Source: Candidatus Sumerlaeia bacterium | Lineage (GTDB): Bacteria > Sumerlaeota > Sumerlaeia > SLMS01 | Reading direction: 5' to 3' | Length of the DNA stretch: 55,691 bases | Assembly (NCBI GenBank): GCA_038208905.1 | Contig: JBBQYG010000006.1 | Span: 1 to 55,691 of the forward strand | Shown here: in pieces, positions 1 to 55,691 of the stretch | Position numbering within the stretch: position 1 is the first letter of the stretch | How the letters are laid out: each line of letters opens with the position of its first letter | Made by a program: the position numbers and the translations under genes | Notes under the pieces: model-generated | Database searches by the model: none | Told to the model about the DNA's origin: nothing | Seen by the model: only the letters and a program-made list of their open reading frames with translations

Positions 1-29
1 GTGCTGCGTGGTATAAATGGCCGTGCTTA

Positions 30-146
30 GAGACCGTCCAAGAAGCCTCATCCCTTCACCTCCGCAATTCGCCGCGCCATGACGCGGATCATGACGAAGT
101 AGATGAAACCCGTGGAGAAGTCCACCGTACGCTCCACGTCCTTGGC
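30..146 (-). mobile_element. IS5-family (IS1031-like) transposase 3' remnant with right terminal inverted repeat
   Basis: Minus-strand peptide AKDVERTVDFSTGFIYFVMIRVMARRIA resembles the IS5 C-terminal motif (xKDYER...FIYLAMIRLMxRRLA). It is followed on the minus strand by TTCTTGGACGGTCTC|TAA, a typical end plus TWA target. The rest of the transposase is absent. Confidence 0.65.
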
Positions 147-350
147 GGTAACCGTCCCGCCACCCCCATGTTGACCCGGGCGCTCGTCGCCGTTTGAATG
201 CTGCTTTTCCATCCTTTTGAGTAGAGCGGTCATGGGTGAGACTTGCCAGGCGATGTGGGCGGGGAGGGCGGGGGTGGTCGCGAGCTTCGGGGCGAGCGGG
301 CTGTCGATGGCGGAGTTTTGTCGGCGGGAGGGGGTCGGGCGTTTGCGGTT

Positions 351-416
351 CGCATTGTGAAGTCCGTTGAAGAAGTAGCGGGTGCGCTGCCCACTGCCAA
401 CGGATTTCACGATGCG
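351..416. repeat. 19-bp imperfect inverted repeat (hairpin)
   Basis: CGCATTGTGAAGTCCGTTG (351-369) and CAACGGATTTCACGATGCG (398-416) pair at 17/19 positions. Confidence 0.7.
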
Positions 417-720
417 GCGACCGGTGGAGTGCCGTCGCGGGATTCGACCGCGACCTGAGATCAAATCCGGCGCGTTTGTGGACTTGTCGTAGCGCATCGC
501 CGCCCCGGGGCCGGGGTGGTGACACGGATCGTTGACTTGACTGCTATAAAGGGGACGACCCTCTCTGCGCCCGCGCAGGAGGACCCACCCCATCACGCCC
601 CGATCCGTCCAGCTTATCCTTGAGCAGGGGGGCCTGCCTGGAAGAACTGTGATCATGGTGAGGTGCGCTCGCGCCCGTTGCCCCCGGGAGGAATTCGGAC
701 ATGGGCGAAGCCCCCGGGGA

Positions 721-736
721 TGGTATGGGAGTTGCT
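721..736 (+). promoter_or_regulatory. sigma54 (-24/-12) promoter of the EPS operon
   Basis: TGGTATGGGAGTTGCT fits TGGYAYR-N4-TTGCW with exact GG-N10-GC spacing, about 130 bp upstream of ATG 868. Confidence 0.7.
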
Positions 737-867
737 CATAATTTAGTTTTTGAGCGGAAAAGACCAGGGGATCCCCGACTCTTGCCCAAATCGTCTCCAC
801 CGAAGACCAGCTATCGGCCCAGATCGTGGAGAATACGGTCACCGTACCACAACGAGAGGCAACAAAA

Positions 868-3800
868 ATGGGTACAGCGATGAGATTTTTGGGTTATCTG
901 GCGCCGCGGCCGAGTGCAACCGCAATTCTCCTCCTCCTGATGGCGCTTTTCGGGCTGGGCAACCGCGTCTGGGCCGTTGGGGACGCATCGACGAGCTTTC
1001 AGGTCTTCGTGCCGGCAAACAACGATAACGTGGGGCGGAATGTTGCGCTCATCGTGACCAACTGTTCCCCATTCTCGACCACGGTGGACATCGTGGATCG
1101 GGATGAGGACGGGGACAGCGATGATACGGCGCTCGGTGTGGTGTTGGGGCGCGGGCAATCCTGGGTGCGCTATATCAGGGACGGCGCCGTGAATGACGAT
1201 GCGGGTGGCAAGTGGGACGGGGACTACTTCTCGATCCAGAGCGATCATCCGGTGGTGGTGCAAATGTCCACCAAGAGCGATTGGCAGTGGGATTTCGCAC
1301 CCGCCGACAACAAGACGATGCGCGGGCAGTCCTTCTTCCTCTACTCGCCCGACACCTCTTTCTCCCAGCGCGACGTGAATCTGGTCGCCTATGAGGACGA
1401 CACGGAGGTTTTCGTCCTTGATGTGACGGTGGCGCCGACCAACGGCTCCGGCCTGACGTCGGTGAATCTGGAGTCTCCCAGAGAGGTCCTCAAGACCGTC
1501 CTTAACGAGGGGGAGGATCTGATCGGTCGGCGAGGGCTGGGCGTGGATATCTTCGATCCCGGCCGCACCTACTGGATTCGGGCGTCCAAGGGTGTCACCT
1601 GCCAGTATGGGTCGCTGGTGGGGAACGCGCGGGACGGCGGCGGATTCGTCCCGTCGGAGAATGGCTTCGCCACGGGCGACAAGTTCTACTTCTACATCCC
1701 GCGCGATTTTCCAGACGAGCGCGAGGTGCGCATCGTCTCCTTCGACGACGCCAATGCGGTGGTTCTCTCGGGATGGAACAAGAGCCTTGGCCAGTGGGAA
1801 CCGTTCCGCAGTTTCACGATCGGACGGCTGGGCCATGGGGACTGGGTGGAGTCGGGGACGGACTATCCGATGTATCGGCTGACGTGCACGCCGGGTCGGA
1901 AGATTTCGGTCTTCATCGCGAGCTGGCTCGAAGCGAAGGGGCTCTCCGGCACGAAGGACATCGCGTCGTTCGCCTCCAGCCAGAGCGGCTATGGCGCGGG
2001 GAAGGAATTCCTGGTCTATGTGCCGCAGCCCGGTATCCAAGGGAACCTTGTGAGGAACGGGGCCCGCCTGGGCAACGCGAGCCACATCTATGTCTTTGGC
2101 CACGTGAATGGCACCTCGATCACGGTGGTGGATGCGGACACGAACGGCCAGTTGTTTTCCAAAACCGCGAAGGTCGAGCGCGATGGCTTTGCGGATATCC
2201 GGATGAGCGACGCGGAGTTCTCCAAATTGAACAAACCAAGCCAGGGGCTGCGTCCCTATCTCAAGGTAACCGCCAACCACCTGATCACCGCGATGGTCTC
2301 GAATCACAACGACAACTGGATGACCTTTGTGCCGAGCGTGGTGCTGCCAAATCCGCTGCTCAACGTGGAGAGCACCGTGACACAGGCGACGGTGGGGGCG
2401 GAAGGCTGCGTGACCCTCTCCGCCAGCAACGCGGGCTCGGGCGCGCTCACGTCGGCCCAGATCGAATTCCCGCTGGACCCTGCCACAACATACATTTCCT
2501 CGACATTCTCCATCGCGGGGATTGGCGAGCCGCTCATCACAATCGACCCGGCAACTGGCGGCCAGGTGCTGCAGTGGCAGGGCTTTACAATTCCAGCGGA
2601 AGGCGTGCTGACGGGAACGATTTGCTACACGTTGGCCGCGCGGCGCCCCGATGGCAAGGTGGTCAAGAATCGCGACTTCCTCAGCTTTCCCATCCTGATC
2701 AGCGGCGTGGGCTTTGGCGTTCCCGTCGATCAGGGAGGCGAGTCGGAGACGTTCACCGCACAGTCCTCCGCCGTGGTGACGGTTGACGACGCCTCGCAGA
2801 CGACGGTGAACGGGCTATCGGCAACGCCCTCCGGCGTCTTTGTGAATGTGACCTGGCAGACCGGGCGCGAGCCAGACCTGAGCGGCTTCAGGGTCTATCG
2901 GTCAACCTCCGGCGATGGGCCCTTCACGCTCCTGACAACGCAGGTGATTCCGGGAACCGGCGACGCCGTAACGGGGGCGCGCTACCAATTCCAAAACCGT
3001 CCGCCAAGCGCCGGTGCCACCTACTACTACCGGCTGGAGATGGTCAACATCGCCAACCAGTCCTCCTTCTTCGGCCCCGTGGCGGTTCTGGCGGAGGACA
3101 GGACTCCTCCGACTCCGCCGGTGATCACGTCCCTTCAGGTCGGCGACGACGTGGTCCTCGCGACGATCTCCGGCTCGACCGGAGACGGCGACCTCAAGGG
3201 CTACAACATCTATCGATCGGACACATCCAGCGGCATCTATACCAAGCTGAACGAGCTGCTGATCACGCCCGGGGCCGTCTATCGCGACAGCACCGTTGGC
3301 AATGGCGCGACATACTTCTATCGCGCCAAGGCGGTCGATACCAGCGGCAATATCTCCGACTTCAGCATCACCGCCAACGCCGTCATGGCCTCCTCGATCA
3401 GCGCGGAATACACGCTCGCCTTCGAGGATCAGATTGGGCCGGGGAAGAACGACTGGGACTACAACGACTGGGTCGTCGCCATGAAGTCCGTCGAGACTTT
3501 CCAGGGCGGCGGAGTGTCACGCGTCGAGCTGGAGATCGAAAGCCTTGCCCGAGGCGCGCGCTATCAGAACGCCTTCCGCCTGGCCTATCGCTCCGCGGGA
3601 TCGTGGACCGCCGACATCAGCGTCTTTGAAAATCGCAACGCGACCACGCCCCTCTCCACGCGCCGAGAGACCGGGACCGGCGTGGTCGATATCCAGCTCT
3701 TCGCGGACACGGTGGAAGCACTCCCCCCCGCGGAGGGTGACGACTTCACCAACACGCTCAATCGCCAGAACCCGGCTACCCTGGGCCAGCACGCGCGCGT

Positions 3801-5610
3801 GACGCTCACGCTCGCCTCGCCCGCTTCCAACAAGTCGGCCAGCCGCCATCGGCCACCATTCGACCCCTATCTGGTCAACCAGATCGGAGAGGTTCATCAG
3901 CGGCGGGAAGGCTTTCCCAACTCGACGGAAGTGGTGACCTTCTGGCCCGATAGCCCGCTGCTCGGCTATCATCTCGACTATGTGCTGGTGGTGCCGGGAT
4001 CCAGTTGGATCTGGCCTCTCGAAAATCAGAAGATCTGGGATGCCTATCCCTCCCTGTTTGCCAACAACGTCCTCTCCGGCGGAGTGCTGAGCCAGAACTG
4101 GTCTCTCCCCGGGAATCGCAATCAGGCGCGAACCTACAACTGGTATCCCTTTGCCTCCACAAAGAACCGGACAAGTGAACCGAAGGGCGTTCTCGCGGCA
4201 ACCACCGCGGAGCTTGTCGCTTCCTACGACACGATCTTTGCCGCCGGCCCCAAGGCCATTCACTACGACCCAACCTCCGCCCTGCCGGACAGCATTGTGC
4301 TTGCGGGATCCCACGGCATGGTCTCGGTCGTGGAGCCGTTCCTTGGAGGCGCCATGGAAGGATGGCCGATTACTGCGAATAGCTATCGCGCCTCTCCCGC
4401 GGTCGGGAAGCTCTCCGCAAGCGACGCAAATCCGGTGATGGTTACCGGCGAGGAACGCTATGACGACGCGGCACGTGTGCTGGTGTGGGAGCTGACACCG
4501 GAACCCGTGGCCCGTTGGCAGGCAGAGGTGGGTGGTGCGGTAAAGGCCCCGCCCGTCATCGCCGATCTGGACGGGGACGGAAACGCCGAGATCCTCGTGG
4601 TCACGTCCGACGCGCAGTTGGTGGTGCTCCTCTCCAACGGGCTACAGCAGCCGAACTCCCCCGTGTCACTCGGCACGACGCTTTGGAACTCCAAGAACAT
4701 CCTCTCCTCCGGCGGGCCAGTCGTTGTGGACATCGATGGAGACGCAAGCCTTGAAGTCTTCGCGGTGGCACCGTCGGGGGATACGATTTACGGGCTGAGC
4801 TCCTCACTGACGCCGCTCCCCGGGTGGCCGCGCAAGCTGACGGGACCGGTGGTCGGCGGCGTGACGCTGGCACAAAATCCGGCGAACTCTCAACTGGCCC
4901 TGTTTGCCGCCACCGCGGATGGGGCGGTCTATGGACTGGATGCGTTCGGCCGCCCGCTCGCCGGGTTCCCGATCCAGGTCCCTGGGAACGTGACCGTGCC
5001 GATCGTGGCCTTTGCCGAGTTCGAGGACATTCTGGATATGCTCGTCGTGACGACGACGGACGGCACCGTGAGCCTCTTTGGAACCAACGGCGCTCCGCGG
5101 GCTGGCTGGCCGCGCATGGCCGGGGCAGATGTGCTTGCGCCTCCGGTGGTGGGCGACCTGGACGGCGACGCGGAGATGGACATCCTCCTCGGCACAGCGA
5201 CGGGATCCGTTCTGACGTGGCGGCTGGATGGCACCCTGGTGGGCGATATGACATTTCAGGTTCCGGGCTCGCTCCCCGTTTCTCCCTTGTTGGCGGACTT
5301 TGACGATGACGCCCGCGTGGAGGTGTATCTGGCGACGGCGTTGGGCGACCTCTATCGCGCCGAATCAACCGGCCAGACCCCCCTTCCGCTGCGCCGCGCA
5401 CTGGGCTGGGGATCAGTCGGCGGTGGGAACGAGGCGAACGCCCCGGGGATCGAACTGTCCGTTCAGCCGAGGGCAGCGCTCGCTACAACGCGACGTCAGG
5501 TTCTCGACGTCGTTCTCGGCATCATCCGGCCCGAGGACTCAGAGGTGCTTTGCGATGTGAATCTGGATGGCGTGATCGACGCGGGCGACATCAAGAAGCT
5601 GTCGAATTGA
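868..5610 (+). CDS. Large secreted multidomain protein: signal peptide, IgGFc-binding-like N-region, DUF11-like Ig, FN3 repeats, LruC (DUF4842) domain, FG-GAP repeats, C-terminal dockerin-like motif
   Basis: ATG 868 with RBS GAGAGG; hydrophobic signal peptide; FN3 motifs (GFRVYRS, GYNIYRS, YFYRAKAVD); LruC motif TLAFED...DWDYNDWVV and PPFDPYL; FG-GAP-like IADLDGDGNAEI and VGDLDGDAEMDI; terminal DVNLDGVIDAGD. Confidence 0.85.
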   Translation: MGTAMRFLGYLAPRPSATAILLLLMALFGLGNRVWAVGDASTSFQVFVPANNDNVGRNVALIVTNCSPFSTTVDIVDRDEDGDSDDTALGVVLGRGQSWVRYIRDGAVNDDAGGKWDGDYFSIQSDHPVVVQMSTKSDWQWDFAPADNKTMRGQSFFLYSPDTSFSQRDVNLVAYEDDTEVFVLDVTVAPTNGSGLTSVNLESPREVLKTVLNEGEDLIGRRGLGVDIFDPGRTYWIRASKGVTCQYGSLVGNARDGGGFVPSENGFATGDKFYFYIPRDFPDEREVRIVSFDDANAVVLSGWNKSLGQWEPFRSFTIGRLGHGDWVESGTDYPMYRLTCTPGRKISVFIASWLEAKGLSGTKDIASFASSQSGYGAGKEFLVYVPQPGIQGNLVRNGARLGNASHIYVFGHVNGTSITVVDADTNGQLFSKTAKVERDGFADIRMSDAEFSKLNKPSQGLRPYLKVTANHLITAMVSNHNDNWMTFVPSVVLPNPLLNVESTVTQATVGAEGCVTLSASNAGSGALTSAQIEFPLDPATTYISSTFSIAGIGEPLITIDPATGGQVLQWQGFTIPAEGVLTGTICYTLAARRPDGKVVKNRDFLSFPILISGVGFGVPVDQGGESETFTAQSSAVVTVDDASQTTVNGLSATPSGVFVNVTWQTGREPDLSGFRVYRSTSGDGPFTLLTTQVIPGTGDAVTGARYQFQNRPPSAGATYYYRLEMVNIANQSSFFGPVAVLAEDRTPPTPPVITSLQVGDDVVLATISGSTGDGDLKGYNIYRSDTSSGIYTKLNELLITPGAVYRDSTVGNGATYFYRAKAVDTSGNISDFSITANAVMASSISAEYTLAFEDQIGPGKNDWDYNDWVVAMKSVETFQGGGVSRVELEIESLARGARYQNAFRLAYRSAGSWTADISVFENRNATTPLSTRRETGTGVVDIQLFADTVEALPPAEGDDFTNTLNRQNPATLGQHARVTLTLASPASNKSASRHRPPFDPYLVNQIGEVHQRREGFPNSTEVVTFWPDSPLLGYHLDYVLVVPGSSWIWPLENQKIWDAYPSLFANNVLSGGVLSQNWSLPGNRNQARTYNWYPFASTKNRTSEPKGVLAATTAELVASYDTIFAAGPKAIHYDPTSALPDSIVLAGSHGMVSVVEPFLGGAMEGWPITANSYRASPAVGKLSASDANPVMVTGEERYDDAARVLVWELTPEPVARWQAEVGGAVKAPPVIADLDGDGNAEILVVTSDAQLVVLLSNGLQQPNSPVSLGTTLWNSKNILSSGGPVVVDIDGDASLEVFAVAPSGDTIYGLSSSLTPLPGWPRKLTGPVVGGVTLAQNPANSQLALFAATADGAVYGLDAFGRPLAGFPIQVPGNVTVPIVAFAEFEDILDMLVVTTTDGTVSLFGTNGAPRAGWPRMAGADVLAPPVVGDLDGDAEMDILLGTATGSVLTWRLDGTLVGDMTFQVPGSLPVSPLLADFDDDARVEVYLATALGDLYRAESTGQTPLPLRRALGWGSVGGGNEANAPGIELSVQPRAALATTRRQVLDVVLGIIRPEDSEVLCDVNLDGVIDAGDIKKLSN

Positions 5611-5849
5611 TCGGGCCCGAATTGCAGTCAAGCTCCCCGGGGGCCTCCGCCCCCGGGCCTTGGGGGCGGAGGCTACCGCGGCTGGGCAGCTCGCTGGTCA
5701 AGCTCGCGGAAGTCGCCGTTGTGCTGATGCTAGTGATTGCGCTCCTCACGGTTCTGTATTACGTAAAGTGCGTCGTGGGCATCGACATCTTCCCGGACCG
5801 CCACTTGGCTGACTTTCTTCCAGCGTTCCTTCGGGAGTATGGGAATTGA
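5607..5849 (+). CDS. Small single-TM membrane protein
   Basis: Fills the gap exactly, with TTGA overlaps at both ends; TM helix followed by YYVKCVVGIDIFP. Start uncertain. Confidence 0.6.
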   Translation: MIGPELQSSSPGASAPGPWGRRLPRLGSSLVKLAEVAVVLMLVIALLTVLYYVKCVVGIDIFPDRHLADFLPAFLREYGN

Positions 5850-7012
5850 ACGACCTCTCCCTCTTCGTTTTCATCGATGCCTTCGGCTGGGAACTGCTGA
5901 AGCGGCATCCCGATTTCATGGAGAAGGAGCTCCCCCGCCGCTCACGCCTGAAGTCGGTCCTGGGATACAGTTCCACCTGTGATCCGACGATCCTGACAGG
6001 CCTGATGCCCCAGGACCACGGGCACTTCTCCTTCTTCTACTACAATCCCGCCGAGTCGCCTTTCGCGCTCTGCCGGGCGCTGCGCTTTCTCCCCCGGTCC
6101 ATCACCCGTCGCGGCCGCGTGCGCCGCATGATGAGCCGCCTGATCCGGCGTCTATATGGATATACGGGATACTTCCAGATTTACAACATGCCCTTTGATC
6201 GGTTGACCCTCTTCGACTACTCCGAGAAGCGGGACCTCTATCGAAAGGGGGGCATCAATAGTGGCGCGCCAACGATCTTTGACCATCTGCGGGGGAATGG
6301 CGTTCCATTCCACCTCTCCGATTGGCGGGCCAGCGAGGAGGCGAATCTCGCATCCCTCTCCGCCGCTGTTGAGAAGGGGGAGATTCGCTTTGCCTACCTC
6401 TACATGGCCGCCATGGACGCGGTACTCCACGCGGATGGAACAGAGTCCCCCCGCGTGGACCAGAAGATTCAATGGTATCATGATCGACTAGTCGGTTTGA
6501 TGAATCTCGCCCGGAAGCACTATTCGGGAGTTCGCCTCTACGCCTTCTCCGACCACGGGATGACCAACATCCACGACGTATGCGATTTGATGCCGCGGAT
6601 TGAGGCCGCGGGTCTCCGCTTCGGCGAGGACTATGCCGCGGTCTATGACTCGACAATGGCGCGGTTCTGGTTTCTGCGCCCGGGTGCGAAGGAGGCGATT
6701 CTCAAGGCGCTATCCGGAGAGGAACGCGGCCACATTCTCATGCCGGAGGATCTGGCCAGCTATCAGTGTCGGTTTCCCAAGGACAAGTACGGAGAAGTCT
6801 TCTTCCTCCTGAAGCCCGGCGTCCTATTGTGTCCAAGCTTCATGGGGGAAACGCCGCTCGCCGGAATGCACGGATACGACCCGGCGGACAAGGATACCGA
6901 CGCAATGTTTGCATCGAACGTCGCCTGCGATCCAACGCCAGCGAGGCTCGACGACCTCTATCGCCTCATGCGTGGCGAGGCTGATCGCATCATCGCCTCG
7001 CGAAAGGGATAG
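5846..7012 (+). CDS. Alkaline phosphatase superfamily (nucleotide pyrophosphatase/phosphodiesterase-like) protein
   Basis: FVFIDAFG, GYSSTCDPTILTG (putative Ser nucleophile), DAVLH, FSDHGM, GMHGYDP; no signal peptide; TTG start. Confidence 0.85.
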   Translation: MNDLSLFVFIDAFGWELLKRHPDFMEKELPRRSRLKSVLGYSSTCDPTILTGLMPQDHGHFSFFYYNPAESPFALCRALRFLPRSITRRGRVRRMMSRLIRRLYGYTGYFQIYNMPFDRLTLFDYSEKRDLYRKGGINSGAPTIFDHLRGNGVPFHLSDWRASEEANLASLSAAVEKGEIRFAYLYMAAMDAVLHADGTESPRVDQKIQWYHDRLVGLMNLARKHYSGVRLYAFSDHGMTNIHDVCDLMPRIEAAGLRFGEDYAAVYDSTMARFWFLRPGAKEAILKALSGEERGHILMPEDLASYQCRFPKDKYGEVFFLLKPGVLLCPSFMGETPLAGMHGYDPADKDTDAMFASNVACDPTPARLDDLYRLMRGEADRIIASRKG

Positions 7013-7018
7013 CCGACA

Positions 7019-8581
7019 TTGCCTCCCAAGAACCGCGCGGTCGCCATTCTGAAGAACGCGACGTCCAACTACGCGCGACAGATCATCCAGATCGCAATCT
7101 TCGTCCTCCTGACGCCGTTCATCGTGGCGAAGCTGGGGACGGATAACTTCGGACTGTGGTCCCTCATTCAGGCAACGATTGGCTTGTTGGGACTGATGGA
7201 CATGGGATTCTCCACGTCTGTGGTCAAGTACGTGGCCGAGGCGAGAGGACTCGGCGACAGGGAGAGACTGAGGCGGCTGACCTCGACCTTCTTCTGGCAG
7301 TATGCGGGTCTCGGCCTGATCACGATGGTCGCGACGGTGGTGCTCGTTCCGTTCGTCCCCCAGATACTGGGGATTCCCCCCGACCGCGCGCGTTCCGCGC
7401 AGGTGGTCTTTGCCCTGATCGGATTGCGCGCGGCCCAGGGATTGCCGCTCGGCCTATTCGCGGGAATCCTGGTGGGGTATCAACAGCAACTCCTCTCCAA
7501 CATCTGCCGCGTGCTGGGCACGGCATCCTATGGATTGCTTGCATGGTGGGCATTGAGTGTTTCCCCCACGATAGAGACGCTGGCATGGGTCAGCCTGGGG
7601 ACCGGACTCTTCGCGAATCTGGTCTCTCTTGTCTTTTGTATCAGGGCGGCGCCCGGAGTTTCACTCTCTCCAGCGAATTTTCGTTGGAGCCTCCTCGGCG
7701 AGATCAGTTCCTTCTCGCTCTGGTTCTTCCTGATTCAGGTTTCCCTCCTGCTCGCGACGCGCGTCGACACGATCATCATCAATGCGGTGATGCCCCTGGC
7801 GGCGGTCGCTGTCTATACGGTGGCGATCCGCGTCGCGGAGCGCGCGTCGTCGCTGTGCAGGCAGTTGACAAACACCCTGACGCCGGTGATCGCGGAGCTT
7901 AAGGGCGCCGGCGAGGAGAAGAACATCCGCGCCGTCTTTCTGAAGGGATCGATGCTGGCAGTCGCGGCGTCGGTGCCGATGCTGGCGGGCCTTGCATGGC
8001 TTGCGGAAGACATCGGCGGCGTCTGGATGGGGGAGGAATTCCGCGCCTCCGCCACGCCGTGCCGCCTGTTGCTGGCGGCGGCCCTCGTGGGCATCATCCA
8101 TGGGAACACGGAGAACGTCCTCTCCATGACCGGTCACCAGAGGTATCTGGCGCTCGCCACGATTGGCGGCCAAATCATGAACCTGATCCTGACACTAATC
8201 CTTGTTCGCCACTGGGGGCTGGCCGGGGTGGCGCTGGCAACGCTGCTGGCGCAAGTCACCGTGCAGATATTCTTCGTCCAGGCCCGGGGGGGAAGCCTCT
8301 ACCATATCGGCCTCATGGAGTATTACGGCCGCGTCCTGTGGCCATCGATTCCCGGGGCGATCGCGTGTGTGGGATCGATCTGGGGGCTGTCGCTGATTCT
8401 CAAGCCGACGTCACTTCTGTCGATCGCCGTCCTGCTGGCCGTGGGGGGATTCGCCTTCCTTCCCGCGTTCTGGTATCTGGGGATTGGCCGGTCTGAGCGC
8501 CGGTATCTGGCGGGTCGGGTGAAGGCGCTCTTTAGCCGGCGAAAAGCTCCGACCGCCACTCCCGACGAGGTGCCGGAATGA
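7019..8581 (+). CDS. wzx: Wzx-type oligosaccharide flippase
   Basis: Many TM helices; LTPFIVAKLG..FGLWSL, DMGFSTSVVKY, WGLAGVALAT. Confidence 0.85.
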   Translation: MPPKNRAVAILKNATSNYARQIIQIAIFVLLTPFIVAKLGTDNFGLWSLIQATIGLLGLMDMGFSTSVVKYVAEARGLGDRERLRRLTSTFFWQYAGLGLITMVATVVLVPFVPQILGIPPDRARSAQVVFALIGLRAAQGLPLGLFAGILVGYQQQLLSNICRVLGTASYGLLAWWALSVSPTIETLAWVSLGTGLFANLVSLVFCIRAAPGVSLSPANFRWSLLGEISSFSLWFFLIQVSLLLATRVDTIIINAVMPLAAVAVYTVAIRVAERASSLCRQLTNTLTPVIAELKGAGEEKNIRAVFLKGSMLAVAASVPMLAGLAWLAEDIGGVWMGEEFRASATPCRLLLAAALVGIIHGNTENVLSMTGHQRYLALATIGGQIMNLILTLILVRHWGLAGVALATLLAQVTVQIFFVQARGGSLYHIGLMEYYGRVLWPSIPGAIACVGSIWGLSLILKPTSLLSIAVLLAVGGFAFLPAFWYLGIGRSERRYLAGRVKALFSRRKAPTATPDEVPE

Positions 8582-9429
8582 ACCCCTGGATTGTGATGCG
8601 CTCCTACAACGATGCCTGGGTTGTCGGGCAGACACTCGATGGAATCGCGCGTCAGTCGATGGCGCATCGGCTGATTGTCTTCGACAATGCGTCGACCGAT
8701 GGATCGCTGGAGATTATCCGCCGCCATACGGATCGCATCGTGAATATCCCGCGGGGCGCATACATCCCAGGGCGCGTCCTCAATCAGGCTATGGCCGAGA
8801 CCGACGGCGAATTCGTGGTCTTTCTCAATTCCGACTGTGTTCCACAGGATCATCGTTGGCTGGCCTCGTTGATCGAGGGCTTCGCCGACGAATCGGTGGC
8901 GGCAGTGTTTGGACGTCAGATTCCCCGGCCCGAGTGCTGGCCCCTGTTTGCGAAGGACACGGAGGAGACCTTTGGCGACGGCGCTCGCCAGAAATACTGG
9001 AAGCATTGCTTCTCCATGGCGACATCGGCCATCCGGCGCTCCGTGTGGGAGGCGATGCCTTTTCGCGACGACATCCAGTATTCAGAAGACGTGGACTGGA
9101 CATGGCGCGCGCGTCAGGCGGGCCACACGATCCGCTATGCGGGCGGGTCGGTCGCGATGCACTCCCACAACTACACACTGAAGCAGTATCGTCGCCGCCA
9201 GTTTGGAGAGGGCCGCGCCGACGCCGCGATCTTCGATTGGAAGCCGTGGGAGAGGACCCTGATCCGGTACTCGCTTCTCCCCTTCGCCCGGCAAGTGGTC
9301 TCCGACGTGCGCTACGGAGTCAGGACCATGCAGCCCCGGGCGATCGCCCATTCGTTACCGCTGCGCCTTGTCCAGATGGTCGGACGCAGGCGCGGCTTCC
9401 AGGAGGGATGGAGCGCCCGCAGCCAATGA
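8578..9429 (+). CDS. Glycosyltransferase family 2 (rhamnosyltransferase-like)
   Basis: IVMRSYN, FDNASTDGS, FLNSD, SEDVDW, HSHNY. Confidence 0.9.
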   Translation: MNPWIVMRSYNDAWVVGQTLDGIARQSMAHRLIVFDNASTDGSLEIIRRHTDRIVNIPRGAYIPGRVLNQAMAETDGEFVVFLNSDCVPQDHRWLASLIEGFADESVAAVFGRQIPRPECWPLFAKDTEETFGDGARQKYWKHCFSMATSAIRRSVWEAMPFRDDIQYSEDVDWTWRARQAGHTIRYAGGSVAMHSHNYTLKQYRRRQFGEGRADAAIFDWKPWERTLIRYSLLPFARQVVSDVRYGVRTMQPRAIAHSLPLRLVQMVGRRRGFQEGWSARSQ

Positions 9430-10493
9430 CGCGTCGCCTCTTCGCCGAGCATGCCTCCGACGGGTTTAACGAATGGATGGAGAAGTGTGTTCAGGACATC
9501 GGCGCTGATGCGAATCGCGCGCTTGGGGACAATCTCCATGCCCTGGTCCTGGGTGGCGGCTACGCGCGGGGGGAAGGCGGCGTGGTCCGCGCGGGGGGCC
9601 ACGAGGCGCCCTACAACGATTTGGATTTCGTACTGGTGGTTCACGAGCATCGAGGCAATCCATCGGGATTGCTGAGGCCCGTCTCCCATCGCCATGAGAA
9701 GACTCTCGGCATCGACGTTGACTTCAGCCGTCCCCTCACAGTGTCGGATGTCCGCCAATGGCCCCATTGGCTGATGTGGTCGGACCTCTTGGCCGCCCAT
9801 CGCGTGATTCTGGGCCCTGGCGACATTCTCACTGCAAACGCGCCGAGGGCGCTCCTTGGGTCGCCGCCACTGATCGAGGCAACGCGACTCCTCCTGAATC
9901 GCGGAGCTGGCCTGTTGTGGTCTCTCCGAATCGCAAGGGGCCTCGAAGGCGCCCGCGATGCCGATTTCATTCGCAGGAACTTGCACAAGTGCGAACTGGC
10001 GATCGGTGACTCTGTGATCATGGCGCATGGCCGTCACCAGCCCAGATATACCGGAAGGGATGCGATCCTGGAGGAGCTGCTCTCTTCCGATCAAGCGGCC
10101 CGCTGCTTCGCGAGCCTCGACGCCTATCGGGCGGCGCTCGCATTTCGCCTGGAGCCCTCATCCGCCGAGGCATCGCAGCCGAGCGAGGCTCTTCTTTCCG
10201 CGACCGCCGAGAGGTGGGTGAAGGCGTTCGTTCATCTGGAGCAACGGAGAGCGGAGCGCGACTTCACGAACTGGGAATCCTACGCGCGATGGGATGGAAT
10301 CCGCGAGGCATCCCTCAATAGCCTGGCGGAGATGCCGCGCAACCTCGTGAGGAACGCGCGCCTTGGCCGACTCTCGGCCCGCTATCCCCGGGAGCGGCTG
10401 CTGAGGACCCTGCCGGGGCTGCTTCTGCTCCGCGGCTCCCGTTGGGATACCGAGTCCTCGCAGTTTCTCCGTGAGTGGGGAAAATACAATTGA
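9426..10493 (+). CDS. Pol-beta superfamily nucleotidyltransferase-like protein
   Basis: ATGA overlap start; LVLGGGYARGEG...YNDLDFVLV (G-G/S..DxD) followed by a helical C-terminal domain. Confidence 0.7.
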   Translation: MTRRLFAEHASDGFNEWMEKCVQDIGADANRALGDNLHALVLGGGYARGEGGVVRAGGHEAPYNDLDFVLVVHEHRGNPSGLLRPVSHRHEKTLGIDVDFSRPLTVSDVRQWPHWLMWSDLLAAHRVILGPGDILTANAPRALLGSPPLIEATRLLLNRGAGLLWSLRIARGLEGARDADFIRRNLHKCELAIGDSVIMAHGRHQPRYTGRDAILEELLSSDQAARCFASLDAYRAALAFRLEPSSAEASQPSEALLSATAERWVKAFVHLEQRRAERDFTNWESYARWDGIREASLNSLAEMPRNLVRNARLGRLSARYPRERLLRTLPGLLLLRGSRWDTESSQFLREWGKYN

Positions 10494-11422
10494 GCGCATC
10501 CTTGGCAGAACGATTCTCCGGCGTTCTGGGCTCCGACGTCACGGGTGTCACCCTGCTGGCGGAGAACAAATACTGCGGCATCCATCAAGGGACCTCCGCG
10601 GGAAAACCCGTGATCTTCAAGCAGTACAAAACCGAGGACGACAAGCTGGCTCGGCTGGAGGCGGATGGAATCAGCTTCTACCATTCGATCGCTTCCGAAC
10701 GCGAGACCCTCATCGACTCGAAAGTTCTCGGCTACGATGCGGCGCAGAAAATCATCGCGATCTCCTTCGTGCCGGGAGCGCGGCTCTCGGACTTCCTGCG
10801 CTCAGTGGCGGGGAGCCGTGATCGGTGGGCCGAGGGAGTCCACGCGATGGAGGTCCTCGGGTCGTTCCTCTCCGAGATGCGCTCAAGGACGAAGCGGGAA
10901 GGTGAACCGCTCGATCCTTTTCACTTCGAGTATCTGCGTTACGCCTCGAGTCGCCTTGCCTCGCTGCCAATTGTCGGGTCCGTGTTCTTTCGCAATGCAT
11001 TAATAGAGGCCGAAGGCCTGATCGATAGGATATCCACGAGCGGAATCTCCGCATCCATGGCCCACGGGGACTTCGTCCTCCGAAACATTCACATCGATGG
11101 GGCGAAGGTCGGCGTGATCGATTTTGCCAATACGATCAAGGCTAGCAGCCCGCTAAACGATCTCTGCAATCTGTGGCAGGGACTGGAGAACATGTTCCTC
11201 CCGGCCGAGTTCAGAAGTTTGCTCTGGGAAGGCGTCGCCCGTGGATTCGGATCGATGCCGTTCGACGAGGCCGAGGAGCAATTCTTTCACGAGTATCATC
11301 GCCGCCGCTGGTTAATGCTGAACTGGAAAACAGGGGATCCACGGCGGTGGCTGAAAGCCGTCCGGGGAATGATGACATTCGCCAAGCCGTGGGAATCGGG
11401 CGTGGGAGTTATCGCGAAATGA
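10490..11422 (+). CDS. APH/choline-kinase-like phosphotransferase
   Basis: VIFKQY..E, HGDFVLRNI, VIDF, DL motifs; TTGA overlap start. Confidence 0.8.
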   Translation: MSASLAERFSGVLGSDVTGVTLLAENKYCGIHQGTSAGKPVIFKQYKTEDDKLARLEADGISFYHSIASERETLIDSKVLGYDAAQKIIAISFVPGARLSDFLRSVAGSRDRWAEGVHAMEVLGSFLSEMRSRTKREGEPLDPFHFEYLRYASSRLASLPIVGSVFFRNALIEAEGLIDRISTSGISASMAHGDFVLRNIHIDGAKVGVIDFANTIKASSPLNDLCNLWQGLENMFLPAEFRSLLWEGVARGFGSMPFDEAEEQFFHEYHRRRWLMLNWKTGDPRRWLKAVRGMMTFAKPWESGVGVIAK

Positions 11423-12882
11423 CCATGGCTTCCCTGCTTGGCATTCTGGTCTTCGTCATCGGCGTGCCGGCGGTCGCCGCATGCCTCTTCGCTTTTCCCC
11501 ACAAGCGGCGATTGTTCCTGAGCGTGATGGTCTTTTCGATTTGCTACGTCAAGAAGCCACTCTATCAGGAGGTCTTCTTCGTCAACTATCGCGGAGTCGA
11601 TCGGGGATTCGCCGTCACGGTGCCCGATCTCTTGTTCTTTGGATTCCTCGCATGGATGATGGCGGGTGGCCTGCGGGAGAAGATCCGCTGGCTCCCCTTC
11701 AATTCCATACCCTGGTTCCTGCTGATCATCGTTTCGGGATTCTCGCTGATAGGAAGTATCGAACCCCTCTATGGCCTCTTCACGATCCACAAGTTCATTC
11801 GCTGCTGGATTCTCTACCTTGTCATCGTGAATCTGGTGCGGGATCGCGCGGATGTGATGGCGGTGCTCACGGCGCTGGCTGCCTGCGTCGTATTCGAGGG
11901 ATGCAACGTCCTCTGGGCGAAGTATATCACCAAGGAGGTGGTCGCGCGGTCGCTTGGCACATTTCGCCACCCGAATACCCTGGCAATGTTCACGGATCTG
12001 ATCCTTCCCTTGTTGATGGGCTCACTGATGGCGGGGGCGCTGATACGGAAGCAGCGAATCCTCTTCTCGGCGGCGCTGCTCTTGGGATTCGTCGCGGTTC
12101 TATTCACCAAGTCGCGGGCCGCGATGATTCTGTTGCCAATGTCGCTTGGAACGGTGGCACTGATCTCCGTGGCCATGCGGCCGACCGGTCGCAAATTTGG
12201 GATTCTGCTGATCGGCGTCGCCGCGATTGGGATTATTACCCTGTTGGCGCTCCCGCGCCTCATTAAGCGATTCGAGTCGGCGCCGAAGGAATCCGCGGAG
12301 ACGCGCGGGTACTTCAACGATGCCGCGAAGGCGATGGCGAACGAGAACCTCTTCGGCGTGGGCATCAACCTGTTCTCCCACTCGCTCGCGGAGAGCGACT
12401 ACTATTGGTATGTCTATCCCGACAAGACCGAGGTCGATGACCCCGAGGCATTCCGGGAGACAACCCAGGGCCAGAGCCGCCTTGGAACGGCACACCACAT
12501 CTATTGGCTCTATGCGGCGGAGACCGGCTACCCCGGGCTTCTGGCGTTTCTGCTGCATACCGGTTTGTTCTCCGCCTACAATCTTATCTACTTCCTGAGG
12601 GAGAAGGATCACCTCTTCAAGTCCATCCTGCTCGGCATGCTTGTCGGCACAACGATCCACCACCTCCATGGCGTGCTGGAATGGATCTTTCGACAAACGG
12701 AGGTCCAGTATCTCTACTTCGTCCTGATGGGTACAATGGTGGCAATGGTGGCGATTCGCCGCCGGGAAATGGCGGGGCCACCATCATCGCGCGGCAAGTT
12801 ATCCAGACCATTGAAACGGGTTTCGATTGTCCCCAAGCCCGTCATGGCGGACCGTCCATCTGCGACAGGGGTGCCTCTTTGA
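11419..12882 (+). CDS. O-antigen ligase/polymerase (Wzy_C) family membrane protein
   Basis: GTFRHPNTLA, FTKSRAA, FGVGIN, AHHIYWLYAAETG; multiple TM helices. Confidence 0.85.
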   Translation: MTMASLLGILVFVIGVPAVAACLFAFPHKRRLFLSVMVFSICYVKKPLYQEVFFVNYRGVDRGFAVTVPDLLFFGFLAWMMAGGLREKIRWLPFNSIPWFLLIIVSGFSLIGSIEPLYGLFTIHKFIRCWILYLVIVNLVRDRADVMAVLTALAACVVFEGCNVLWAKYITKEVVARSLGTFRHPNTLAMFTDLILPLLMGSLMAGALIRKQRILFSAALLLGFVAVLFTKSRAAMILLPMSLGTVALISVAMRPTGRKFGILLIGVAAIGIITLLALPRLIKRFESAPKESAETRGYFNDAAKAMANENLFGVGINLFSHSLAESDYYWYVYPDKTEVDDPEAFRETTQGQSRLGTAHHIYWLYAAETGYPGLLAFLLHTGLFSAYNLIYFLREKDHLFKSILLGMLVGTTIHHLHGVLEWIFRQTEVQYLYFVLMGTMVAMVAIRRREMAGPPSSRGKLSRPLKRVSIVPKPVMADRPSATGVPL

Positions 12883-15170
12883 CGCCAGACGATGTCCCAA
12901 TCGAAACGACCGCGGAAGGTGAAGCGACGGGCGGAGCCGGACTCCCGGTGGATCCCCGGGCAATTGCCTTGGCCCTCTGGACGATCCGCTGGCCGCTTGC
13001 TATCGGAGTAGCGTCTTCGCTCGTTATCGGTCTCGCCTTGGCGATGATCTTCGCCAAGCGCAGCTATACAGCCGAGACATTGATGCTGTATCAGGCACCG
13101 CCGGAGCAGACGCCGGAGGCGGCGACTATGCCGTCCCTTCTGACGCTCCTGAACATGGTCAAACTTCCATCAAATCTGGAGACGGTGATCGCGCAGTTGG
13201 ATCTCGGCGTCGATACCCGCACCCTCGGCGGGGCGACGAAGGTTGAGCTCCAGCCAAAGACGACTCTCGTGATGATCAGTGCCTCGTGGGAGAACGCCCG
13301 CAAGGCATCCGAAATCGCCAATGCCCTTCGCGACACGTTTCTGCAAACGCAGACCCGCCTGAGGCGCAACGATGCCGAGACAAGGGTGCATGATCTGACC
13401 ACGCGAATCGACGCCGTGAGTGCGAAGATGGCGGTCGCCGAGGACAAGCTCCGCGCGTTCACCAAGGAGAACCGCGTGGTGCACCTCTCCGAGGAGGCCC
13501 GCGCCCTGTTGGACGAGCTTTCATCGGTGAACCTGCTTTACGAGCAGGCCCGCATCGACAAGCGTTCCACGGAGCTCCAGGCGGCCAATGCCGACCGCCT
13601 GATCAAGGAGCTGCAGGATGAGATGGCCAAGGAGCAGCAATCCCAGGCCGCGCTGAGCGATGCGCTGAGCGAGACGAACATCCGCATCCAGCGGCTTCGC
13701 GAGTCGATCATGGACGACCGGGAGACGCGGGCCAACTACGCCCTCCTCGAGGAAGCGAGGCTCAATCTTGACCGCGCAACCAAGGCCCACGAGACGGGGG
13801 CGATCTCCCAGGAAGTGCTCGGCGAGGCTGTTGCCAAGCTGAAGATCATCGAGGCGCGGGCCGTCGATTCGCCGCAAGTCGCCGGATGGAAGAAGGAAAT
13901 CGAGGTGCTGGACAGCAAGGTGATCCCAAGTGGCGGCGGCAGCGGCGGCGTGACCGGCAACCTCCTGAAGGACATCATGTTCCGCTCGTTCGAGATTCGC
14001 CTTCAGCAGACAACGGTGACAGAGCGGGTGGACGCCCTTGCGGAGGCGCGAAAGCGCGTGGACGATCGGCTCGCCCGGTTGCCGGACTTGCAGCGGACCT
14101 TTGCCCAGCTGACGCGCGACGTGAGTACGCTGGAGGCGGAGGCGGGCCTCCTGGAGCAACGCTTGGGGGAGGCCAATCGCCTCCTTGAAGCAAGCGCGCT
14201 CCCGTTCACACTGGTCTCCGAAGCAATGCCGCCGCCCCGATCCTCGAAGTCCAACGCCAAGCTGCTGGCCGCGGGGGTGACGATTCTCCTGGGCGCGATT
14301 GTACTGGGTGCTGGTGTCCTCATCGCGGTGCTTGATCCGCGAATTCGCACGCGTCGCGAATTGGAAATCGCGCTCCGCCAGGTCACTGTACTCTGCGAGA
14401 TTCCTGCGCGTCCCGAATCCCAAACACCGTTGATCTCCGACGAATCAGAGGACGATTTGACGGAGATCTATCGCGCGGCGGCACGCCACCTGCGCACGCT
14501 GCTTCCCCAGCAAGGCGCCCGGCTACTGGTGACGGCGCCGGGGCACGGCGAAGGAACGAGCACCATCGCGGTCAATCTTGCGGCGATTCTTGGTCGCTGG
14601 GGGGAAAGAGTCCTCCTTGTTGATGCAAATCTGAGGGACGAGACCCCCGGCCCGGAAGCGCAGCCGCGTGCCGCCGGATGGCGAGGCATCCTGCGGATCG
14701 CAACGAGCAAGGGAGTCTTGTCGAACGGAACGGCGGGCGATTCCCCGCTCCGTGGATTGCTGAAGAATGATCCGGAGATTGGATTGTCGCATCTGCTGGA
14801 GGATGCTTCGCTGCCGCTCTCGCGTGCAGTGGTTCCAACACACCTAATGAATGTGTCCGCGGTCGTTCACGCATCAAGAACCGCATCGCCAGACCTGCTG
14901 GCGACGGAACGCTTCCGGTCGCTGCTCGCGGAGGCGTCGCGGTCTTTCACGATCGTGCTGGTTGATGGTCCTCCCGTGCTTGCTTCCGTCGACGCGGAGA
15001 ATGTCGCGCTGGCGGTGGACGGAATCGTGCTGGTGGTGAAGGCGATGGGTCCATTCGGCATGGCGGTGCGCGGGGCCACCGAGCCATTCGCCCGCCTGGG
15101 CAAGCCCATCACCGGAGGAGTCCTCACGGGCGTCGCCGCGCTGTATGCCTCGGGCGCGAGTTCCAAGTAG
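12879..15170 (+). CDS. Wzc/GumC-like polysaccharide co-polymerase with degenerate BY-kinase domain
   Basis: Two TM helices flanking a long coiled coil; TAPGHGEGTST (Walker A Lys replaced), LLVDAN, IVLVDGPP; TTGA overlap start. Confidence 0.85.
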   Translation: MTPDDVPIETTAEGEATGGAGLPVDPRAIALALWTIRWPLAIGVASSLVIGLALAMIFAKRSYTAETLMLYQAPPEQTPEAATMPSLLTLLNMVKLPSNLETVIAQLDLGVDTRTLGGATKVELQPKTTLVMISASWENARKASEIANALRDTFLQTQTRLRRNDAETRVHDLTTRIDAVSAKMAVAEDKLRAFTKENRVVHLSEEARALLDELSSVNLLYEQARIDKRSTELQAANADRLIKELQDEMAKEQQSQAALSDALSETNIRIQRLRESIMDDRETRANYALLEEARLNLDRATKAHETGAISQEVLGEAVAKLKIIEARAVDSPQVAGWKKEIEVLDSKVIPSGGGSGGVTGNLLKDIMFRSFEIRLQQTTVTERVDALAEARKRVDDRLARLPDLQRTFAQLTRDVSTLEAEAGLLEQRLGEANRLLEASALPFTLVSEAMPPPRSSKSNAKLLAAGVTILLGAIVLGAGVLIAVLDPRIRTRRELEIALRQVTVLCEIPARPESQTPLISDESEDDLTEIYRAAARHLRTLLPQQGARLLVTAPGHGEGTSTIAVNLAAILGRWGERVLLVDANLRDETPGPEAQPRAAGWRGILRIATSKGVLSNGTAGDSPLRGLLKNDPEIGLSHLLEDASLPLSRAVVPTHLMNVSAVVHASRTASPDLLATERFRSLLAEASRSFTIVLVDGPPVLASVDAENVALAVDGIVLVVKAMGPFGMAVRGATEPFARLGKPITGGVLTGVAALYASGASSK

Positions 15171-15171
15171 A

Positions 15172-16380
15172 TTGAGGATACTATTCCTGTCCAATCTGTA
15201 TCCTCCCCAATACCTTGGCGGATACGAGTTGCTGGCCCGGGAAGCAGCGGTGGAGTTCACACGGAGGGGGCACGATGTCCGAGTCCTGACGAGCACCCAC
15301 GGTGTCGGCGCTCCCTCAAGCGAGCACATCGAGGGTGTTCGCGTTGATCGTCGGCTGGAATTGGAGGTTCCATTTGATCGCCGCTATCAGTTCCGCGCCG
15401 CGAGACGATGGCAAACCGCCGTCGGGAATCGTCGGGAGATGCGCCGGTCGCTGCGCTCCTTCCGCCCCGACGTGGTGTTTGCGTGGAGCCAGCTTCGCCT
15501 GACACTGGCGCCTGTTCTGGAGGCCACCGCCGTGGGCATCCCCCTGGTCTGGTCCTTCAACGATGCAAATCTGCTTAGCTATCGCGATGCGCCATTCAGC
15601 AAATCGCATCGGGGGCGAATCAGATGGCTCCTCTCACGCTGGTTCCTGCCGGGGAGCAGCCCGCGAGCGCTTTCCTTCGCCCACGCCGCCGTCATTAGCA
15701 ATAGCCTGAGGGAAGACCTTGTTGCCGGTGGACTTCCCCTGCAGGGAGCGACACTCATCCATCAGGGCATACCCACCGATCAGTTTCCTCCCCGGCAAGA
15801 CATCGGAGCGATTGCCTCGCCCATGCGAGTGTGTTACATAGGGCAGTTGCAATCCTACAAGGGGGTGCACGTGGTTCTCAACGCCGTCTCCATCTATGCA
15901 TCCCGGCACGGTCCCGAATCCGTGAGCCTGACAATCGTGGGAAGTGGACCCGCCGACTATGTGGCCAGCCTGCGGGCGATTTCCGAAACCACCAATGCGA
16001 AGGTGGCGATCCTGGATCGCATGCCGAGGGAGCAATTGTCGGCGACCTATCGCGCGCACGACGTCTTTGTGTTTCCATCAAGTTGGCGCGAGCCATTCGG
16101 CCTGACGCATCTGGAGGCGATGGCCTCGGGCCTTCCCGTGGTCAGCACCATGGACGGCGGCCAGGCGGAGTTCCTGCGCCCGGAGGAGAATTGCCTGGCA
16201 TGCCCCCGCGAGGACGCGGAGGCGCTCTGCGGGTGCCTCGAACGCCTGAAGAACGATCCATCGCTTGCGGAGCGAATTGCGCTGGCCGGTCGCGAGTTGG
16301 TCCTTGAAGAGTATACAACGAGTCGATATCTTCGCGAGCTTGAGGAGTTTGTCGTAGGCTCCGTGAAGAGCGATTCATGA
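15172..16380 (+). CDS. Glycosyltransferase family 4
   Basis: MRILFLSNLYPP..GGYE, KGVH, EPFGLTHLEAMASG; TTG start. Confidence 0.9.
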   Translation: MRILFLSNLYPPQYLGGYELLAREAAVEFTRRGHDVRVLTSTHGVGAPSSEHIEGVRVDRRLELEVPFDRRYQFRAARRWQTAVGNRREMRRSLRSFRPDVVFAWSQLRLTLAPVLEATAVGIPLVWSFNDANLLSYRDAPFSKSHRGRIRWLLSRWFLPGSSPRALSFAHAAVISNSLREDLVAGGLPLQGATLIHQGIPTDQFPPRQDIGAIASPMRVCYIGQLQSYKGVHVVLNAVSIYASRHGPESVSLTIVGSGPADYVASLRAISETTNAKVAILDRMPREQLSATYRAHDVFVFPSSWREPFGLTHLEAMASGLPVVSTMDGGQAEFLRPEENCLACPREDAEALCGCLERLKNDPSLAERIALAGRELVLEEYTTSRYLRELEEFVVGSVKSDS

Positions 16381-17621
16381 AGACCATCCACGTGCCGCGG
16401 CGCTTCACACGCTCCCACTGGGGCGGTACCGAAACAGTGATTCTGCAAACATGCCGGCAGCTTTCCGCCTTGGGCCACGAGGCGCGGATCGTGACGCCGC
16501 AGGCCCTCTCCGATACGCGGCGGGAGGTGATCGACGGCGTCCCGGTGGAGCGCTTTCCCTATTTGTATCCATGGTTTGGACTCTCCCCCGAATCGAAGCG
16601 CCGTCTGGATCAAAAGGGCGGGAACCTCTTCTCCTTCTCCCTGATGCGCGCGCTGAGTGCGGAGAAGGGCATCGATGTGCTGCACCTCCACACGGCGAAG
16701 CGCCTGGGCGGCATCGTCCGCCACGTAGCCCTCAAGAAGCGTATTCCCTATGTCATCTCCGTCCATGGGGGACTGCTGGACGTCCCCGCGGCGGAGGCAG
16801 CCACGTTTGCCGAACCGACCAAGGGGAAGGCCGAGTGGGGAAAGCTGCTGGGTTGGTGGGTGGGCTCGCGGCGTGTCTTCGACGATGCCAGCGCAATTCT
16901 GTGCCTTGGCACGGAGGAGCTCCGCCTGGTGCAGGCCCGCTATCCCCGCGCCCGCGCGATCCAGTTTCCAAATGGCGTTGATGCGGAACGATTCGCGACC
17001 GGCGATGGTCGCGCCTTTCGCGAGAAGTATCATCTCCCACTCGAAGTCCCGGTGATTCTGGTCATGGGGCGCATCGACGGCCAGAAGAACCAGAGGCTGG
17101 CGGTGGAGGCGCTGGTGGCGTTGAAACTGAAGGGGATAAGGACCCACCTGCTTCTGGTGGGTCATGTGACCGACGACGCCTATGAGTCGGGCCTACGCAA
17201 GCTGATCACCGAGAAGGGACTTGAGAGCAATGTCACGCTCATTCCCGGGATCCCTTCGTCGAGCCCGGACCTCGTGAACGCCTTCCATGCCGCCGACGTG
17301 TTCCTCCTTCCGTCCATTCATGAGCCATTTGGAATCGTGATCCTGGAGGCCTGGGCGGCGGGCCTGCCGGTGGTGGCAAGTCGCGTGGGTGGTGTTCCAT
17401 CGTTTGTGGAGGATGGCGTGGACGGGTTGCTCTTCGAGAGTGGCAACCTTGACCAGGTCGTGGCCGCGATGGAGGCACTTCTTGCGAATCGCGAGCGGGC
17501 TCAATCAATCGCCGACGCGGGACGACAGAAGGCGACGCAGAAGTTCAGTTGGTCGAGCATCACAACGCAGTTGGTACGTCTCTACGAGGAGGTGATCCGT
17601 GAAAATCCTCTTCGTAAATGA
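16377..17621 (+). CDS. Glycosyltransferase family 4
   Basis: GGTE, GRIDGQKNQ, EPFGIVILEAWAAG. Confidence 0.9.
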   Translation: MKTIHVPRRFTRSHWGGTETVILQTCRQLSALGHEARIVTPQALSDTRREVIDGVPVERFPYLYPWFGLSPESKRRLDQKGGNLFSFSLMRALSAEKGIDVLHLHTAKRLGGIVRHVALKKRIPYVISVHGGLLDVPAAEAATFAEPTKGKAEWGKLLGWWVGSRRVFDDASAILCLGTEELRLVQARYPRARAIQFPNGVDAERFATGDGRAFREKYHLPLEVPVILVMGRIDGQKNQRLAVEALVALKLKGIRTHLLLVGHVTDDAYESGLRKLITEKGLESNVTLIPGIPSSSPDLVNAFHAADVFLLPSIHEPFGIVILEAWAAGLPVVASRVGGVPSFVEDGVDGLLFESGNLDQVVAAMEALLANRERAQSIADAGRQKATQKFSWSSITTQLVRLYEEVIRENPLRK

Positions 17622-18774
17622 GAAGCTTGGCTGGTTTGGCGGCGTGGAGCAGAATGTTGGAGACACCGCGGACGGACTCCGTGCCGCCGGGCATTCCTGT
17701 TTCCTCGCCTGGGGCGAGAAGACGATTCGAAACCCGGATGGCTTCGCCCAACTCTTCGAGGGGACGGCCCCATGTCGCGAGCTAGGCGCCGCGGGCGGCG
17801 AGTCGCTCGGCGCGATCGCCAGCCGGTTCGCGGTAGACATGATCTACTTCCACAAGATCGGGCACATCCCGACGCGCGCGGAACTGGGAGTAAACCTTCC
17901 ATTGGCGCGAATGGTCCACGACCACGATCTGTGCTGCCCGCGTCACCACAAGTACTTCGTCCACAACGCCCATGTATGCCATCACCCGGCGGGCTGGCGG
18001 TGCTGGATCGACCTCGCATGGGTCCATCGCGCGCCGGGCACGCCGCTGGGAGTTACATTCGGCGGGCTCCGCGCGCACCGGGCGGAGCGCGAGCGAAACC
18101 ACACGCTCGATCTCTGCCTTGTGGGGAGCCGGTTCATGAAGCGCGAACTCGAGATGAACGGATTCGCCCCCGAACGTGTATACATCCTTCCGCCCGTGGT
18201 GAAGAGAGTCCCCCGGGAACCAGCACCGATGCCGGACGAACCCCACATCCTCTTCGTGGGGCAGCTCATCCGCGGGAAGGGTGTGGACCTCCTGCTGGAG
18301 GCCATCGCGAAGCTCCCCCCGCAGTACGGCGCCACCATTGTGGGAGAAGGGAATGCCCGGGAGGGCCTGCAAGCGCGCGCGCAGGAGCTCGGCCTCGCGA
18401 ATCGTGTTCGATTCACGGGTTGGGTGCCGAATGAATCGCTCGACAAATACTACGCCCATGCGAGAGTATTGGCGGTTCCAGTTCGCTGGCCGGAACCGTT
18501 TGGCATGATCGGGCTCGAAGCCATGCATCACGGGCGCCCCGTTGTGGCTTTCGCCACCGGGGGCATTCCCGACTGGCTCGACGATGGCAAGACGGGGTTC
18601 CTGATCGGCGAGCGCGACGTGGAGGGCTTTGCCGCGGGTCTGCTGAAACTGCTGGAGGACAAGGACCTGGCGACGCGCCTTGGGCAGAATGGCTGGGAGA
18701 AGGTCAAGTCGGAGTACTCCTTCGACGGTTACGTCAGGAGCTTGGTCACCTTGCTGGAAAAAGTCAGCCAATGA
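17599..18774 (+). CDS. Glycosyltransferase family 4
   Basis: GGVE, HDHDLCCP, GQLIRGKG, EPFGMIGLEAM. Confidence 0.9.
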   Translation: MKILFVNEKLGWFGGVEQNVGDTADGLRAAGHSCFLAWGEKTIRNPDGFAQLFEGTAPCRELGAAGGESLGAIASRFAVDMIYFHKIGHIPTRAELGVNLPLARMVHDHDLCCPRHHKYFVHNAHVCHHPAGWRCWIDLAWVHRAPGTPLGVTFGGLRAHRAERERNHTLDLCLVGSRFMKRELEMNGFAPERVYILPPVVKRVPREPAPMPDEPHILFVGQLIRGKGVDLLLEAIAKLPPQYGATIVGEGNAREGLQARAQELGLANRVRFTGWVPNESLDKYYAHARVLAVPVRWPEPFGMIGLEAMHHGRPVVAFATGGIPDWLDDGKTGFLIGERDVEGFAAGLLKLLEDKDLATRLGQNGWEKVKSEYSFDGYVRSLVTLLEKVSQ

Positions 18775-19919
18775 AGCTGGGCATCTGCACATTTGGCGGC
18801 GACGGTGGCAAATCGGGGATCAGCCGATACATCGTCAGCCTGCTTCAGCAGTTTGAATCCCTCGCGTCGGACATGACAATCGATGTGATGGTCTACAAGA
18901 GCGAACTCGATGTCTTCCTACCGGCGGGATCCAAGAAGCTCCGCCCCATCGAGTTTCCCGATTCGCTCAAGCCACCGGTCAGGAACATCTTCTGGCATCA
19001 GGCGTCGCTGCCGGGCCTCTGCAGGCGGGAGGGATACGACGTGATGTTCCTCCCCGCGGCCAACCGGCGGTCGGCGCTGCGGCTCCCCTGCCCCATGGTG
19101 GGCACGGTGCATGATTTCTCGAGCATCCATGTGGCGGGGAAGTACGATCCCTCCCGGATGTTCTACATTCGGCAGGTTCTTCCCTTCCTCATTCGTCGGC
19201 TGGATCACGTGCTGACCGTGAGTGAAAGTAGCCGGCGCGACATTATCTCCTATGCCAGGGTTCCCGCGGAACGCGTCACAGTGACGCCGCTTGCGGCGGA
19301 TCACGGAGTGTACTTTCCCGGCGATGTGGAGGCGGCGCGCCGCGCCGTGGGAGAGAAGTACAAGATCAGGGCGCCCTATGTCCTCTATACATCGCGCCTG
19401 GAGCACCCGGGAAAGAATCACGTTCGGCTGATTCAGGCGTTCGACCAATTGAAGACAAGGGAGAACCTCCCCCATCAACTCGTTCTTGCGGGAAGCGATT
19501 GGTCGGGGTCGGAGCAAGTACACAAGGCCGCCAGCGCGGCGCGACATTCGGCGGACATCTGCTTTCCCGGTTTCGTTGCGGGTGGCGATCTCCCCGCGCT
19601 CTATCGCGGGGCAGAGGCCTTTATCTTCCCCTCGCTCTTCGAGGGATTCGGCCTGCCGATTCTCGAGGCGATGGCGTGTGGCACTGCCACCGCGTGCTCG
19701 AATCTCTCGTCCATGCCGGAAGTGGCCGGGGACGCGGCCCCGACTTTCGACCCCTACGATGTCGATGCCATCGCATCCGTGTTGGGCAAACTGCTGACCG
19801 ACGACGCGTGGCGCGCGAAGTGTCGCCAGGGCGGCATCGAGAGGGCGCTTCAGTTCAATTGGAAGCGGACCGCAGAGGCGACGCTCAGTGCCCTGCGATC
19901 CGCGGCGAGCAAGCACTGA
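18771..19919 (+). CDS. Glycosyltransferase family 4 (mannosyltransferase-like)
   Basis: SGISRY, TVHD, KNHVRL, EGFGLPILEAMACG. Confidence 0.9.
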   Translation: MKLGICTFGGDGGKSGISRYIVSLLQQFESLASDMTIDVMVYKSELDVFLPAGSKKLRPIEFPDSLKPPVRNIFWHQASLPGLCRREGYDVMFLPAANRRSALRLPCPMVGTVHDFSSIHVAGKYDPSRMFYIRQVLPFLIRRLDHVLTVSESSRRDIISYARVPAERVTVTPLAADHGVYFPGDVEAARRAVGEKYKIRAPYVLYTSRLEHPGKNHVRLIQAFDQLKTRENLPHQLVLAGSDWSGSEQVHKAASAARHSADICFPGFVAGGDLPALYRGAEAFIFPSLFEGFGLPILEAMACGTATACSNLSSMPEVAGDAAPTFDPYDVDAIASVLGKLLTDDAWRAKCRQGGIERALQFNWKRTAEATLSALRSAASKH

Positions 19920-19938
19920 CAGGAAAGGGCGATGTCCC

Positions 19939-20856
19939 ATGAAGGCAAACGGTTCGGAGTTCTTGCTGCTCAAGCCAACTCGGTCGGCCCCCCATGCCGA
20001 TGCGTTGGCCCGTGAGTTGGGCATGCCGCTGGCCCCAAGGGCCGAAGTCGAAACCGGAAAGACGGCTGTCGTGTTCATGGAACGCGGCATGGCAAGCGGC
20101 GGATGGCTTCGTTCCCTCGGCGATGTGGTGCTGTGTGTGCCACCCGATTTTCCGCTCGCCGACTTGACTGCCCTCTCCTTCGGGGCCTTCGGCAACGCGA
20201 TCCGCCGACTGGTGGTACACACGCCGATGCATCACCTGTTTGCGCTGGAGCGTCTTGAATTCCCGGCGCACCGTGTGGAGTTGATTCCCCCGGGTGTGGA
20301 TATACGGGCGTTCGCCTGCACGACGGAAAAGCGCGATCCAGGAATGCTCGTGGTGGCGGAGTTCGAGGGATGCGACCCGGGATTCGTCGTTCGCTCCGGC
20401 CTCAATCGTGAGGCCACCGTCGTGAAGGTTGGTGCCGCTCCCCAGCCGGAGCGCGCCGCCGCCTTTGCCCGTGCCGGTGCGGTTCTGGTCGCCGCGGCGA
20501 ACCGCGAATCAGGCGCGGGGGCCTCGCTCCTTCTGGAAGCAATGGCCTCCGGTGCGCCGGTCGCGGTTTCGCGGACATGGGGGATGGAGCACCTCCTCGT
20601 TGACGAGACGGAGGGACTGTTCTTCCCCGTGGATGGCACAAAAGGTGGCCGCGATGCCGTTCGCCGACTCCTCTCCGATCCCACCGAGGCGGCAAGGCTC
20701 GGCGCGAACGCCGCAGCGAAAGTCTCCTCGACCCTGACGATGGCTCACTACGCCGCGCGCATTCGGCGCATCGCCCTCGTTCCAGGGGACGCTGCCTCGC
20801 CGGAGTTCTTCCTGATCGCGGCCCATGGGCGTGCCGAAGCGGCGAGCAAGGGATGA
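19939..20856 (+). CDS. Divergent GT4-like glycosyltransferase
   Basis: IPPGVD, ESGAGASLLLEAMASGAPV; shortened N-terminal domain. Confidence 0.7.
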   Translation: MKANGSEFLLLKPTRSAPHADALARELGMPLAPRAEVETGKTAVVFMERGMASGGWLRSLGDVVLCVPPDFPLADLTALSFGAFGNAIRRLVVHTPMHHLFALERLEFPAHRVELIPPGVDIRAFACTTEKRDPGMLVVAEFEGCDPGFVVRSGLNREATVVKVGAAPQPERAAAFARAGAVLVAAANRESGAGASLLLEAMASGAPVAVSRTWGMEHLLVDETEGLFFPVDGTKGGRDAVRRLLSDPTEAARLGANAAAKVSSTLTMAHYAARIRRIALVPGDAASPEFFLIAAHGRAEAASKG

Positions 20857-22058
20857 TGGAATTGGGCACCACCACGCCCCCGCGGCTCTCCGCGCCCGCG
20901 CGTCTTTGGATGGCGCTGGGGCGCATCGCCTCGCCGGGCTCCGCCTTGGTGATTCTTGCCGCACGGCTGTTGACGGGCGCCAAGAACCTGAAGGGAAAGG
21001 GAATGGCGGTGATGGCAGGACGGCTTTCGCTGGTGGGCCCCGGGACGCCGAGGAAGCTCCCATCAGGGCGCATGATTCCCGCCGGAGTCTTCAGCGAAAG
21101 CGACCTCTCCCGACGGATGAATCTCGAGTTGTCCGCCGAGGAACTCGACGCCAGCTATCTGCGGCGACTCGGCCCGCGCAAGGACCTGGCGATTCTGCTG
21201 AGGGGGCTTTGGGCGTTGGCGCTTGATCGGGGCCCCGCGGAGGAGAGGGCGGACACGGATCATTTCAACCTCTTCGGGGTGATCGTCAACAACTCGGAGA
21301 CCGATCGCATTCTCAAGACCATCGAATCCCTGGCGGTGTCGCACCCGAACATGCTGATCAAGATGCTGCCGGGTGGCCCGGCGGAGCCGGCGCCGCCCAC
21401 ACACGTCTGTTTTGTGAACGCCAACAACTTCAATCTGGCGCTAGAGCGGCCCGAGTACCTGAAAGTCCTGCGGGGATCCGATCTTGTGCTTCCCGATGGG
21501 ATCGGCGTGAAGATCGGATTGCAGATGGCAGGCGGACGCCTCCGCAAGAATCTGAACGGAACAGACCTGCTCCCACATCTCTCGGAATTGTTCATCCGCC
21601 GCGACTGGCCCGTTTTTCTTCTGGGCGCGACATCCGAGGTGCTGGCCCGCGCGAAGGCGAATCTGGAGAAGCGCCACCCGGGCATCCGCGTGGCGGGAAT
21701 GCACGACGGATACTTCAAGGCCGAGAACGAAGCGGACCTGTGTGAAGAGATCAATCGCTCCGGCGCGGTCGCGTTGATCATCGGCATGGGGACTCCACGC
21801 CAGGAGATGTGGGCTGCGCGCAACGCGCAGCGGCTCCAACTGCCGCTGGTGCTCTCCATGGGCGGGCTGATCGATTTCCTGGGAGAGAAGAACCGCCGCG
21901 CGCCCCTGTGGATGAGGCAGGCCGGGCTGGAGTGGGTCTTCCGCCTTCTCCAGGAGCCCGGGCGCATGTGGCGCCGCTACATCATTGGAAATCCCGTCTT
22001 CCTCCTGCGCGTGAGGAAGTGGGTCGGGAAGAGTTCAACGCCGCGGAAAGCGAGATAG
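20853..22058 (+). CDS. WecB/TagA/CpsF family glycosyltransferase with N-terminal degenerate sugar-transferase-like domain
   Basis: FVNAN, LPDGIG, NGTDL, HDGYF, GMGTPRQE, RAPLWMR..GLEWVFRLLQEPGRMWRRY. Confidence 0.9.
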   Translation: MMELGTTTPPRLSAPARLWMALGRIASPGSALVILAARLLTGAKNLKGKGMAVMAGRLSLVGPGTPRKLPSGRMIPAGVFSESDLSRRMNLELSAEELDASYLRRLGPRKDLAILLRGLWALALDRGPAEERADTDHFNLFGVIVNNSETDRILKTIESLAVSHPNMLIKMLPGGPAEPAPPTHVCFVNANNFNLALERPEYLKVLRGSDLVLPDGIGVKIGLQMAGGRLRKNLNGTDLLPHLSELFIRRDWPVFLLGATSEVLARAKANLEKRHPGIRVAGMHDGYFKAENEADLCEEINRSGAVALIIGMGTPRQEMWAARNAQRLQLPLVLSMGGLIDFLGEKNRRAPLWMRQAGLEWVFRLLQEPGRMWRRYIIGNPVFLLRVRKWVGKSSTPRKAR

Positions 22059-22063
22059 AACCG

Positions 22064-22846
22064 ATGGCAGCGAAACCACCGGCAGGAAAGCAACTTGATC
22101 AGGGGGAGGAGGGGTTGGAGTTCACCCCGCGCGTCTTCGCCGAACTCTGCAATCCCGTGACCGGCGAGATCGATCCCGATTGGTATCGCATGCGGCTCCG
22201 CTTTCGCCATCCGATCCTCTTTTACTTCAGCATGCACTCCCCCACCGGCCGCGTGATGAAGCGGATCGTCGATGTGATTTTCTCCTTCTGCGCGATGCTG
22301 GCCCTCTCTCCCGTCTTTCTGGTCACGGCCATTGCGATCCGGTTGGAGTCGAAGGGCCCGATCTTCTTCTCCCAATCCCGCGTCGGCGTGGGCGGGCGGG
22401 AGTTCCCGTTCTTCAAGTTTCGCTCCATGGTCCCCAATGCGGAGGCCCTGAAGACACAGCTCATGGCGCAGAACGAATCAGGCCAGGGGGTGATCTTCAA
22501 AATGAAGAACGACCCCCGCGTCACGAAGGTGGGCCGCGTCATCCGCAAGTTCAGCGTCGATGAACTGCCGCAGTTCTACAACGTCCTCCGCGGAGACATG
22601 TCGGTGGTTGGGCCTCGTCCTCCGGTTCCGGGAGAGGTTGTCCAGTATCAGGTGGACGCATGGAAGCGGTTGGCGGTGATCCCCGGGCTGACGTGTGTTT
22701 GGCAGGTGAGCGGGCGCAGCAGCATCGGCTTCAAGGACCAGGTGAAGCTGGACGTGGATTACATCCTGCGCCAAAACGTCTTCTTCGACATCTACCTGAT
22801 TTACCGAACCGTTCCCGCCGTGCTGAAGGGCGAAGGGGCATTCTAA
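22064..22846 (+). CDS. Priming sugar transferase (Bac_transf; undecaprenyl-phosphate glycosyl-1-phosphate transferase)
   Basis: KRIVD, FKFRSM, DPRVTKVG, DELPQ, GDMSVVGPRP, PGLTCVWQVSGRS. Confidence 0.93.
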   Translation: MAAKPPAGKQLDQGEEGLEFTPRVFAELCNPVTGEIDPDWYRMRLRFRHPILFYFSMHSPTGRVMKRIVDVIFSFCAMLALSPVFLVTAIAIRLESKGPIFFSQSRVGVGGREFPFFKFRSMVPNAEALKTQLMAQNESGQGVIFKMKNDPRVTKVGRVIRKFSVDELPQFYNVLRGDMSVVGPRPPVPGEVVQYQVDAWKRLAVIPGLTCVWQVSGRSSIGFKDQVKLDVDYILRQNVFFDIYLIYRTVPAVLKGEGAF

Positions 22847-22863
22847 ACTGAAGGGGCGTTACC

Positions 22864-24171
22864 ATGGCAGAGAACAAGCTGAACATTCTCATCGTCGAAG
22901 ACGATCCGCAGCTGTTGCGAATCCTGCAGGCGGTGCTCAAGCAGGAGATCGAACTGCGCATCGCCAACACGGGCCGCCTGGCGCTGCAAATGATCGAGGA
23001 CCAGCCACCGTCCATCGTGCTGCTGGATATGCGACTTCCCGACATGATGGGGATGGACATCCTGAAGGAAATCGCCCGCAAGGCGATCCCCACGACGGTA
23101 ATCGTGATGACCGCGCACGGCTCCGTGGACCTTGCTGTGGACGCGATGCGCGAGGGCGCCTATGACTTCATGACGAAGCCGCTGGATTTCGAGCGCGTCC
23201 GCGTCATGGTGCGCAACGCTGTCGAGCGCCATCGAATCATCCAGGAGCTGGATAGCTACAAGACGCAGTATGAGCGCACGCGGTTCCGCGGGCTGATGGG
23301 TTCCTCGCCCGCGATGCAGCGCCTCTATCGTCAGTTGAGGAGCGTGGGCCTGGGCTCCTCACCCGCCCTGCTGGTCGGTGAACCCGGCACCGAGCTGAGC
23401 GCCTGTGCACGGGCGCTGCACGACGAGAGCGCCCGTGCCTCCGCACCCTTCGGCGAGTGCGCCGGCAGCACGCTCGGACCCGACGCGCTCGCCATCGCCC
23501 TGACCGAGTATGACCGCGGCACCCTCTCCATCTCCGCCGTGGAGGACATGCCCCGCGACGCGCGGGAAGCCCTCCTCGCCTATCTGCAGAAGGGGCGCAT
23601 TGGCGACCACGCCTGGTCGACCCGCGTGATTGCGTCCAGCCACGCCGCCCTAAACGAGCTGGCCCTTCAGGGGAGGTTCGAGAAGGACCTGCTGGTCGCT
23701 CTCGAAGTGGCCCGCATCCAGGTCTCCCCCCTGCGGGAGCGCGGCGAGGACGTACTCGACATGGCGGAGCACCTGCTCGGCGCCTATACCAGGGAGCTCG
23801 AGCGATCCTTCACGGGATTCTCCGACGAGGTCGAGGTCGCACTGGTTCACTATGAATGGCCCGGCAACCGGGGCGAGCTCGAGAAGGTGCTGCGCGCGGC
23901 AATCCAAAAGCACGAGGGGCGAACGCTGACGCTCGAAATGCTTCCGGCGGAGATTTCCGCCACGCTGGCCAAGGGAGACGCGAAGGGCGCGGCGCCCGTC
24001 CGCGGCTTGGCCGGCGGATCGATCAGACCCCTGTGGCAGGTTGAGCGTGAGGAGATCGAGAAGGCCCTCAAGCTGTGCGAAGGAAATGTCCTTCAGGCGG
24101 CGCGCCTGCTGGAGGTCAGCCCGGGCACGATCTATCGCAAGCAGCAGAGCTGGAAGTCGCGCAAGCTATAG
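22864..24171 (+). CDS. LuxO/NtrC-like response regulator (REC-AAA+-Fis HTH) with degenerate AAA+ domain
   Basis: Intact REC (EDD, LLDMRLPD, TAHGS, KP) and LuxO-like C-terminus (IRPLW...CEGN...VSPGTIYRK). Walker A is GEPGTELS, ESELFGH/GAFTGA is missing, Walker B is TLSISAV. Confidence 0.85.
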   Translation: MAENKLNILIVEDDPQLLRILQAVLKQEIELRIANTGRLALQMIEDQPPSIVLLDMRLPDMMGMDILKEIARKAIPTTVIVMTAHGSVDLAVDAMREGAYDFMTKPLDFERVRVMVRNAVERHRIIQELDSYKTQYERTRFRGLMGSSPAMQRLYRQLRSVGLGSSPALLVGEPGTELSACARALHDESARASAPFGECAGSTLGPDALAIALTEYDRGTLSISAVEDMPRDAREALLAYLQKGRIGDHAWSTRVIASSHAALNELALQGRFEKDLLVALEVARIQVSPLRERGEDVLDMAEHLLGAYTRELERSFTGFSDEVEVALVHYEWPGNRGELEKVLRAAIQKHEGRTLTLEMLPAEISATLAKGDAKGAAPVRGLAGGSIRPLWQVEREEIEKALKLCEGNVLQAARLLEVSPGTIYRKQQSWKSRKL

Positions 24172-26784
24172 GTCCGCCGCCTCCGGGCGCCCGGCATACA
24201 GTTCCGGCACCGTGTCGAGATAGGCGCGTGCCAGTTCCTCCACAATCTCCGCAAGGCGCGCCGTGCGTCCCTGCCGGATATCCGTCTGGATTCTGTTGCA
24301 GAGCGCCTGAACGCGGCGGGCACCTAGGTTGCCACTCCGGCTTTCCCACGTGTGGGCGAGCGCGCGCGCGTCGTCGGGCTTCCCATCCTTGACTGCATGC
24401 CGCATCAACTCGACGACGGGCTGGAATTCACCAATGAAGGAGCGAACCAGATCGCGCGTCAGGCTGTCGTCGGCGTCGCCGACGAGCTCGGCGAGACTGC
24501 GGAGCGGCTCGGGATCGAAGAGCGGCTCGTCATCCGCGACACCATGTGGAGCCGGCGCCACAACGGGCCTTGCGGGCGCGGAGTCGGCCATGTTCTGCAA
24601 CGCTTCGCGCAGGGTGTCCATGAGCTGCTTCGACTGCACCGGCTTCCGCAGATAGTCATCCATCCCGGCCTCGATACACCGCTCCCGGTCCCCTTGCAGA
24701 GCGTTCGCGGTCATCGCCACGATGATAGCGTGATGCCCGGACTTCTTTTCCCGCTCCCGGATGATGCCCGTTGCCGTGAAGCCGTCCATCACTGGCATCT
24801 GGCAATCCATGAGGATCACGTCATAGCGCGTCCGGTCCGCGGCATCCACGGCCTCCTGGCCGTTGGAGGCGATATCACACTGGTAGCCACCCTTTGCGAG
24901 CAGGAGCGATCCCACCCGTTGGTTGATGGGATCGTCCTCCACAAGGAGGACCAGACTCGGCTGGGGACTGGTCGCGCTTCCTGCAACGGCGTCGGGTGCG
25001 TGGGCGATGGGTCTGGACGGGTCCACCATCTCCGCGATTAATCGCTGGAGAGTCGTTCGCCGCACGGGCTTCGTCACATAGGTGCGGAAACCGCGGTCAA
25101 GATACTCCTGAGCCGCCCGTCGCGATGGAATGGAAGTAACGAGCACGAGTTGCCCGAAATCAGGCGATGGACCCGCCGCCGCGAACCCGGCCAAGTCCTC
25201 CGCGTCGGAATCGATGTAGCTGATGGCGGGGCGAAATCCTTCGGCCAGGAAAGCCTTCGCCGCGGGAAGGCTGTCCGCTTCGCGGACCACGACGCCCCAG
25301 ATTTCGAGCTGCTGTGCAAGCACCCGGCGCGTGAGCTCCGTGGGATCGACGATCAACATCTTGATCCCGCGCATCTTCGCGCTGCGGATGCGCGTGGCGC
25401 TCATCGCTTCGGCAACAACAGCGCGCAGCACAATCGCCATGCTGAACGTCGTCCCCTTGCCGACCTCGCTCTCCACAACCAGCTGCGTGCCAAACAAGTC
25501 CGCCAGCATGCGCGAGATCGCAAGCCCCAGCCCGGTCCCACCATACTTGCGGACAATCGATGCGTCGAGCTGGATGAACGGCTGGAAGAGCCGCCCGACC
25601 GACTCCTCGGGAATCCCAATCCCCGTGTCGGTTACGCGGAAGTTCATCTTCACTTCCTTCCCGGAGACCGAGACGACATCCGCCCCGAGCAGGACGCTCC
25701 CCTTCTCCGTGAACTTCACCGCGTTGCTCAGCAGGTTCATCAGGATTTGCTGAAGCCGGGCGCGATCACCCATCACGTGCTCCGGCGCACCGGGGTCCAA
25801 CTGGAGCGCCACGCTCAGCCCCTTGCGCTGCGCCTGGGCCGCCACCATGTCCAGGCTCTCCTCCAGCAACGTCCGAAGGGGGAACTCGGACTCCTCCATC
25901 TCCACCTTCCCGCTCTCGAGCTTGGAGAGGTCGAGGATGTCGTTGATGAGCATCAGGAGGTTCTCGCCACAGGTCTGAACCGTGCCGAGGAACTCCCGCT
26001 GGCGCGTGTCCATCTGCGTATCGAGGAGAAGCTCCGTCATGCCGATGATGCCATTCAGCGGCGTGCGGATTTCGTGACTCATATTCGCCAGAAAGCGGCT
26101 CTTGGCCTCCGTCGCGGCCTGGGTCTCCTTCGCCAGCTCGCGCGCCATTTGGTTCGCAACCCCCAACTGCCGGTTCAGTTCTGCCAGGTCGCGATGGGAA
26201 TCCTTCAGTTCGTTGTGGATACGATCCCGCACAACGGAACTCGCCAGCGTACCGGCGAAGGCGGCAAGCAGGCTCAACTCCTCCCCCGTGAGTTGTGGTT
26301 GAGCGATATTCTGACTGAGTCGAAGCACACCCCAGATGAACCCGCCGAGCATCACGGGGATGAAATAGATGCGACCACCATCGCCCGGGCGAGTGACAAT
26401 CTTTCCGGCCAGAAGGCGCGCATCGTCGGGCGCGAACTCCTCCTTGAATCGCCGCAGTCCCCCACTGGTCGCACTCATCGTCGACGGCCAGGCCTGGAAC
26501 GGAGCGCTCAGCAAGTCGCCCGTCGCCACGTCGAACTCATTCGCATACAGCAGGGCGACCTCACAGAGCGCCCCCTCCACCACCAAGTGAAGCGCCTCGG
26601 GAACGGCAAACTCCATCTGGTCATGCACACGGATGGCGAGCAAGTCCTGCGTCGCCTGCGCCGTCGTGCGCAACAGCGCCATCAGCCGCACACCATCCGC
26701 GTTCGACTCGCGATCCTGCCCGGTATCCTGCCGCAGCGCCTTCAGGCGGGCATCTTCATCGGGACGAGTCGAGTCAGCTGGCAT
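24166..26784 (-). CDS. Cytoplasmic hybrid sensor histidine kinase (GAF-like, HisKA, HATPase, degenerate REC, REC, HPt)
   Basis: FLANMSHEIRTPLNG, NLLSNAVKFT, DTGIGI, GGTGLGLAI, LMDCQMPVMDG, HPt ALAHTWESRSGNLGA; no TM helices. Confidence 0.93.
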   Translation of the reverse strand: MPADSTRPDEDARLKALRQDTGQDRESNADGVRLMALLRTTAQATQDLLAIRVHDQMEFAVPEALHLVVEGALCEVALLYANEFDVATGDLLSAPFQAWPSTMSATSGGLRRFKEEFAPDDARLLAGKIVTRPGDGGRIYFIPVMLGGFIWGVLRLSQNIAQPQLTGEELSLLAAFAGTLASSVVRDRIHNELKDSHRDLAELNRQLGVANQMARELAKETQAATEAKSRFLANMSHEIRTPLNGIIGMTELLLDTQMDTRQREFLGTVQTCGENLLMLINDILDLSKLESGKVEMEESEFPLRTLLEESLDMVAAQAQRKGLSVALQLDPGAPEHVMGDRARLQQILMNLLSNAVKFTEKGSVLLGADVVSVSGKEVKMNFRVTDTGIGIPEESVGRLFQPFIQLDASIVRKYGGTGLGLAISRMLADLFGTQLVVESEVGKGTTFSMAIVLRAVVAEAMSATRIRSAKMRGIKMLIVDPTELTRRVLAQQLEIWGVVVREADSLPAAKAFLAEGFRPAISYIDSDAEDLAGFAAAGPSPDFGQLVLVTSIPSRRAAQEYLDRGFRTYVTKPVRRTTLQRLIAEMVDPSRPIAHAPDAVAGSATSPQPSLVLLVEDDPINQRVGSLLLAKGGYQCDIASNGQEAVDAADRTRYDVILMDCQMPVMDGFTATGIIREREKKSGHHAIIVAMTANALQGDRERCIEAGMDDYLRKPVQSKQLMDTLREALQNMADSAPARPVVAPAPHGVADDEPLFDPEPLRSLAELVGDADDSLTRDLVRSFIGEFQPVVELMRHAVKDGKPDDARALAHTWESRSGNLGARRVQALCNRIQTDIRQGRTARLAEIVEELARAYLDTVPELYAGRPEAADL

Positions 26785-27089
26785 GCCGGGCTCCGGGACT
26801 AAGGGGCTTGGATTTTTCCACTGCGGGCATCTTGAACTCCAACCATCCCGATTCCTTCAAGAACGAATGCCCCCGATCCAATGCGCGGATCTGCTGGTTC
26901 CAGCGCTGCGCAATGGTCTTTTCTGAAGGGTGCAAGAAAGGCGGGCCGGGTTTCATGCCGTGGCTTTCATAATCCGAAGCTTGCCTCACAGTGTTTGCCT
27001 TGAGCGACGCGGGCGAGGGCAAAACGAACTCTGGGCCCCTCCCCATGAAGGAGCCCAGATTGTTGAACCATCATGGCTTGCGAAGAAAA

Positions 27090-27174
27090 TGGTGCCGTCG
27101 AGAGGAGTCGAACCTCCACGGTGTTACCCACACGGACCTGAACCGTGCGCGTCTGCCAGTTCCGCCACGACGGC
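27090..27174 (-). tRNA. tRNA-Leu(CAG)
   Basis: GCCGTCG acceptor stem, D-loop TGGCAGAC, anticodon arm CACGG-TTCAGGT-CCGTG, long variable arm, GGTTCGACT, 3' CCA. Confidence 0.96.
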
Positions 27175-27278
27175 ACCGGGCGGTGCTCGCAGCTATTCGC
27201 CGCGAGGGGGGAAAGTGTCGGCGGGGGAGGGCCGTCGCGCAACGGGAAAGTTTGCGGCCTTTGGGGGAGAAATCCGGG

Positions 27279-27731
27279 TCAGGGCTTGCGGCTAAGGCGG
27301 ATCCCCTTGATGGGAACCGCCTCGTAGGACTCTCCGGAGAGCCGGTCGATCACATAGTGGATCTGCGCCGTCTCGCTGTCCAAGAGGCGCTCGAAGCGGA
27401 GACCGAGGACGCAGTGGGCGGAGTCCTCGGGCGTGCGGCGGAGGTACTGGCTGCGGACGATGCGGCTCTTCAGTTCAAGGGGGCGGGCGAGATAGGGAAG
27501 CTCGATGGTCACCTTGGCCCAGTGCGATCCGTCGGCGACGAGTTCGGCTTGCTCGGGGCTGACTTGGTAGCTCTTCAGGCGCATTCCCGTTTCTGAAATG
27601 TCCATCGCCACGCCACGGACTGGCGTTGCGGAAAAGGTCTGCTCGGGAACAAGCAGCGACAGCATCACATCCGCCGAGAGGGGGAGGCGGCGCGACTGGC
27701 GGCGGTCGTCTGGGGGATCGGGCGGAGGCAT
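27279..27731 (-). CDS. PilZ domain protein (c-di-GMP receptor)
   Basis: RRQSRR (RxxxR) and DISETG (DxSxxG), LGLRF. Confidence 0.85.
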   Translation of the reverse strand: MPPPDPPDDRRQSRRLPLSADVMLSLLVPEQTFSATPVRGVAMDISETGMRLKSYQVSPEQAELVADGSHWAKVTIELPYLARPLELKSRIVRSQYLRRTPEDSAHCVLGLRFERLLDSETAQIHYVIDRLSGESYEAVPIKGIRLSRKP

Positions 27732-27766
27732 GGTGTCTATACGCGGTCGGTTTCGGTAGGGCGCCG

Positions 27767-29371
27767 CTACTTGCGGCGGGCGCGCTGGAAGTTCAGGCTG
27801 CCGAGGGAGTTGCGCACGAGGCCCTCGATGTTGGGATTCACGAGGATCGGGTTGGAGTAGGTCAGGATCGGCATGATGGCGCATTCGTCCTTCACCAGGA
27901 TGCGCTCGGCCTCGATCATGTGGTCCTCGCGCTTGACCTGGTCCTTCTCGTTGCGGGCCAGCTTTACAAGCTCGTCATAGCGGGCGTTGCTCATCTTCGG
28001 GCGGTTGAACTCGTTCCCGGTCTCGAACATCTCGATGAATGTCATGGCGTCCATGTAGTCGCCATACCATCCGCTGCGGACGATTTGGAACTCGCCCTTG
28101 CGCGCGCGCTGGAGGCGGATGGACCAGTCCACGGGCTGGAGGCGCACGTCCACGCCAAGGGCCTCCTTCCACATCGCCTGCAACTGCTCTCCGATCATCT
28201 TGTGATCCTCGAGGGAGTCATAAAGGTACTCCACGGCGGGGAGCGGATTGTCGGGGCTATAGCCGGCCTCTGCGATCAGGCGGCGGGCCTCCTCCACGTT
28301 GCGCGGGCCGATCAGGTCGCCGGCATGCTCGCGAAAGGTGCCGCCGCGGGGGCTGGGCAGGGTCTCGGGAATGATGCCGCCGGAGACGACTTCCCCGCGG
28401 CGCAGCAGGCGATCGGTCAGGCGCTTGCGGTCGATGCAGATGGAGAACGCACGCCGCACGCGCGCGTCGGTAAAGGGCGCCACCTTGGTGTTGAAGTCCA
28501 GATAGTAGGTGCCAAACATCGTCCACGGCGTGAACTCCGGCTTGCCGCGCCAGCGCTCCACGTCGCCCAGCATCACGCGATAGGTGATGTCCAGGTCGCC
28601 GGTGGAAAAGGCCAGGCTCTCCGTGTTCAGGCTCTCGATGAAGTAGAACTCCACCTTCTTCCAGAAGATCGAATCCTTGTCCCAATAGGTGTCCGCCTTC
28701 GTCATCGCCACGTGATCCTTGGGGCGATAGAGCGACATGCGAAAGGGCCCATTGCCGATATACGTTTCGGGCTTCTGCCACCAAGCGTCTCCGTTGGCCT
28801 CGGCGGTCTTGCGGTTGATCGGAAACCAGCAGGAAAGATCGACGACGGAGGGGAAGTAGGGCATCGGATACGCAAGGTGATAGACGACGGTGTGGGGGCC
28901 CCTCTCCTCCACGGCGGTGAAGGCCTCGGCGCTGTCGAGCCCGCCCGCCGCGTAGAACTTGTCGGCGTCCTTCAGCGCGGAGAGGACGGTCTTGGCATAT
29001 TCCGCGGCCAGGCGCTTGGTCAGCACGCGCTTGATGCCATAGGCATAGTCGGTGGAGGTCACCGGCGTGCCATCGTGCCACTTGGCGTTGGGCTGAAGCT
29101 GGAACGTCCAAACGGTATAGTCGTCATTGTGCTCCCAGCTCGCCGCGCCCGCGGGAATCGGTTGGGAGTCGCCATCGAGGCCGATCAGCCCCTCCATCAA
29201 GCCCCGGATCACGCGCCCGCCGATGACGCTCTGGTTCATCGATGGGTCAAAGGTCTCCGGCTCCGCGCCCAGGTTGATCTTCAGCGTGGTGCGGCGGTCC
29301 TCGGCCGATTGGGAAAACGCGGACGAGGTAATGGCCAGAATCATCAGGACAATCGAGAGGAAACGCGACAC
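27767..29371 (-). CDS. oppA: Oligopeptide ABC transporter substrate-binding protein
   Basis: EPETFDP, AKWHDGTPVT, GNGPF, DARVRRAFS, GWYGDYMDA; GTG start with GGAGG RBS; signal peptide. Confidence 0.9.
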   Translation of the reverse strand: MSRFLSIVLMILAITSSAFSQSAEDRRTTLKINLGAEPETFDPSMNQSVIGGRVIRGLMEGLIGLDGDSQPIPAGAASWEHNDDYTVWTFQLQPNAKWHDGTPVTSTDYAYGIKRVLTKRLAAEYAKTVLSALKDADKFYAAGGLDSAEAFTAVEERGPHTVVYHLAYPMPYFPSVVDLSCWFPINRKTAEANGDAWWQKPETYIGNGPFRMSLYRPKDHVAMTKADTYWDKDSIFWKKVEFYFIESLNTESLAFSTGDLDITYRVMLGDVERWRGKPEFTPWTMFGTYYLDFNTKVAPFTDARVRRAFSICIDRKRLTDRLLRRGEVVSGGIIPETLPSPRGGTFREHAGDLIGPRNVEEARRLIAEAGYSPDNPLPAVEYLYDSLEDHKMIGEQLQAMWKEALGVDVRLQPVDWSIRLQRARKGEFQIVRSGWYGDYMDAMTFIEMFETGNEFNRPKMSNARYDELVKLARNEKDQVKREDHMIEAERILVKDECAIMPILTYSNPILVNPNIEGLVRNSLGSLNFQRARRK

Positions 29372-29724
29372 GGGCAGGGCCTCCGGCAAAGGGCGGGGTG
29401 TTTGATTGGCCAAGGCGACCACGGGTTGTGGGGGGATGGCAAGAAAGACTGTGGCCCCGGGCGATCGAATCCGCCGACGGGAGCAGCTTCCCCAGGTCGT
29501 CGCCAAGGAACTGGGTCCTGCGGGCCCCCGCAATGATCCAGGAGACGACCTTCATGCTCACGCCCTGCTCGTGGCGGACGGCAAATCCGTCGGCAATGAG
29601 GCGCTGAATGGTCTCCACAGTGAGAGCGCGGGCATGCCGGTAGGAGATCACGGAGGCGTGTGTGATGAACGGATGCACCCCCGGTGGCAGCGCGCACGAC
29701 GTATCGGAGCCGGGGCGGCCTCAT
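29247..29724 (-). pseudogene. Truncated/frameshifted putative toxin partner of the Panacea gene
   Basis: ATGA-coupled start (MRP) is out of frame with the protein-like segment DTSCALPPGVHPFITHASVISYRHAR. That frame runs on into oppA. Confidence 0.45.
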
Positions 29725-30278
29725 CCGGCATTCCGGGAATAGGCGGCAAGGAGGGAATCAGTCCGCTGAAGGGAGAGGATCTCCTCGCGTTCCTCGTCGC
29801 CCTTGCCGAGCGCCCGGAGGATATCGTCGAGCGAAATCGGGCGCGAGGACGGGCCGGGATTCCGCCACTCTGGAAAGCGATGGGTCAGCTCGCTCAACTC
29901 CCAGGGATCGTGGTCGCCATACGCATTGTATATCTCGCGGGCCAGGTCGGCATCCGCCGCCGAAAGCGTTATCGGCGGCAATTGGATGAGGTTGACGTAG
30001 TAGGAATCGGACGCCATGTGCTGCATCCAGCGGCATCCCAACCCCGAGGCGGATGGCGACGCCGCCTTCATCAGGTCGTAGGTGTTCGAGAGCACGGGAC
30101 CCCACTTCATCGAGTAGGGCTGGTCGCCGGTGATGGGGCTCCCCCATCGGTCGAGGGCGGCTCGCTCGCAAAGCTACATTAGCTTGAGCAGCCTGACGCG
30201 ATCCAGCGATCCCCCCGCCATCTCCAGAAGGAGAGCGGCGAGCTGGGTTGCCTTGTTCTCGTCGAAATGCCAATCTAT
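29721..30278 (-). pseudogene. Panacea (DUF4065/SocA-like) antitoxin pseudogene
   Basis: FDENKATQLAALLL...LLKLM*LCERAAL..WGSPITGD....MKWGPV...WELSELTH.FPEW. In-frame TAG at 30174-30176 replaces the usual Tyr; no canonical start codon (ATA at 30278). Confidence 0.75.
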
Positions 30279-30404
30279 GGCAGGCGTCGCGATTCCCTAG
30301 GATGGCGCAAGGTTGCCCAACCCGGTGCCTGCGGTCAAGTGGGAGGCGAATGCCCCCCCACCTTCCAGTGGCCCCGCCCGCCACCCCGTGGTCGCAATGG
30401 CGCC

Positions 30405-31592
30405 ATGATCCCCGATCCCGCACATCCCCCCGCCCGATGGGTCCAGGTGGAAACAGCCCCGTGGGAGCACGCGATGCGCTTGCCGGGGCATCACCTGGCG
30501 GAGTGGCTGGCCGCGCGCGGGCGGCGGGTCGCGTATGTCAGCGCGCCGGTGTCGCCGTGGCACTTTCTATCCGGCGCGCGTCGGGCCGAGGCGCGCCGCC
30601 GGTGGTCGCTGGAGGGAGCGCGCGGCCGGTGGCGCACCCCGCGCATATACACGATGATCCCCCGCACGATGCTTCCGGTGCATCGGTCCCCCATGCTGGA
30701 CACCGATTTCGCGTGGCGGTGGAGCGAGCGCCTGACGATACCGCGTGCCTCGCGCGTGCTGGCGGCGGAGGGCTTTGCCGGCGCCGAAGTGCTGACGATG
30801 CACAACCTCCAGTTGGCTGGCCTGCTGGATGCGCTGCCGCATCGGCGATTCGTGCTGAGGCTTGAGGACGACATCGCCGGGTTCCCCGAGATGCCACGTG
30901 CCATCGTCCGCAACGAGGCCGAGCTGATCGCGCGCGCCGACATCGTGACGGTAACGGCGGCGCGCCTGCGCGCAAAGGCCCACGCCGCCGGCGCGCGCCG
31001 CGTGGTTGATGTTCCCAACGGCGTCGATACGGCGCGGTTCCGGCGGCCAGAATCGTTGCCCCCACGCCCCGCAGACCTTCCGCCGGGGCCCGTGGCGATC
31101 TATGTGGGGGCGCTGGACAGTTGGTTTGACGAGGAGCTGCTGGCCGAGGTCGCGACCCGCCTGAAAGGCTGGAACTTCGCGCTGATCGGACCGCCGCGGC
31201 GGGAATTCGCCAAGCTGCGCGCACTCTCCAATGTCCACTTCCTCGGCCCGCGCGCTCCGTCGCTGGTTCCCGCCTACCTGTGGCATTCGCAAGCCGGCCT
31301 GATCCCGTTCCGGCGAATCCCGCTGATCGAGAGCGTCAGTCCGCTCAAGCTCTTCGAATACCTGGCCGCCGGGCTCCCCGTGGTCGCGACGCGTTGGGAG
31401 GAAATCGAGCGCCTCGCCAGCCCCGCGCGGCTCGCCGCCGAGGCGCCGGAGTTCGCCGATTCGCTGGAGGAATCCCTCGCCTCGCCCGCCGACGGCGTTG
31501 CGTGGGCGGGCGCCTACGACTGGGATGCGATCTTTCAGCGGCTCGACGCGGCGGTTGAGAACATCGCCGAATCTTCGCCCTCCGGAGCTTGA
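30405..31592 (+). CDS. GT-B glycosyltransferase (TuaH-like)
   Basis: VPNGVD, YVGALDSWFD, SPLKLFEYLAAGLPVV. Confidence 0.88.
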   Translation: MIPDPAHPPARWVQVETAPWEHAMRLPGHHLAEWLAARGRRVAYVSAPVSPWHFLSGARRAEARRRWSLEGARGRWRTPRIYTMIPRTMLPVHRSPMLDTDFAWRWSERLTIPRASRVLAAEGFAGAEVLTMHNLQLAGLLDALPHRRFVLRLEDDIAGFPEMPRAIVRNEAELIARADIVTVTAARLRAKAHAAGARRVVDVPNGVDTARFRRPESLPPRPADLPPGPVAIYVGALDSWFDEELLAEVATRLKGWNFALIGPPRREFAKLRALSNVHFLGPRAPSLVPAYLWHSQAGLIPFRRIPLIESVSPLKLFEYLAAGLPVVATRWEEIERLASPARLAAEAPEFADSLEESLASPADGVAWAGAYDWDAIFQRLDAAVENIAESSPSGA

Positions 31593-31625
31593 CGCGGTGG
31601 ACGCCGCCCGCGTCTATACACGCCG

Positions 31626-33197
31626 ATGGCTCCCAGCGGCAACGAAACAACCGGCGACATGGAATGGACGACGCGCGAGTGGCGTCTGGTCTGGATCGCC
31701 TGCGCCGTGGCTGTCGCGCTCAGGTTCGCCTTTGGCGGACGCGGCTTCTGGCTCGACGAATACTGGACGCTGCACGCGGCAATGCTGCCGACGGATGCCC
31801 TGATCCGCGAGCGCGTTTCGGCGGGTCATTCCCCGCTGACGTTTTTCCTCGCCAAGGCGTTTCTCCCGCTCGACTTCCTCGGAGAGCGCGGCCTGAGGCT
31901 GGGCTCCGCAGTGGCGTCGGGCGCGGCGGTGGCCGGGATGGCTGCCCTGGCGACACGGCTGGGACTGAAGCGCCTGCTTCCCATCGTGCTCGCGCTCTCG
32001 GTCGCGTGCCCCCACTGGCAGCAGATCGGCACGGAGTTCCGCTACACGATGCCCCTGGTGGCGACGGCGGCGTGGCTGTGGTGGGCGGCGGTGGGATACG
32101 CGCGGGAGGGTACCTGGCGACGCGCGTGTACCCTGATGGGGCTGGCGACGCTTTGCTCGTATATACACGGCAGCGGATTCTTCGTCGTCGCCTCCGTCAT
32201 GGTGTTCCTGATAGCGGCCCCGCGGGCGGGTTTCGGCGGCGGATGGCGTCGCGCGGTCGGCGGCGTCGGCGCCGTGTCGGTCGCGCTGGCATGCGTGGTT
32301 CCGCTCATGCTCGCCCTCCGGCCGCGCCTTGCGGAGAGCCCCGCGCGCAAGGGATTCGTGCCGTTTGACATGCTGCACAACTTGGCGGAAAGCTTCTTCT
32401 CCACCACGCTCGCCCCCCAGGCGATCATGGGTCTTGGGCCCGACTTTTTCCGCGTGGTGGAAATAGCGTTGATTGTCGCGGGCGTTGCCCTTGCCCTCTC
32501 CGCGCGAAGGGACCCGGGAGGCGCGGCCCTGCCAAAGTGGTGGATCTTCCTCGCCGTGGCCGGCTTCTTTGCCGCGCAGGCCATCTATTCCGCGACGGTC
32601 TCCAACGTGCAGGGAACGCTCCGCTACAGCGCCGCGCTCTCGGTGCCGTGCATCGTCCTGCTGGCGATCGGGTGGGACGCCGCCGTTGTACGCGGCGGGG
32701 GCCTTGCCGCGGCCTGGCGATGGGCCCTCGGCGGAGTGGTGGCGGTGCTGCTCGCCGCGGAATGCGCCAACCCCGGCCCATGGCATCGCGAGTCCATCCG
32801 CTGGCTCGCCGACCACCGCGCCCCCGATCAGCCCGTGGTCACCTACGGCCGCACGGTCAACCTGCTCGCCTTTTCGTTTCACGAATTCCCCCCCGGGGGC
32901 GCCATCGCCGGCATCGAGACGATCACCGAAACGCGCGAGCAGGCCTTCGCGATCCTTCGCGAAACGTGGGCCCCGGGCGATTCCGCATTCCTTTTCCAGT
33001 ACCGCAGCAGCGATGATTTTGTGGAGGAGTCCCTTGATCGCCTGACCGCCGAGGGCTTTGTGACATACCGCAGGGAGTGGCGCGCCACCAGCGAACTCCG
33101 CATCATCGGCGTCGCCCGCAACGAAGCCGGAAAGGCGCGGCTGGAGGCGCTGCCGGAACTGCGGGTGTCGCCGCTACTTCCATCAGCAAGACGGTAG
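31626..33197 (+). CDS. GT-C-type (PMT/ArnT-like) multi-TM glycosyltransferase
   Basis: FWLDE after TM1, GHSPL, LRL.S, EFRYT, many TM helices. Confidence 0.7.
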   Translation: MAPSGNETTGDMEWTTREWRLVWIACAVAVALRFAFGGRGFWLDEYWTLHAAMLPTDALIRERVSAGHSPLTFFLAKAFLPLDFLGERGLRLGSAVASGAAVAGMAALATRLGLKRLLPIVLALSVACPHWQQIGTEFRYTMPLVATAAWLWWAAVGYAREGTWRRACTLMGLATLCSYIHGSGFFVVASVMVFLIAAPRAGFGGGWRRAVGGVGAVSVALACVVPLMLALRPRLAESPARKGFVPFDMLHNLAESFFSTTLAPQAIMGLGPDFFRVVEIALIVAGVALALSARRDPGGAALPKWWIFLAVAGFFAAQAIYSATVSNVQGTLRYSAALSVPCIVLLAIGWDAAVVRGGGLAAAWRWALGGVVAVLLAAECANPGPWHRESIRWLADHRAPDQPVVTYGRTVNLLAFSFHEFPPGGAIAGIETITETREQAFAILRETWAPGDSAFLFQYRSSDDFVEESLDRLTAEGFVTYRREWRATSELRIIGVARNEAGKARLEALPELRVSPLLPSARR

Positions 33198-33282
33198 CAT
33201 GGGCGTCTCGTCCATGTGGGTGTACCCGCAGGCACCGCTACGCCCGGGGGCTGGTGGTGCATGGACGGGATGTCCATGCCAC
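33194..33282. repeat. REP-like doublet (REPIN) between convergent genes
   Basis: GTAGCATGGGCGTCTCGTCCATG (33194-33216) and an inverted copy GTGGCATGGACATCCCGTCCATG (minus strand, 33260-33282). Each is a GTRG tetranucleotide plus an imperfect palindrome. Confidence 0.7.
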
Positions 33283-33316
33283 CGTGGGCGGCGCCGCTGT
33301 TTTGCGCGTTCCCTGC

Positions 33317-33838
33317 TCAGTTGCTCGGCGGCTGGTGGTCCCCCGTTGCCATCTCCAGCGCCTTCTCCAGCACCGGATCGCCATTCAGGAAGTCGCCATC
33401 AATCGGAACATCCGGCGCCAGCCCGATGCCCTCGAACGGGGTGCCGTCGGGTTGCAGCGACTGCCAACGCGACATGATCAGCTTGTAGTCGTTGGGGAGC
33501 GGCTCCGCGGGGAACCCCGCGGCGGAGGCGAATCCCCGGGCGTTGAGGCAGTTGATCGAGAGCGAGTACGTCGTCTCCGGCTTGAGCCTTACCGGCATCG
33601 CCACCGTGTCGGGCGCTGTGTTTCGGATCGTGCCGACGATCTCGGGGAAGCTCTCTCCCCCGCCGCAGAACGACCATGATCCCTGCTTCATCGGCCGATC
33701 AAAACGCACAACGATCCCGGCGGGACCGGGGCTCACGTGGCGCGCGTTCAACGTGGGAGTGGTCGCGATGACGATGGGCGCATCGGCGCGCGTGATGGCG
33801 CCAAGCAAGAGGAGAAAAATCGTGAGGACGAGCCGCAT
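33317..33838 (-). CDS. Secreted Ig-like (Big_5) domain fused to the C-terminal tail of an S41 peptidase; probable internal deletion
   Basis: Signal peptide; VRFDRPM...LKPETTYSLSIN; then LPN...PDGTPFEGIGLAPDVP...DPVLEKALE. Confidence 0.6.
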   Translation of the reverse strand: MRLVLTIFLLLLGAITRADAPIVIATTPTLNARHVSPGPAGIVVRFDRPMKQGSWSFCGGGESFPEIVGTIRNTAPDTVAMPVRLKPETTYSLSINCLNARGFASAAGFPAEPLPNDYKLIMSRWQSLQPDGTPFEGIGLAPDVPIDGDFLNGDPVLEKALEMATGDHQPPSN

Positions 33839-33851
33839 TGGCTGGCCTCCG

Positions 33852-34601
33852 TTAGCGGTACTTCTTCACGAGCGCGGCGAACTCAAGAATCGCCTTGAGG
33901 AAATCGCGGCCCTTCACCGTGGAGCCCTTCACGTCCTCCCACCGGCGGAGAGGCTGCTCGAAAATATGGTCGGCGGGATTGCCGAGTCGCCGCTTGCGGC
34001 ACGCGATCTTGTAGCGCGCCAGAAGCTCCACGTCGAAGATCCACTTGGAGATGAAGCGCTCCCTGAACAGCCCGCGCACAGCCCGCGTGTTGCGGAACAG
34101 CTTCGCGCCGCACTGGGTATCGTAGATCGCCATGCGCAGATAGTTGGACGCCACAGTGGCGAAGATTCGCCCCAGGTAGTGCCGCAGCGTTTGGCGCTGG
34201 ATGTCGCGCCCCAGAAGCTGCACGCGCGAGCCCAGCACCATGTCCAGCGTGGGATTGGCGTGGACGATTTCGAGGAACGTTGGAATCTCGTCCAGCGGCG
34301 TCGCCAGATCCGCGTCCCAGAATCCCACGTAGTCGGGATCGGACTTGAATGCCTTAAGGAACCCGCGCCGCACCGCCTCGGCCTTGCCGCCGTTGGGCTG
34401 CACGTCCAGCACGTCGATCACAGCCGGCTCCGCATCGCGGAGCGAACGCAGCACCGCCAACGTGCCATCCTTGCTGCCATCGTTCACCATCAGGAACTTG
34501 ACGCCACCGAGGTGTGCGATGCGCGCAAACGCGAGGATCGTCTCTGCGGGGAGGCGCTTCTCCTCGTTGTAGCAGGGCACGACGATGATGGCTCCAGGCA
34601 T
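33852..34601 (-). CDS. GT2, dolichyl-phosphate beta-glucosyltransferase-like
   Basis: VVPCYNE, VNDGSKD, GKAEAVR, FWDADLAT, DTQCGAK, WIFDVEL. Confidence 0.9.
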   Translation of the reverse strand: MPGAIIVVPCYNEEKRLPAETILAFARIAHLGGVKFLMVNDGSKDGTLAVLRSLRDAEPAVIDVLDVQPNGGKAEAVRRGFLKAFKSDPDYVGFWDADLATPLDEIPTFLEIVHANPTLDMVLGSRVQLLGRDIQRQTLRHYLGRIFATVASNYLRMAIYDTQCGAKLFRNTRAVRGLFRERFISKWIFDVELLARYKIACRKRRLGNPADHIFEQPLRRWEDVKGSTVKGRDFLKAILEFAALVKKYR

Positions 34602-34736
34602 CGGGGGCTCGCAATCGGTGGCGTGAAGGCGTTGGGAGCATGGGAGCGGCGCCGCCCATGGCCAACGGGAAAAACGCTCCGGTCGCGTTGGCATTGACGC
34701 GCCGCCTTGCTCCGCAGTCATTTTCGCCCTGCCTGC

Positions 34737-34826
34737 GGAGGCTTGGCCGAGTGGTTTAAGGCACCTGACTTGAAATCAGACGTACCTGCAAGGGTACCGG
34801 GGGTTCGAATCCCTCAGCCTCCGCCA
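34737..34826 (+). tRNA. tRNA-Ser(TGA)
   Basis: GGAGGCT acceptor stem, GAGTGGTTTAAGGC, anticodon loop CTTGAAA, long variable arm, GGTTCGAATCC, GCCA end. Confidence 0.96.
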
Positions 34827-34848
34827 TTTCCCAAAATACATCTGGCCG

Positions 34849-36351
34849 TCACGGCGCCACGGGATCGCGCTCCCTCAGCGAGAAACTCCCGCGCGAACGA
34901 ATCTCCCCGTGGAGAGGCGTTTCCGTTTCCTTCTTCGTCACGATGAAGCGCACGTTGTGGGCAACCTTCGCCACTTCCCACAGTCCGTCATCCACCACGG
35001 GCCGCAGGTCGATCTTCGTTCCCGCGTGGCTCGCCAGCACCCAATCCTCATAGCCCCAGAATCCGGGGATCCCGCGCGCGTCCAGAGCGAGGATCTCCAC
35101 CTGGCCGATGGGCTCCACTCGATAGCGCAGGTAGTTCCCGAGACGCACCATGTCGCGGCTCGGCGGATTGGAGATCAGCAACTCGTCGAAATTCCCAGCC
35201 GTGTGGCGCGCGTCCAGCCCGGCGACGACCACCGCCACCGCGATCACAGCGGGCCTCGGGATCCAACGCGCCAGCAACGCGATCCCCAGCGGCGCCAGCA
35301 ACGCCACCGGCGCAATGAAGGGAATCGCCAGGCGGAACGGCCAATTATTCCCCAGCCCCATCCAGGCCGTGGAGGCGATGACCACCGCCCAAAACGCCGC
35401 CAACAGCCCCCCCGCCGCGCGCGCCCCGCGCCCCGGCGCCATCAGCGCGGCGACCACGCCCACCAGACCGGGAATGACCAGAGTGGGAGTCTGTGCCCAG
35501 GTCTGCCGCGGATAGAAGCTCATGCGGTTGCGGACTCGATTGGCGACCGATTCCACCGCGTCGCTCGCGATCATCGGGCGCATGTTCTCCATGAAGGCAA
35601 ACGCCGACCCCAGGCGGCTGTGACTGCTCCACATCCACAGGAGCGGAAATACCGCCAGCGCCAGCCCCATCGCGCCCCACGCGATGACATCGCGCCACAT
35701 GGCCCGCCGGATCGAAATCGCGAAGAACGCCAGCGCCGCCAACCCCCAAGGCACCGCGAGAAACCATCCCTCGTAGCGTAGCGTCCCGGCCACAACCACA
35801 GCCGCCGTCCCCCATGCCCACGCCCAGGACGGGCGCGCGGAATCCCCGCGCGCCACGTGGTACGCCACCGCGAGCATCGCGCCATAGAGCATCGCGACAA
35901 AGAGCATGTCGGGCTGAGAGGACTTCGACAGCGCCATCACGATCGGCCGCGTGGCGAAACACACCACCCCCGCCAGGGCCACCCACCGCCCCGCGCCCAA
36001 CGCCCTCAATAACGCATAACCCAACCCCGCCGCCAGCAATCCGCAAACCGCGCCATGCACAATCCCAACCACCACCGGGGAACCACCCAGCGCCAGCATC
36101 GAACCCAGAATCCAAAAGTTCCCGCCCAGCCAGATGTGGTCCCACGTTGCGAAGTACGGATCCCGCGTCCACTGAATTGCATAGACCAGACGGCAATACT
36201 CGTCCGACGACGTAAACACCTCCCCCATCCGCGCCACCCCAAGCACGGTCCCGCCAAGCTGCACCGCCAGCGCGGCGAGCAACCACCGCCATTCGGCGCG
36301 GAGAGAGGGCGTGCTGGACGCGTCGTGACACACGGGATCGATTCGCGGCAC
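34849..36351 (-). CDS. Multi-TM membrane protein, possible GT-C glycosyltransferase
   Basis: SSDE after TM1, LRYEGW, many hydrophobic helices. Confidence 0.6.
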   Translation of the reverse strand: MPRIDPVCHDASSTPSLRAEWRWLLAALAVQLGGTVLGVARMGEVFTSSDEYCRLVYAIQWTRDPYFATWDHIWLGGNFWILGSMLALGGSPVVVGIVHGAVCGLLAAGLGYALLRALGAGRWVALAGVVCFATRPIVMALSKSSQPDMLFVAMLYGAMLAVAYHVARGDSARPSWAWAWGTAAVVVAGTLRYEGWFLAVPWGLAALAFFAISIRRAMWRDVIAWGAMGLALAVFPLLWMWSSHSRLGSAFAFMENMRPMIASDAVESVANRVRNRMSFYPRQTWAQTPTLVIPGLVGVVAALMAPGRGARAAGGLLAAFWAVVIASTAWMGLGNNWPFRLAIPFIAPVALLAPLGIALLARWIPRPAVIAVAVVVAGLDARHTAGNFDELLISNPPSRDMVRLGNYLRYRVEPIGQVEILALDARGIPGFWGYEDWVLASHAGTKIDLRPVVDDGLWEVAKVAHNVRFIVTKKETETPLHGEIRSRGSFSLRERDPVAP

Positions 36352-36503
36352 GGATCAAACGCCGCAACGGCGATGAAGGTAAAGCGGGAAGGCGCCCCCT
36401 CGGAACGCCAAACTCCCGTTTGGCGCCGTTGCCGAACGACCCGATGATTACCCGGGGGCACGTCCGTCATCCAGCCGATCGGCAGATCGGCGTTCCCAGA
36501 TGG

Positions 36504-37733
36504 CTAACCGCGCATCAAGTGAAACGCCACCTGCATTACCGCACCCACGATAACGCCAATCAGGCCGCCGAGGCGGACGATGCCCCGGAGTTCCCGCCCG
36601 CTGACGCGCTTGATGGTTTCCTCGATGCGGGCGGCGTCGAACTCCCGGATCTTGGCGGTGACGACGGCGGCGAGGTCGAGTTGCTCGCGGAGGAGCTGCG
36701 GCAGCAGCCGGTGGGCGCGGTCGTCCAGCAGCGCCGCCACGGCGGCGATGGCGCGCTCCCATTCGTCCGAGGGGAGCAGCGCGACCAAGTCGCGCACGGG
36801 TCGGTCGAGCACCATGCGGTCGATTCCAGCGGACGCGGCGGCGGAGACCGCATCGGCGCCCTCGGCGGTAGCGAGCCACTGGGAGAGCGCGCGCGAAATG
36901 CGCGAGGCCGCTGGCCCCTCGGAGAGTATTCCCGGCAGCGCGTCGGCAAGAGTCTCCGCGCTGGCGGATATACGCTCTCCGAGCGCGACGGTCAGGCCGG
37001 GGCTCAGCGCCAGCTCCCGCAGCTCGGCGGCGATTTCCTCCCAGCGCGCCTCCAGCATGTCGTGAATCGTGCGCTCGCCGATGAACATCTTGGCCATGGA
37101 ATACTTGGCGATGATCAGCTCGCGGAGCTTGTTGGAAAGCCGCTCACGCGCGTCCGTGCCGAACTCCTCGCTGCCGAGGTAGGCGGCAAGGCCCTCCTGC
37201 ACAGCGGGGGCCAGCGACGCGAGGCGCGGCGCCAGGGCATCGCGCGCGATGGCGGAAAGCGTGAACGACGCGGGCGGCGCCGAGAGGCGTTGCGCCACGG
37301 CGGGAACCGTCTCCTCCGCGGCGCGCGGGGCGTAGGCGGCAAGTTCCCGCGCCACGCGGTCGCGCGCGGCCAGCAGCGCCGCCCCGTGGTCGGGGCCCGC
37401 GACCACGATCAGCGACCGCGACTCCGTGGCGAGCTTCGCCAGCTCCGAGCGCAGCAGGCCTGCCATCGGCGTGCAAAGGTCCAGCCCCCGCAGGTGCGCC
37501 GCCAGCGTGTCCGAATCCAGCAGATCCCCCGCCACCGTCCGCCCGATGGAATCCGCCAGGCCGTCGCGATTCTTCTCCACAAGGCCGGGAGTCAGCGGCA
37601 CGCGAATTCCAAACACGCTCAGCGGCGCCCTGGGATGGAACAACATCCACACCGCCAGCGCGTTGGTGGCATAACCAACAATCCCACCGGTGAGGGCGCC
37701 TTTTGCGGCTTCGAGAAGGAGGGAGTCTAGCAT
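36504..37733 (-). CDS. DUF445 family membrane protein
   Basis: IVGYATNALAVWMLFHP..., C-terminal EL..IVRLGGLIGVIVG. Confidence 0.85.
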   Translation of the reverse strand: MLDSLLLEAAKGALTGGIVGYATNALAVWMLFHPRAPLSVFGIRVPLTPGLVEKNRDGLADSIGRTVAGDLLDSDTLAAHLRGLDLCTPMAGLLRSELAKLATESRSLIVVAGPDHGAALLAARDRVARELAAYAPRAAEETVPAVAQRLSAPPASFTLSAIARDALAPRLASLAPAVQEGLAAYLGSEEFGTDARERLSNKLRELIIAKYSMAKMFIGERTIHDMLEARWEEIAAELRELALSPGLTVALGERISASAETLADALPGILSEGPAASRISRALSQWLATAEGADAVSAAASAGIDRMVLDRPVRDLVALLPSDEWERAIAAVAALLDDRAHRLLPQLLREQLDLAAVVTAKIREFDAARIEETIKRVSGRELRGIVRLGGLIGVIVGAVMQVAFHLMRG

Positions 37734-37743
37734 GGGGGAAAGG

Positions 37744-37850
37744 GGGGAATGGGGAACGGGGAATCGGGAATGGGATCAAAGGAGTTGGTGCAGATAGTGA
37801 ATGAATCGCCGGGGGGCGATTCCATTCCCCATTCCCCATTTCCTGTTCCC
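37744..37850. repeat. Inverted pair of heptamer (GGGGAAT) tandem arrays
   Basis: About 4 GGGGAAT-like units (37744-37771) and about 4 ATTCCCC-like units (37824-37850). Confidence 0.75.
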
Positions 37851-37854
37851 ATCC

Positions 37855-40134
37855 TCACCCCTCCGCCGTAAGCGGTGCATACTTCAGCACAAAATCCTGC
37901 GCGCGCCCGTCGTCGAAGTCGATGCGGACGCGTTCCATGCCGGGGCGTCCACCCATTTCGCTGATGATGCCGGCGCCCATGTGGCGGTGGAGGACGCGCA
38001 TGCCCACGGTGAAGCGCGGCTTCTGGGCGCCTGCGGCGGCGAATCCGCCGGGGCGTCCGGTGCCGGAGGTGAGGCGCGAGTAAGCGCCCGCAGGCTGCGC
38101 GCGGCGGGGCTGCGAATCGCCGTCGTCGTCATACACAATCTCGCGCTCCTCGGGGCCAGCGTTCCCGCCCCATCCATAGGGAAGCAGCCTGCGCAGCGCG
38201 ACGACGCTCGAAGGATCGAAGACCTCCGGAGGCATCTCCGACAGGAAGATCGACGGCTGGTTCATCGACCACATGTCGGGCCGATTGCGCGACGCGCTAT
38301 ACATCAGCGTCAGGTTCTTTCGCGCGCGCGTGATCGCGACGTAGAACAGGCGGCGCTCCTCCTCCACCGCGTACTCCTCGAAGGACTCCTCGGCGCGGCT
38401 CGTGGGAAACACGCCCTTCTCCATGCCGACGAGATAGACGTGGAGATACTCCAGGCCCTTGGCGTTGTGGATCGTCAGCAGGTTGACCTTCGGCTTGCCG
38501 TCGTCCTTCTCCACCGCGGAGTCGAGCGCCATCGTGGTGAGGAACTCGGCAAGCTGGCTGGTCTCTCCGGTGGGCTGGAAGTCGGATAGCAGCCCCTCGA
38601 ACTCCGCGATATTCTCCAGCCGCGATTCGCCCTCGATGGACTTGGGATCGCCAACGCCCACGGTCTTGTACTCGGTGTCGGCGATGATTCGTTCAAGGAC
38701 CTCGCTGGGCGCGGAGGAAATGGAGAGTTCCTTCCAGCGCTTCATGCCGTCGACGAAAGCGCCCAGGCCCGCGCGGGCCTTCCCCTTGATTTCGCCCTCG
38801 TCGATCATGCGGTCGGTTGCGGCAAACATCGAAAGCCCGTTGCGCGCCGCCGTCTCGGCGATGCTCGCGAGGGTCTTGTCCCCGGCGCCGCGCGGCGGGC
38901 GGTTGGCCATGCGCTCGAACGCGAGGTCGTCGTGCGGATTCACCGCCAGGCGCATGAAGCCGAGGAGGTCCTTGATCTCCGCCCGGTCATAGAACCGCAG
39001 ACCGCCCACCATGCGATAGGGAATGCGATAGCGGCGCATTGCGTCCTCCACCGCGCGAGAGAGCCAGTGGCCCCGATAGAACACGGCGATCTCGTTGGGG
39101 TCCACGCCCTCCGCCTGGATCAGGCGGCTGCACTCGCGCGCGATGCGGTCGCCCTCGTCCTCCTGATTGGCCGAGGCGACGAACGCCAGCAGGTCGCCCT
39201 CGCCGTGCTCGGTGAAGAGCGTCTTGCCAATGCGCTGCGTGTTGCGCGCGATCACCGTGCTGGCGGCCTTGAGGATGTTACCCGTGCTGCGGTAGTTCTG
39301 CTCCAGCTTCACCAGCTTCGCGCCGGGAAAGCTCTTCTCGAAATCCAGCAGGTTGCTGATCTCCGCCCCGCGCCAGCTATAGATCGACTGGTCCTCGTCG
39401 CCCACGATGCAGATTTGCTTGTGGTCCCTGGCCAGCAGATTGGTCAGGAGGAACTGCGCCACGTTGGTGTCCTGGTACTCGTCCACCAGAAGGTACCGGT
39501 AACGGTCGCTCCAGCGGCGGCGCGCGGCGTCGTCGTTCTGGAACAGGAGGACTGTCCGCATCATCAGGTCCTCGAAATCCACGCTCTGGGCCTTGTCGAT
39601 GGTCTCCTGATAGCGTGCATAGATCGCGGCATAGGGGACCTCCTGCTCGTCCTCCTCCTCGCAATCCTTCGGCGTCAGCAGGCGCATCTTGGCCAGGTTG
39701 ATATACGTCTGCACCTGGCCGGGGCGCACGAGCTTGTCGGAAATCTCCAGTTCCTTGAGCACGCGCTTGATCGCCTGGAGCTGATCCTTGTCGTCGAGGA
39801 TCGCGAAGCTGGGATCAAGCCGCGCGGCCTCGGACTCGCGCCGCAGGATCGTGGCGCAGCGCGAGTGGAACGTGCCGATGGCGAGGCTTGGCGTGTCGGG
39901 AATGCCGATCAGGCGGCACACGCGCTCGCGCATTTCGCGGGCGGCCTTGTTGGTGAACGTCACCGCCATGATCTGGTGCAGCGGGATGCCGCACTCCAGA
40001 TGCAGGAACGCAATGCGGTGGGTGATCACGCGGGTCTTCCCCGTGCCCGCGCCGGCGACGATCATCAGCGGCGAGTTCAGGTGCAGCACGGCCTCGCGCT
40101 GGGCGGGATTCAGGCGGGCGAGAAGGTCTTCCAT
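37855..40134 (-). CDS. pcrA: ATP-dependent DNA helicase PcrA/UvrD
   Basis: AGAGTGKT, TFTNKAAREM, DEYQD, VGDEDQSIY, LEQNYRST, TIHNAKGLE, EERRLFYVAITRA, C-terminal RNAP-binding domain. Confidence 0.95.
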   Translation of the reverse strand: MEDLLARLNPAQREAVLHLNSPLMIVAGAGTGKTRVITHRIAFLHLECGIPLHQIMAVTFTNKAAREMRERVCRLIGIPDTPSLAIGTFHSRCATILRRESEAARLDPSFAILDDKDQLQAIKRVLKELEISDKLVRPGQVQTYINLAKMRLLTPKDCEEEDEQEVPYAAIYARYQETIDKAQSVDFEDLMMRTVLLFQNDDAARRRWSDRYRYLLVDEYQDTNVAQFLLTNLLARDHKQICIVGDEDQSIYSWRGAEISNLLDFEKSFPGAKLVKLEQNYRSTGNILKAASTVIARNTQRIGKTLFTEHGEGDLLAFVASANQEDEGDRIARECSRLIQAEGVDPNEIAVFYRGHWLSRAVEDAMRRYRIPYRMVGGLRFYDRAEIKDLLGFMRLAVNPHDDLAFERMANRPPRGAGDKTLASIAETAARNGLSMFAATDRMIDEGEIKGKARAGLGAFVDGMKRWKELSISSAPSEVLERIIADTEYKTVGVGDPKSIEGESRLENIAEFEGLLSDFQPTGETSQLAEFLTTMALDSAVEKDDGKPKVNLLTIHNAKGLEYLHVYLVGMEKGVFPTSRAEESFEEYAVEEERRLFYVAITRARKNLTLMYSASRNRPDMWSMNQPSIFLSEMPPEVFDPSSVVALRRLLPYGWGGNAGPEEREIVYDDDGDSQPRRAQPAGAYSRLTSGTGRPGGFAAAGAQKPRFTVGMRVLHRHMGAGIISEMGGRPGMERVRIDFDDGRAQDFVLKYAPLTAEG

Positions 40135-40170
40135 GGGGGGATTGGGAATGGGGAATTGGGAATGGAAAGG
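40135..40170. repeat. Heptamer (T/G)GGGAAT tandem array directly upstream of pcrA
   Basis: TGGGAAT GGGGAAT TGGGAAT. Confidence 0.65.
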
Positions 40171-40247
40171 AGGGGGCAGCGGCTGGACGGGATTTAGGGG
40201 AGTGGTGGGGGGGCGCGTGGGAAAGGGGAATGGTGGTCCACATGCAA

Positions 40248-40279
40248 CGAGCCCCCGCGAGTTGCGTCGCGGGGGCTCG
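40248..40279 (-). terminator. Hairpin terminator of the pilin-like operon
   Basis: 13-bp perfect stem CGAGCCCCCGCGA/TCGCGGGGGCTCG, 25 bp past the stop at 40305; weak U-tract. Confidence 0.65.
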
Positions 40280-40304
40280 GTGGGGAGGGAGGGGGAAGGG
40301 AGGT

Positions 40305-42518
40305 CTATCGGTTGGCCAGCGCGTACTCCAGGTTCACTATTTCCACGGGGGCCGTGCTGATCTCGATCACCAGGGGGATGCCGGGCGGCGGAACAGCGGC
40401 GCGCAGCGAGGAGTCCCAGTTGTAGTTACGATTCGGCGGAGTGCGGTAGACCTTGCTGCCCGAAACGCCGACCACGTCGCTGGAGTCACGGAAGCGACGG
40501 ACCGCGATGCCGCTGGAGTAAAGGCAGATGATCGAGCCGCTGAAGGTGTGCGTGGCGCCGCCCCAATCCTCCAGATAGCGGATCGTGTTGTGAACTCCGC
40601 CGGTGCCGACGACGTTGGGGCGGTTGCCGGCGACGGGATACTCGGAAGGCGTGTTACCCAGCAGCACGATCGCGTTCTGGGTGGTATTCACGGCCTTGTT
40701 TCTGGCCGTTCCGGACCATGAATAGGCACTCGCCGTCCAATCGTTGCCCATCGCGCGGGTGAAGCCATTCATGATCGGGTTTCCCGCCGCATTCAGATCG
40801 GGGATCCTGTCGGCGTCGTTGCTGTCAGTAATGGCCAACTGGGTCGTATAGGCGGTGGCGGTGAAGGAGTCTCCACCGATCACGGCGGTGGCCTTGTTGG
40901 CCGTGTTGAAGTTGCCAGCCACGTAAAGTGGGCGGTCGGTATAGAACGCGAAGGCATTGCTCGCGTTCCTTGGAATCTGCGCGCCGTTGATAATGCGCAC
41001 GGCGGGCATGTAGGTGTTCCGGCCGGCCTGCACGGTGCCGCCCTCCACAAAGGAGGCGGGAAGCGCGGTGCCCGTGGCAACCCAACCGGCCTGGCCAGCG
41101 TCGGTGACGGGAATGCCCTTGCTATCGAACTGGATATCGCCCGCCGCCGTGAACTTGATCACGGGGTCGGTGTTGTCGGCGTTCAGCACGAAGGCGTCGG
41201 CGGTGCCGGGGATCGTTTCGCCGGGCTTGGTCGTGACGTAAAGCACTCCCCTGCCTTCGACGAAGTTGACCACCGTCTGCTGGCGCAGGATGTTCATATT
41301 GATGTCGATTGTCCTGACGACGGTGTTCTGCTGCCCGTCGTAGAACTCGCCGATGCTGACGACGGAGGTGCCGCCAAAGGAGGGAATCGAAGCGAGCTGG
41401 ACGATGTTGCGGCTGCCGTCGCCATTCAGGGTCACCTTGTAGGCCTTGATGGAGGCCGTGTTTCCAGGATCGCCGGCGATGATCATGTCGGCCTGATACT
41501 CGAACTTGGTGTTCTCGGCCTCGACAGAATCAGCGGAGGAGGCGCGCTCCAGAAGCTGGCGCGAGCTAAAGCCGGGGGGAAGCGGCGGGCGGATATAGCC
41601 CACCCCGTGGGCCGAGTCCTTCACATTGCCGCCCCACTTCTTCAGCGATTCGTCGTACCAGTTCACGTCCTTGTGTGTCAGGTAGTTGTCGCTGTCGGCG
41701 GGGTTGTTGTCGCCTATCATGCCAGCGAACTTCTTCCCCTCGCGGGTGGTGCCGCCCGTCGGGCTAATCACATTCACATCGCCCGATGGGTCGGAGAGGC
41801 CCGCGGGGCGCGTGTAGCGGTAGATGTTGCCCGCCGACGTGACCGGCGCGTGATAGAACATGCCGGAGTTTCCCGCCAGGTACATGTCGGAGTTCGAGTG
41901 TGTCTTGCCGCGAACGTCCATGACGGGGCCGGGGAACAGCTCCATGTCGCCCTCGTAGAAGATCGCATACTGGTAAAGCGGGATGTAGTCGATCTTCAGG
42001 CGCGTCTTCACGCCCATGCCATCGACGCCCAAGGTGTCCGAGTTGTTGTTCGTGTCGCGCACGAAGGAGATAATCTCATAGTCCAGACGCGACGTGGTAT
42101 ACTGGTACCACGGGTCCGACGGGTCGGTGATCTCGCGATACTCGATCGTGTCGTTGGGGCCGCGGTCCTTGACGTAGGTCAGGGGCTCTCCGCTGCTATT
42201 GGTCACAAACTCGATCCCCGGCACCGTGTCCGGGGTGATCGAATGGATGATCGGGTTGATCGAATCCAGGTTGCCGCCAAGCTGGGGCGGGCGCGTGCGC
42301 GCGATGTTGGTCACGTTGTTGGCAAGGATGCGCAGGGTGGCTTTCGCCCCCTCCATCGCGTTGCCAACGGCCCGTGCCCGGTGGGTTTGGCGGGTCTCCT
42401 GCTGAACGTTGGTCAGGACGCCTGCGACGACGATCGAGAAGACGAGAACGAAAATCATCGTCAGGACGAGTGCCGTTCCCTTCTTTGCCTTCTCGCGCTT
42501 CTTGAGGGGGTGCCTCAT
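40305..42518 (-). CDS. Large PilX/HpsA-like minor pilin
   Basis: Basic leader KKG|TALVLTMIFVLV (no Glu5); YQYAIFYEGDME..PG; C-terminal GGVHNTIRYLEDWG...GS...PPNRNYNWD...PPPG. Confidence 0.75.
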   Translation of the reverse strand: MRHPLKKREKAKKGTALVLTMIFVLVFSIVVAGVLTNVQQETRQTHRARAVGNAMEGAKATLRILANNVTNIARTRPPQLGGNLDSINPIIHSITPDTVPGIEFVTNSSGEPLTYVKDRGPNDTIEYREITDPSDPWYQYTTSRLDYEIISFVRDTNNNSDTLGVDGMGVKTRLKIDYIPLYQYAIFYEGDMELFPGPVMDVRGKTHSNSDMYLAGNSGMFYHAPVTSAGNIYRYTRPAGLSDPSGDVNVISPTGGTTREGKKFAGMIGDNNPADSDNYLTHKDVNWYDESLKKWGGNVKDSAHGVGYIRPPLPPGFSSRQLLERASSADSVEAENTKFEYQADMIIAGDPGNTASIKAYKVTLNGDGSRNIVQLASIPSFGGTSVVSIGEFYDGQQNTVVRTIDINMNILRQQTVVNFVEGRGVLYVTTKPGETIPGTADAFVLNADNTDPVIKFTAAGDIQFDSKGIPVTDAGQAGWVATGTALPASFVEGGTVQAGRNTYMPAVRIINGAQIPRNASNAFAFYTDRPLYVAGNFNTANKATAVIGGDSFTATAYTTQLAITDSNDADRIPDLNAAGNPIMNGFTRAMGNDWTASAYSWSGTARNKAVNTTQNAIVLLGNTPSEYPVAGNRPNVVGTGGVHNTIRYLEDWGGATHTFSGSIICLYSSGIAVRRFRDSSDVVGVSGSKVYRTPPNRNYNWDSSLRAAVPPPGIPLVIEISTAPVEIVNLEYALANR

Positions 42519-42561
42519 GGGACTGCTCCTTCGGTGGAATCCGTGAGTAGGGGGTAAGGCG

Positions 42562-43224
42562 TCAGATCGACGACAGGTTTGTGGGGGAAATAATCAGTCG
42601 CACCAGAAAGCCCTGAAAGCCGGGCCCTGTGATCTTGTTGGTCTGATCCGTCGCCGGATCGATGGGGTCGCCAATGCGCGCCAGCATCTCCACCGACGGG
42701 CGGGTGGCCCCTGTCACCTGGCGAAACACGAAGGCGGGCGCGGCGCCCTCCTTGTAGGGAGTAACCCAGGGGAGCACGGTCTCTTCTCTGCTTGATAGCA
42801 CCACATTGGCGGGGCTGCGCACCGTCGTGCGCATCACGATCCGGTTGTCCTCGATCGTCTCCGGCTTGTTGTCGCCGTCCACAAATTCTAGCTCCACGGT
42901 AACCACATTCACGACATACAGATACCCCGTCGCCTCCCCGGCGTCGACGACGAACTGGCTGTCGGTACCGCTGAGGCGGACGAGCGTGGGGCTGATGAGC
43001 GTGATCGCCTGGCTGCGCGTCGTCTCCACATCCATCTTCTGCATGAACAGGTTCACTTGCTTTTGCATCGTCTGCTGCTGGCGGATGCTCTTCAGCGTCC
43101 GCGCATAGCTGATCGTGGAGGGGATGATGATGCCGATCACGATCGCCAGAATCGCGACGGAGACCATGACCTCTGTCATCGTGAAGCCGCGGCGGCGGCG
43201 AGTGGGGTTGGCTGCGAGTGGCAT
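42562..43224 (-). CDS. Prepilin-type N-methylation domain protein (PilW/PulJ-like)
   Basis: RRRRG|FTMTEVMVSVAIL. Confidence 0.85.
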   Translation of the reverse strand: MPLAANPTRRRRGFTMTEVMVSVAILAIVIGIIIPSTISYARTLKSIRQQQTMQKQVNLFMQKMDVETTRSQAITLISPTLVRLSGTDSQFVVDAGEATGYLYVVNVVTVELEFVDGDNKPETIEDNRIVMRTTVRSPANVVLSSREETVLPWVTPYKEGAAPAFVFRQVTGATRPSVEMLARIGDPIDPATDQTNKITGPGFQGFLVRLIISPTNLSSI

Positions 43225-43239
43225 TTGTTCGGTGGCTCC

Positions 43240-43929
43240 TTACTGGCGGGGGCGCAGCAGCGTGCGCGTGATCGTGCGGAAGGAAGAACCATTCCCCCAG
43301 CTCACGATCACGCGGAGCGTCTTGCCGTTGTTGATGAAGTATTCCGTCGTGGAATCGGGGGTTACGGTGAAGGGCGTGGTGGTGGCGCCCGAAAGGTCCG
43401 CCGTCAGGTTGAGCTGATTGGCGGTGTTCCCGGAGATACGCATGATCTGTCCAATGCCGCGGCCCGCCACGAACGAAATGTAGCTGCCGGTCCACTCGTC
43501 AGGGGTCCAAGCCGACTGCGTCGAGGGGAACGTGGTGACGTTGATCGAGGTGCCGCTGGCGGTGGAAACCCGCCCCCAGCCCGTTACTTGATAGTAGACC
43601 CGGCAGGTGGTCGCCTGGCGCGTAAATTGTGGATCGGACCGGACAAGCAGGGGGCTGTTTTCGCGAAAGTTGAACTGCGCCTCGAAGGAGTTCGTCGGAA
43701 GGCCCGGCTCGCCTATCTTCGCGAAGTCCGCCGCCCGCGTCAGGCCCTGGTAGTAGCTCGCGATCTGGAGGGCCTCGAACTGCTGCTTGTTCTGCTTGCT
43801 CTGGGCGATCAGGTAGATGATCGACGACATGAAGGCGATCGTAGTGACCGACGCGATCACCAGAGAGATCATCACCTCCGCCAGGGTGAGCCCCTGATCG
43901 CGCCGCTTGCTTTTCTTGAAGAGCCGCAT
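43240..43929 (-). CDS. Prepilin-type protein (PilV-like)
   Basis: RRDQG|LTLAEVMISLVI; C-terminal VIVSW. Confidence 0.85.
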   Translation of the reverse strand: MRLFKKSKRRDQGLTLAEVMISLVIASVTTIAFMSSIIYLIAQSKQNKQQFEALQIASYYQGLTRAADFAKIGEPGLPTNSFEAQFNFRENSPLLVRSDPQFTRQATTCRVYYQVTGWGRVSTASGTSINVTTFPSTQSAWTPDEWTGSYISFVAGRGIGQIMRISGNTANQLNLTADLSGATTTPFTVTPDSTTEYFINNGKTLRVIVSWGNGSSFRTITRTLLRPRQ

Positions 43930-43971
43930 GGAGTTTCTGTCCGAATGGATTGACTGCCTGCATCTACCGTC

Positions 43972-43987
43972 TGCAATACCCAAACCA
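43972..43987 (-). promoter_or_regulatory. sigma54 (-24/-12) promoter of the pilin operon
   Basis: Minus strand TGGTTTGGGTATTGCA, GG-N10-GC, 43 bp upstream of the ATG. Confidence 0.6.
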
Positions 43988-44015
43988 AATCCAAGAAACA
44001 TCTCAACATCAACGA

Positions 44016-44028
44016 TATCAGCACTTTA
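44016..44028 (+). promoter_or_regulatory. IHF-like site
   Basis: TATCAGCACTTTA versus WATCAANNNNTTR (1 mismatch), lying between enhancer and promoter. Confidence 0.4.
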
Positions 44029-44071
44029 TGCAAAATCCGAGCTTCCCCGACGCGGCCATCCGGGGTGTAAC

Positions 44072-44088
44072 TGCACCGATTCTGTGCA
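44072..44088. promoter_or_regulatory. Enhancer-like palindrome TGCAC-N7-GTGCA (NtrC-type box)
   Basis: TGCACCGATTCTGTGCA, 85-100 bp upstream of the -24 element. Confidence 0.55.
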
Positions 44089-44104
44089 ACATCGAAGGCA
44101 GCGG

Positions 44105-45529
44105 CTACCGCGCCGCCAGCGCCTTGACCATCTCGTCGATACGCGCCCGGATCGCGTTGGCGCTCCCCGTATAGTTGTTGGCCATGATCGAAAAGACGAT
44201 GGTTTTCCCACCCGACGCGCTCACATAGCCGCTCAGCGCCGAAGCGCCGTCCAGCGTCCCCGTCTTCGCCCGGACCCGCCGCGCCATGCCATCGTCGGAG
44301 AGGCGATATCGCAGGGTGCCGCTGACACCGCTGACCGGAAGGCTCGCCACGAACCACTCCGTGTCGCGCCGCGCGCGGAGGAGCTGGACCAGGGCGTTGG
44401 GCGTGATCGCGTTCTCCCGGGAGAGCCCGCTGCCGTCCGACGCCGAAACCTCCCGCGGATCCACCCCGATGCTCTTCCAGAACTCGTCCTCAAGCCGGTA
44501 GGAGGCCCGATAGCTGGCCGCGCCGAACCGGTCGGCCCCCGCCAGCAGATAGAGCGACTCCGCCGCGAAGTTATTGCTCGACTCCATGCAGAAGGTCAGC
44601 GCCTCGGTGGCGGTGGCTCCCTCCACCGTCGCCAGGACCGTCACTCCGCGCGGCGCCTCCGCCAACAGGCGGACGGTTCCATCGATGGTGATCCCCGCGC
44701 TCTTGAACGCCTCGGCCAGCACCGCGGCGGCATGCTCCACGGGATTCCCCATCGGCAGCGACCGGATCGCCGGCTGGCTTCCAGCGGGTATCGCGCCCAG
44801 AACCGTCACCGTGCGGCCCTCCAGACTCCGGACGAGCCGCAGCGTGGAGGCCGACCCAGCGCCACCCGTGGTTGCCTGGTTCAGAATCTCGAAGGCCGAC
44901 TCGGGCGCCTCCACCGAGGGCGCGCGCCCCGCGCCGGCGGGGGTGATCCTGACCGCGGCCAACCCCTCGTTCATCGCCAGCACCGCGGGGCGCCCGGCAT
45001 AGCTGGCGTCCAAATCGTCCCAGCGCCAGCCCGGGGGAATCGGCGACGGCTCCTCGAAGCGGCCCGTGCGAATCACCAGATCCCCGGCCACGCGCTGGAG
45101 CCCCGCCTCGCGCGCCCTGCGCGCGATTTCCCGGAGCATCGATTCCCCGGGGCGCCCGCCGCCAAGCTGGGCCATCCACGTGGGATCGCCAGAGGGATAC
45201 AGAACCACGTTCCCGCGCGACGCCCCCGACGAATCGAGGCCGTCGCAGCGCAGCTCGGTGAAGAAGCGCGTCTCCGCCTTGAACCGCCCCGTGGCGAGCG
45301 CGGCGGTCACCAGCTTGCGGTTGCTCGCCGGCACAAATAGCCGCTGGCCATTGATGTCGGCCAGCACCTTGCCGCTCTCGGCCTCCGCCGCATAGATACC
45401 CCACAGCGCGAACCGCGCCCCTCCCTCGGAGGTCATTTTCTCGAACTGCTGGTCCAGGGGAGCCGCCCGAGCGGAAGCCACGATCAGGAAAACGGCGAGG
45501 AAGACGCGGGCAAATTGGGAAGAGGACAT
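44105..45529 (-). CDS. dacB: D-alanyl-D-alanine carboxypeptidase/endopeptidase PBP4
   Basis: PASNRK (SxxK), SNN, DGSGLSR, AKTGTL; signal peptide. Confidence 0.92.
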   Translation of the reverse strand: MSSSQFARVFLAVFLIVASARAAPLDQQFEKMTSEGGARFALWGIYAAEAESGKVLADINGQRLFVPASNRKLVTAALATGRFKAETRFFTELRCDGLDSSGASRGNVVLYPSGDPTWMAQLGGGRPGESMLREIARRAREAGLQRVAGDLVIRTGRFEEPSPIPPGWRWDDLDASYAGRPAVLAMNEGLAAVRITPAGAGRAPSVEAPESAFEILNQATTGGAGSASTLRLVRSLEGRTVTVLGAIPAGSQPAIRSLPMGNPVEHAAAVLAEAFKSAGITIDGTVRLLAEAPRGVTVLATVEGATATEALTFCMESSNNFAAESLYLLAGADRFGAASYRASYRLEDEFWKSIGVDPREVSASDGSGLSRENAITPNALVQLLRARRDTEWFVASLPVSGVSGTLRYRLSDDGMARRVRAKTGTLDGASALSGYVSASGGKTIVFSIMANNYTGSANAIRARIDEMVKALAAR

Positions 45530-45616
45530 CGAGAAGCGATCCTTGGTCGGAGGCGGTGGCGCCACACCGTCAGCCTCCGGCGAGAGGAGCATCAAGAAAA
45601 AGGACCAGTCAAATTG

Positions 45617-46156
45617 CTACAGATTCCACCGGTACTGCGCGGGGTTTTCCAGAAAGGCGTCGTCGAGCGCCTTGAGCACACCGGCGGGGGAGGCGGGGTC
45701 GATCACCGTGGCGGTGGCGAGGAACGCCCGAAGCCCCGATCGCCGCAGCCGCAGGAGCGCAACCGTAGCGCCCGCGGGAATTCGCGCGAGGGCGGCGTCC
45801 AGCGCCGCCACCGCCTCGGCGGAGCCAAGGCAGGGGGCCGGAACCACGTGCAGCGGCGCGTCGGCGATGCCGCCCCGGCGGAACCACTGCGAGGTTGCGG
45901 CATCGAACGGAGTGGCGAGCGAGATGTAGTGAATCCCGGCGCCGCTTGCGGCGCCCTGAAAATCCAGGCGCCCGGCGGCGGCGCGGTCGGCGCGGCCCAG
46001 AGCCGCGTATCCGCGCGCGGCACAGGCGATGCGCTTTGCCTCGGCTAGGGAAAAGCGCCCCTTAAGCGAGCCGCCCGCGAGCCGTTTCGCAACGGCCCGC
46101 GGGGCGGGAAGCATCTTGGCGCCAAGCAGCGCCAACTGCCAGCGAAGCGTCTTCAG
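45617..46156 (-). CDS. Hypothetical protein, distant LpxL-type acyltransferase-like C-terminus
   Basis: Fills the operon gap; ends ENPAQYRW (compare PEQYxW); start uncertain (CTG 46156 or ATG 46114). Confidence 0.4.
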   Translation of the reverse strand: MKTLRWQLALLGAKMLPAPRAVAKRLAGGSLKGRFSLAEAKRIACAARGYAALGRADRAAAGRLDFQGAASGAGIHYISLATPFDAATSQWFRRGGIADAPLHVVPAPCLGSAEAVAALDAALARIPAGATVALLRLRRSGLRAFLATATVIDPASPAGVLKALDDAFLENPAQYRWNL

Positions 46157-46908
46157 CTTCCGAGGCGCTCGAGGTTGCTCAGATGCTTCTGGGCGCGCTC
46201 GGTGTGCTTCGCGTCGTTGTTTCGCATGCTCAGCTCCAGCACCTTCTTCCACTGGGCGATGGCCTGGGCGTGCCAGTTGGGGCGCTTCTCATAGACGATC
46301 GCCAGGTTGTTGTGGGCGGGAAGGTAATCGGGATTGAGCTCGATCGCGCTCTGGTAGGCCGCCGTTGCGCTTTCGTAGTCGCCGCGCCGCATGAACTCGA
46401 CCGCGTCGCGGCAGAGCTTGTCGATGCGGTCCTTCACCGGGCCGCTATCGTCGGGCCGGGCCACCGTGGAGGGGGTGGACGTGGTGGCGGAAGGCATCGA
46501 GGGCACTGCGGGGCCGGAACGCGACGGCGCGGTGACGCCTCCGGCGGGGGACTTCTCGTTCTGGGCGTGTGCGAGGCGTGCGACGAGTTGATCGCCCTCC
46601 GCGCCGGTCACGATGTCGAAGATCGAGTCGAGCTTGGACACCATCAGGATGTCGCTGACGCTGCGGCTTGGGTTGATCAGCGAAAGCCGCGCGCGGTGCT
46701 TGTTGGCGGTGACCTTGATCCCGACCAAGGCGCCCAGCCCGGCGCTGTCGATGAAGTCCACGCCCGAAAGGTCCAGATTGGCCTGGGTTACCTGTGCGTT
46801 GATGAACTGGAGAATCGTGGTCTTCAGGCGGTCGCACTCGTCGAGGACGATACGGCCCTTGAGCCTGAAGAGAACGGTGTCCTGTGCCGCGTAGATCCTG
46901 ACTTCCAT
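46153..46908 (-). CDS. STAS (anti-sigma factor antagonist) - TPR fusion
   Basis: LDLSGVDFIDSAGLGALV; Pro/Ser/Thr linker; AIELNPDYLPAHNNLAIVY. Confidence 0.88.
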   Translation of the reverse strand: MEVRIYAAQDTVLFRLKGRIVLDECDRLKTTILQFINAQVTQANLDLSGVDFIDSAGLGALVGIKVTANKHRARLSLINPSRSVSDILMVSKLDSIFDIVTGAEGDQLVARLAHAQNEKSPAGGVTAPSRSGPAVPSMPSATTSTPSTVARPDDSGPVKDRIDKLCRDAVEFMRRGDYESATAAYQSAIELNPDYLPAHNNLAIVYEKRPNWHAQAIAQWKKVLELSMRNNDAKHTERAQKHLSNLERLGS

Positions 46909-47009
46909 GTGGTCTCCATGCGCTTGATCGCTAAAGTGTCACTCAGTGTCAACCGCCGCCCGCCATGTGCCAAGCGTTTCCGTGACGCGGGTTGGCGGGG
47001 CAATTCAGA

Positions 47010-48503
47010 TCAGATTCCCGGCAGGCTGACATCCGCGGCCGGGGGCGGCGGCACCGGGGTCGGCGTCATTCCGCCCCAATAAGTCGGCGATGGCGCCACC
47101 AGCGCCGGGCGCCCATCGGCCCCCATCACGATAATGCCATCCGCAAGGGCCTGCTCGCGCACCGCGGGCCGATCCAGCGCCAGCGCCGCCAGCTTGATCT
47201 CCGCCTCAATCGCCTTCTTCTGAAACTCATCCTCCGGCGTCAGGCCCACCACCATCGCCATGACCACCACGTTCAGGTAGGCCGATACCCTGACTTTGCC
47301 CTCCTGATTCTCGATCTGCGTAATCCGCACGCGGTCCAATTCCAGTGGGCTGGTTCCGTTTGCGACTCGGTACAGGAACGTCATCACCGCCGAATTCGAC
47401 CCAACGAAATCCACCTCGATCGGCGCGCCGGCGGCGTCGAAAACCGCCATCGGCGTCGGCGTGGCGGCGCCCCGCCCGCCCAGGCCAAAGGCGCCCCCTC
47501 CTCCGATGCTGTCGATCATCATTTGCTCGTCCATAAACTCCCCCTGGAATTCCATCGCAACGGGCGCGGGGGTGGCGGCCAATTCCTCCGCCGACTTGGG
47601 GGGCTCCCAAAAGATGGGGGTGGCCGCATGGAGCTTCACGCGCTGGATATCCTCCACGCCGGCCTCCTGCGCCGCGTCCAGGATATCCATCAGGGCCGTC
47701 AACTGCCGCTCCGCAGGGAGGTAGTTGGTGTTCCCCATGAAGTCCTTGGGCCACTCAATTCGGAAGAGCTTGTACATCTCCTCCAGCGACTGCTGTTCCG
47801 ACAAGTTGCGGAAGTAGTTCGCGGGGAGTTTCTTCTTCAACTGGTCGATCCGGTTCAGGGTAAACAGTGACGCCGCCACATCGCCATATTGGTCCCGCAG
47901 GAACGCGCGCTGGTTGATGTCGAGCCCCATGCGCGCCAGAAGGAACTGGTATCCCTGCGCGCGCTGCTGATAGACTGGGGTGGTGGGGTTCAGCGTCGCG
48001 AGCAGCTTGGCCTCGTTGGCCAGCAAGATCATGTCGTCCTCGGGGGCGATCTGGTTGTTGCCATAGATTTGGGGAAGCGTGTCCGTCAGCGCCCAGCCCA
48101 CATTGGTCAGGAACGTCAGCTTGGGCCCCTGGCCCTGGGCCCCCGCGTCGCGGCGGCGCTCCAGCTCGCGCAGAATATCCCACATCGCCTGCTGCTGAAC
48201 CGGCGTGGTCGGGACGCCATCGGGGCCGGGGATGTATCTGGAGGGGAGCCCCACGCGAAGCTGGGCCACCGTCTCCCAGAACTTCTTCTGGTACCGGAAC
48301 GTGTCGTACTCGAACTTGTAGATTTCGTCCGGGTTGGGCGAGACACCCTGCTGGGTATACTTGTCCTTCCACTCGTTATACCGCAGCTTGGCTTCCTCGT
48401 ACTGGCTGGCCCGGCCCTGAAAGATAAACAGGTGCAGGGCGCCAATGGTGCCCAGGGCGAAGATGATGCCACCGGCGATCTTGCCGCTCTTGCGGATTTC
48501 CAT
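47010..48503 (-). CDS. Membrane-anchored hypothetical protein with PilO-like C-terminal region
   Basis: N-terminal TM helix; PIEVDFVGSNSAVMTFLYRV...LELDRVRI resembles the PilO fold; PTP linkers. Confidence 0.55.
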   Translation of the reverse strand: MEIRKSGKIAGGIIFALGTIGALHLFIFQGRASQYEEAKLRYNEWKDKYTQQGVSPNPDEIYKFEYDTFRYQKKFWETVAQLRVGLPSRYIPGPDGVPTTPVQQQAMWDILRELERRRDAGAQGQGPKLTFLTNVGWALTDTLPQIYGNNQIAPEDDMILLANEAKLLATLNPTTPVYQQRAQGYQFLLARMGLDINQRAFLRDQYGDVAASLFTLNRIDQLKKKLPANYFRNLSEQQSLEEMYKLFRIEWPKDFMGNTNYLPAERQLTALMDILDAAQEAGVEDIQRVKLHAATPIFWEPPKSAEELAATPAPVAMEFQGEFMDEQMMIDSIGGGGAFGLGGRGAATPTPMAVFDAAGAPIEVDFVGSNSAVMTFLYRVANGTSPLELDRVRITQIENQEGKVRVSAYLNVVVMAMVVGLTPEDEFQKKAIEAEIKLAALALDRPAVREQALADGIIVMGADGRPALVAPSPTYWGGMTPTPVPPPPAADVSLPGI

Positions 48504-48638
48504 CGGGATCTCTTCCTTCGGCGTAGGGAACCAGAGCGGGGATGGCAACCCCCGCAGACTATCACTCTGACTCTACCCCGATGAGAACCGACCCCTCGCC
48601 GGGGATGTCAAGATGAATGGACCCGGCGGTCGCCCGGC

Positions 48639-49322
48639 CTACCGCCGCCGGAACTTGACGGAAAGCAGGCCATAGCGTTTCGCCGGATCGGCGTGATCGT
48701 AGGGAGTTCCCGGGCGCAGGCTGTCGTACATGCCCTTGTCCTGATAGCGCTCGTACTCCCCCACCTTCGCCAACTCGAACTCCGGCAGGAATCGGTCGCG
48801 GATGTCCCACCCAAACGACTGCGGCTCGTAGGGCGTTGGATCATGGTTTACGTCCGTCAGCAGCAGAAAGTACCCCCCCGGCCTGACGACGCGCTTGATC
48901 TCTGCGATGGTCGCGTCGACGTCCTCCACGTGATCGAGCGAGTTGAACGAGAAGACAAAGTCGAAATGGGCGTCCGCGAAGGGCATCTTCTCCGACGGCG
49001 CGGCGACATAGCGCATCCGATGCTTGTCGGCGCCGATCCTGAGGTACTCCGCCGCCAGCGGGTCCAGCCCCACGCGCTCCGCCGCCATGTCGGCCCACTC
49101 CAGGCTCCCGCGCGGGCCGCAGCCGATGTCCAGCACGCGCTTCCCCGCGAAGTCCCCGGGCGCAAAGCCGAAGTGATCCGTGTGAAACTCGCGATAGTGG
49201 CCGTTGGCCAGCGTCCCCTCGATCGCCAGCCGCCGCTGCCAGTAGGACAGCTCGTGCTCCTCCTTCGTGCGCGGCCCTCCCTTGCCCAGGAGTCGCGCCA
49301 ACGCCGCCCTTAGTCCGCCCAT
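48639..49322 (-). CDS. Class I SAM-dependent methyltransferase
   Basis: VLDIGCGP, MPFADAHFD, NSLDHV, RVVRPGG. Confidence 0.88.
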   Translation of the reverse strand: MGGLRAALARLLGKGGPRTKEEHELSYWQRRLAIEGTLANGHYREFHTDHFGFAPGDFAGKRVLDIGCGPRGSLEWADMAAERVGLDPLAAEYLRIGADKHRMRYVAAPSEKMPFADAHFDFVFSFNSLDHVEDVDATIAEIKRVVRPGGYFLLLTDVNHDPTPYEPQSFGWDIRDRFLPEFELAKVGEYERYQDKGMYDSLRPGTPYDHADPAKRYGLLSVKFRRR

Positions 49323-49519
49323 GCGAATGCCCCACGGAGGTAGTTGATTGCCAATGGGGCAAGTGGCGGGGCGCAACGGGCAAGCGGGAACGCGCCCGGC
49401 GCCAGAAACCCGGCCGGCCACAAGGCCTGCCTGCTTGCGCCCCGGCTGGATTTGGGCATTCCTCCACGTGGAAAAAGTCCGGCCCCCATCGCCCCCCGCA
49501 AAGACACCCCCCGCCACCC

Positions 49520-50941
49520 ATGAAGCACCTACTGCCGGCACTCCTGCTTGCCACCCACCACCTGGCGGGAGCCGCCATTGCCCAGCCCGACGGGGCAGAA
49601 CTCTATGCCCAGTACTGCGCCGGGTGCCACGGGGCCCGGCTGGAGGGAGGAACATCGCCGGGCCTTCTGGCCCCCGCCCTCAAGCACGGCACCGACCGCG
49701 ATTCCATCTATAAAAGCATCGCCGGGGGCTCTCCCGATTTCGGCATGCCCGGCTTTGCAGCCACGATGAACCCGGCGGAGGTCGCCGCCCTGACGGATTA
49801 CGTTCTGGCCCAGCGCGCAGGCAAGGCCCCCAAGCCCGCCCCCACCGCGGCGCCCTGGGCCGGGCGCGGCGGCGACGTGGTGGAGACCCTGGACTACAAG
49901 GTCAACGTGGAGGTCTGGGCAGAAAAGCTGGAAACCCCGTGGGCCATCGACTTTCTGGACGCCGACCGCGCCATCGTCACCGAGAAGTCCGGCCCCGTCC
50001 GCGTGATCACCCGCGGCGCGCCGGGGACGCGCCTTGTCACCGGCACCCCGCCCGTCAACGACGACGGCCAGGGCGGCATGCTGGACGTCGCCGTGGACCC
50101 CGACCACCCCCGCAACGGGTGGGTGTACCTGACCTACACCCACCAACTGGAGAACGGCAACGCCATGACCCGCCTCGTGCGCGGGCGCATCGCCGACTCA
50201 AAGTGGACGGAGGAACAGGTGCTCTTCGAGGCGCCCAACAAGACCTATCTCGGCGCACGCCACCACTATGGCAGCCGCATCACCTTCGACAATGCCGGAA
50301 ACCTGTATTTCGCCATCGGCGACCGCGGCAACGGAGCCGACGCCCAACGCCTCGACCGCCCCAACGGAAAGATCCACCGCATCCGCACCGATGGAACCAT
50401 CCCCGCCGACAATCCCTTCGTGGCGCGCCAGGGCGCCATGCCCAGCATCTACAGCTATGGCCACCGCAATCCCCAGGGCCTGGATAGACATCCCGGGACC
50501 GGCGACATCTGGGACGCCGAACACGGCCCCCGCGGCGGAGACGAACTGAACATCGTCCGCCCCGGAGCCAACTACGGCTGGCCGCTGATCAGCTATGGCA
50601 TCAACTACGACGGCAGCATCCTGACCCGCGACCGCGCCAAGCCCGGCCTGGAGCAGCCCATCTACTTCTGGCGCCCCTCCACGGGGCTCTGCGCCATCAC
50701 GTTCTATCGCGGCGCCGAGTTCCCCTATTGGCGCAACCACCTCCTCGTCGGCGCGCTCGCCGGACAAGACGTCCGCCTCCTCACCATCGCCGACGGCCGG
50801 GTCCTCCACGACGAAGTCATCCTCCGCAACCGAGGCCGCGTCCGCGACGTCGCCAACGGCCCCGACGGAGCAATCTACGTGGTGCTCAACGACCCGGGAA
50901 CGATCCTGAGGCTATCCTCCGCCGGCGAGGCGCTGCGCTAA
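49520..50941 (+). CDS. Cytochrome c - PQQ-dependent sugar dehydrogenase (GSDH/YliI-like) fusion
   Basis: Signal peptide, CAGCH, GQGGMLDV, HYGSRI, YGHRNPQG, EHGPRGGDELN, GRVRDV. Confidence 0.9.
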   Translation: MKHLLPALLLATHHLAGAAIAQPDGAELYAQYCAGCHGARLEGGTSPGLLAPALKHGTDRDSIYKSIAGGSPDFGMPGFAATMNPAEVAALTDYVLAQRAGKAPKPAPTAAPWAGRGGDVVETLDYKVNVEVWAEKLETPWAIDFLDADRAIVTEKSGPVRVITRGAPGTRLVTGTPPVNDDGQGGMLDVAVDPDHPRNGWVYLTYTHQLENGNAMTRLVRGRIADSKWTEEQVLFEAPNKTYLGARHHYGSRITFDNAGNLYFAIGDRGNGADAQRLDRPNGKIHRIRTDGTIPADNPFVARQGAMPSIYSYGHRNPQGLDRHPGTGDIWDAEHGPRGGDELNIVRPGANYGWPLISYGINYDGSILTRDRAKPGLEQPIYFWRPSTGLCAITFYRGAEFPYWRNHLLVGALAGQDVRLLTIADGRVLHDEVILRNRGRVRDVANGPDGAIYVVLNDPGTILRLSSAGEALR

Positions 50942-52485
50942 CCCCTCCGCCCCCCCCGCCGAAGCACCCGCGCGATGTCCACCATCCGCACCATCGCCCC
51001 CCGGCAAGCCGGAATAGCCAGCGCCGCGGCGAAGAAAGCGGGAACACCCACCGCCGCCGAAAGCGCAAGGCCCACAACGGCGGACTCCGGCGCAAGCCAC
51101 CACCGCATCGCGAGAATAGCCCCGAGGACGGCAAGGCCGGGGGGAAGGAATGATGCCACGGGAATCAGCAAGTCACTCAGGCGGACGGGGCCGCTGCGCG
51201 AGGCCATCCAGAACGCAAGTGGCGACCGGATCAGGAGTATCGCGAGGGCCGACGTCAGCGCCACCCCCTCCGCTCCGTATGGCAATCCAGCGCCGATGGC
51301 GCAGATTGCCACGACCCCCGAAAGCAGGCCCAGCGTGAATAGTTCGCCCCCACGACCCTGCGTGACAAAAAGCCAGCCGGTGGTGATGGTAACTGGGTAG
51401 CTGAGTCCTGCGATCGCGAAGTACATGAAGATCGGCGAGGCTTCCTCCCATTGCGGCCCAAGCAGCAGCTCGACGATCCACTCCGAAACCCCTGCCATGA
51501 ACGCGATGAGGGGGTATGCCAGAAACGCGATCTGCTCCTGAAACCGGAGGTACGCCTGCCGGTAGGCGGCGGGCTCGCCCTGAAGCTGGCTCAGCGCCGG
51601 AAGGGCCACGGCGGAAAGGGGCGCGTTGAGCTGGGCGAGGGGCATCAAGAAGAGCTGCTGGGACTTCTGAAACAGACCGACCTGATAAGGATTCCAAGCC
51701 CAGCCGAGCAATACCTTGTCTGCGTTGGCGGCGATGAAGTTGACGAGGTTGAACCCGCTGATCGAACCTCCGAATGCCAGCAGGCTTCGGATTCCAACCC
51801 CGCGCCTTGGCATGCCGGGGACCCAGCCAACCAGCCTCCAGCACGCGCACATGTACAGCATCGCGCCGATGGGGCTCATCCACGCGACGGCCCAGTAGCC
51901 GTAGCCCTGCAAGGCGAGCACGATTCCGCAGGCCAGGGTTAGGATGGAAGATCCGATCTCCGCCGCCGCAAGCGCCGCGAACCGCATCCTCCGCTGGAGG
52001 AGGGCTTGGAATTGAGCGGATGCCCCGCCAAACACAAAGCCGCTCGAAAGCACGATCATGAGCGCGGTGCAGCGCGGCTCCGCATAGAACCACGACGCGA
52101 CCGGCGCGAGAATGATCGTCGCCACCGTGAGGAGCATGCTGGCCGCAATGCTGATCCAGAACATGACGCTGACATGGTCGCGGTTCAAGTCCTCGCGCTG
52201 CACGGTCGCCATCGTCAGGCCCATATCCTTGAACATCCCGATCATTCCGACGACGGGTGCAACCATCGCCACCAGGCCGAAATCGCCCGGTGAGACAAGG
52301 CGCGCAAGGATCACCGTCGCCAAAGTGGTGGTCAGGAACTTGATCACCTGCGACGCGACGGTGACCGCCCCCGAGCGAATGGAACGCTCCTTGAGGCCTG
52401 CACGCAGGTCCGCCGTGGAGAGGAAATCGCCGCCCCCCGGAGCAACGGCGCCGCCGGGGGAGCTGTCGGATTGGTCGTCCTTCAC
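50938..52485 (-). CDS. WzxC-like lipopolysaccharide/EPS flippase
   Basis: LARLVSPGDFGLVAM, DMGL..ATVQ, LLGPQW; many TM helices; GTG start. Confidence 0.88.
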   Translation of the reverse strand: MKDDQSDSSPGGAVAPGGGDFLSTADLRAGLKERSIRSGAVTVASQVIKFLTTTLATVILARLVSPGDFGLVAMVAPVVGMIGMFKDMGLTMATVQREDLNRDHVSVMFWISIAASMLLTVATIILAPVASWFYAEPRCTALMIVLSSGFVFGGASAQFQALLQRRMRFAALAAAEIGSSILTLACGIVLALQGYGYWAVAWMSPIGAMLYMCACWRLVGWVPGMPRRGVGIRSLLAFGGSISGFNLVNFIAANADKVLLGWAWNPYQVGLFQKSQQLFLMPLAQLNAPLSAVALPALSQLQGEPAAYRQAYLRFQEQIAFLAYPLIAFMAGVSEWIVELLLGPQWEEASPIFMYFAIAGLSYPVTITTGWLFVTQGRGGELFTLGLLSGVVAICAIGAGLPYGAEGVALTSALAILLIRSPLAFWMASRSGPVRLSDLLIPVASFLPPGLAVLGAILAMRWWLAPESAVVGLALSAAVGVPAFFAAALAIPACRGAMVRMVDIARVLRRGGRRG

Positions 52486-52546
52486 ATCGCCTCGATTTTC
52501 TCCGGATTCTATTGATGCCAATGGATGAATGTCCGCGCCGTAATCC

Positions 52547-53692
52547 TCAGGCGCGGGGAGCCAAGGGGCCGATCGGCGGAAGGCCGAGGAGGCGCCGCAG
52601 CGAATCCCTTTCCCCCTGCCACGTAAACAGATCGCGAGCGCGCCTCCAACCCGCCGCGCCCAGTGCAAGCCGCTGGTCGTCATGCCGAGCCAGATGAACG
52701 ATGCGCTCCGCCATTGCATCGGCGTCGCCTTCGCGGACAAGGAACCCTGTCCCGCCTTCTTGAACCGCTTCGGGGATTCCCGCATGGAGCGTCGAGACGA
52801 CGGGGAGGCCGCGCGCCATCGCCTCCAGAATTCCCACCGGCAAGCCCTCCGTGTCGCCAGAGACCGGGTCCACGACGCTGTGCTGGAGGAACACGTCGGC
52901 GGATCCCATCAGCTTCATCACATCGGAATGCACCATGGCGCCGTGGAGCCGCACGCGATCCCCGAGTCCCCGTTCCCTCACGAAGCTCGACGCCGCGTCC
53001 AGCAGCGGGCCGGTTCCCACGAAGTCGAGCTGGATCGATGGCACGGCGCGCGACGCTGCTTCGAACGCCGCGAGGGTAACGAGAGGAGCCTTTTTCGGGA
53101 CCATCCTCCCCACCGCCAGGCAACGCAGTCCCGCCGATGCCGGCCTCGTCTCCGGCTCCGCCTCGGGTACCTCCACTCCGTAAGGGACGACGTGTATTTT
53201 CGAACCCGGGATTCCAACATTCTCGAGCAGAGACTTACTATGGGCGCTCATCGAAATCACGCCGTCGGCGTCCGCATAGTCTCGATACTTGCGCACCCAA
53301 CTCGACTCCCGAAGTCTTGCCGAGATATCGATCCCGTGCGCGTGAGGGAAGAAGCGAATGCCACGCCTCTTGGTTGCCAGAAACAGTCCGTGCGATGCGT
53401 CAAGATACTCGCCCAGAATAACGTCCACGCCATGCCCGCCAAGAAACTCCAACACGCCGGAAAGCCCGGGGATTGGATCCAGCCCCATCTTGCGGCGAAC
53501 CAAGTCGCGAATCGGGGGGCGACGCCCGTGCATATAGTAGGTGGGACAACCCGCCTCCCACGCCCTCGGGTCCGTGTTCTCCAGAAACGACACCGCCACG
53601 AGATTTCCCGGACACAGATCGAGGACATGCCGCTTGATGAAGGTCTCCGAAACAGAACCAATCTGCGGCGAGAAGACAGCTAACTTGGACAA
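52547..53692 (-). CDS. GT4 glycosyltransferase (WcaL-like)
   Basis: SETFI, HAHGID, GRMVPKKAP, GDTEGLPVGILEAMA, STLHAGIPE; TTG start with GGAGG. Confidence 0.9.
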   Translation of the reverse strand: MSKLAVFSPQIGSVSETFIKRHVLDLCPGNLVAVSFLENTDPRAWEAGCPTYYMHGRRPPIRDLVRRKMGLDPIPGLSGVLEFLGGHGVDVILGEYLDASHGLFLATKRRGIRFFPHAHGIDISARLRESSWVRKYRDYADADGVISMSAHSKSLLENVGIPGSKIHVVPYGVEVPEAEPETRPASAGLRCLAVGRMVPKKAPLVTLAAFEAASRAVPSIQLDFVGTGPLLDAASSFVRERGLGDRVRLHGAMVHSDVMKLMGSADVFLQHSVVDPVSGDTEGLPVGILEAMARGLPVVSTLHAGIPEAVQEGGTGFLVREGDADAMAERIVHLARHDDQRLALGAAGWRRARDLFTWQGERDSLRRLLGLPPIGPLAPRA

Positions 53693-53797
53693 TTCACTGC
53701 CTCCGGAGGCGCCCCGTCCGGTAGGACGGTACTCGACACGGCACCAAGGGGTCGCGGCGTGACTATACGGGCAACAGGATTTGGAGCCCGCAGCATG

Positions 53798-53856
53798 GGC
53801 GGCACGTACCACCCATCGCCTTTCCGCGCGCGCCGGCGGCCCTATATCAGGGGCCA
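53798..53856 (+). repeat. Direct repeat copy 1 (matches the amtB 3' end and downstream sequence)
   Basis: GGCGGCACGTACCACCCATCGCCTTTCCGCGCGCGCCGGCGGCCCTATATCAGGGGCCA. Confidence 0.8.
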
Positions 53857-54141
53857 ACCCCAAGTTACCCCAGCCGACCAGCCGCAAGCGCCCCCGCGCT
53901 CAGCCGCACCGCCGCCCCCGACCCCAAAGCCACAAGGTGGCCCTTTTTGTCCAGAAACGGGCCAACACTCGCACCCCCTGCTCAATATCGACCACACATA
54001 AATCTCCTTTCCCGGCGCTTTATCTGGAAAGTGGTGGGTTTCGCCCTGATTGAGATTGAGCGTGCATCGAAATCAGGCCACTCCGTGAACTGCGCGGAAC
54101 CACCCGCGCGGGTGGCCCAATTTATCCTGTGGAGTTTCCAG

Positions 54142-55551
54142 ATGGCAGAAAGAACTCTTTTCCGTCGGGCCGCACCGATCGCTGGAATGTTGCTCCTTCC
54201 GGTGATCGCCGCCGCCCAGGACGCTGTGGCGACGGTGACGCCGGAGCAAATCGCCGCGCTGGAGGCGAAGCTGTCCGCGGCCCAGATGGCGGGCGACAAC
54301 GCCTGGGTCATGGCCTCGGCGGCGCTGGTGCTGATGATGACGGCGCCCGGGCTGTTCTTGTTCTACGGCGGGCTCGTCAGGTCCAAGAACGTCCTCTCGG
54401 TCTTCATGCAGTGCTTCTTTCTGATGGCCGCCATCTCGGTGCTGTGGCTGGTGTACGGATACAGCTTTGCGTTCTCCAAGGGATCGCCCTTCATCGGCGG
54501 CACGGAGTACCTCTTCCTCAAGGGCGTCGGGACCGAGCCGAGCGGCTATGCGGCGACGATCCCCCACCTGACGTGGTGTTTCTTTCAGTTGATGTTTGCG
54601 ATCATCACGCCGGCGCTGATGTGCGGCGCCTTTGCGGAACGCTTTCGCTTCCGCGCCTTCGTTCCCTTCATGATCGGCTGGTTCACCATCGTGTACCTTC
54701 CGCTGGCCCACATGGTGTGGGGCGACGGCGGCTATCTGAACGCGTTCCTTGGCGGCGACAACAACGTGGACGCGCTGGACTTTGCCGGCGGCACGGTGGT
54801 GCACATCAGCTCCGGCGTCTCGGCCCTGGTGCTGGCGATCCTGCTGGGCAAGCGTCGGGGATATCCCTCCAGCCAGTTCGCGCCGCATAGCCTGATGTTG
54901 AGCGGCATCGGCGCCGGGCTGCTGTGGGTCGGCTGGTTTGGCTTCAACGCGGGAAGCGCGCTGTCGGCCGGCGGCCTTGCCTCCGCCGCGTTCTTCTCCA
55001 CCCACATGTCGGCCAGCGGCGCCGCGCTCTCCTGGCTGGTCGCCGAGTGGATGTTCCGCGGCAAGCCAAGCTTCCTCGGGGCCATCTCTGGCGCCGTCGC
55101 GGGCCTGGTCGCCGTCACTCCCGCGGCGGGATTCGTGACTCCGGTCTCTGGACTGTTCATCGGCCTCATCGGCGGATTCGTTTGCTTCCTGGCCTGCGTG
55201 AAGCTGAAGGCGGCCTTGGGCTATGACGACGCCCTGGATGTCTTTGGCGTCCATGGCGTGGGCGGCATCACCGGCGCCATCCTCACCGGAGTCTTTGCGG
55301 AAAAGTCGGTCAACGCCGTCTATGGCGACGGGCCCGTGGGCCTGATCGACGGCAACCCGGGCCAAGTTGTGAACCAGGCCATCGCCGTGCTGATCACCGT
55401 GGTCCTGAGCGTGATCGGCACCACCGTGCTCTACTTCATCGTCAACTCGGTTGTCCGCGCCAAGGCCACCGCCGAGGAGCAGGAGACGGGTCTGGACCTG
55501 GTGGATCACGGGGAGTCGGGCTATCACGGAGCCGGCGCCGGCGGCATGTAG
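54142..55551 (+). CDS. amtB: Ammonium transporter
   Basis: ALVLMMTAPGL, FQLMFAIITPAL, DFAGGTVVH, WFGFNAGS, DDALDVFGVHG, GLD..DHGE. Confidence 0.96.
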   Translation: MAERTLFRRAAPIAGMLLLPVIAAAQDAVATVTPEQIAALEAKLSAAQMAGDNAWVMASAALVLMMTAPGLFLFYGGLVRSKNVLSVFMQCFFLMAAISVLWLVYGYSFAFSKGSPFIGGTEYLFLKGVGTEPSGYAATIPHLTWCFFQLMFAIITPALMCGAFAERFRFRAFVPFMIGWFTIVYLPLAHMVWGDGGYLNAFLGGDNNVDALDFAGGTVVHISSGVSALVLAILLGKRRGYPSSQFAPHSLMLSGIGAGLLWVGWFGFNAGSALSAGGLASAAFFSTHMSASGAALSWLVAEWMFRGKPSFLGAISGAVAGLVAVTPAAGFVTPVSGLFIGLIGGFVCFLACVKLKAALGYDDALDVFGVHGVGGITGAILTGVFAEKSVNAVYGDGPVGLIDGNPGQVVNQAIAVLITVVLSVIGTTVLYFIVNSVVRAKATAEEQETGLDLVDHGESGYHGAGAGGM

Positions 55552-55606
55552 CACCCCATCGCCTTTCCGCGCGCGCCGGTGGCCCGATGTCCGGGGCCAC
55601 CGGCGC
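55540..55606 (+). repeat. Direct repeat copy 2, including a terminator-like hairpin after amtB
   Basis: GGCGGCATGTAGCACCCCATCGCCTTTCCGCGCGCGCCGGTGGCCCGATGTCCGGGGCCA; stem GCGCCGGTGGCCC/GGGCCACCGGCGC at 55573-55606. Confidence 0.8.
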
Positions 55607-55691
55607 CGCCCCCCCCCAAATTATACAATCCCAACAAACCCAAAGCCCCCACCTTTAAATTGGACCCGGGCGCAATTACTTACGGCCCGAA

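Follow-up and report, generated by a model that had tools for sequence, protein, structure and literature searches.

Comparison of related loci indicates that the conserved unit in the exopolysaccharide operon described here consists of an NPP-type AlkP-superfamily metalloenzyme (AlkP), a GT2 glycosyltransferase (GT2) and a pol-beta nucleotidyltransferase (NT), and not of kinase, NT, and AlkP as an earlier note on this DNA had grouped them. The AlkP–NT part of that grouping stands; the kinase drops out of the core and GT2 belongs there instead. The genes exist and have the folds given below, with catalytic residues conserved; inside polysaccharide loci they occur together and as pairwise fusions. 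The window, i.e., the whole stretch of DNA analyzed, comprises 55,691 nt of contig JBBQYG010000006.1 (GCA_038208905.1) from a Candidatus Sumerlaeia bacterium. Within it, positions 5846–11422 encode, all on the + strand, AlkP, Wzx, GT2, NT, and an APH-fold kinase, surrounded by an operon of the Wzx/Wzy/Wzc exopolysaccharide type.

The operon and its enzymes

The first gene of the operon, on the + strand as are the others, encodes an LruC-like giant secreted protein (826..5610; Pfam DUF4842, DUF4114, and FG-GAP) and is mentioned for context. It is followed by a small one-pass membrane ORF with an uncertain start (5613..5849). By eye, the C-terminal tail of this ORF (G-I-D-I-F-P-D-R-H-L-x-D-F) resembles that of a family of ~130-aa membrane proteins (cluster c12) located at the end of Desulfomonile-type loci. 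The genes for AlkP (5846..7012; PF01663), a Wzx/MOP flippase (7019..8581; PF01943, PF13440, and MatE), GT2 (8578..9429; PF00535), NT (9426..10493), and the putative small-molecule kinase of the APH/choline-kinase fold (10475..11422; PF01636) come next. An alternative NT start lies at 9408, with GGAGG upstream. Downstream are a Wzy-type polymerase (11419..12882; Wzy_C), a Wzc-like chain-length determinant/tyrosine autokinase (12879..15170; the TTG start at 12879 is inferred), five GT4-type glycosyltransferase genes (15145–16380, 16377–17621, 17599–18774, 18771–19919, and 19888–20856), a WecG/TagA-family transferase (20853–22058), and a Bac_transf initiating phosphoglycosyl transferase (ORF 21809–22846, the true start probably being further downstream). 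A sigma-54-dependent response regulator (22864..24171) closes the operon, and a hybrid histidine kinase is encoded on the opposite strand (24166–26784).

The tight packing with wzx and the GT2 gene pointed out in the earlier note is evident: AlkP and Wzx are separated by a 6 nt gap, and Wzx, GT2, NT, kinase, and Wzy then overlap successively by 4, 4, 19, and 4 nt. With a 19-residue segment of Kyte-Doolittle mean ≥1.6 as the criterion, AlkP, GT2, NT, and the kinase have no hydrophobic segment; such segments occur in Wzx and Wzy as well as in the small ORF upstream. This fits soluble enzymes, and all four proteins appear to be cytoplasmic, in keeping with the note's view of kinase, NT, and AlkP, which the ORFs and folds also confirm as real.

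AlkP matches PF01663 (Phosphodiest) with 52.1 bits (cut-off 23), and its closest solved relatives in a profile search of solved structures are ENPP7, ENPP6, ENPP5, and ENPP4 (1.3e-7 to 2e-5); the search returned no mutase at E≤0.1, and phospho-substituent transferases of the superfamily (EptA/LptA, LtaS, GacH, OpgB, and the GPI ethanolamine-phosphate transferases) were also absent. The full bimetal ligand set and the aligned nucleophile found in NPP/ENPP enzymes (including bacterial NPP) are present, and the metal ligands and Ser nucleophile are invariant across the family (alignment: D11, S42, D191, H195, D236, H237, and H342). AlkP differs from these enzymes in being soluble, with neither signal peptide nor membrane anchor, in having Ser where they have Thr at the nucleophile-aligned position (where the alignment scores weakly), in its family signature (RGRVR and YDSTMARFW), and in its glycosyltransferase fusions. 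On this evidence AlkP is NPP-like and not of the membrane-anchored, sulfatase-type EptA/LtaS kind, to which the note had likened it.

No Pfam or NCBIfam family matches NT even at E≤10; the protein belongs to a large family that lacks a Pfam model. It carries the motifs GGGYARGEGG...YNDLDF...DVDF; within them, the family alignment shows no variation at GGGY-x-RGEG, D65/D67, and D99. The AF2 model (pLDDT 94.3) has its best structural matches among aminoglycoside and lincosamide O-nucleotidyltransferases [AAD(9) and ANT(3'')(9), Z 11.8 with 210–217 residues aligned; ANT(4'), Z 9.9; LinB, Z 9.0], with a Foldseek E of 4.5e-4 against AadA. As in AAD(9), ANT(3'')(9)/AadA, ANT(4')/KNTase, and LinB, an N-terminal pol-beta NT domain is combined with a helical HEPN-like domain, and the G-G/S...DxD motif and third carboxylate are shared. 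However, NT is 9–16% identical to these enzymes, ~100 residues longer, matches neither Pfam NTP_transf_2 nor AadA_C, and is encoded in polysaccharide operons, with fusions to GT2 or AlkP in other organisms. The model thus points to an aminoglycoside O-nucleotidyltransferase-like fold, neither LicC nor LicD. Known members of the ANT fold nucleotidylate hydroxyls.

GT2 matches PF00535 with 63.1 bits. The kinase scores 25.2 bits against PF01636 (APH; cut-off 23.2), and its AF2 model (pLDDT 94.0) is matched by APH/choline-kinase-fold kinases at Z 16–20 (top Z 20.4), among them methylthioribose kinase (Z 19.9), maltokinase (Z 19.3), N-acetylhexosamine 1-kinase (NahK; Z 17.4), and LicA (Z 16.3). Residues K49, E62, HGD197–199, N204, and D216 are invariant in its family. 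Catalytic residues of AlkP, NT, and kinase are therefore all conserved, as the note expected.

Recurrence and fusion of the three genes

The related loci discussed here are those of the best 80 of 550 relatives, which come from many phyla and are related to one another. In this set, 52 of the 67 loci that allow the test have GT2 immediately 5′ of NT. Of 59 loci, 33 have AlkP within 4 kb on the same strand, a number that rises to 41 if any position within ±10 kb is counted; AlkP is non-adjacent in roughly 4 of 10 loci. Where the locus lacked AlkP, one 43–44% identical was found elsewhere in the genome (5/5 genomes). Five of the 51 full-context loci have no partner adjoining NT. NT has its most constant partner in GT2, which the note had regarded as a mere neighbor.

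Natural fusions cover all three pairs, GT2–NT, AlkP–GT2, and AlkP–NT. GT2 Pfam domains are present in 60/60 long NT relatives, with the GT2 part N-terminal in the seven of seven checked; two such parts share 55% and 39% identity with the window GT2. Among 33 long AlkP relatives, three are fused to GT2, 10 to GT4, and two to polysaccharide deacetylases, and one has peptidase-type Pfam domains. The remaining 17 (785–831 aa) match PF01663 only; in the two of these tested, the C-terminal half is NT-like (hhalign 99.4% and 98.5%), and an ESM Atlas structural match agrees with an AlkP–NT fusion.

Glycan genes (Wzx, Wzy, Wzc, GT4, WecG, or Bac_transf) accompany 42 of the 45 loci of ≥15 kb, a glycan context. 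LruC, whose co-occurrence the note had suggested testing, is not a conserved partner, with a homolog in one of these 45, and Wzx lies between AlkP and GT2 only in Sumerlaeota-like loci. Among 75 genomes of the window's own phylum, NT and the kinase are confined to the same five, four of which have a close AlkP ortholog. The note had named lack of co-occurrence and loss of catalytic residues as grounds for rejecting its proposal; given this distribution and the invariant residues, these grounds do not reject it. Moreover, two further genomes from this phylum encode a distant paralogous NT–AlkP–GT2 trio in adjacent genes (AlkP-like and NT-like proteins 25–31% identical to those of the window; GT2 37%, compared for L081 only). 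One copy is followed by genes for an O-antigen polymerase and three further glycosyltransferases. The arrangement is not due to chance: dozens of loci from other phyla group the same genes. We found no published description of the AlkP–GT2–NT trio.

The kinase gene directly follows NT in 27 of the 67 loci and is absent beside NT in the other 40, and its distribution on the NT tree requires at least four gains or losses. With the kinase, Wzy is always 43–67% identical to that of the window (n=27); without it, 24–53% (n=22), the 53% case being L072, which has a fragmentary kinase match. The kinase is thus an optional, lineage-specific addition to AlkP, GT2, and NT.

A candidate pathway and its alternatives

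We tentatively favor a reading in which GT2, NT, and AlkP act sequentially on a lipid-linked repeat unit, passing through a nucleotidylated intermediate to a phosphate-linked group, with the kinase as a lineage-specific extra. In line with the note, decorating the unit with a phosphate-linked group ahead of its flipping is still the most economical theme. We infer all chemical steps; their order and the acceptor are drawn solely from fold-typical chemistry and the fusions. GT2 would extend the undecaprenyl-diphosphate-linked unit by a sugar. NT, by analogy with its structural relatives acting on aminoglycoside sugars, would then nucleotidylate a repeat-unit hydroxyl from an NTP, giving a sugar-O-P-O-nucleoside phosphodiester, which the NPP-like AlkP (Ser nucleophile and two metals) would resolve so that a stable phosphate-linked group is left, in the form of a phosphomonoester or of a phosphodiester that is transferred or bridging. 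Transfer of this kind is compatible with the superfamily: EptA/LptA, LtaS, GacH, OpgB, and the GPI ethanolamine-phosphate transferases can use a covalent intermediate to transfer phospho-alcohols to glycans, although the first four are membrane-anchored, extracytoplasmic PF00884 proteins and AlkP is none of these. Where present, the kinase may add a further phosphoryl group or prime a substituent; if it alters the repeat unit in this way, a dedicated Wzy type would be needed. The completed unit would be flipped by Wzx and polymerized by Wzy. Against this reading, an enzyme with classical NPP chemistry would split off NMP and merely undo the O-nucleotidylation, so that a productive outcome requires atypical regiochemistry or transfer. 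Nor does it offer a reason for using NT and a phosphodiesterase instead of a kinase, and the GT2–NT and AlkP–NT fusions are equally compatible with the donor-supply and writer/eraser schemes considered below.

The note's own scheme, modeled on Lic1, seems unlikely. Here the kinase would phosphorylate a small alcohol or sugar, NT would turn it into an NDP-activated donor, and AlkP would transfer the phospho-substituent as a phosphodiester onto the repeat unit. As in Lic1 (LicA choline kinase, LicC cytidylyltransferase, and LicD phosphocholine transferase), a surface-glycan locus places an APH/choline-kinase-fold kinase next to a nucleotidyltransferase, together with a putative enzyme for phosphoryl handling, and the apparently cytoplasmic enzymes would act before export. 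All three genes are adjacent with catalytic residues predicted to be intact, the kinase fold covers LicA and choline/ethanolamine kinases, NT and kinase occur in exactly the same genomes of the phylum, and the AlkP–NT fusions suit consecutive steps. In addition, EptA, LtaS, and PF01663-type GPI ethanolamine-phosphate transferases transfer phospho-substituents via a covalent intermediate. As a conserved logic, however, the mapping fails on the 40 loci without a kinase beside NT and on the repeated gain or loss of this gene, and it leaves GT2, the constant partner fused to both NT and AlkP, without a role. Unlike LicC, which has a GT-A fold, NT is ANT-like, and we know of no ANT-fold member that uses a phosphate nucleophile to make an NDP-alcohol; the third enzyme is of NPP type, and the 18 window ORFs scanned (826–29536) have no match to PF00483/PF12804 (LicC-type) or PF04991 (LicD).

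We also consider it doubtful that the genes form a donor-supply line, in which the kinase (at the anomeric position) and/or AlkP (as a phosphomutase) would yield a sugar-1-phosphate, NT a nucleotide sugar, and GT2 would transfer the sugar. Such a linear chain agrees with the AlkP–NT and GT2–NT fusions, and the kinase's top structural relatives include methylthioribose kinase, maltokinase, and NahK, which phosphorylate the anomeric position. Phosphopentomutase and cofactor-independent phosphoglycerate mutase belong to the AlkP superfamily, and the distant AlkP paralog weakly matches PF01676. AmgK–MurU/NahK-type salvage likewise places an APH-fold sugar kinase beside a nucleotidyltransferase feeding a glycosyltransferase, but those nucleotidyltransferases have another fold than NT, and to our knowledge no AlkP partner exists there. 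Moreover, the solved profile relatives of AlkP are all NPP phosphodiesterases/pyrophosphatases, known sugar-1-phosphate nucleotidylyltransferases differ from NT in fold, among the listed ANT-like relatives of NT a hydroxyl is the attacking group in every case, and AlkP is kept even alongside the kinase.

A regulatory pair is similarly improbable. NT would nucleotidylate a protein (e.g., GT2) or make a nucleotide signal that AlkP would remove or degrade, switching repeat-unit synthesis on and off. NT does resemble the oligonucleotide synthase HalB (Z 10.3) and the protein AMPylators DrrA (Z 9.7), MNT antitoxins (Z 9.6), and GlnE (Z 8.0); writer–eraser and writer–target fusions typify GlnE and GGDEF–EAL proteins; and in the loci of ≥15 kb STAS is frequent (17/45), SpoIIE-HATPase partner-switching regulators being rarer (2/45). 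The AlkP fusions to GT4 and polysaccharide deacetylases nevertheless better fit a glycan-directed enzyme, the genes lie mid-way in a biosynthetic operon between wzx and wzy, and the top structural matches of NT are small-molecule sugar modifiers. That the enzymes are unrelated accessories co-located by accident, with no common pathway, is already disfavored and deserves hardly any weight, given the recurrent adjacency over many phyla, the pairwise fusions, and the deep paralogous trio.

Organization of the operon and its conserved gene block

A single long polysaccharide operon occupies the forward strand of the window from position 826 to about 24171. It includes genes for a giant LruC-like protein with DUF4842 and FG-GAP domains (826–5610, +), a small one-pass membrane ORF (approximately 5613–5849, +), an AlkP-superfamily protein (AlkP; 5846–7012, +; PF01663 at 52.1 bits, cut-off 23), the flippase Wzx (7019–8581, +), a family 2 glycosyltransferase (GT2; 8578–9429, +), a nucleotidyltransferase without a Pfam or NCBIfam family (NT; 9426–10493, +), an APH-family kinase (10475–11422, +; PF01636 at 25.2 bits, cut-off 23.2), the polymerase Wzy (Wzy_C; 11419–12882, +) and a Wzc-like tyrosine autokinase (12879–15170, +). 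Downstream of Wzc, on the same (+) strand, are five GT4 genes, a WecG-family transferase and a Bac_transf initiating transferase. Hence, the components of a Wzx/Wzy-dependent locus are all present: flippase, polymerase, Wzc-like regulator/tyrosine kinase and the Bac_transf and WecG enzymes. The last gene of the operon encodes a sigma-54-dependent response regulator (22864–24171, +), which is convergent with a gene for a hybrid histidine kinase (HisKA-HATPase-REC-Hpt; 24166–26784, −), and these two proteins likely regulate the locus. AlkP and Wzx lie 6 nt apart, and each following gene through to Wzy overlaps its predecessor, by 4, 4, 19 and 4 nt in turn. The same hydrophobicity scan that finds many membrane-like segments in Wzx and Wzy finds none in AlkP, GT2, NT or the kinase. 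Since the ORFs, the gap and overlaps and the membrane-segment scan agree, the observation in an earlier note of tightly packed, apparently cytoplasmic enzymes at 5846–11422 is correct.

The small membrane ORF ends in the tail G-I-D-I-F-P-D-R-H-L-x-D-F, which resembles the tail of a family of membrane proteins of about 130 residues that ends Desulfomonile-type loci (9 of 45 long loci). Elsewhere in the window, a 636-residue ORF (27626–29536, +) matches no Pfam family at E ≤ 1e-4, and the regions 30000–38000 and 44000–52000 have a G+C content of 0.67–0.69 with strong AT skew, compared with about 0.62–0.64 in the operon.

A scan of species-representative genomes gave 550 stretches encoding NT relatives, and the best 80 were kept for comparison. 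These loci are phylogenetically related to one another, come nearly all from metagenome-assembled genomes and, by their record titles, represent Sumerlaeota, Thermodesulfobacteriota, Planctomycetota, Verrucomicrobiota, Acidobacteriota, Spirochaetota, Myxococcota, Hydrogenedentota, Omnitrophota, Gemmatimonadota, Lentisphaerota, Kiritimatiellota and others. Partners were counted by tblastn with the window proteins, in loci with sufficient flanking DNA. In 52 of 67 loci, NT is preceded on its own strand by a GT2 gene whose end is no more than 300 nt away, and AlkP lies on the same strand within 4 kb of NT in 33 of 59 (41 of 59 anywhere within ±10 kb). Among the 51 loci with full context, 24 combine AlkP within 4 kb with an adjacent GT2, six of these having the kinase too; AlkP, NT and kinase occur together in 14, and NT stands without any adjoining partner in five. 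Seven kinase-bearing loci have no AlkP inside 10 kb; in all five of these that were searched, an AlkP 43–44% identical (E about 1e-100) is encoded elsewhere in the genome, in three cases on the same contig as the locus, 14–31 kb away.

The wider context was taken from 45 related loci of at least 15 kb, with crude ORF calling for the clustering of neighbors. At least one polysaccharide-assembly marker is present in 42 of the 45, with GT4 genes in 38 and Wzc in 29; WecG (11), Bac_transf (10) and a small membrane protein (9) also recur. Of the genes whose co-occurrence the earlier note proposed to test, Wzy is present in 35 of the 45 and Wzx in 28, and an LruC homolog in only one.

Two further types of neighbor were seen in the long loci. 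Directly upstream of AlkP/GT2, 17 of 45 carry a STAS-domain gene (anti-sigma antagonist-like, with a DSSG motif; L003, L008–L014, L018, L020, L029, L055, L059, L061, L066, L073 and others), and a GAF-SpoIIE-HATPase_c_2 partner-switching protein is also present in two of the 45; the corresponding place in the window holds no STAS gene. In 13 of the 45, the module is preceded by a gene for a large GH9 (cellulase-family) protein that bears a CelD_N Ig-like domain (e.g., L004:4740–8285 and L063:5223–7577); in the window, the LruC-like protein occupies this place. The GH9 neighbors hint at a β-glucan-like backbone.

Gene fusions join the same partners. All 60 long NT relatives (623–2000 residues) carry GT2 Pfam domains, and the GT2 part is N-terminal in the seven GT2-NT fusions inspected; in two of the fusions it is 55% and 39% identical to the GT2 of the window. 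The 33 long AlkP relatives comprise three AlkP-GT2, ten AlkP-GT4 and two AlkP-polysaccharide-deacetylase fusions, one protein with peptidase-type Pfam domains (PF01433 and others) and 17 proteins of 785–831 residues in which PF01663 is the sole Pfam annotation. In both of the two inspected among these 17, the C-terminal half is NT-like (hhalign 99.4%, E 1.7e-21, and 98.5%, E 2.7e-15). In agreement with an AlkP-NT fusion, a structure search of the ESM Atlas returned an 813-residue cluster (query TM 0.84) with PF01663 in 100% of its members. Because the long NT and AlkP relatives carry these combinations, AlkP-GT2, GT2-NT and AlkP-NT each occur somewhere as a single polypeptide. The AlkP orthologs fused to GT4 (10) and to PF01522 deacetylases (2) (P0330–P0341, P0331, P0344) are mostly from Omnitrophota-like sources.

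Weak matches to NT (29–31% identity) adjoin weak matches to AlkP (25–26%) in two other Sumerlaeota genomes (L081:7439–10751, +, and L082:6482–9758, −). In both, a distant paralogous trio has the order NT-like gene, PF01663 AlkP and GT2, which differs from that in the window. The L081 GT2 is 37% identical to that of the window (E 5e-40), and this trio lies outside any Wzx/Wzy locus, near BNR, NAGPA and GH43-like genes; downstream of the L082 trio come genes for an O-antigen polymerase, a second GT2 and two GT4 enzymes. The occurrence of the trio in two other genomes of the phylum means that it predates the arrangement in the window. The NAGPA phosphodiester glycosidase gene, 3 kb from the L081 trio, was considered as a partner and rejected as unlinked to the module: tblastn with that one L081 protein gave no matches in L001–L080 or in the window, and the family is common, being present in 8 of 14 control genomes and, in four copies outside the window, in the genome from which the window derives.

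Collectively, these data strongly support the view that AlkP, GT2 and NT work together as a single conserved module in the cytoplasmic assembly of the repeat unit.

The kinase as an optional addition

The earlier note had treated kinase, NT and AlkP as the unit. The catalytic residues of all three are indeed conserved, but the unit is not, as the kinase starts within 300 nt downstream of NT in only 27 of 67 loci. Where the kinase is present, Wzy is 43–67% identical to that of the window (n = 27), and where it is absent, 24–53% (n = 22), the 53% case (L072) having a fragmentary kinase match. On a quick maximum-likelihood tree of NT (IQ-TREE; 67 rows, with 14 partial or interrupted rows excluded), the presence of the kinase is clustered, requiring 10 changes compared with a mean of 21.7 after shuffling (0 of 500 shuffles as low). 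The well-supported branches still require at least four changes, and the deepest branches, by midpoint rooting only, are without the kinase. Strong NT matches occur in five of 75 Sumerlaeota species genomes; the kinase is found in exactly these five, always adjoining NT, and AlkP at ≥65% identity in four of them, the fifth genome being 90% complete with its locus on a 21-kb contig. That the kinase is a lineage-specific addition linked to one Wzy type is strongly supported.

In the kinase, K49, E62, H197-G-D199, N204 and D216 are invariant (23 sequences). Its profile gives only marginal matches to solved structures (E 0.036–0.046), and the fold assignment therefore rests on models. The predicted structure (pLDDT 94.0) matches corramycin phosphotransferase (Z 20.4), methylthioribose kinase (19.9) and maltokinase (19.3), and further APH(9), homoserine kinase, glucosamine kinase, N-acetylhexosamine 1-kinase (17.4) and LicA (16.3); together with the PF01636 score and the invariant catalytic residues, this upholds the earlier assignment to the APH/choline-kinase fold. 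The Z scores lie too close together for a substrate to be named.

Folds and predicted active sites of NT and AlkP

The NT family is large. Among 8000 candidates scored, 372 relatives were found at E ≤ 1e-3, and an exhaustive profile search with the same threshold yielded 2113 representative clusters, of which 447 reach E ≤ 1e-30. The 120 relatives listed have no Pfam domain and bear the name "hypothetical protein" only, plus "predicted nucleotidyltransferase" once; tblastn found no relatives in a plasmid collection. Across 26 diverse members, the pol-beta signature GGGY-x-RGEG, D65-x-D67 and D99 is invariant, as are many residues of the helical half. The sequence models PF01909 and AadA_C do not match NT at E ≤ 10, and its profile has a single chance-level match among the sequences of solved structures. 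With the AF2 model (pLDDT 94.3, pTM 0.91), the top Foldseek ranks are AadA, ANT(4′), AAD(9) and LinB (E 4.5e-4 to 3e-3, query TM 0.36–0.43). A VIA-align comparison against 48,161 chains gave AAD(9) and ANT(3″)(9) as best (Z 11.8, 210–217 residues, rmsd 3.5–3.7), followed by HalB (10.3), ANT(4′) (9.9), DrrA (9.7), MNT (9.6), LinB (9.0) and GlnE (8.0), with residues 145–295 HEPN-like (Z about 7–8). On these matches to its predicted structure, NT is modeled as a two-domain nucleotidyltransferase like the aminoglycoside O-nucleotidyltransferases (ANTs), with an NT domain and a C-terminal helical domain. To our knowledge, a hydroxyl group is the nucleotide acceptor for all the structural relatives named here. 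A LicD/FKRP-like reading of NT was rejected, as no such structure appears in the Foldseek list or in the best 50 of VIA-align, an absence that is not proof.

For AlkP, the family profile against solved structures gives ENPP7 as the best match (1.3e-7), followed by ENPP6, ENPP5, ENPP4 and bacterial nucleotide pyrophosphatase-phosphodiesterases (NPPs), and no mutase or LtaS/EptA-type enzyme at E ≤ 0.1. Across 29 sequences, residues D11, S42, D191, H195, D236, H237 and H342 do not vary, and AlkP has the predicted two-metal ligand set and predicted hydroxyl nucleophile expected of an NPP. The alignment, which scores weakly in this region, places S42 opposite the motif Thr of ENPP7, the nucleophile of that enzyme; T44, conserved in at least 90%, is an alternative candidate for this role in AlkP. 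AlkP lacks the hydrophobic N-terminal or membrane segment of a secreted or ecto-enzyme and is thus a PF01663 member of atypical, cytoplasmic topology. A prediction of an AlkP-NT complex, run without controls, scored 0.00 and speaks neither for nor against an interaction.

Possible chemistry and relation to known systems

We tentatively prefer a model in which the enzymes act in the order GT2, NT and AlkP, with the kinase where present; it is possible rather than probable. Its premise is that each enzyme does the chemistry typical of its fold, the order of the steps being taken from the fusions. GT2 would add a sugar, and NT, with NTP, would nucleotidylate a hydroxyl. The NPP-like AlkP would then resolve the nucleotidyl phosphodiester into a phosphate-linked feature, and the kinase might contribute or prime an additional phosphoryl group. 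A weakness of this model is that an NPP acting in the classical way would just take the NMP off again. A broader proposition, somewhat unlikely at present, is that bacteria of many phyla modify their exopolysaccharide repeat units, by decoration or cross-linking, independently of the kinase, through ANT-like O-nucleotidylation of the GT2-added sugar and subsequent conversion by a cytoplasmic NPP-like enzyme to a phosphomonoester or a sugar-phosphate-sugar bridge.

The scheme proposed earlier, phospho-decoration after the manner of LicA/LicC/LicD, draws on the likeness between LicA and the choline-kinase-fold enzyme of the window. It is improbable: the kinase is optional, GT2 is left unexplained and NT has the ANT fold. 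LicC has a GT-A fold (PF00483/PF12804), whereas NT has no Pfam match at E ≤ 10 and a pol-beta/ANT-fold model, and LicD (PF04991) has no match in the 18 window ORFs scanned (826–29536). Two of the three components that define the Lic pathway, LicC and LicD, are thus lacking here, which places the module outside it. A line supplying the donor that feeds GT2 is equally improbable, since AlkP is NPP-like and not mutase-like, and the fold of NT also speaks against it. A regulatory writer/eraser pair is improbable to the same degree, given the fusion of AlkP to several different glycan enzymes.

With respect to other known enzymes, NT shares the pol-beta signature and two-domain fold of the ANTs but falls outside their sequence models, and AlkP shares the Pfam model and metal ligands of the NPPs but differs in topology. 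The EptA/LtaS transferases, to which AlkP had been likened, have an N-terminal membrane domain and a PF00884 sulfatase-type domain; AlkP has neither, its match being to PF01663 only, and is not a transferase of that type. PF01663 presumably includes the GPI ethanolamine-phosphate transferases. Full-text literature searches, judged at the level of their listings, returned no published description of the AlkP/GT2/NT combination; to that extent the enzyme combination is undescribed, while its general kind, glycan modification by phosphoryl or nucleotidyl chemistry, is known.

The NT family is thus large, as species-representative genomes contain at least 550 stretches that encode relatives, yet it has no Pfam or NCBIfam model, and the module is a fixture of polysaccharide loci in mostly uncultured phyla. 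It would account for a recurrent "hypothetical" gene block in exopolysaccharide and O-antigen-like loci. Its chemistry, once worked out, would extend the catalogue of glycan modifications by one step and could yield enzymes for putting phosphate-linked groups on glycans. If true, a kinase-independent nucleotidylation route would mean that glycans can be activated in a new way, and it would identify housekeeping relatives as a possible source from which aminoglycoside nucleotidyl- and phosphotransferases were recruited. ANT-like and APH-like enzymes acting on the cell's own sugars would bear on the long-standing question of the origin of aminoglycoside-modifying enzymes.
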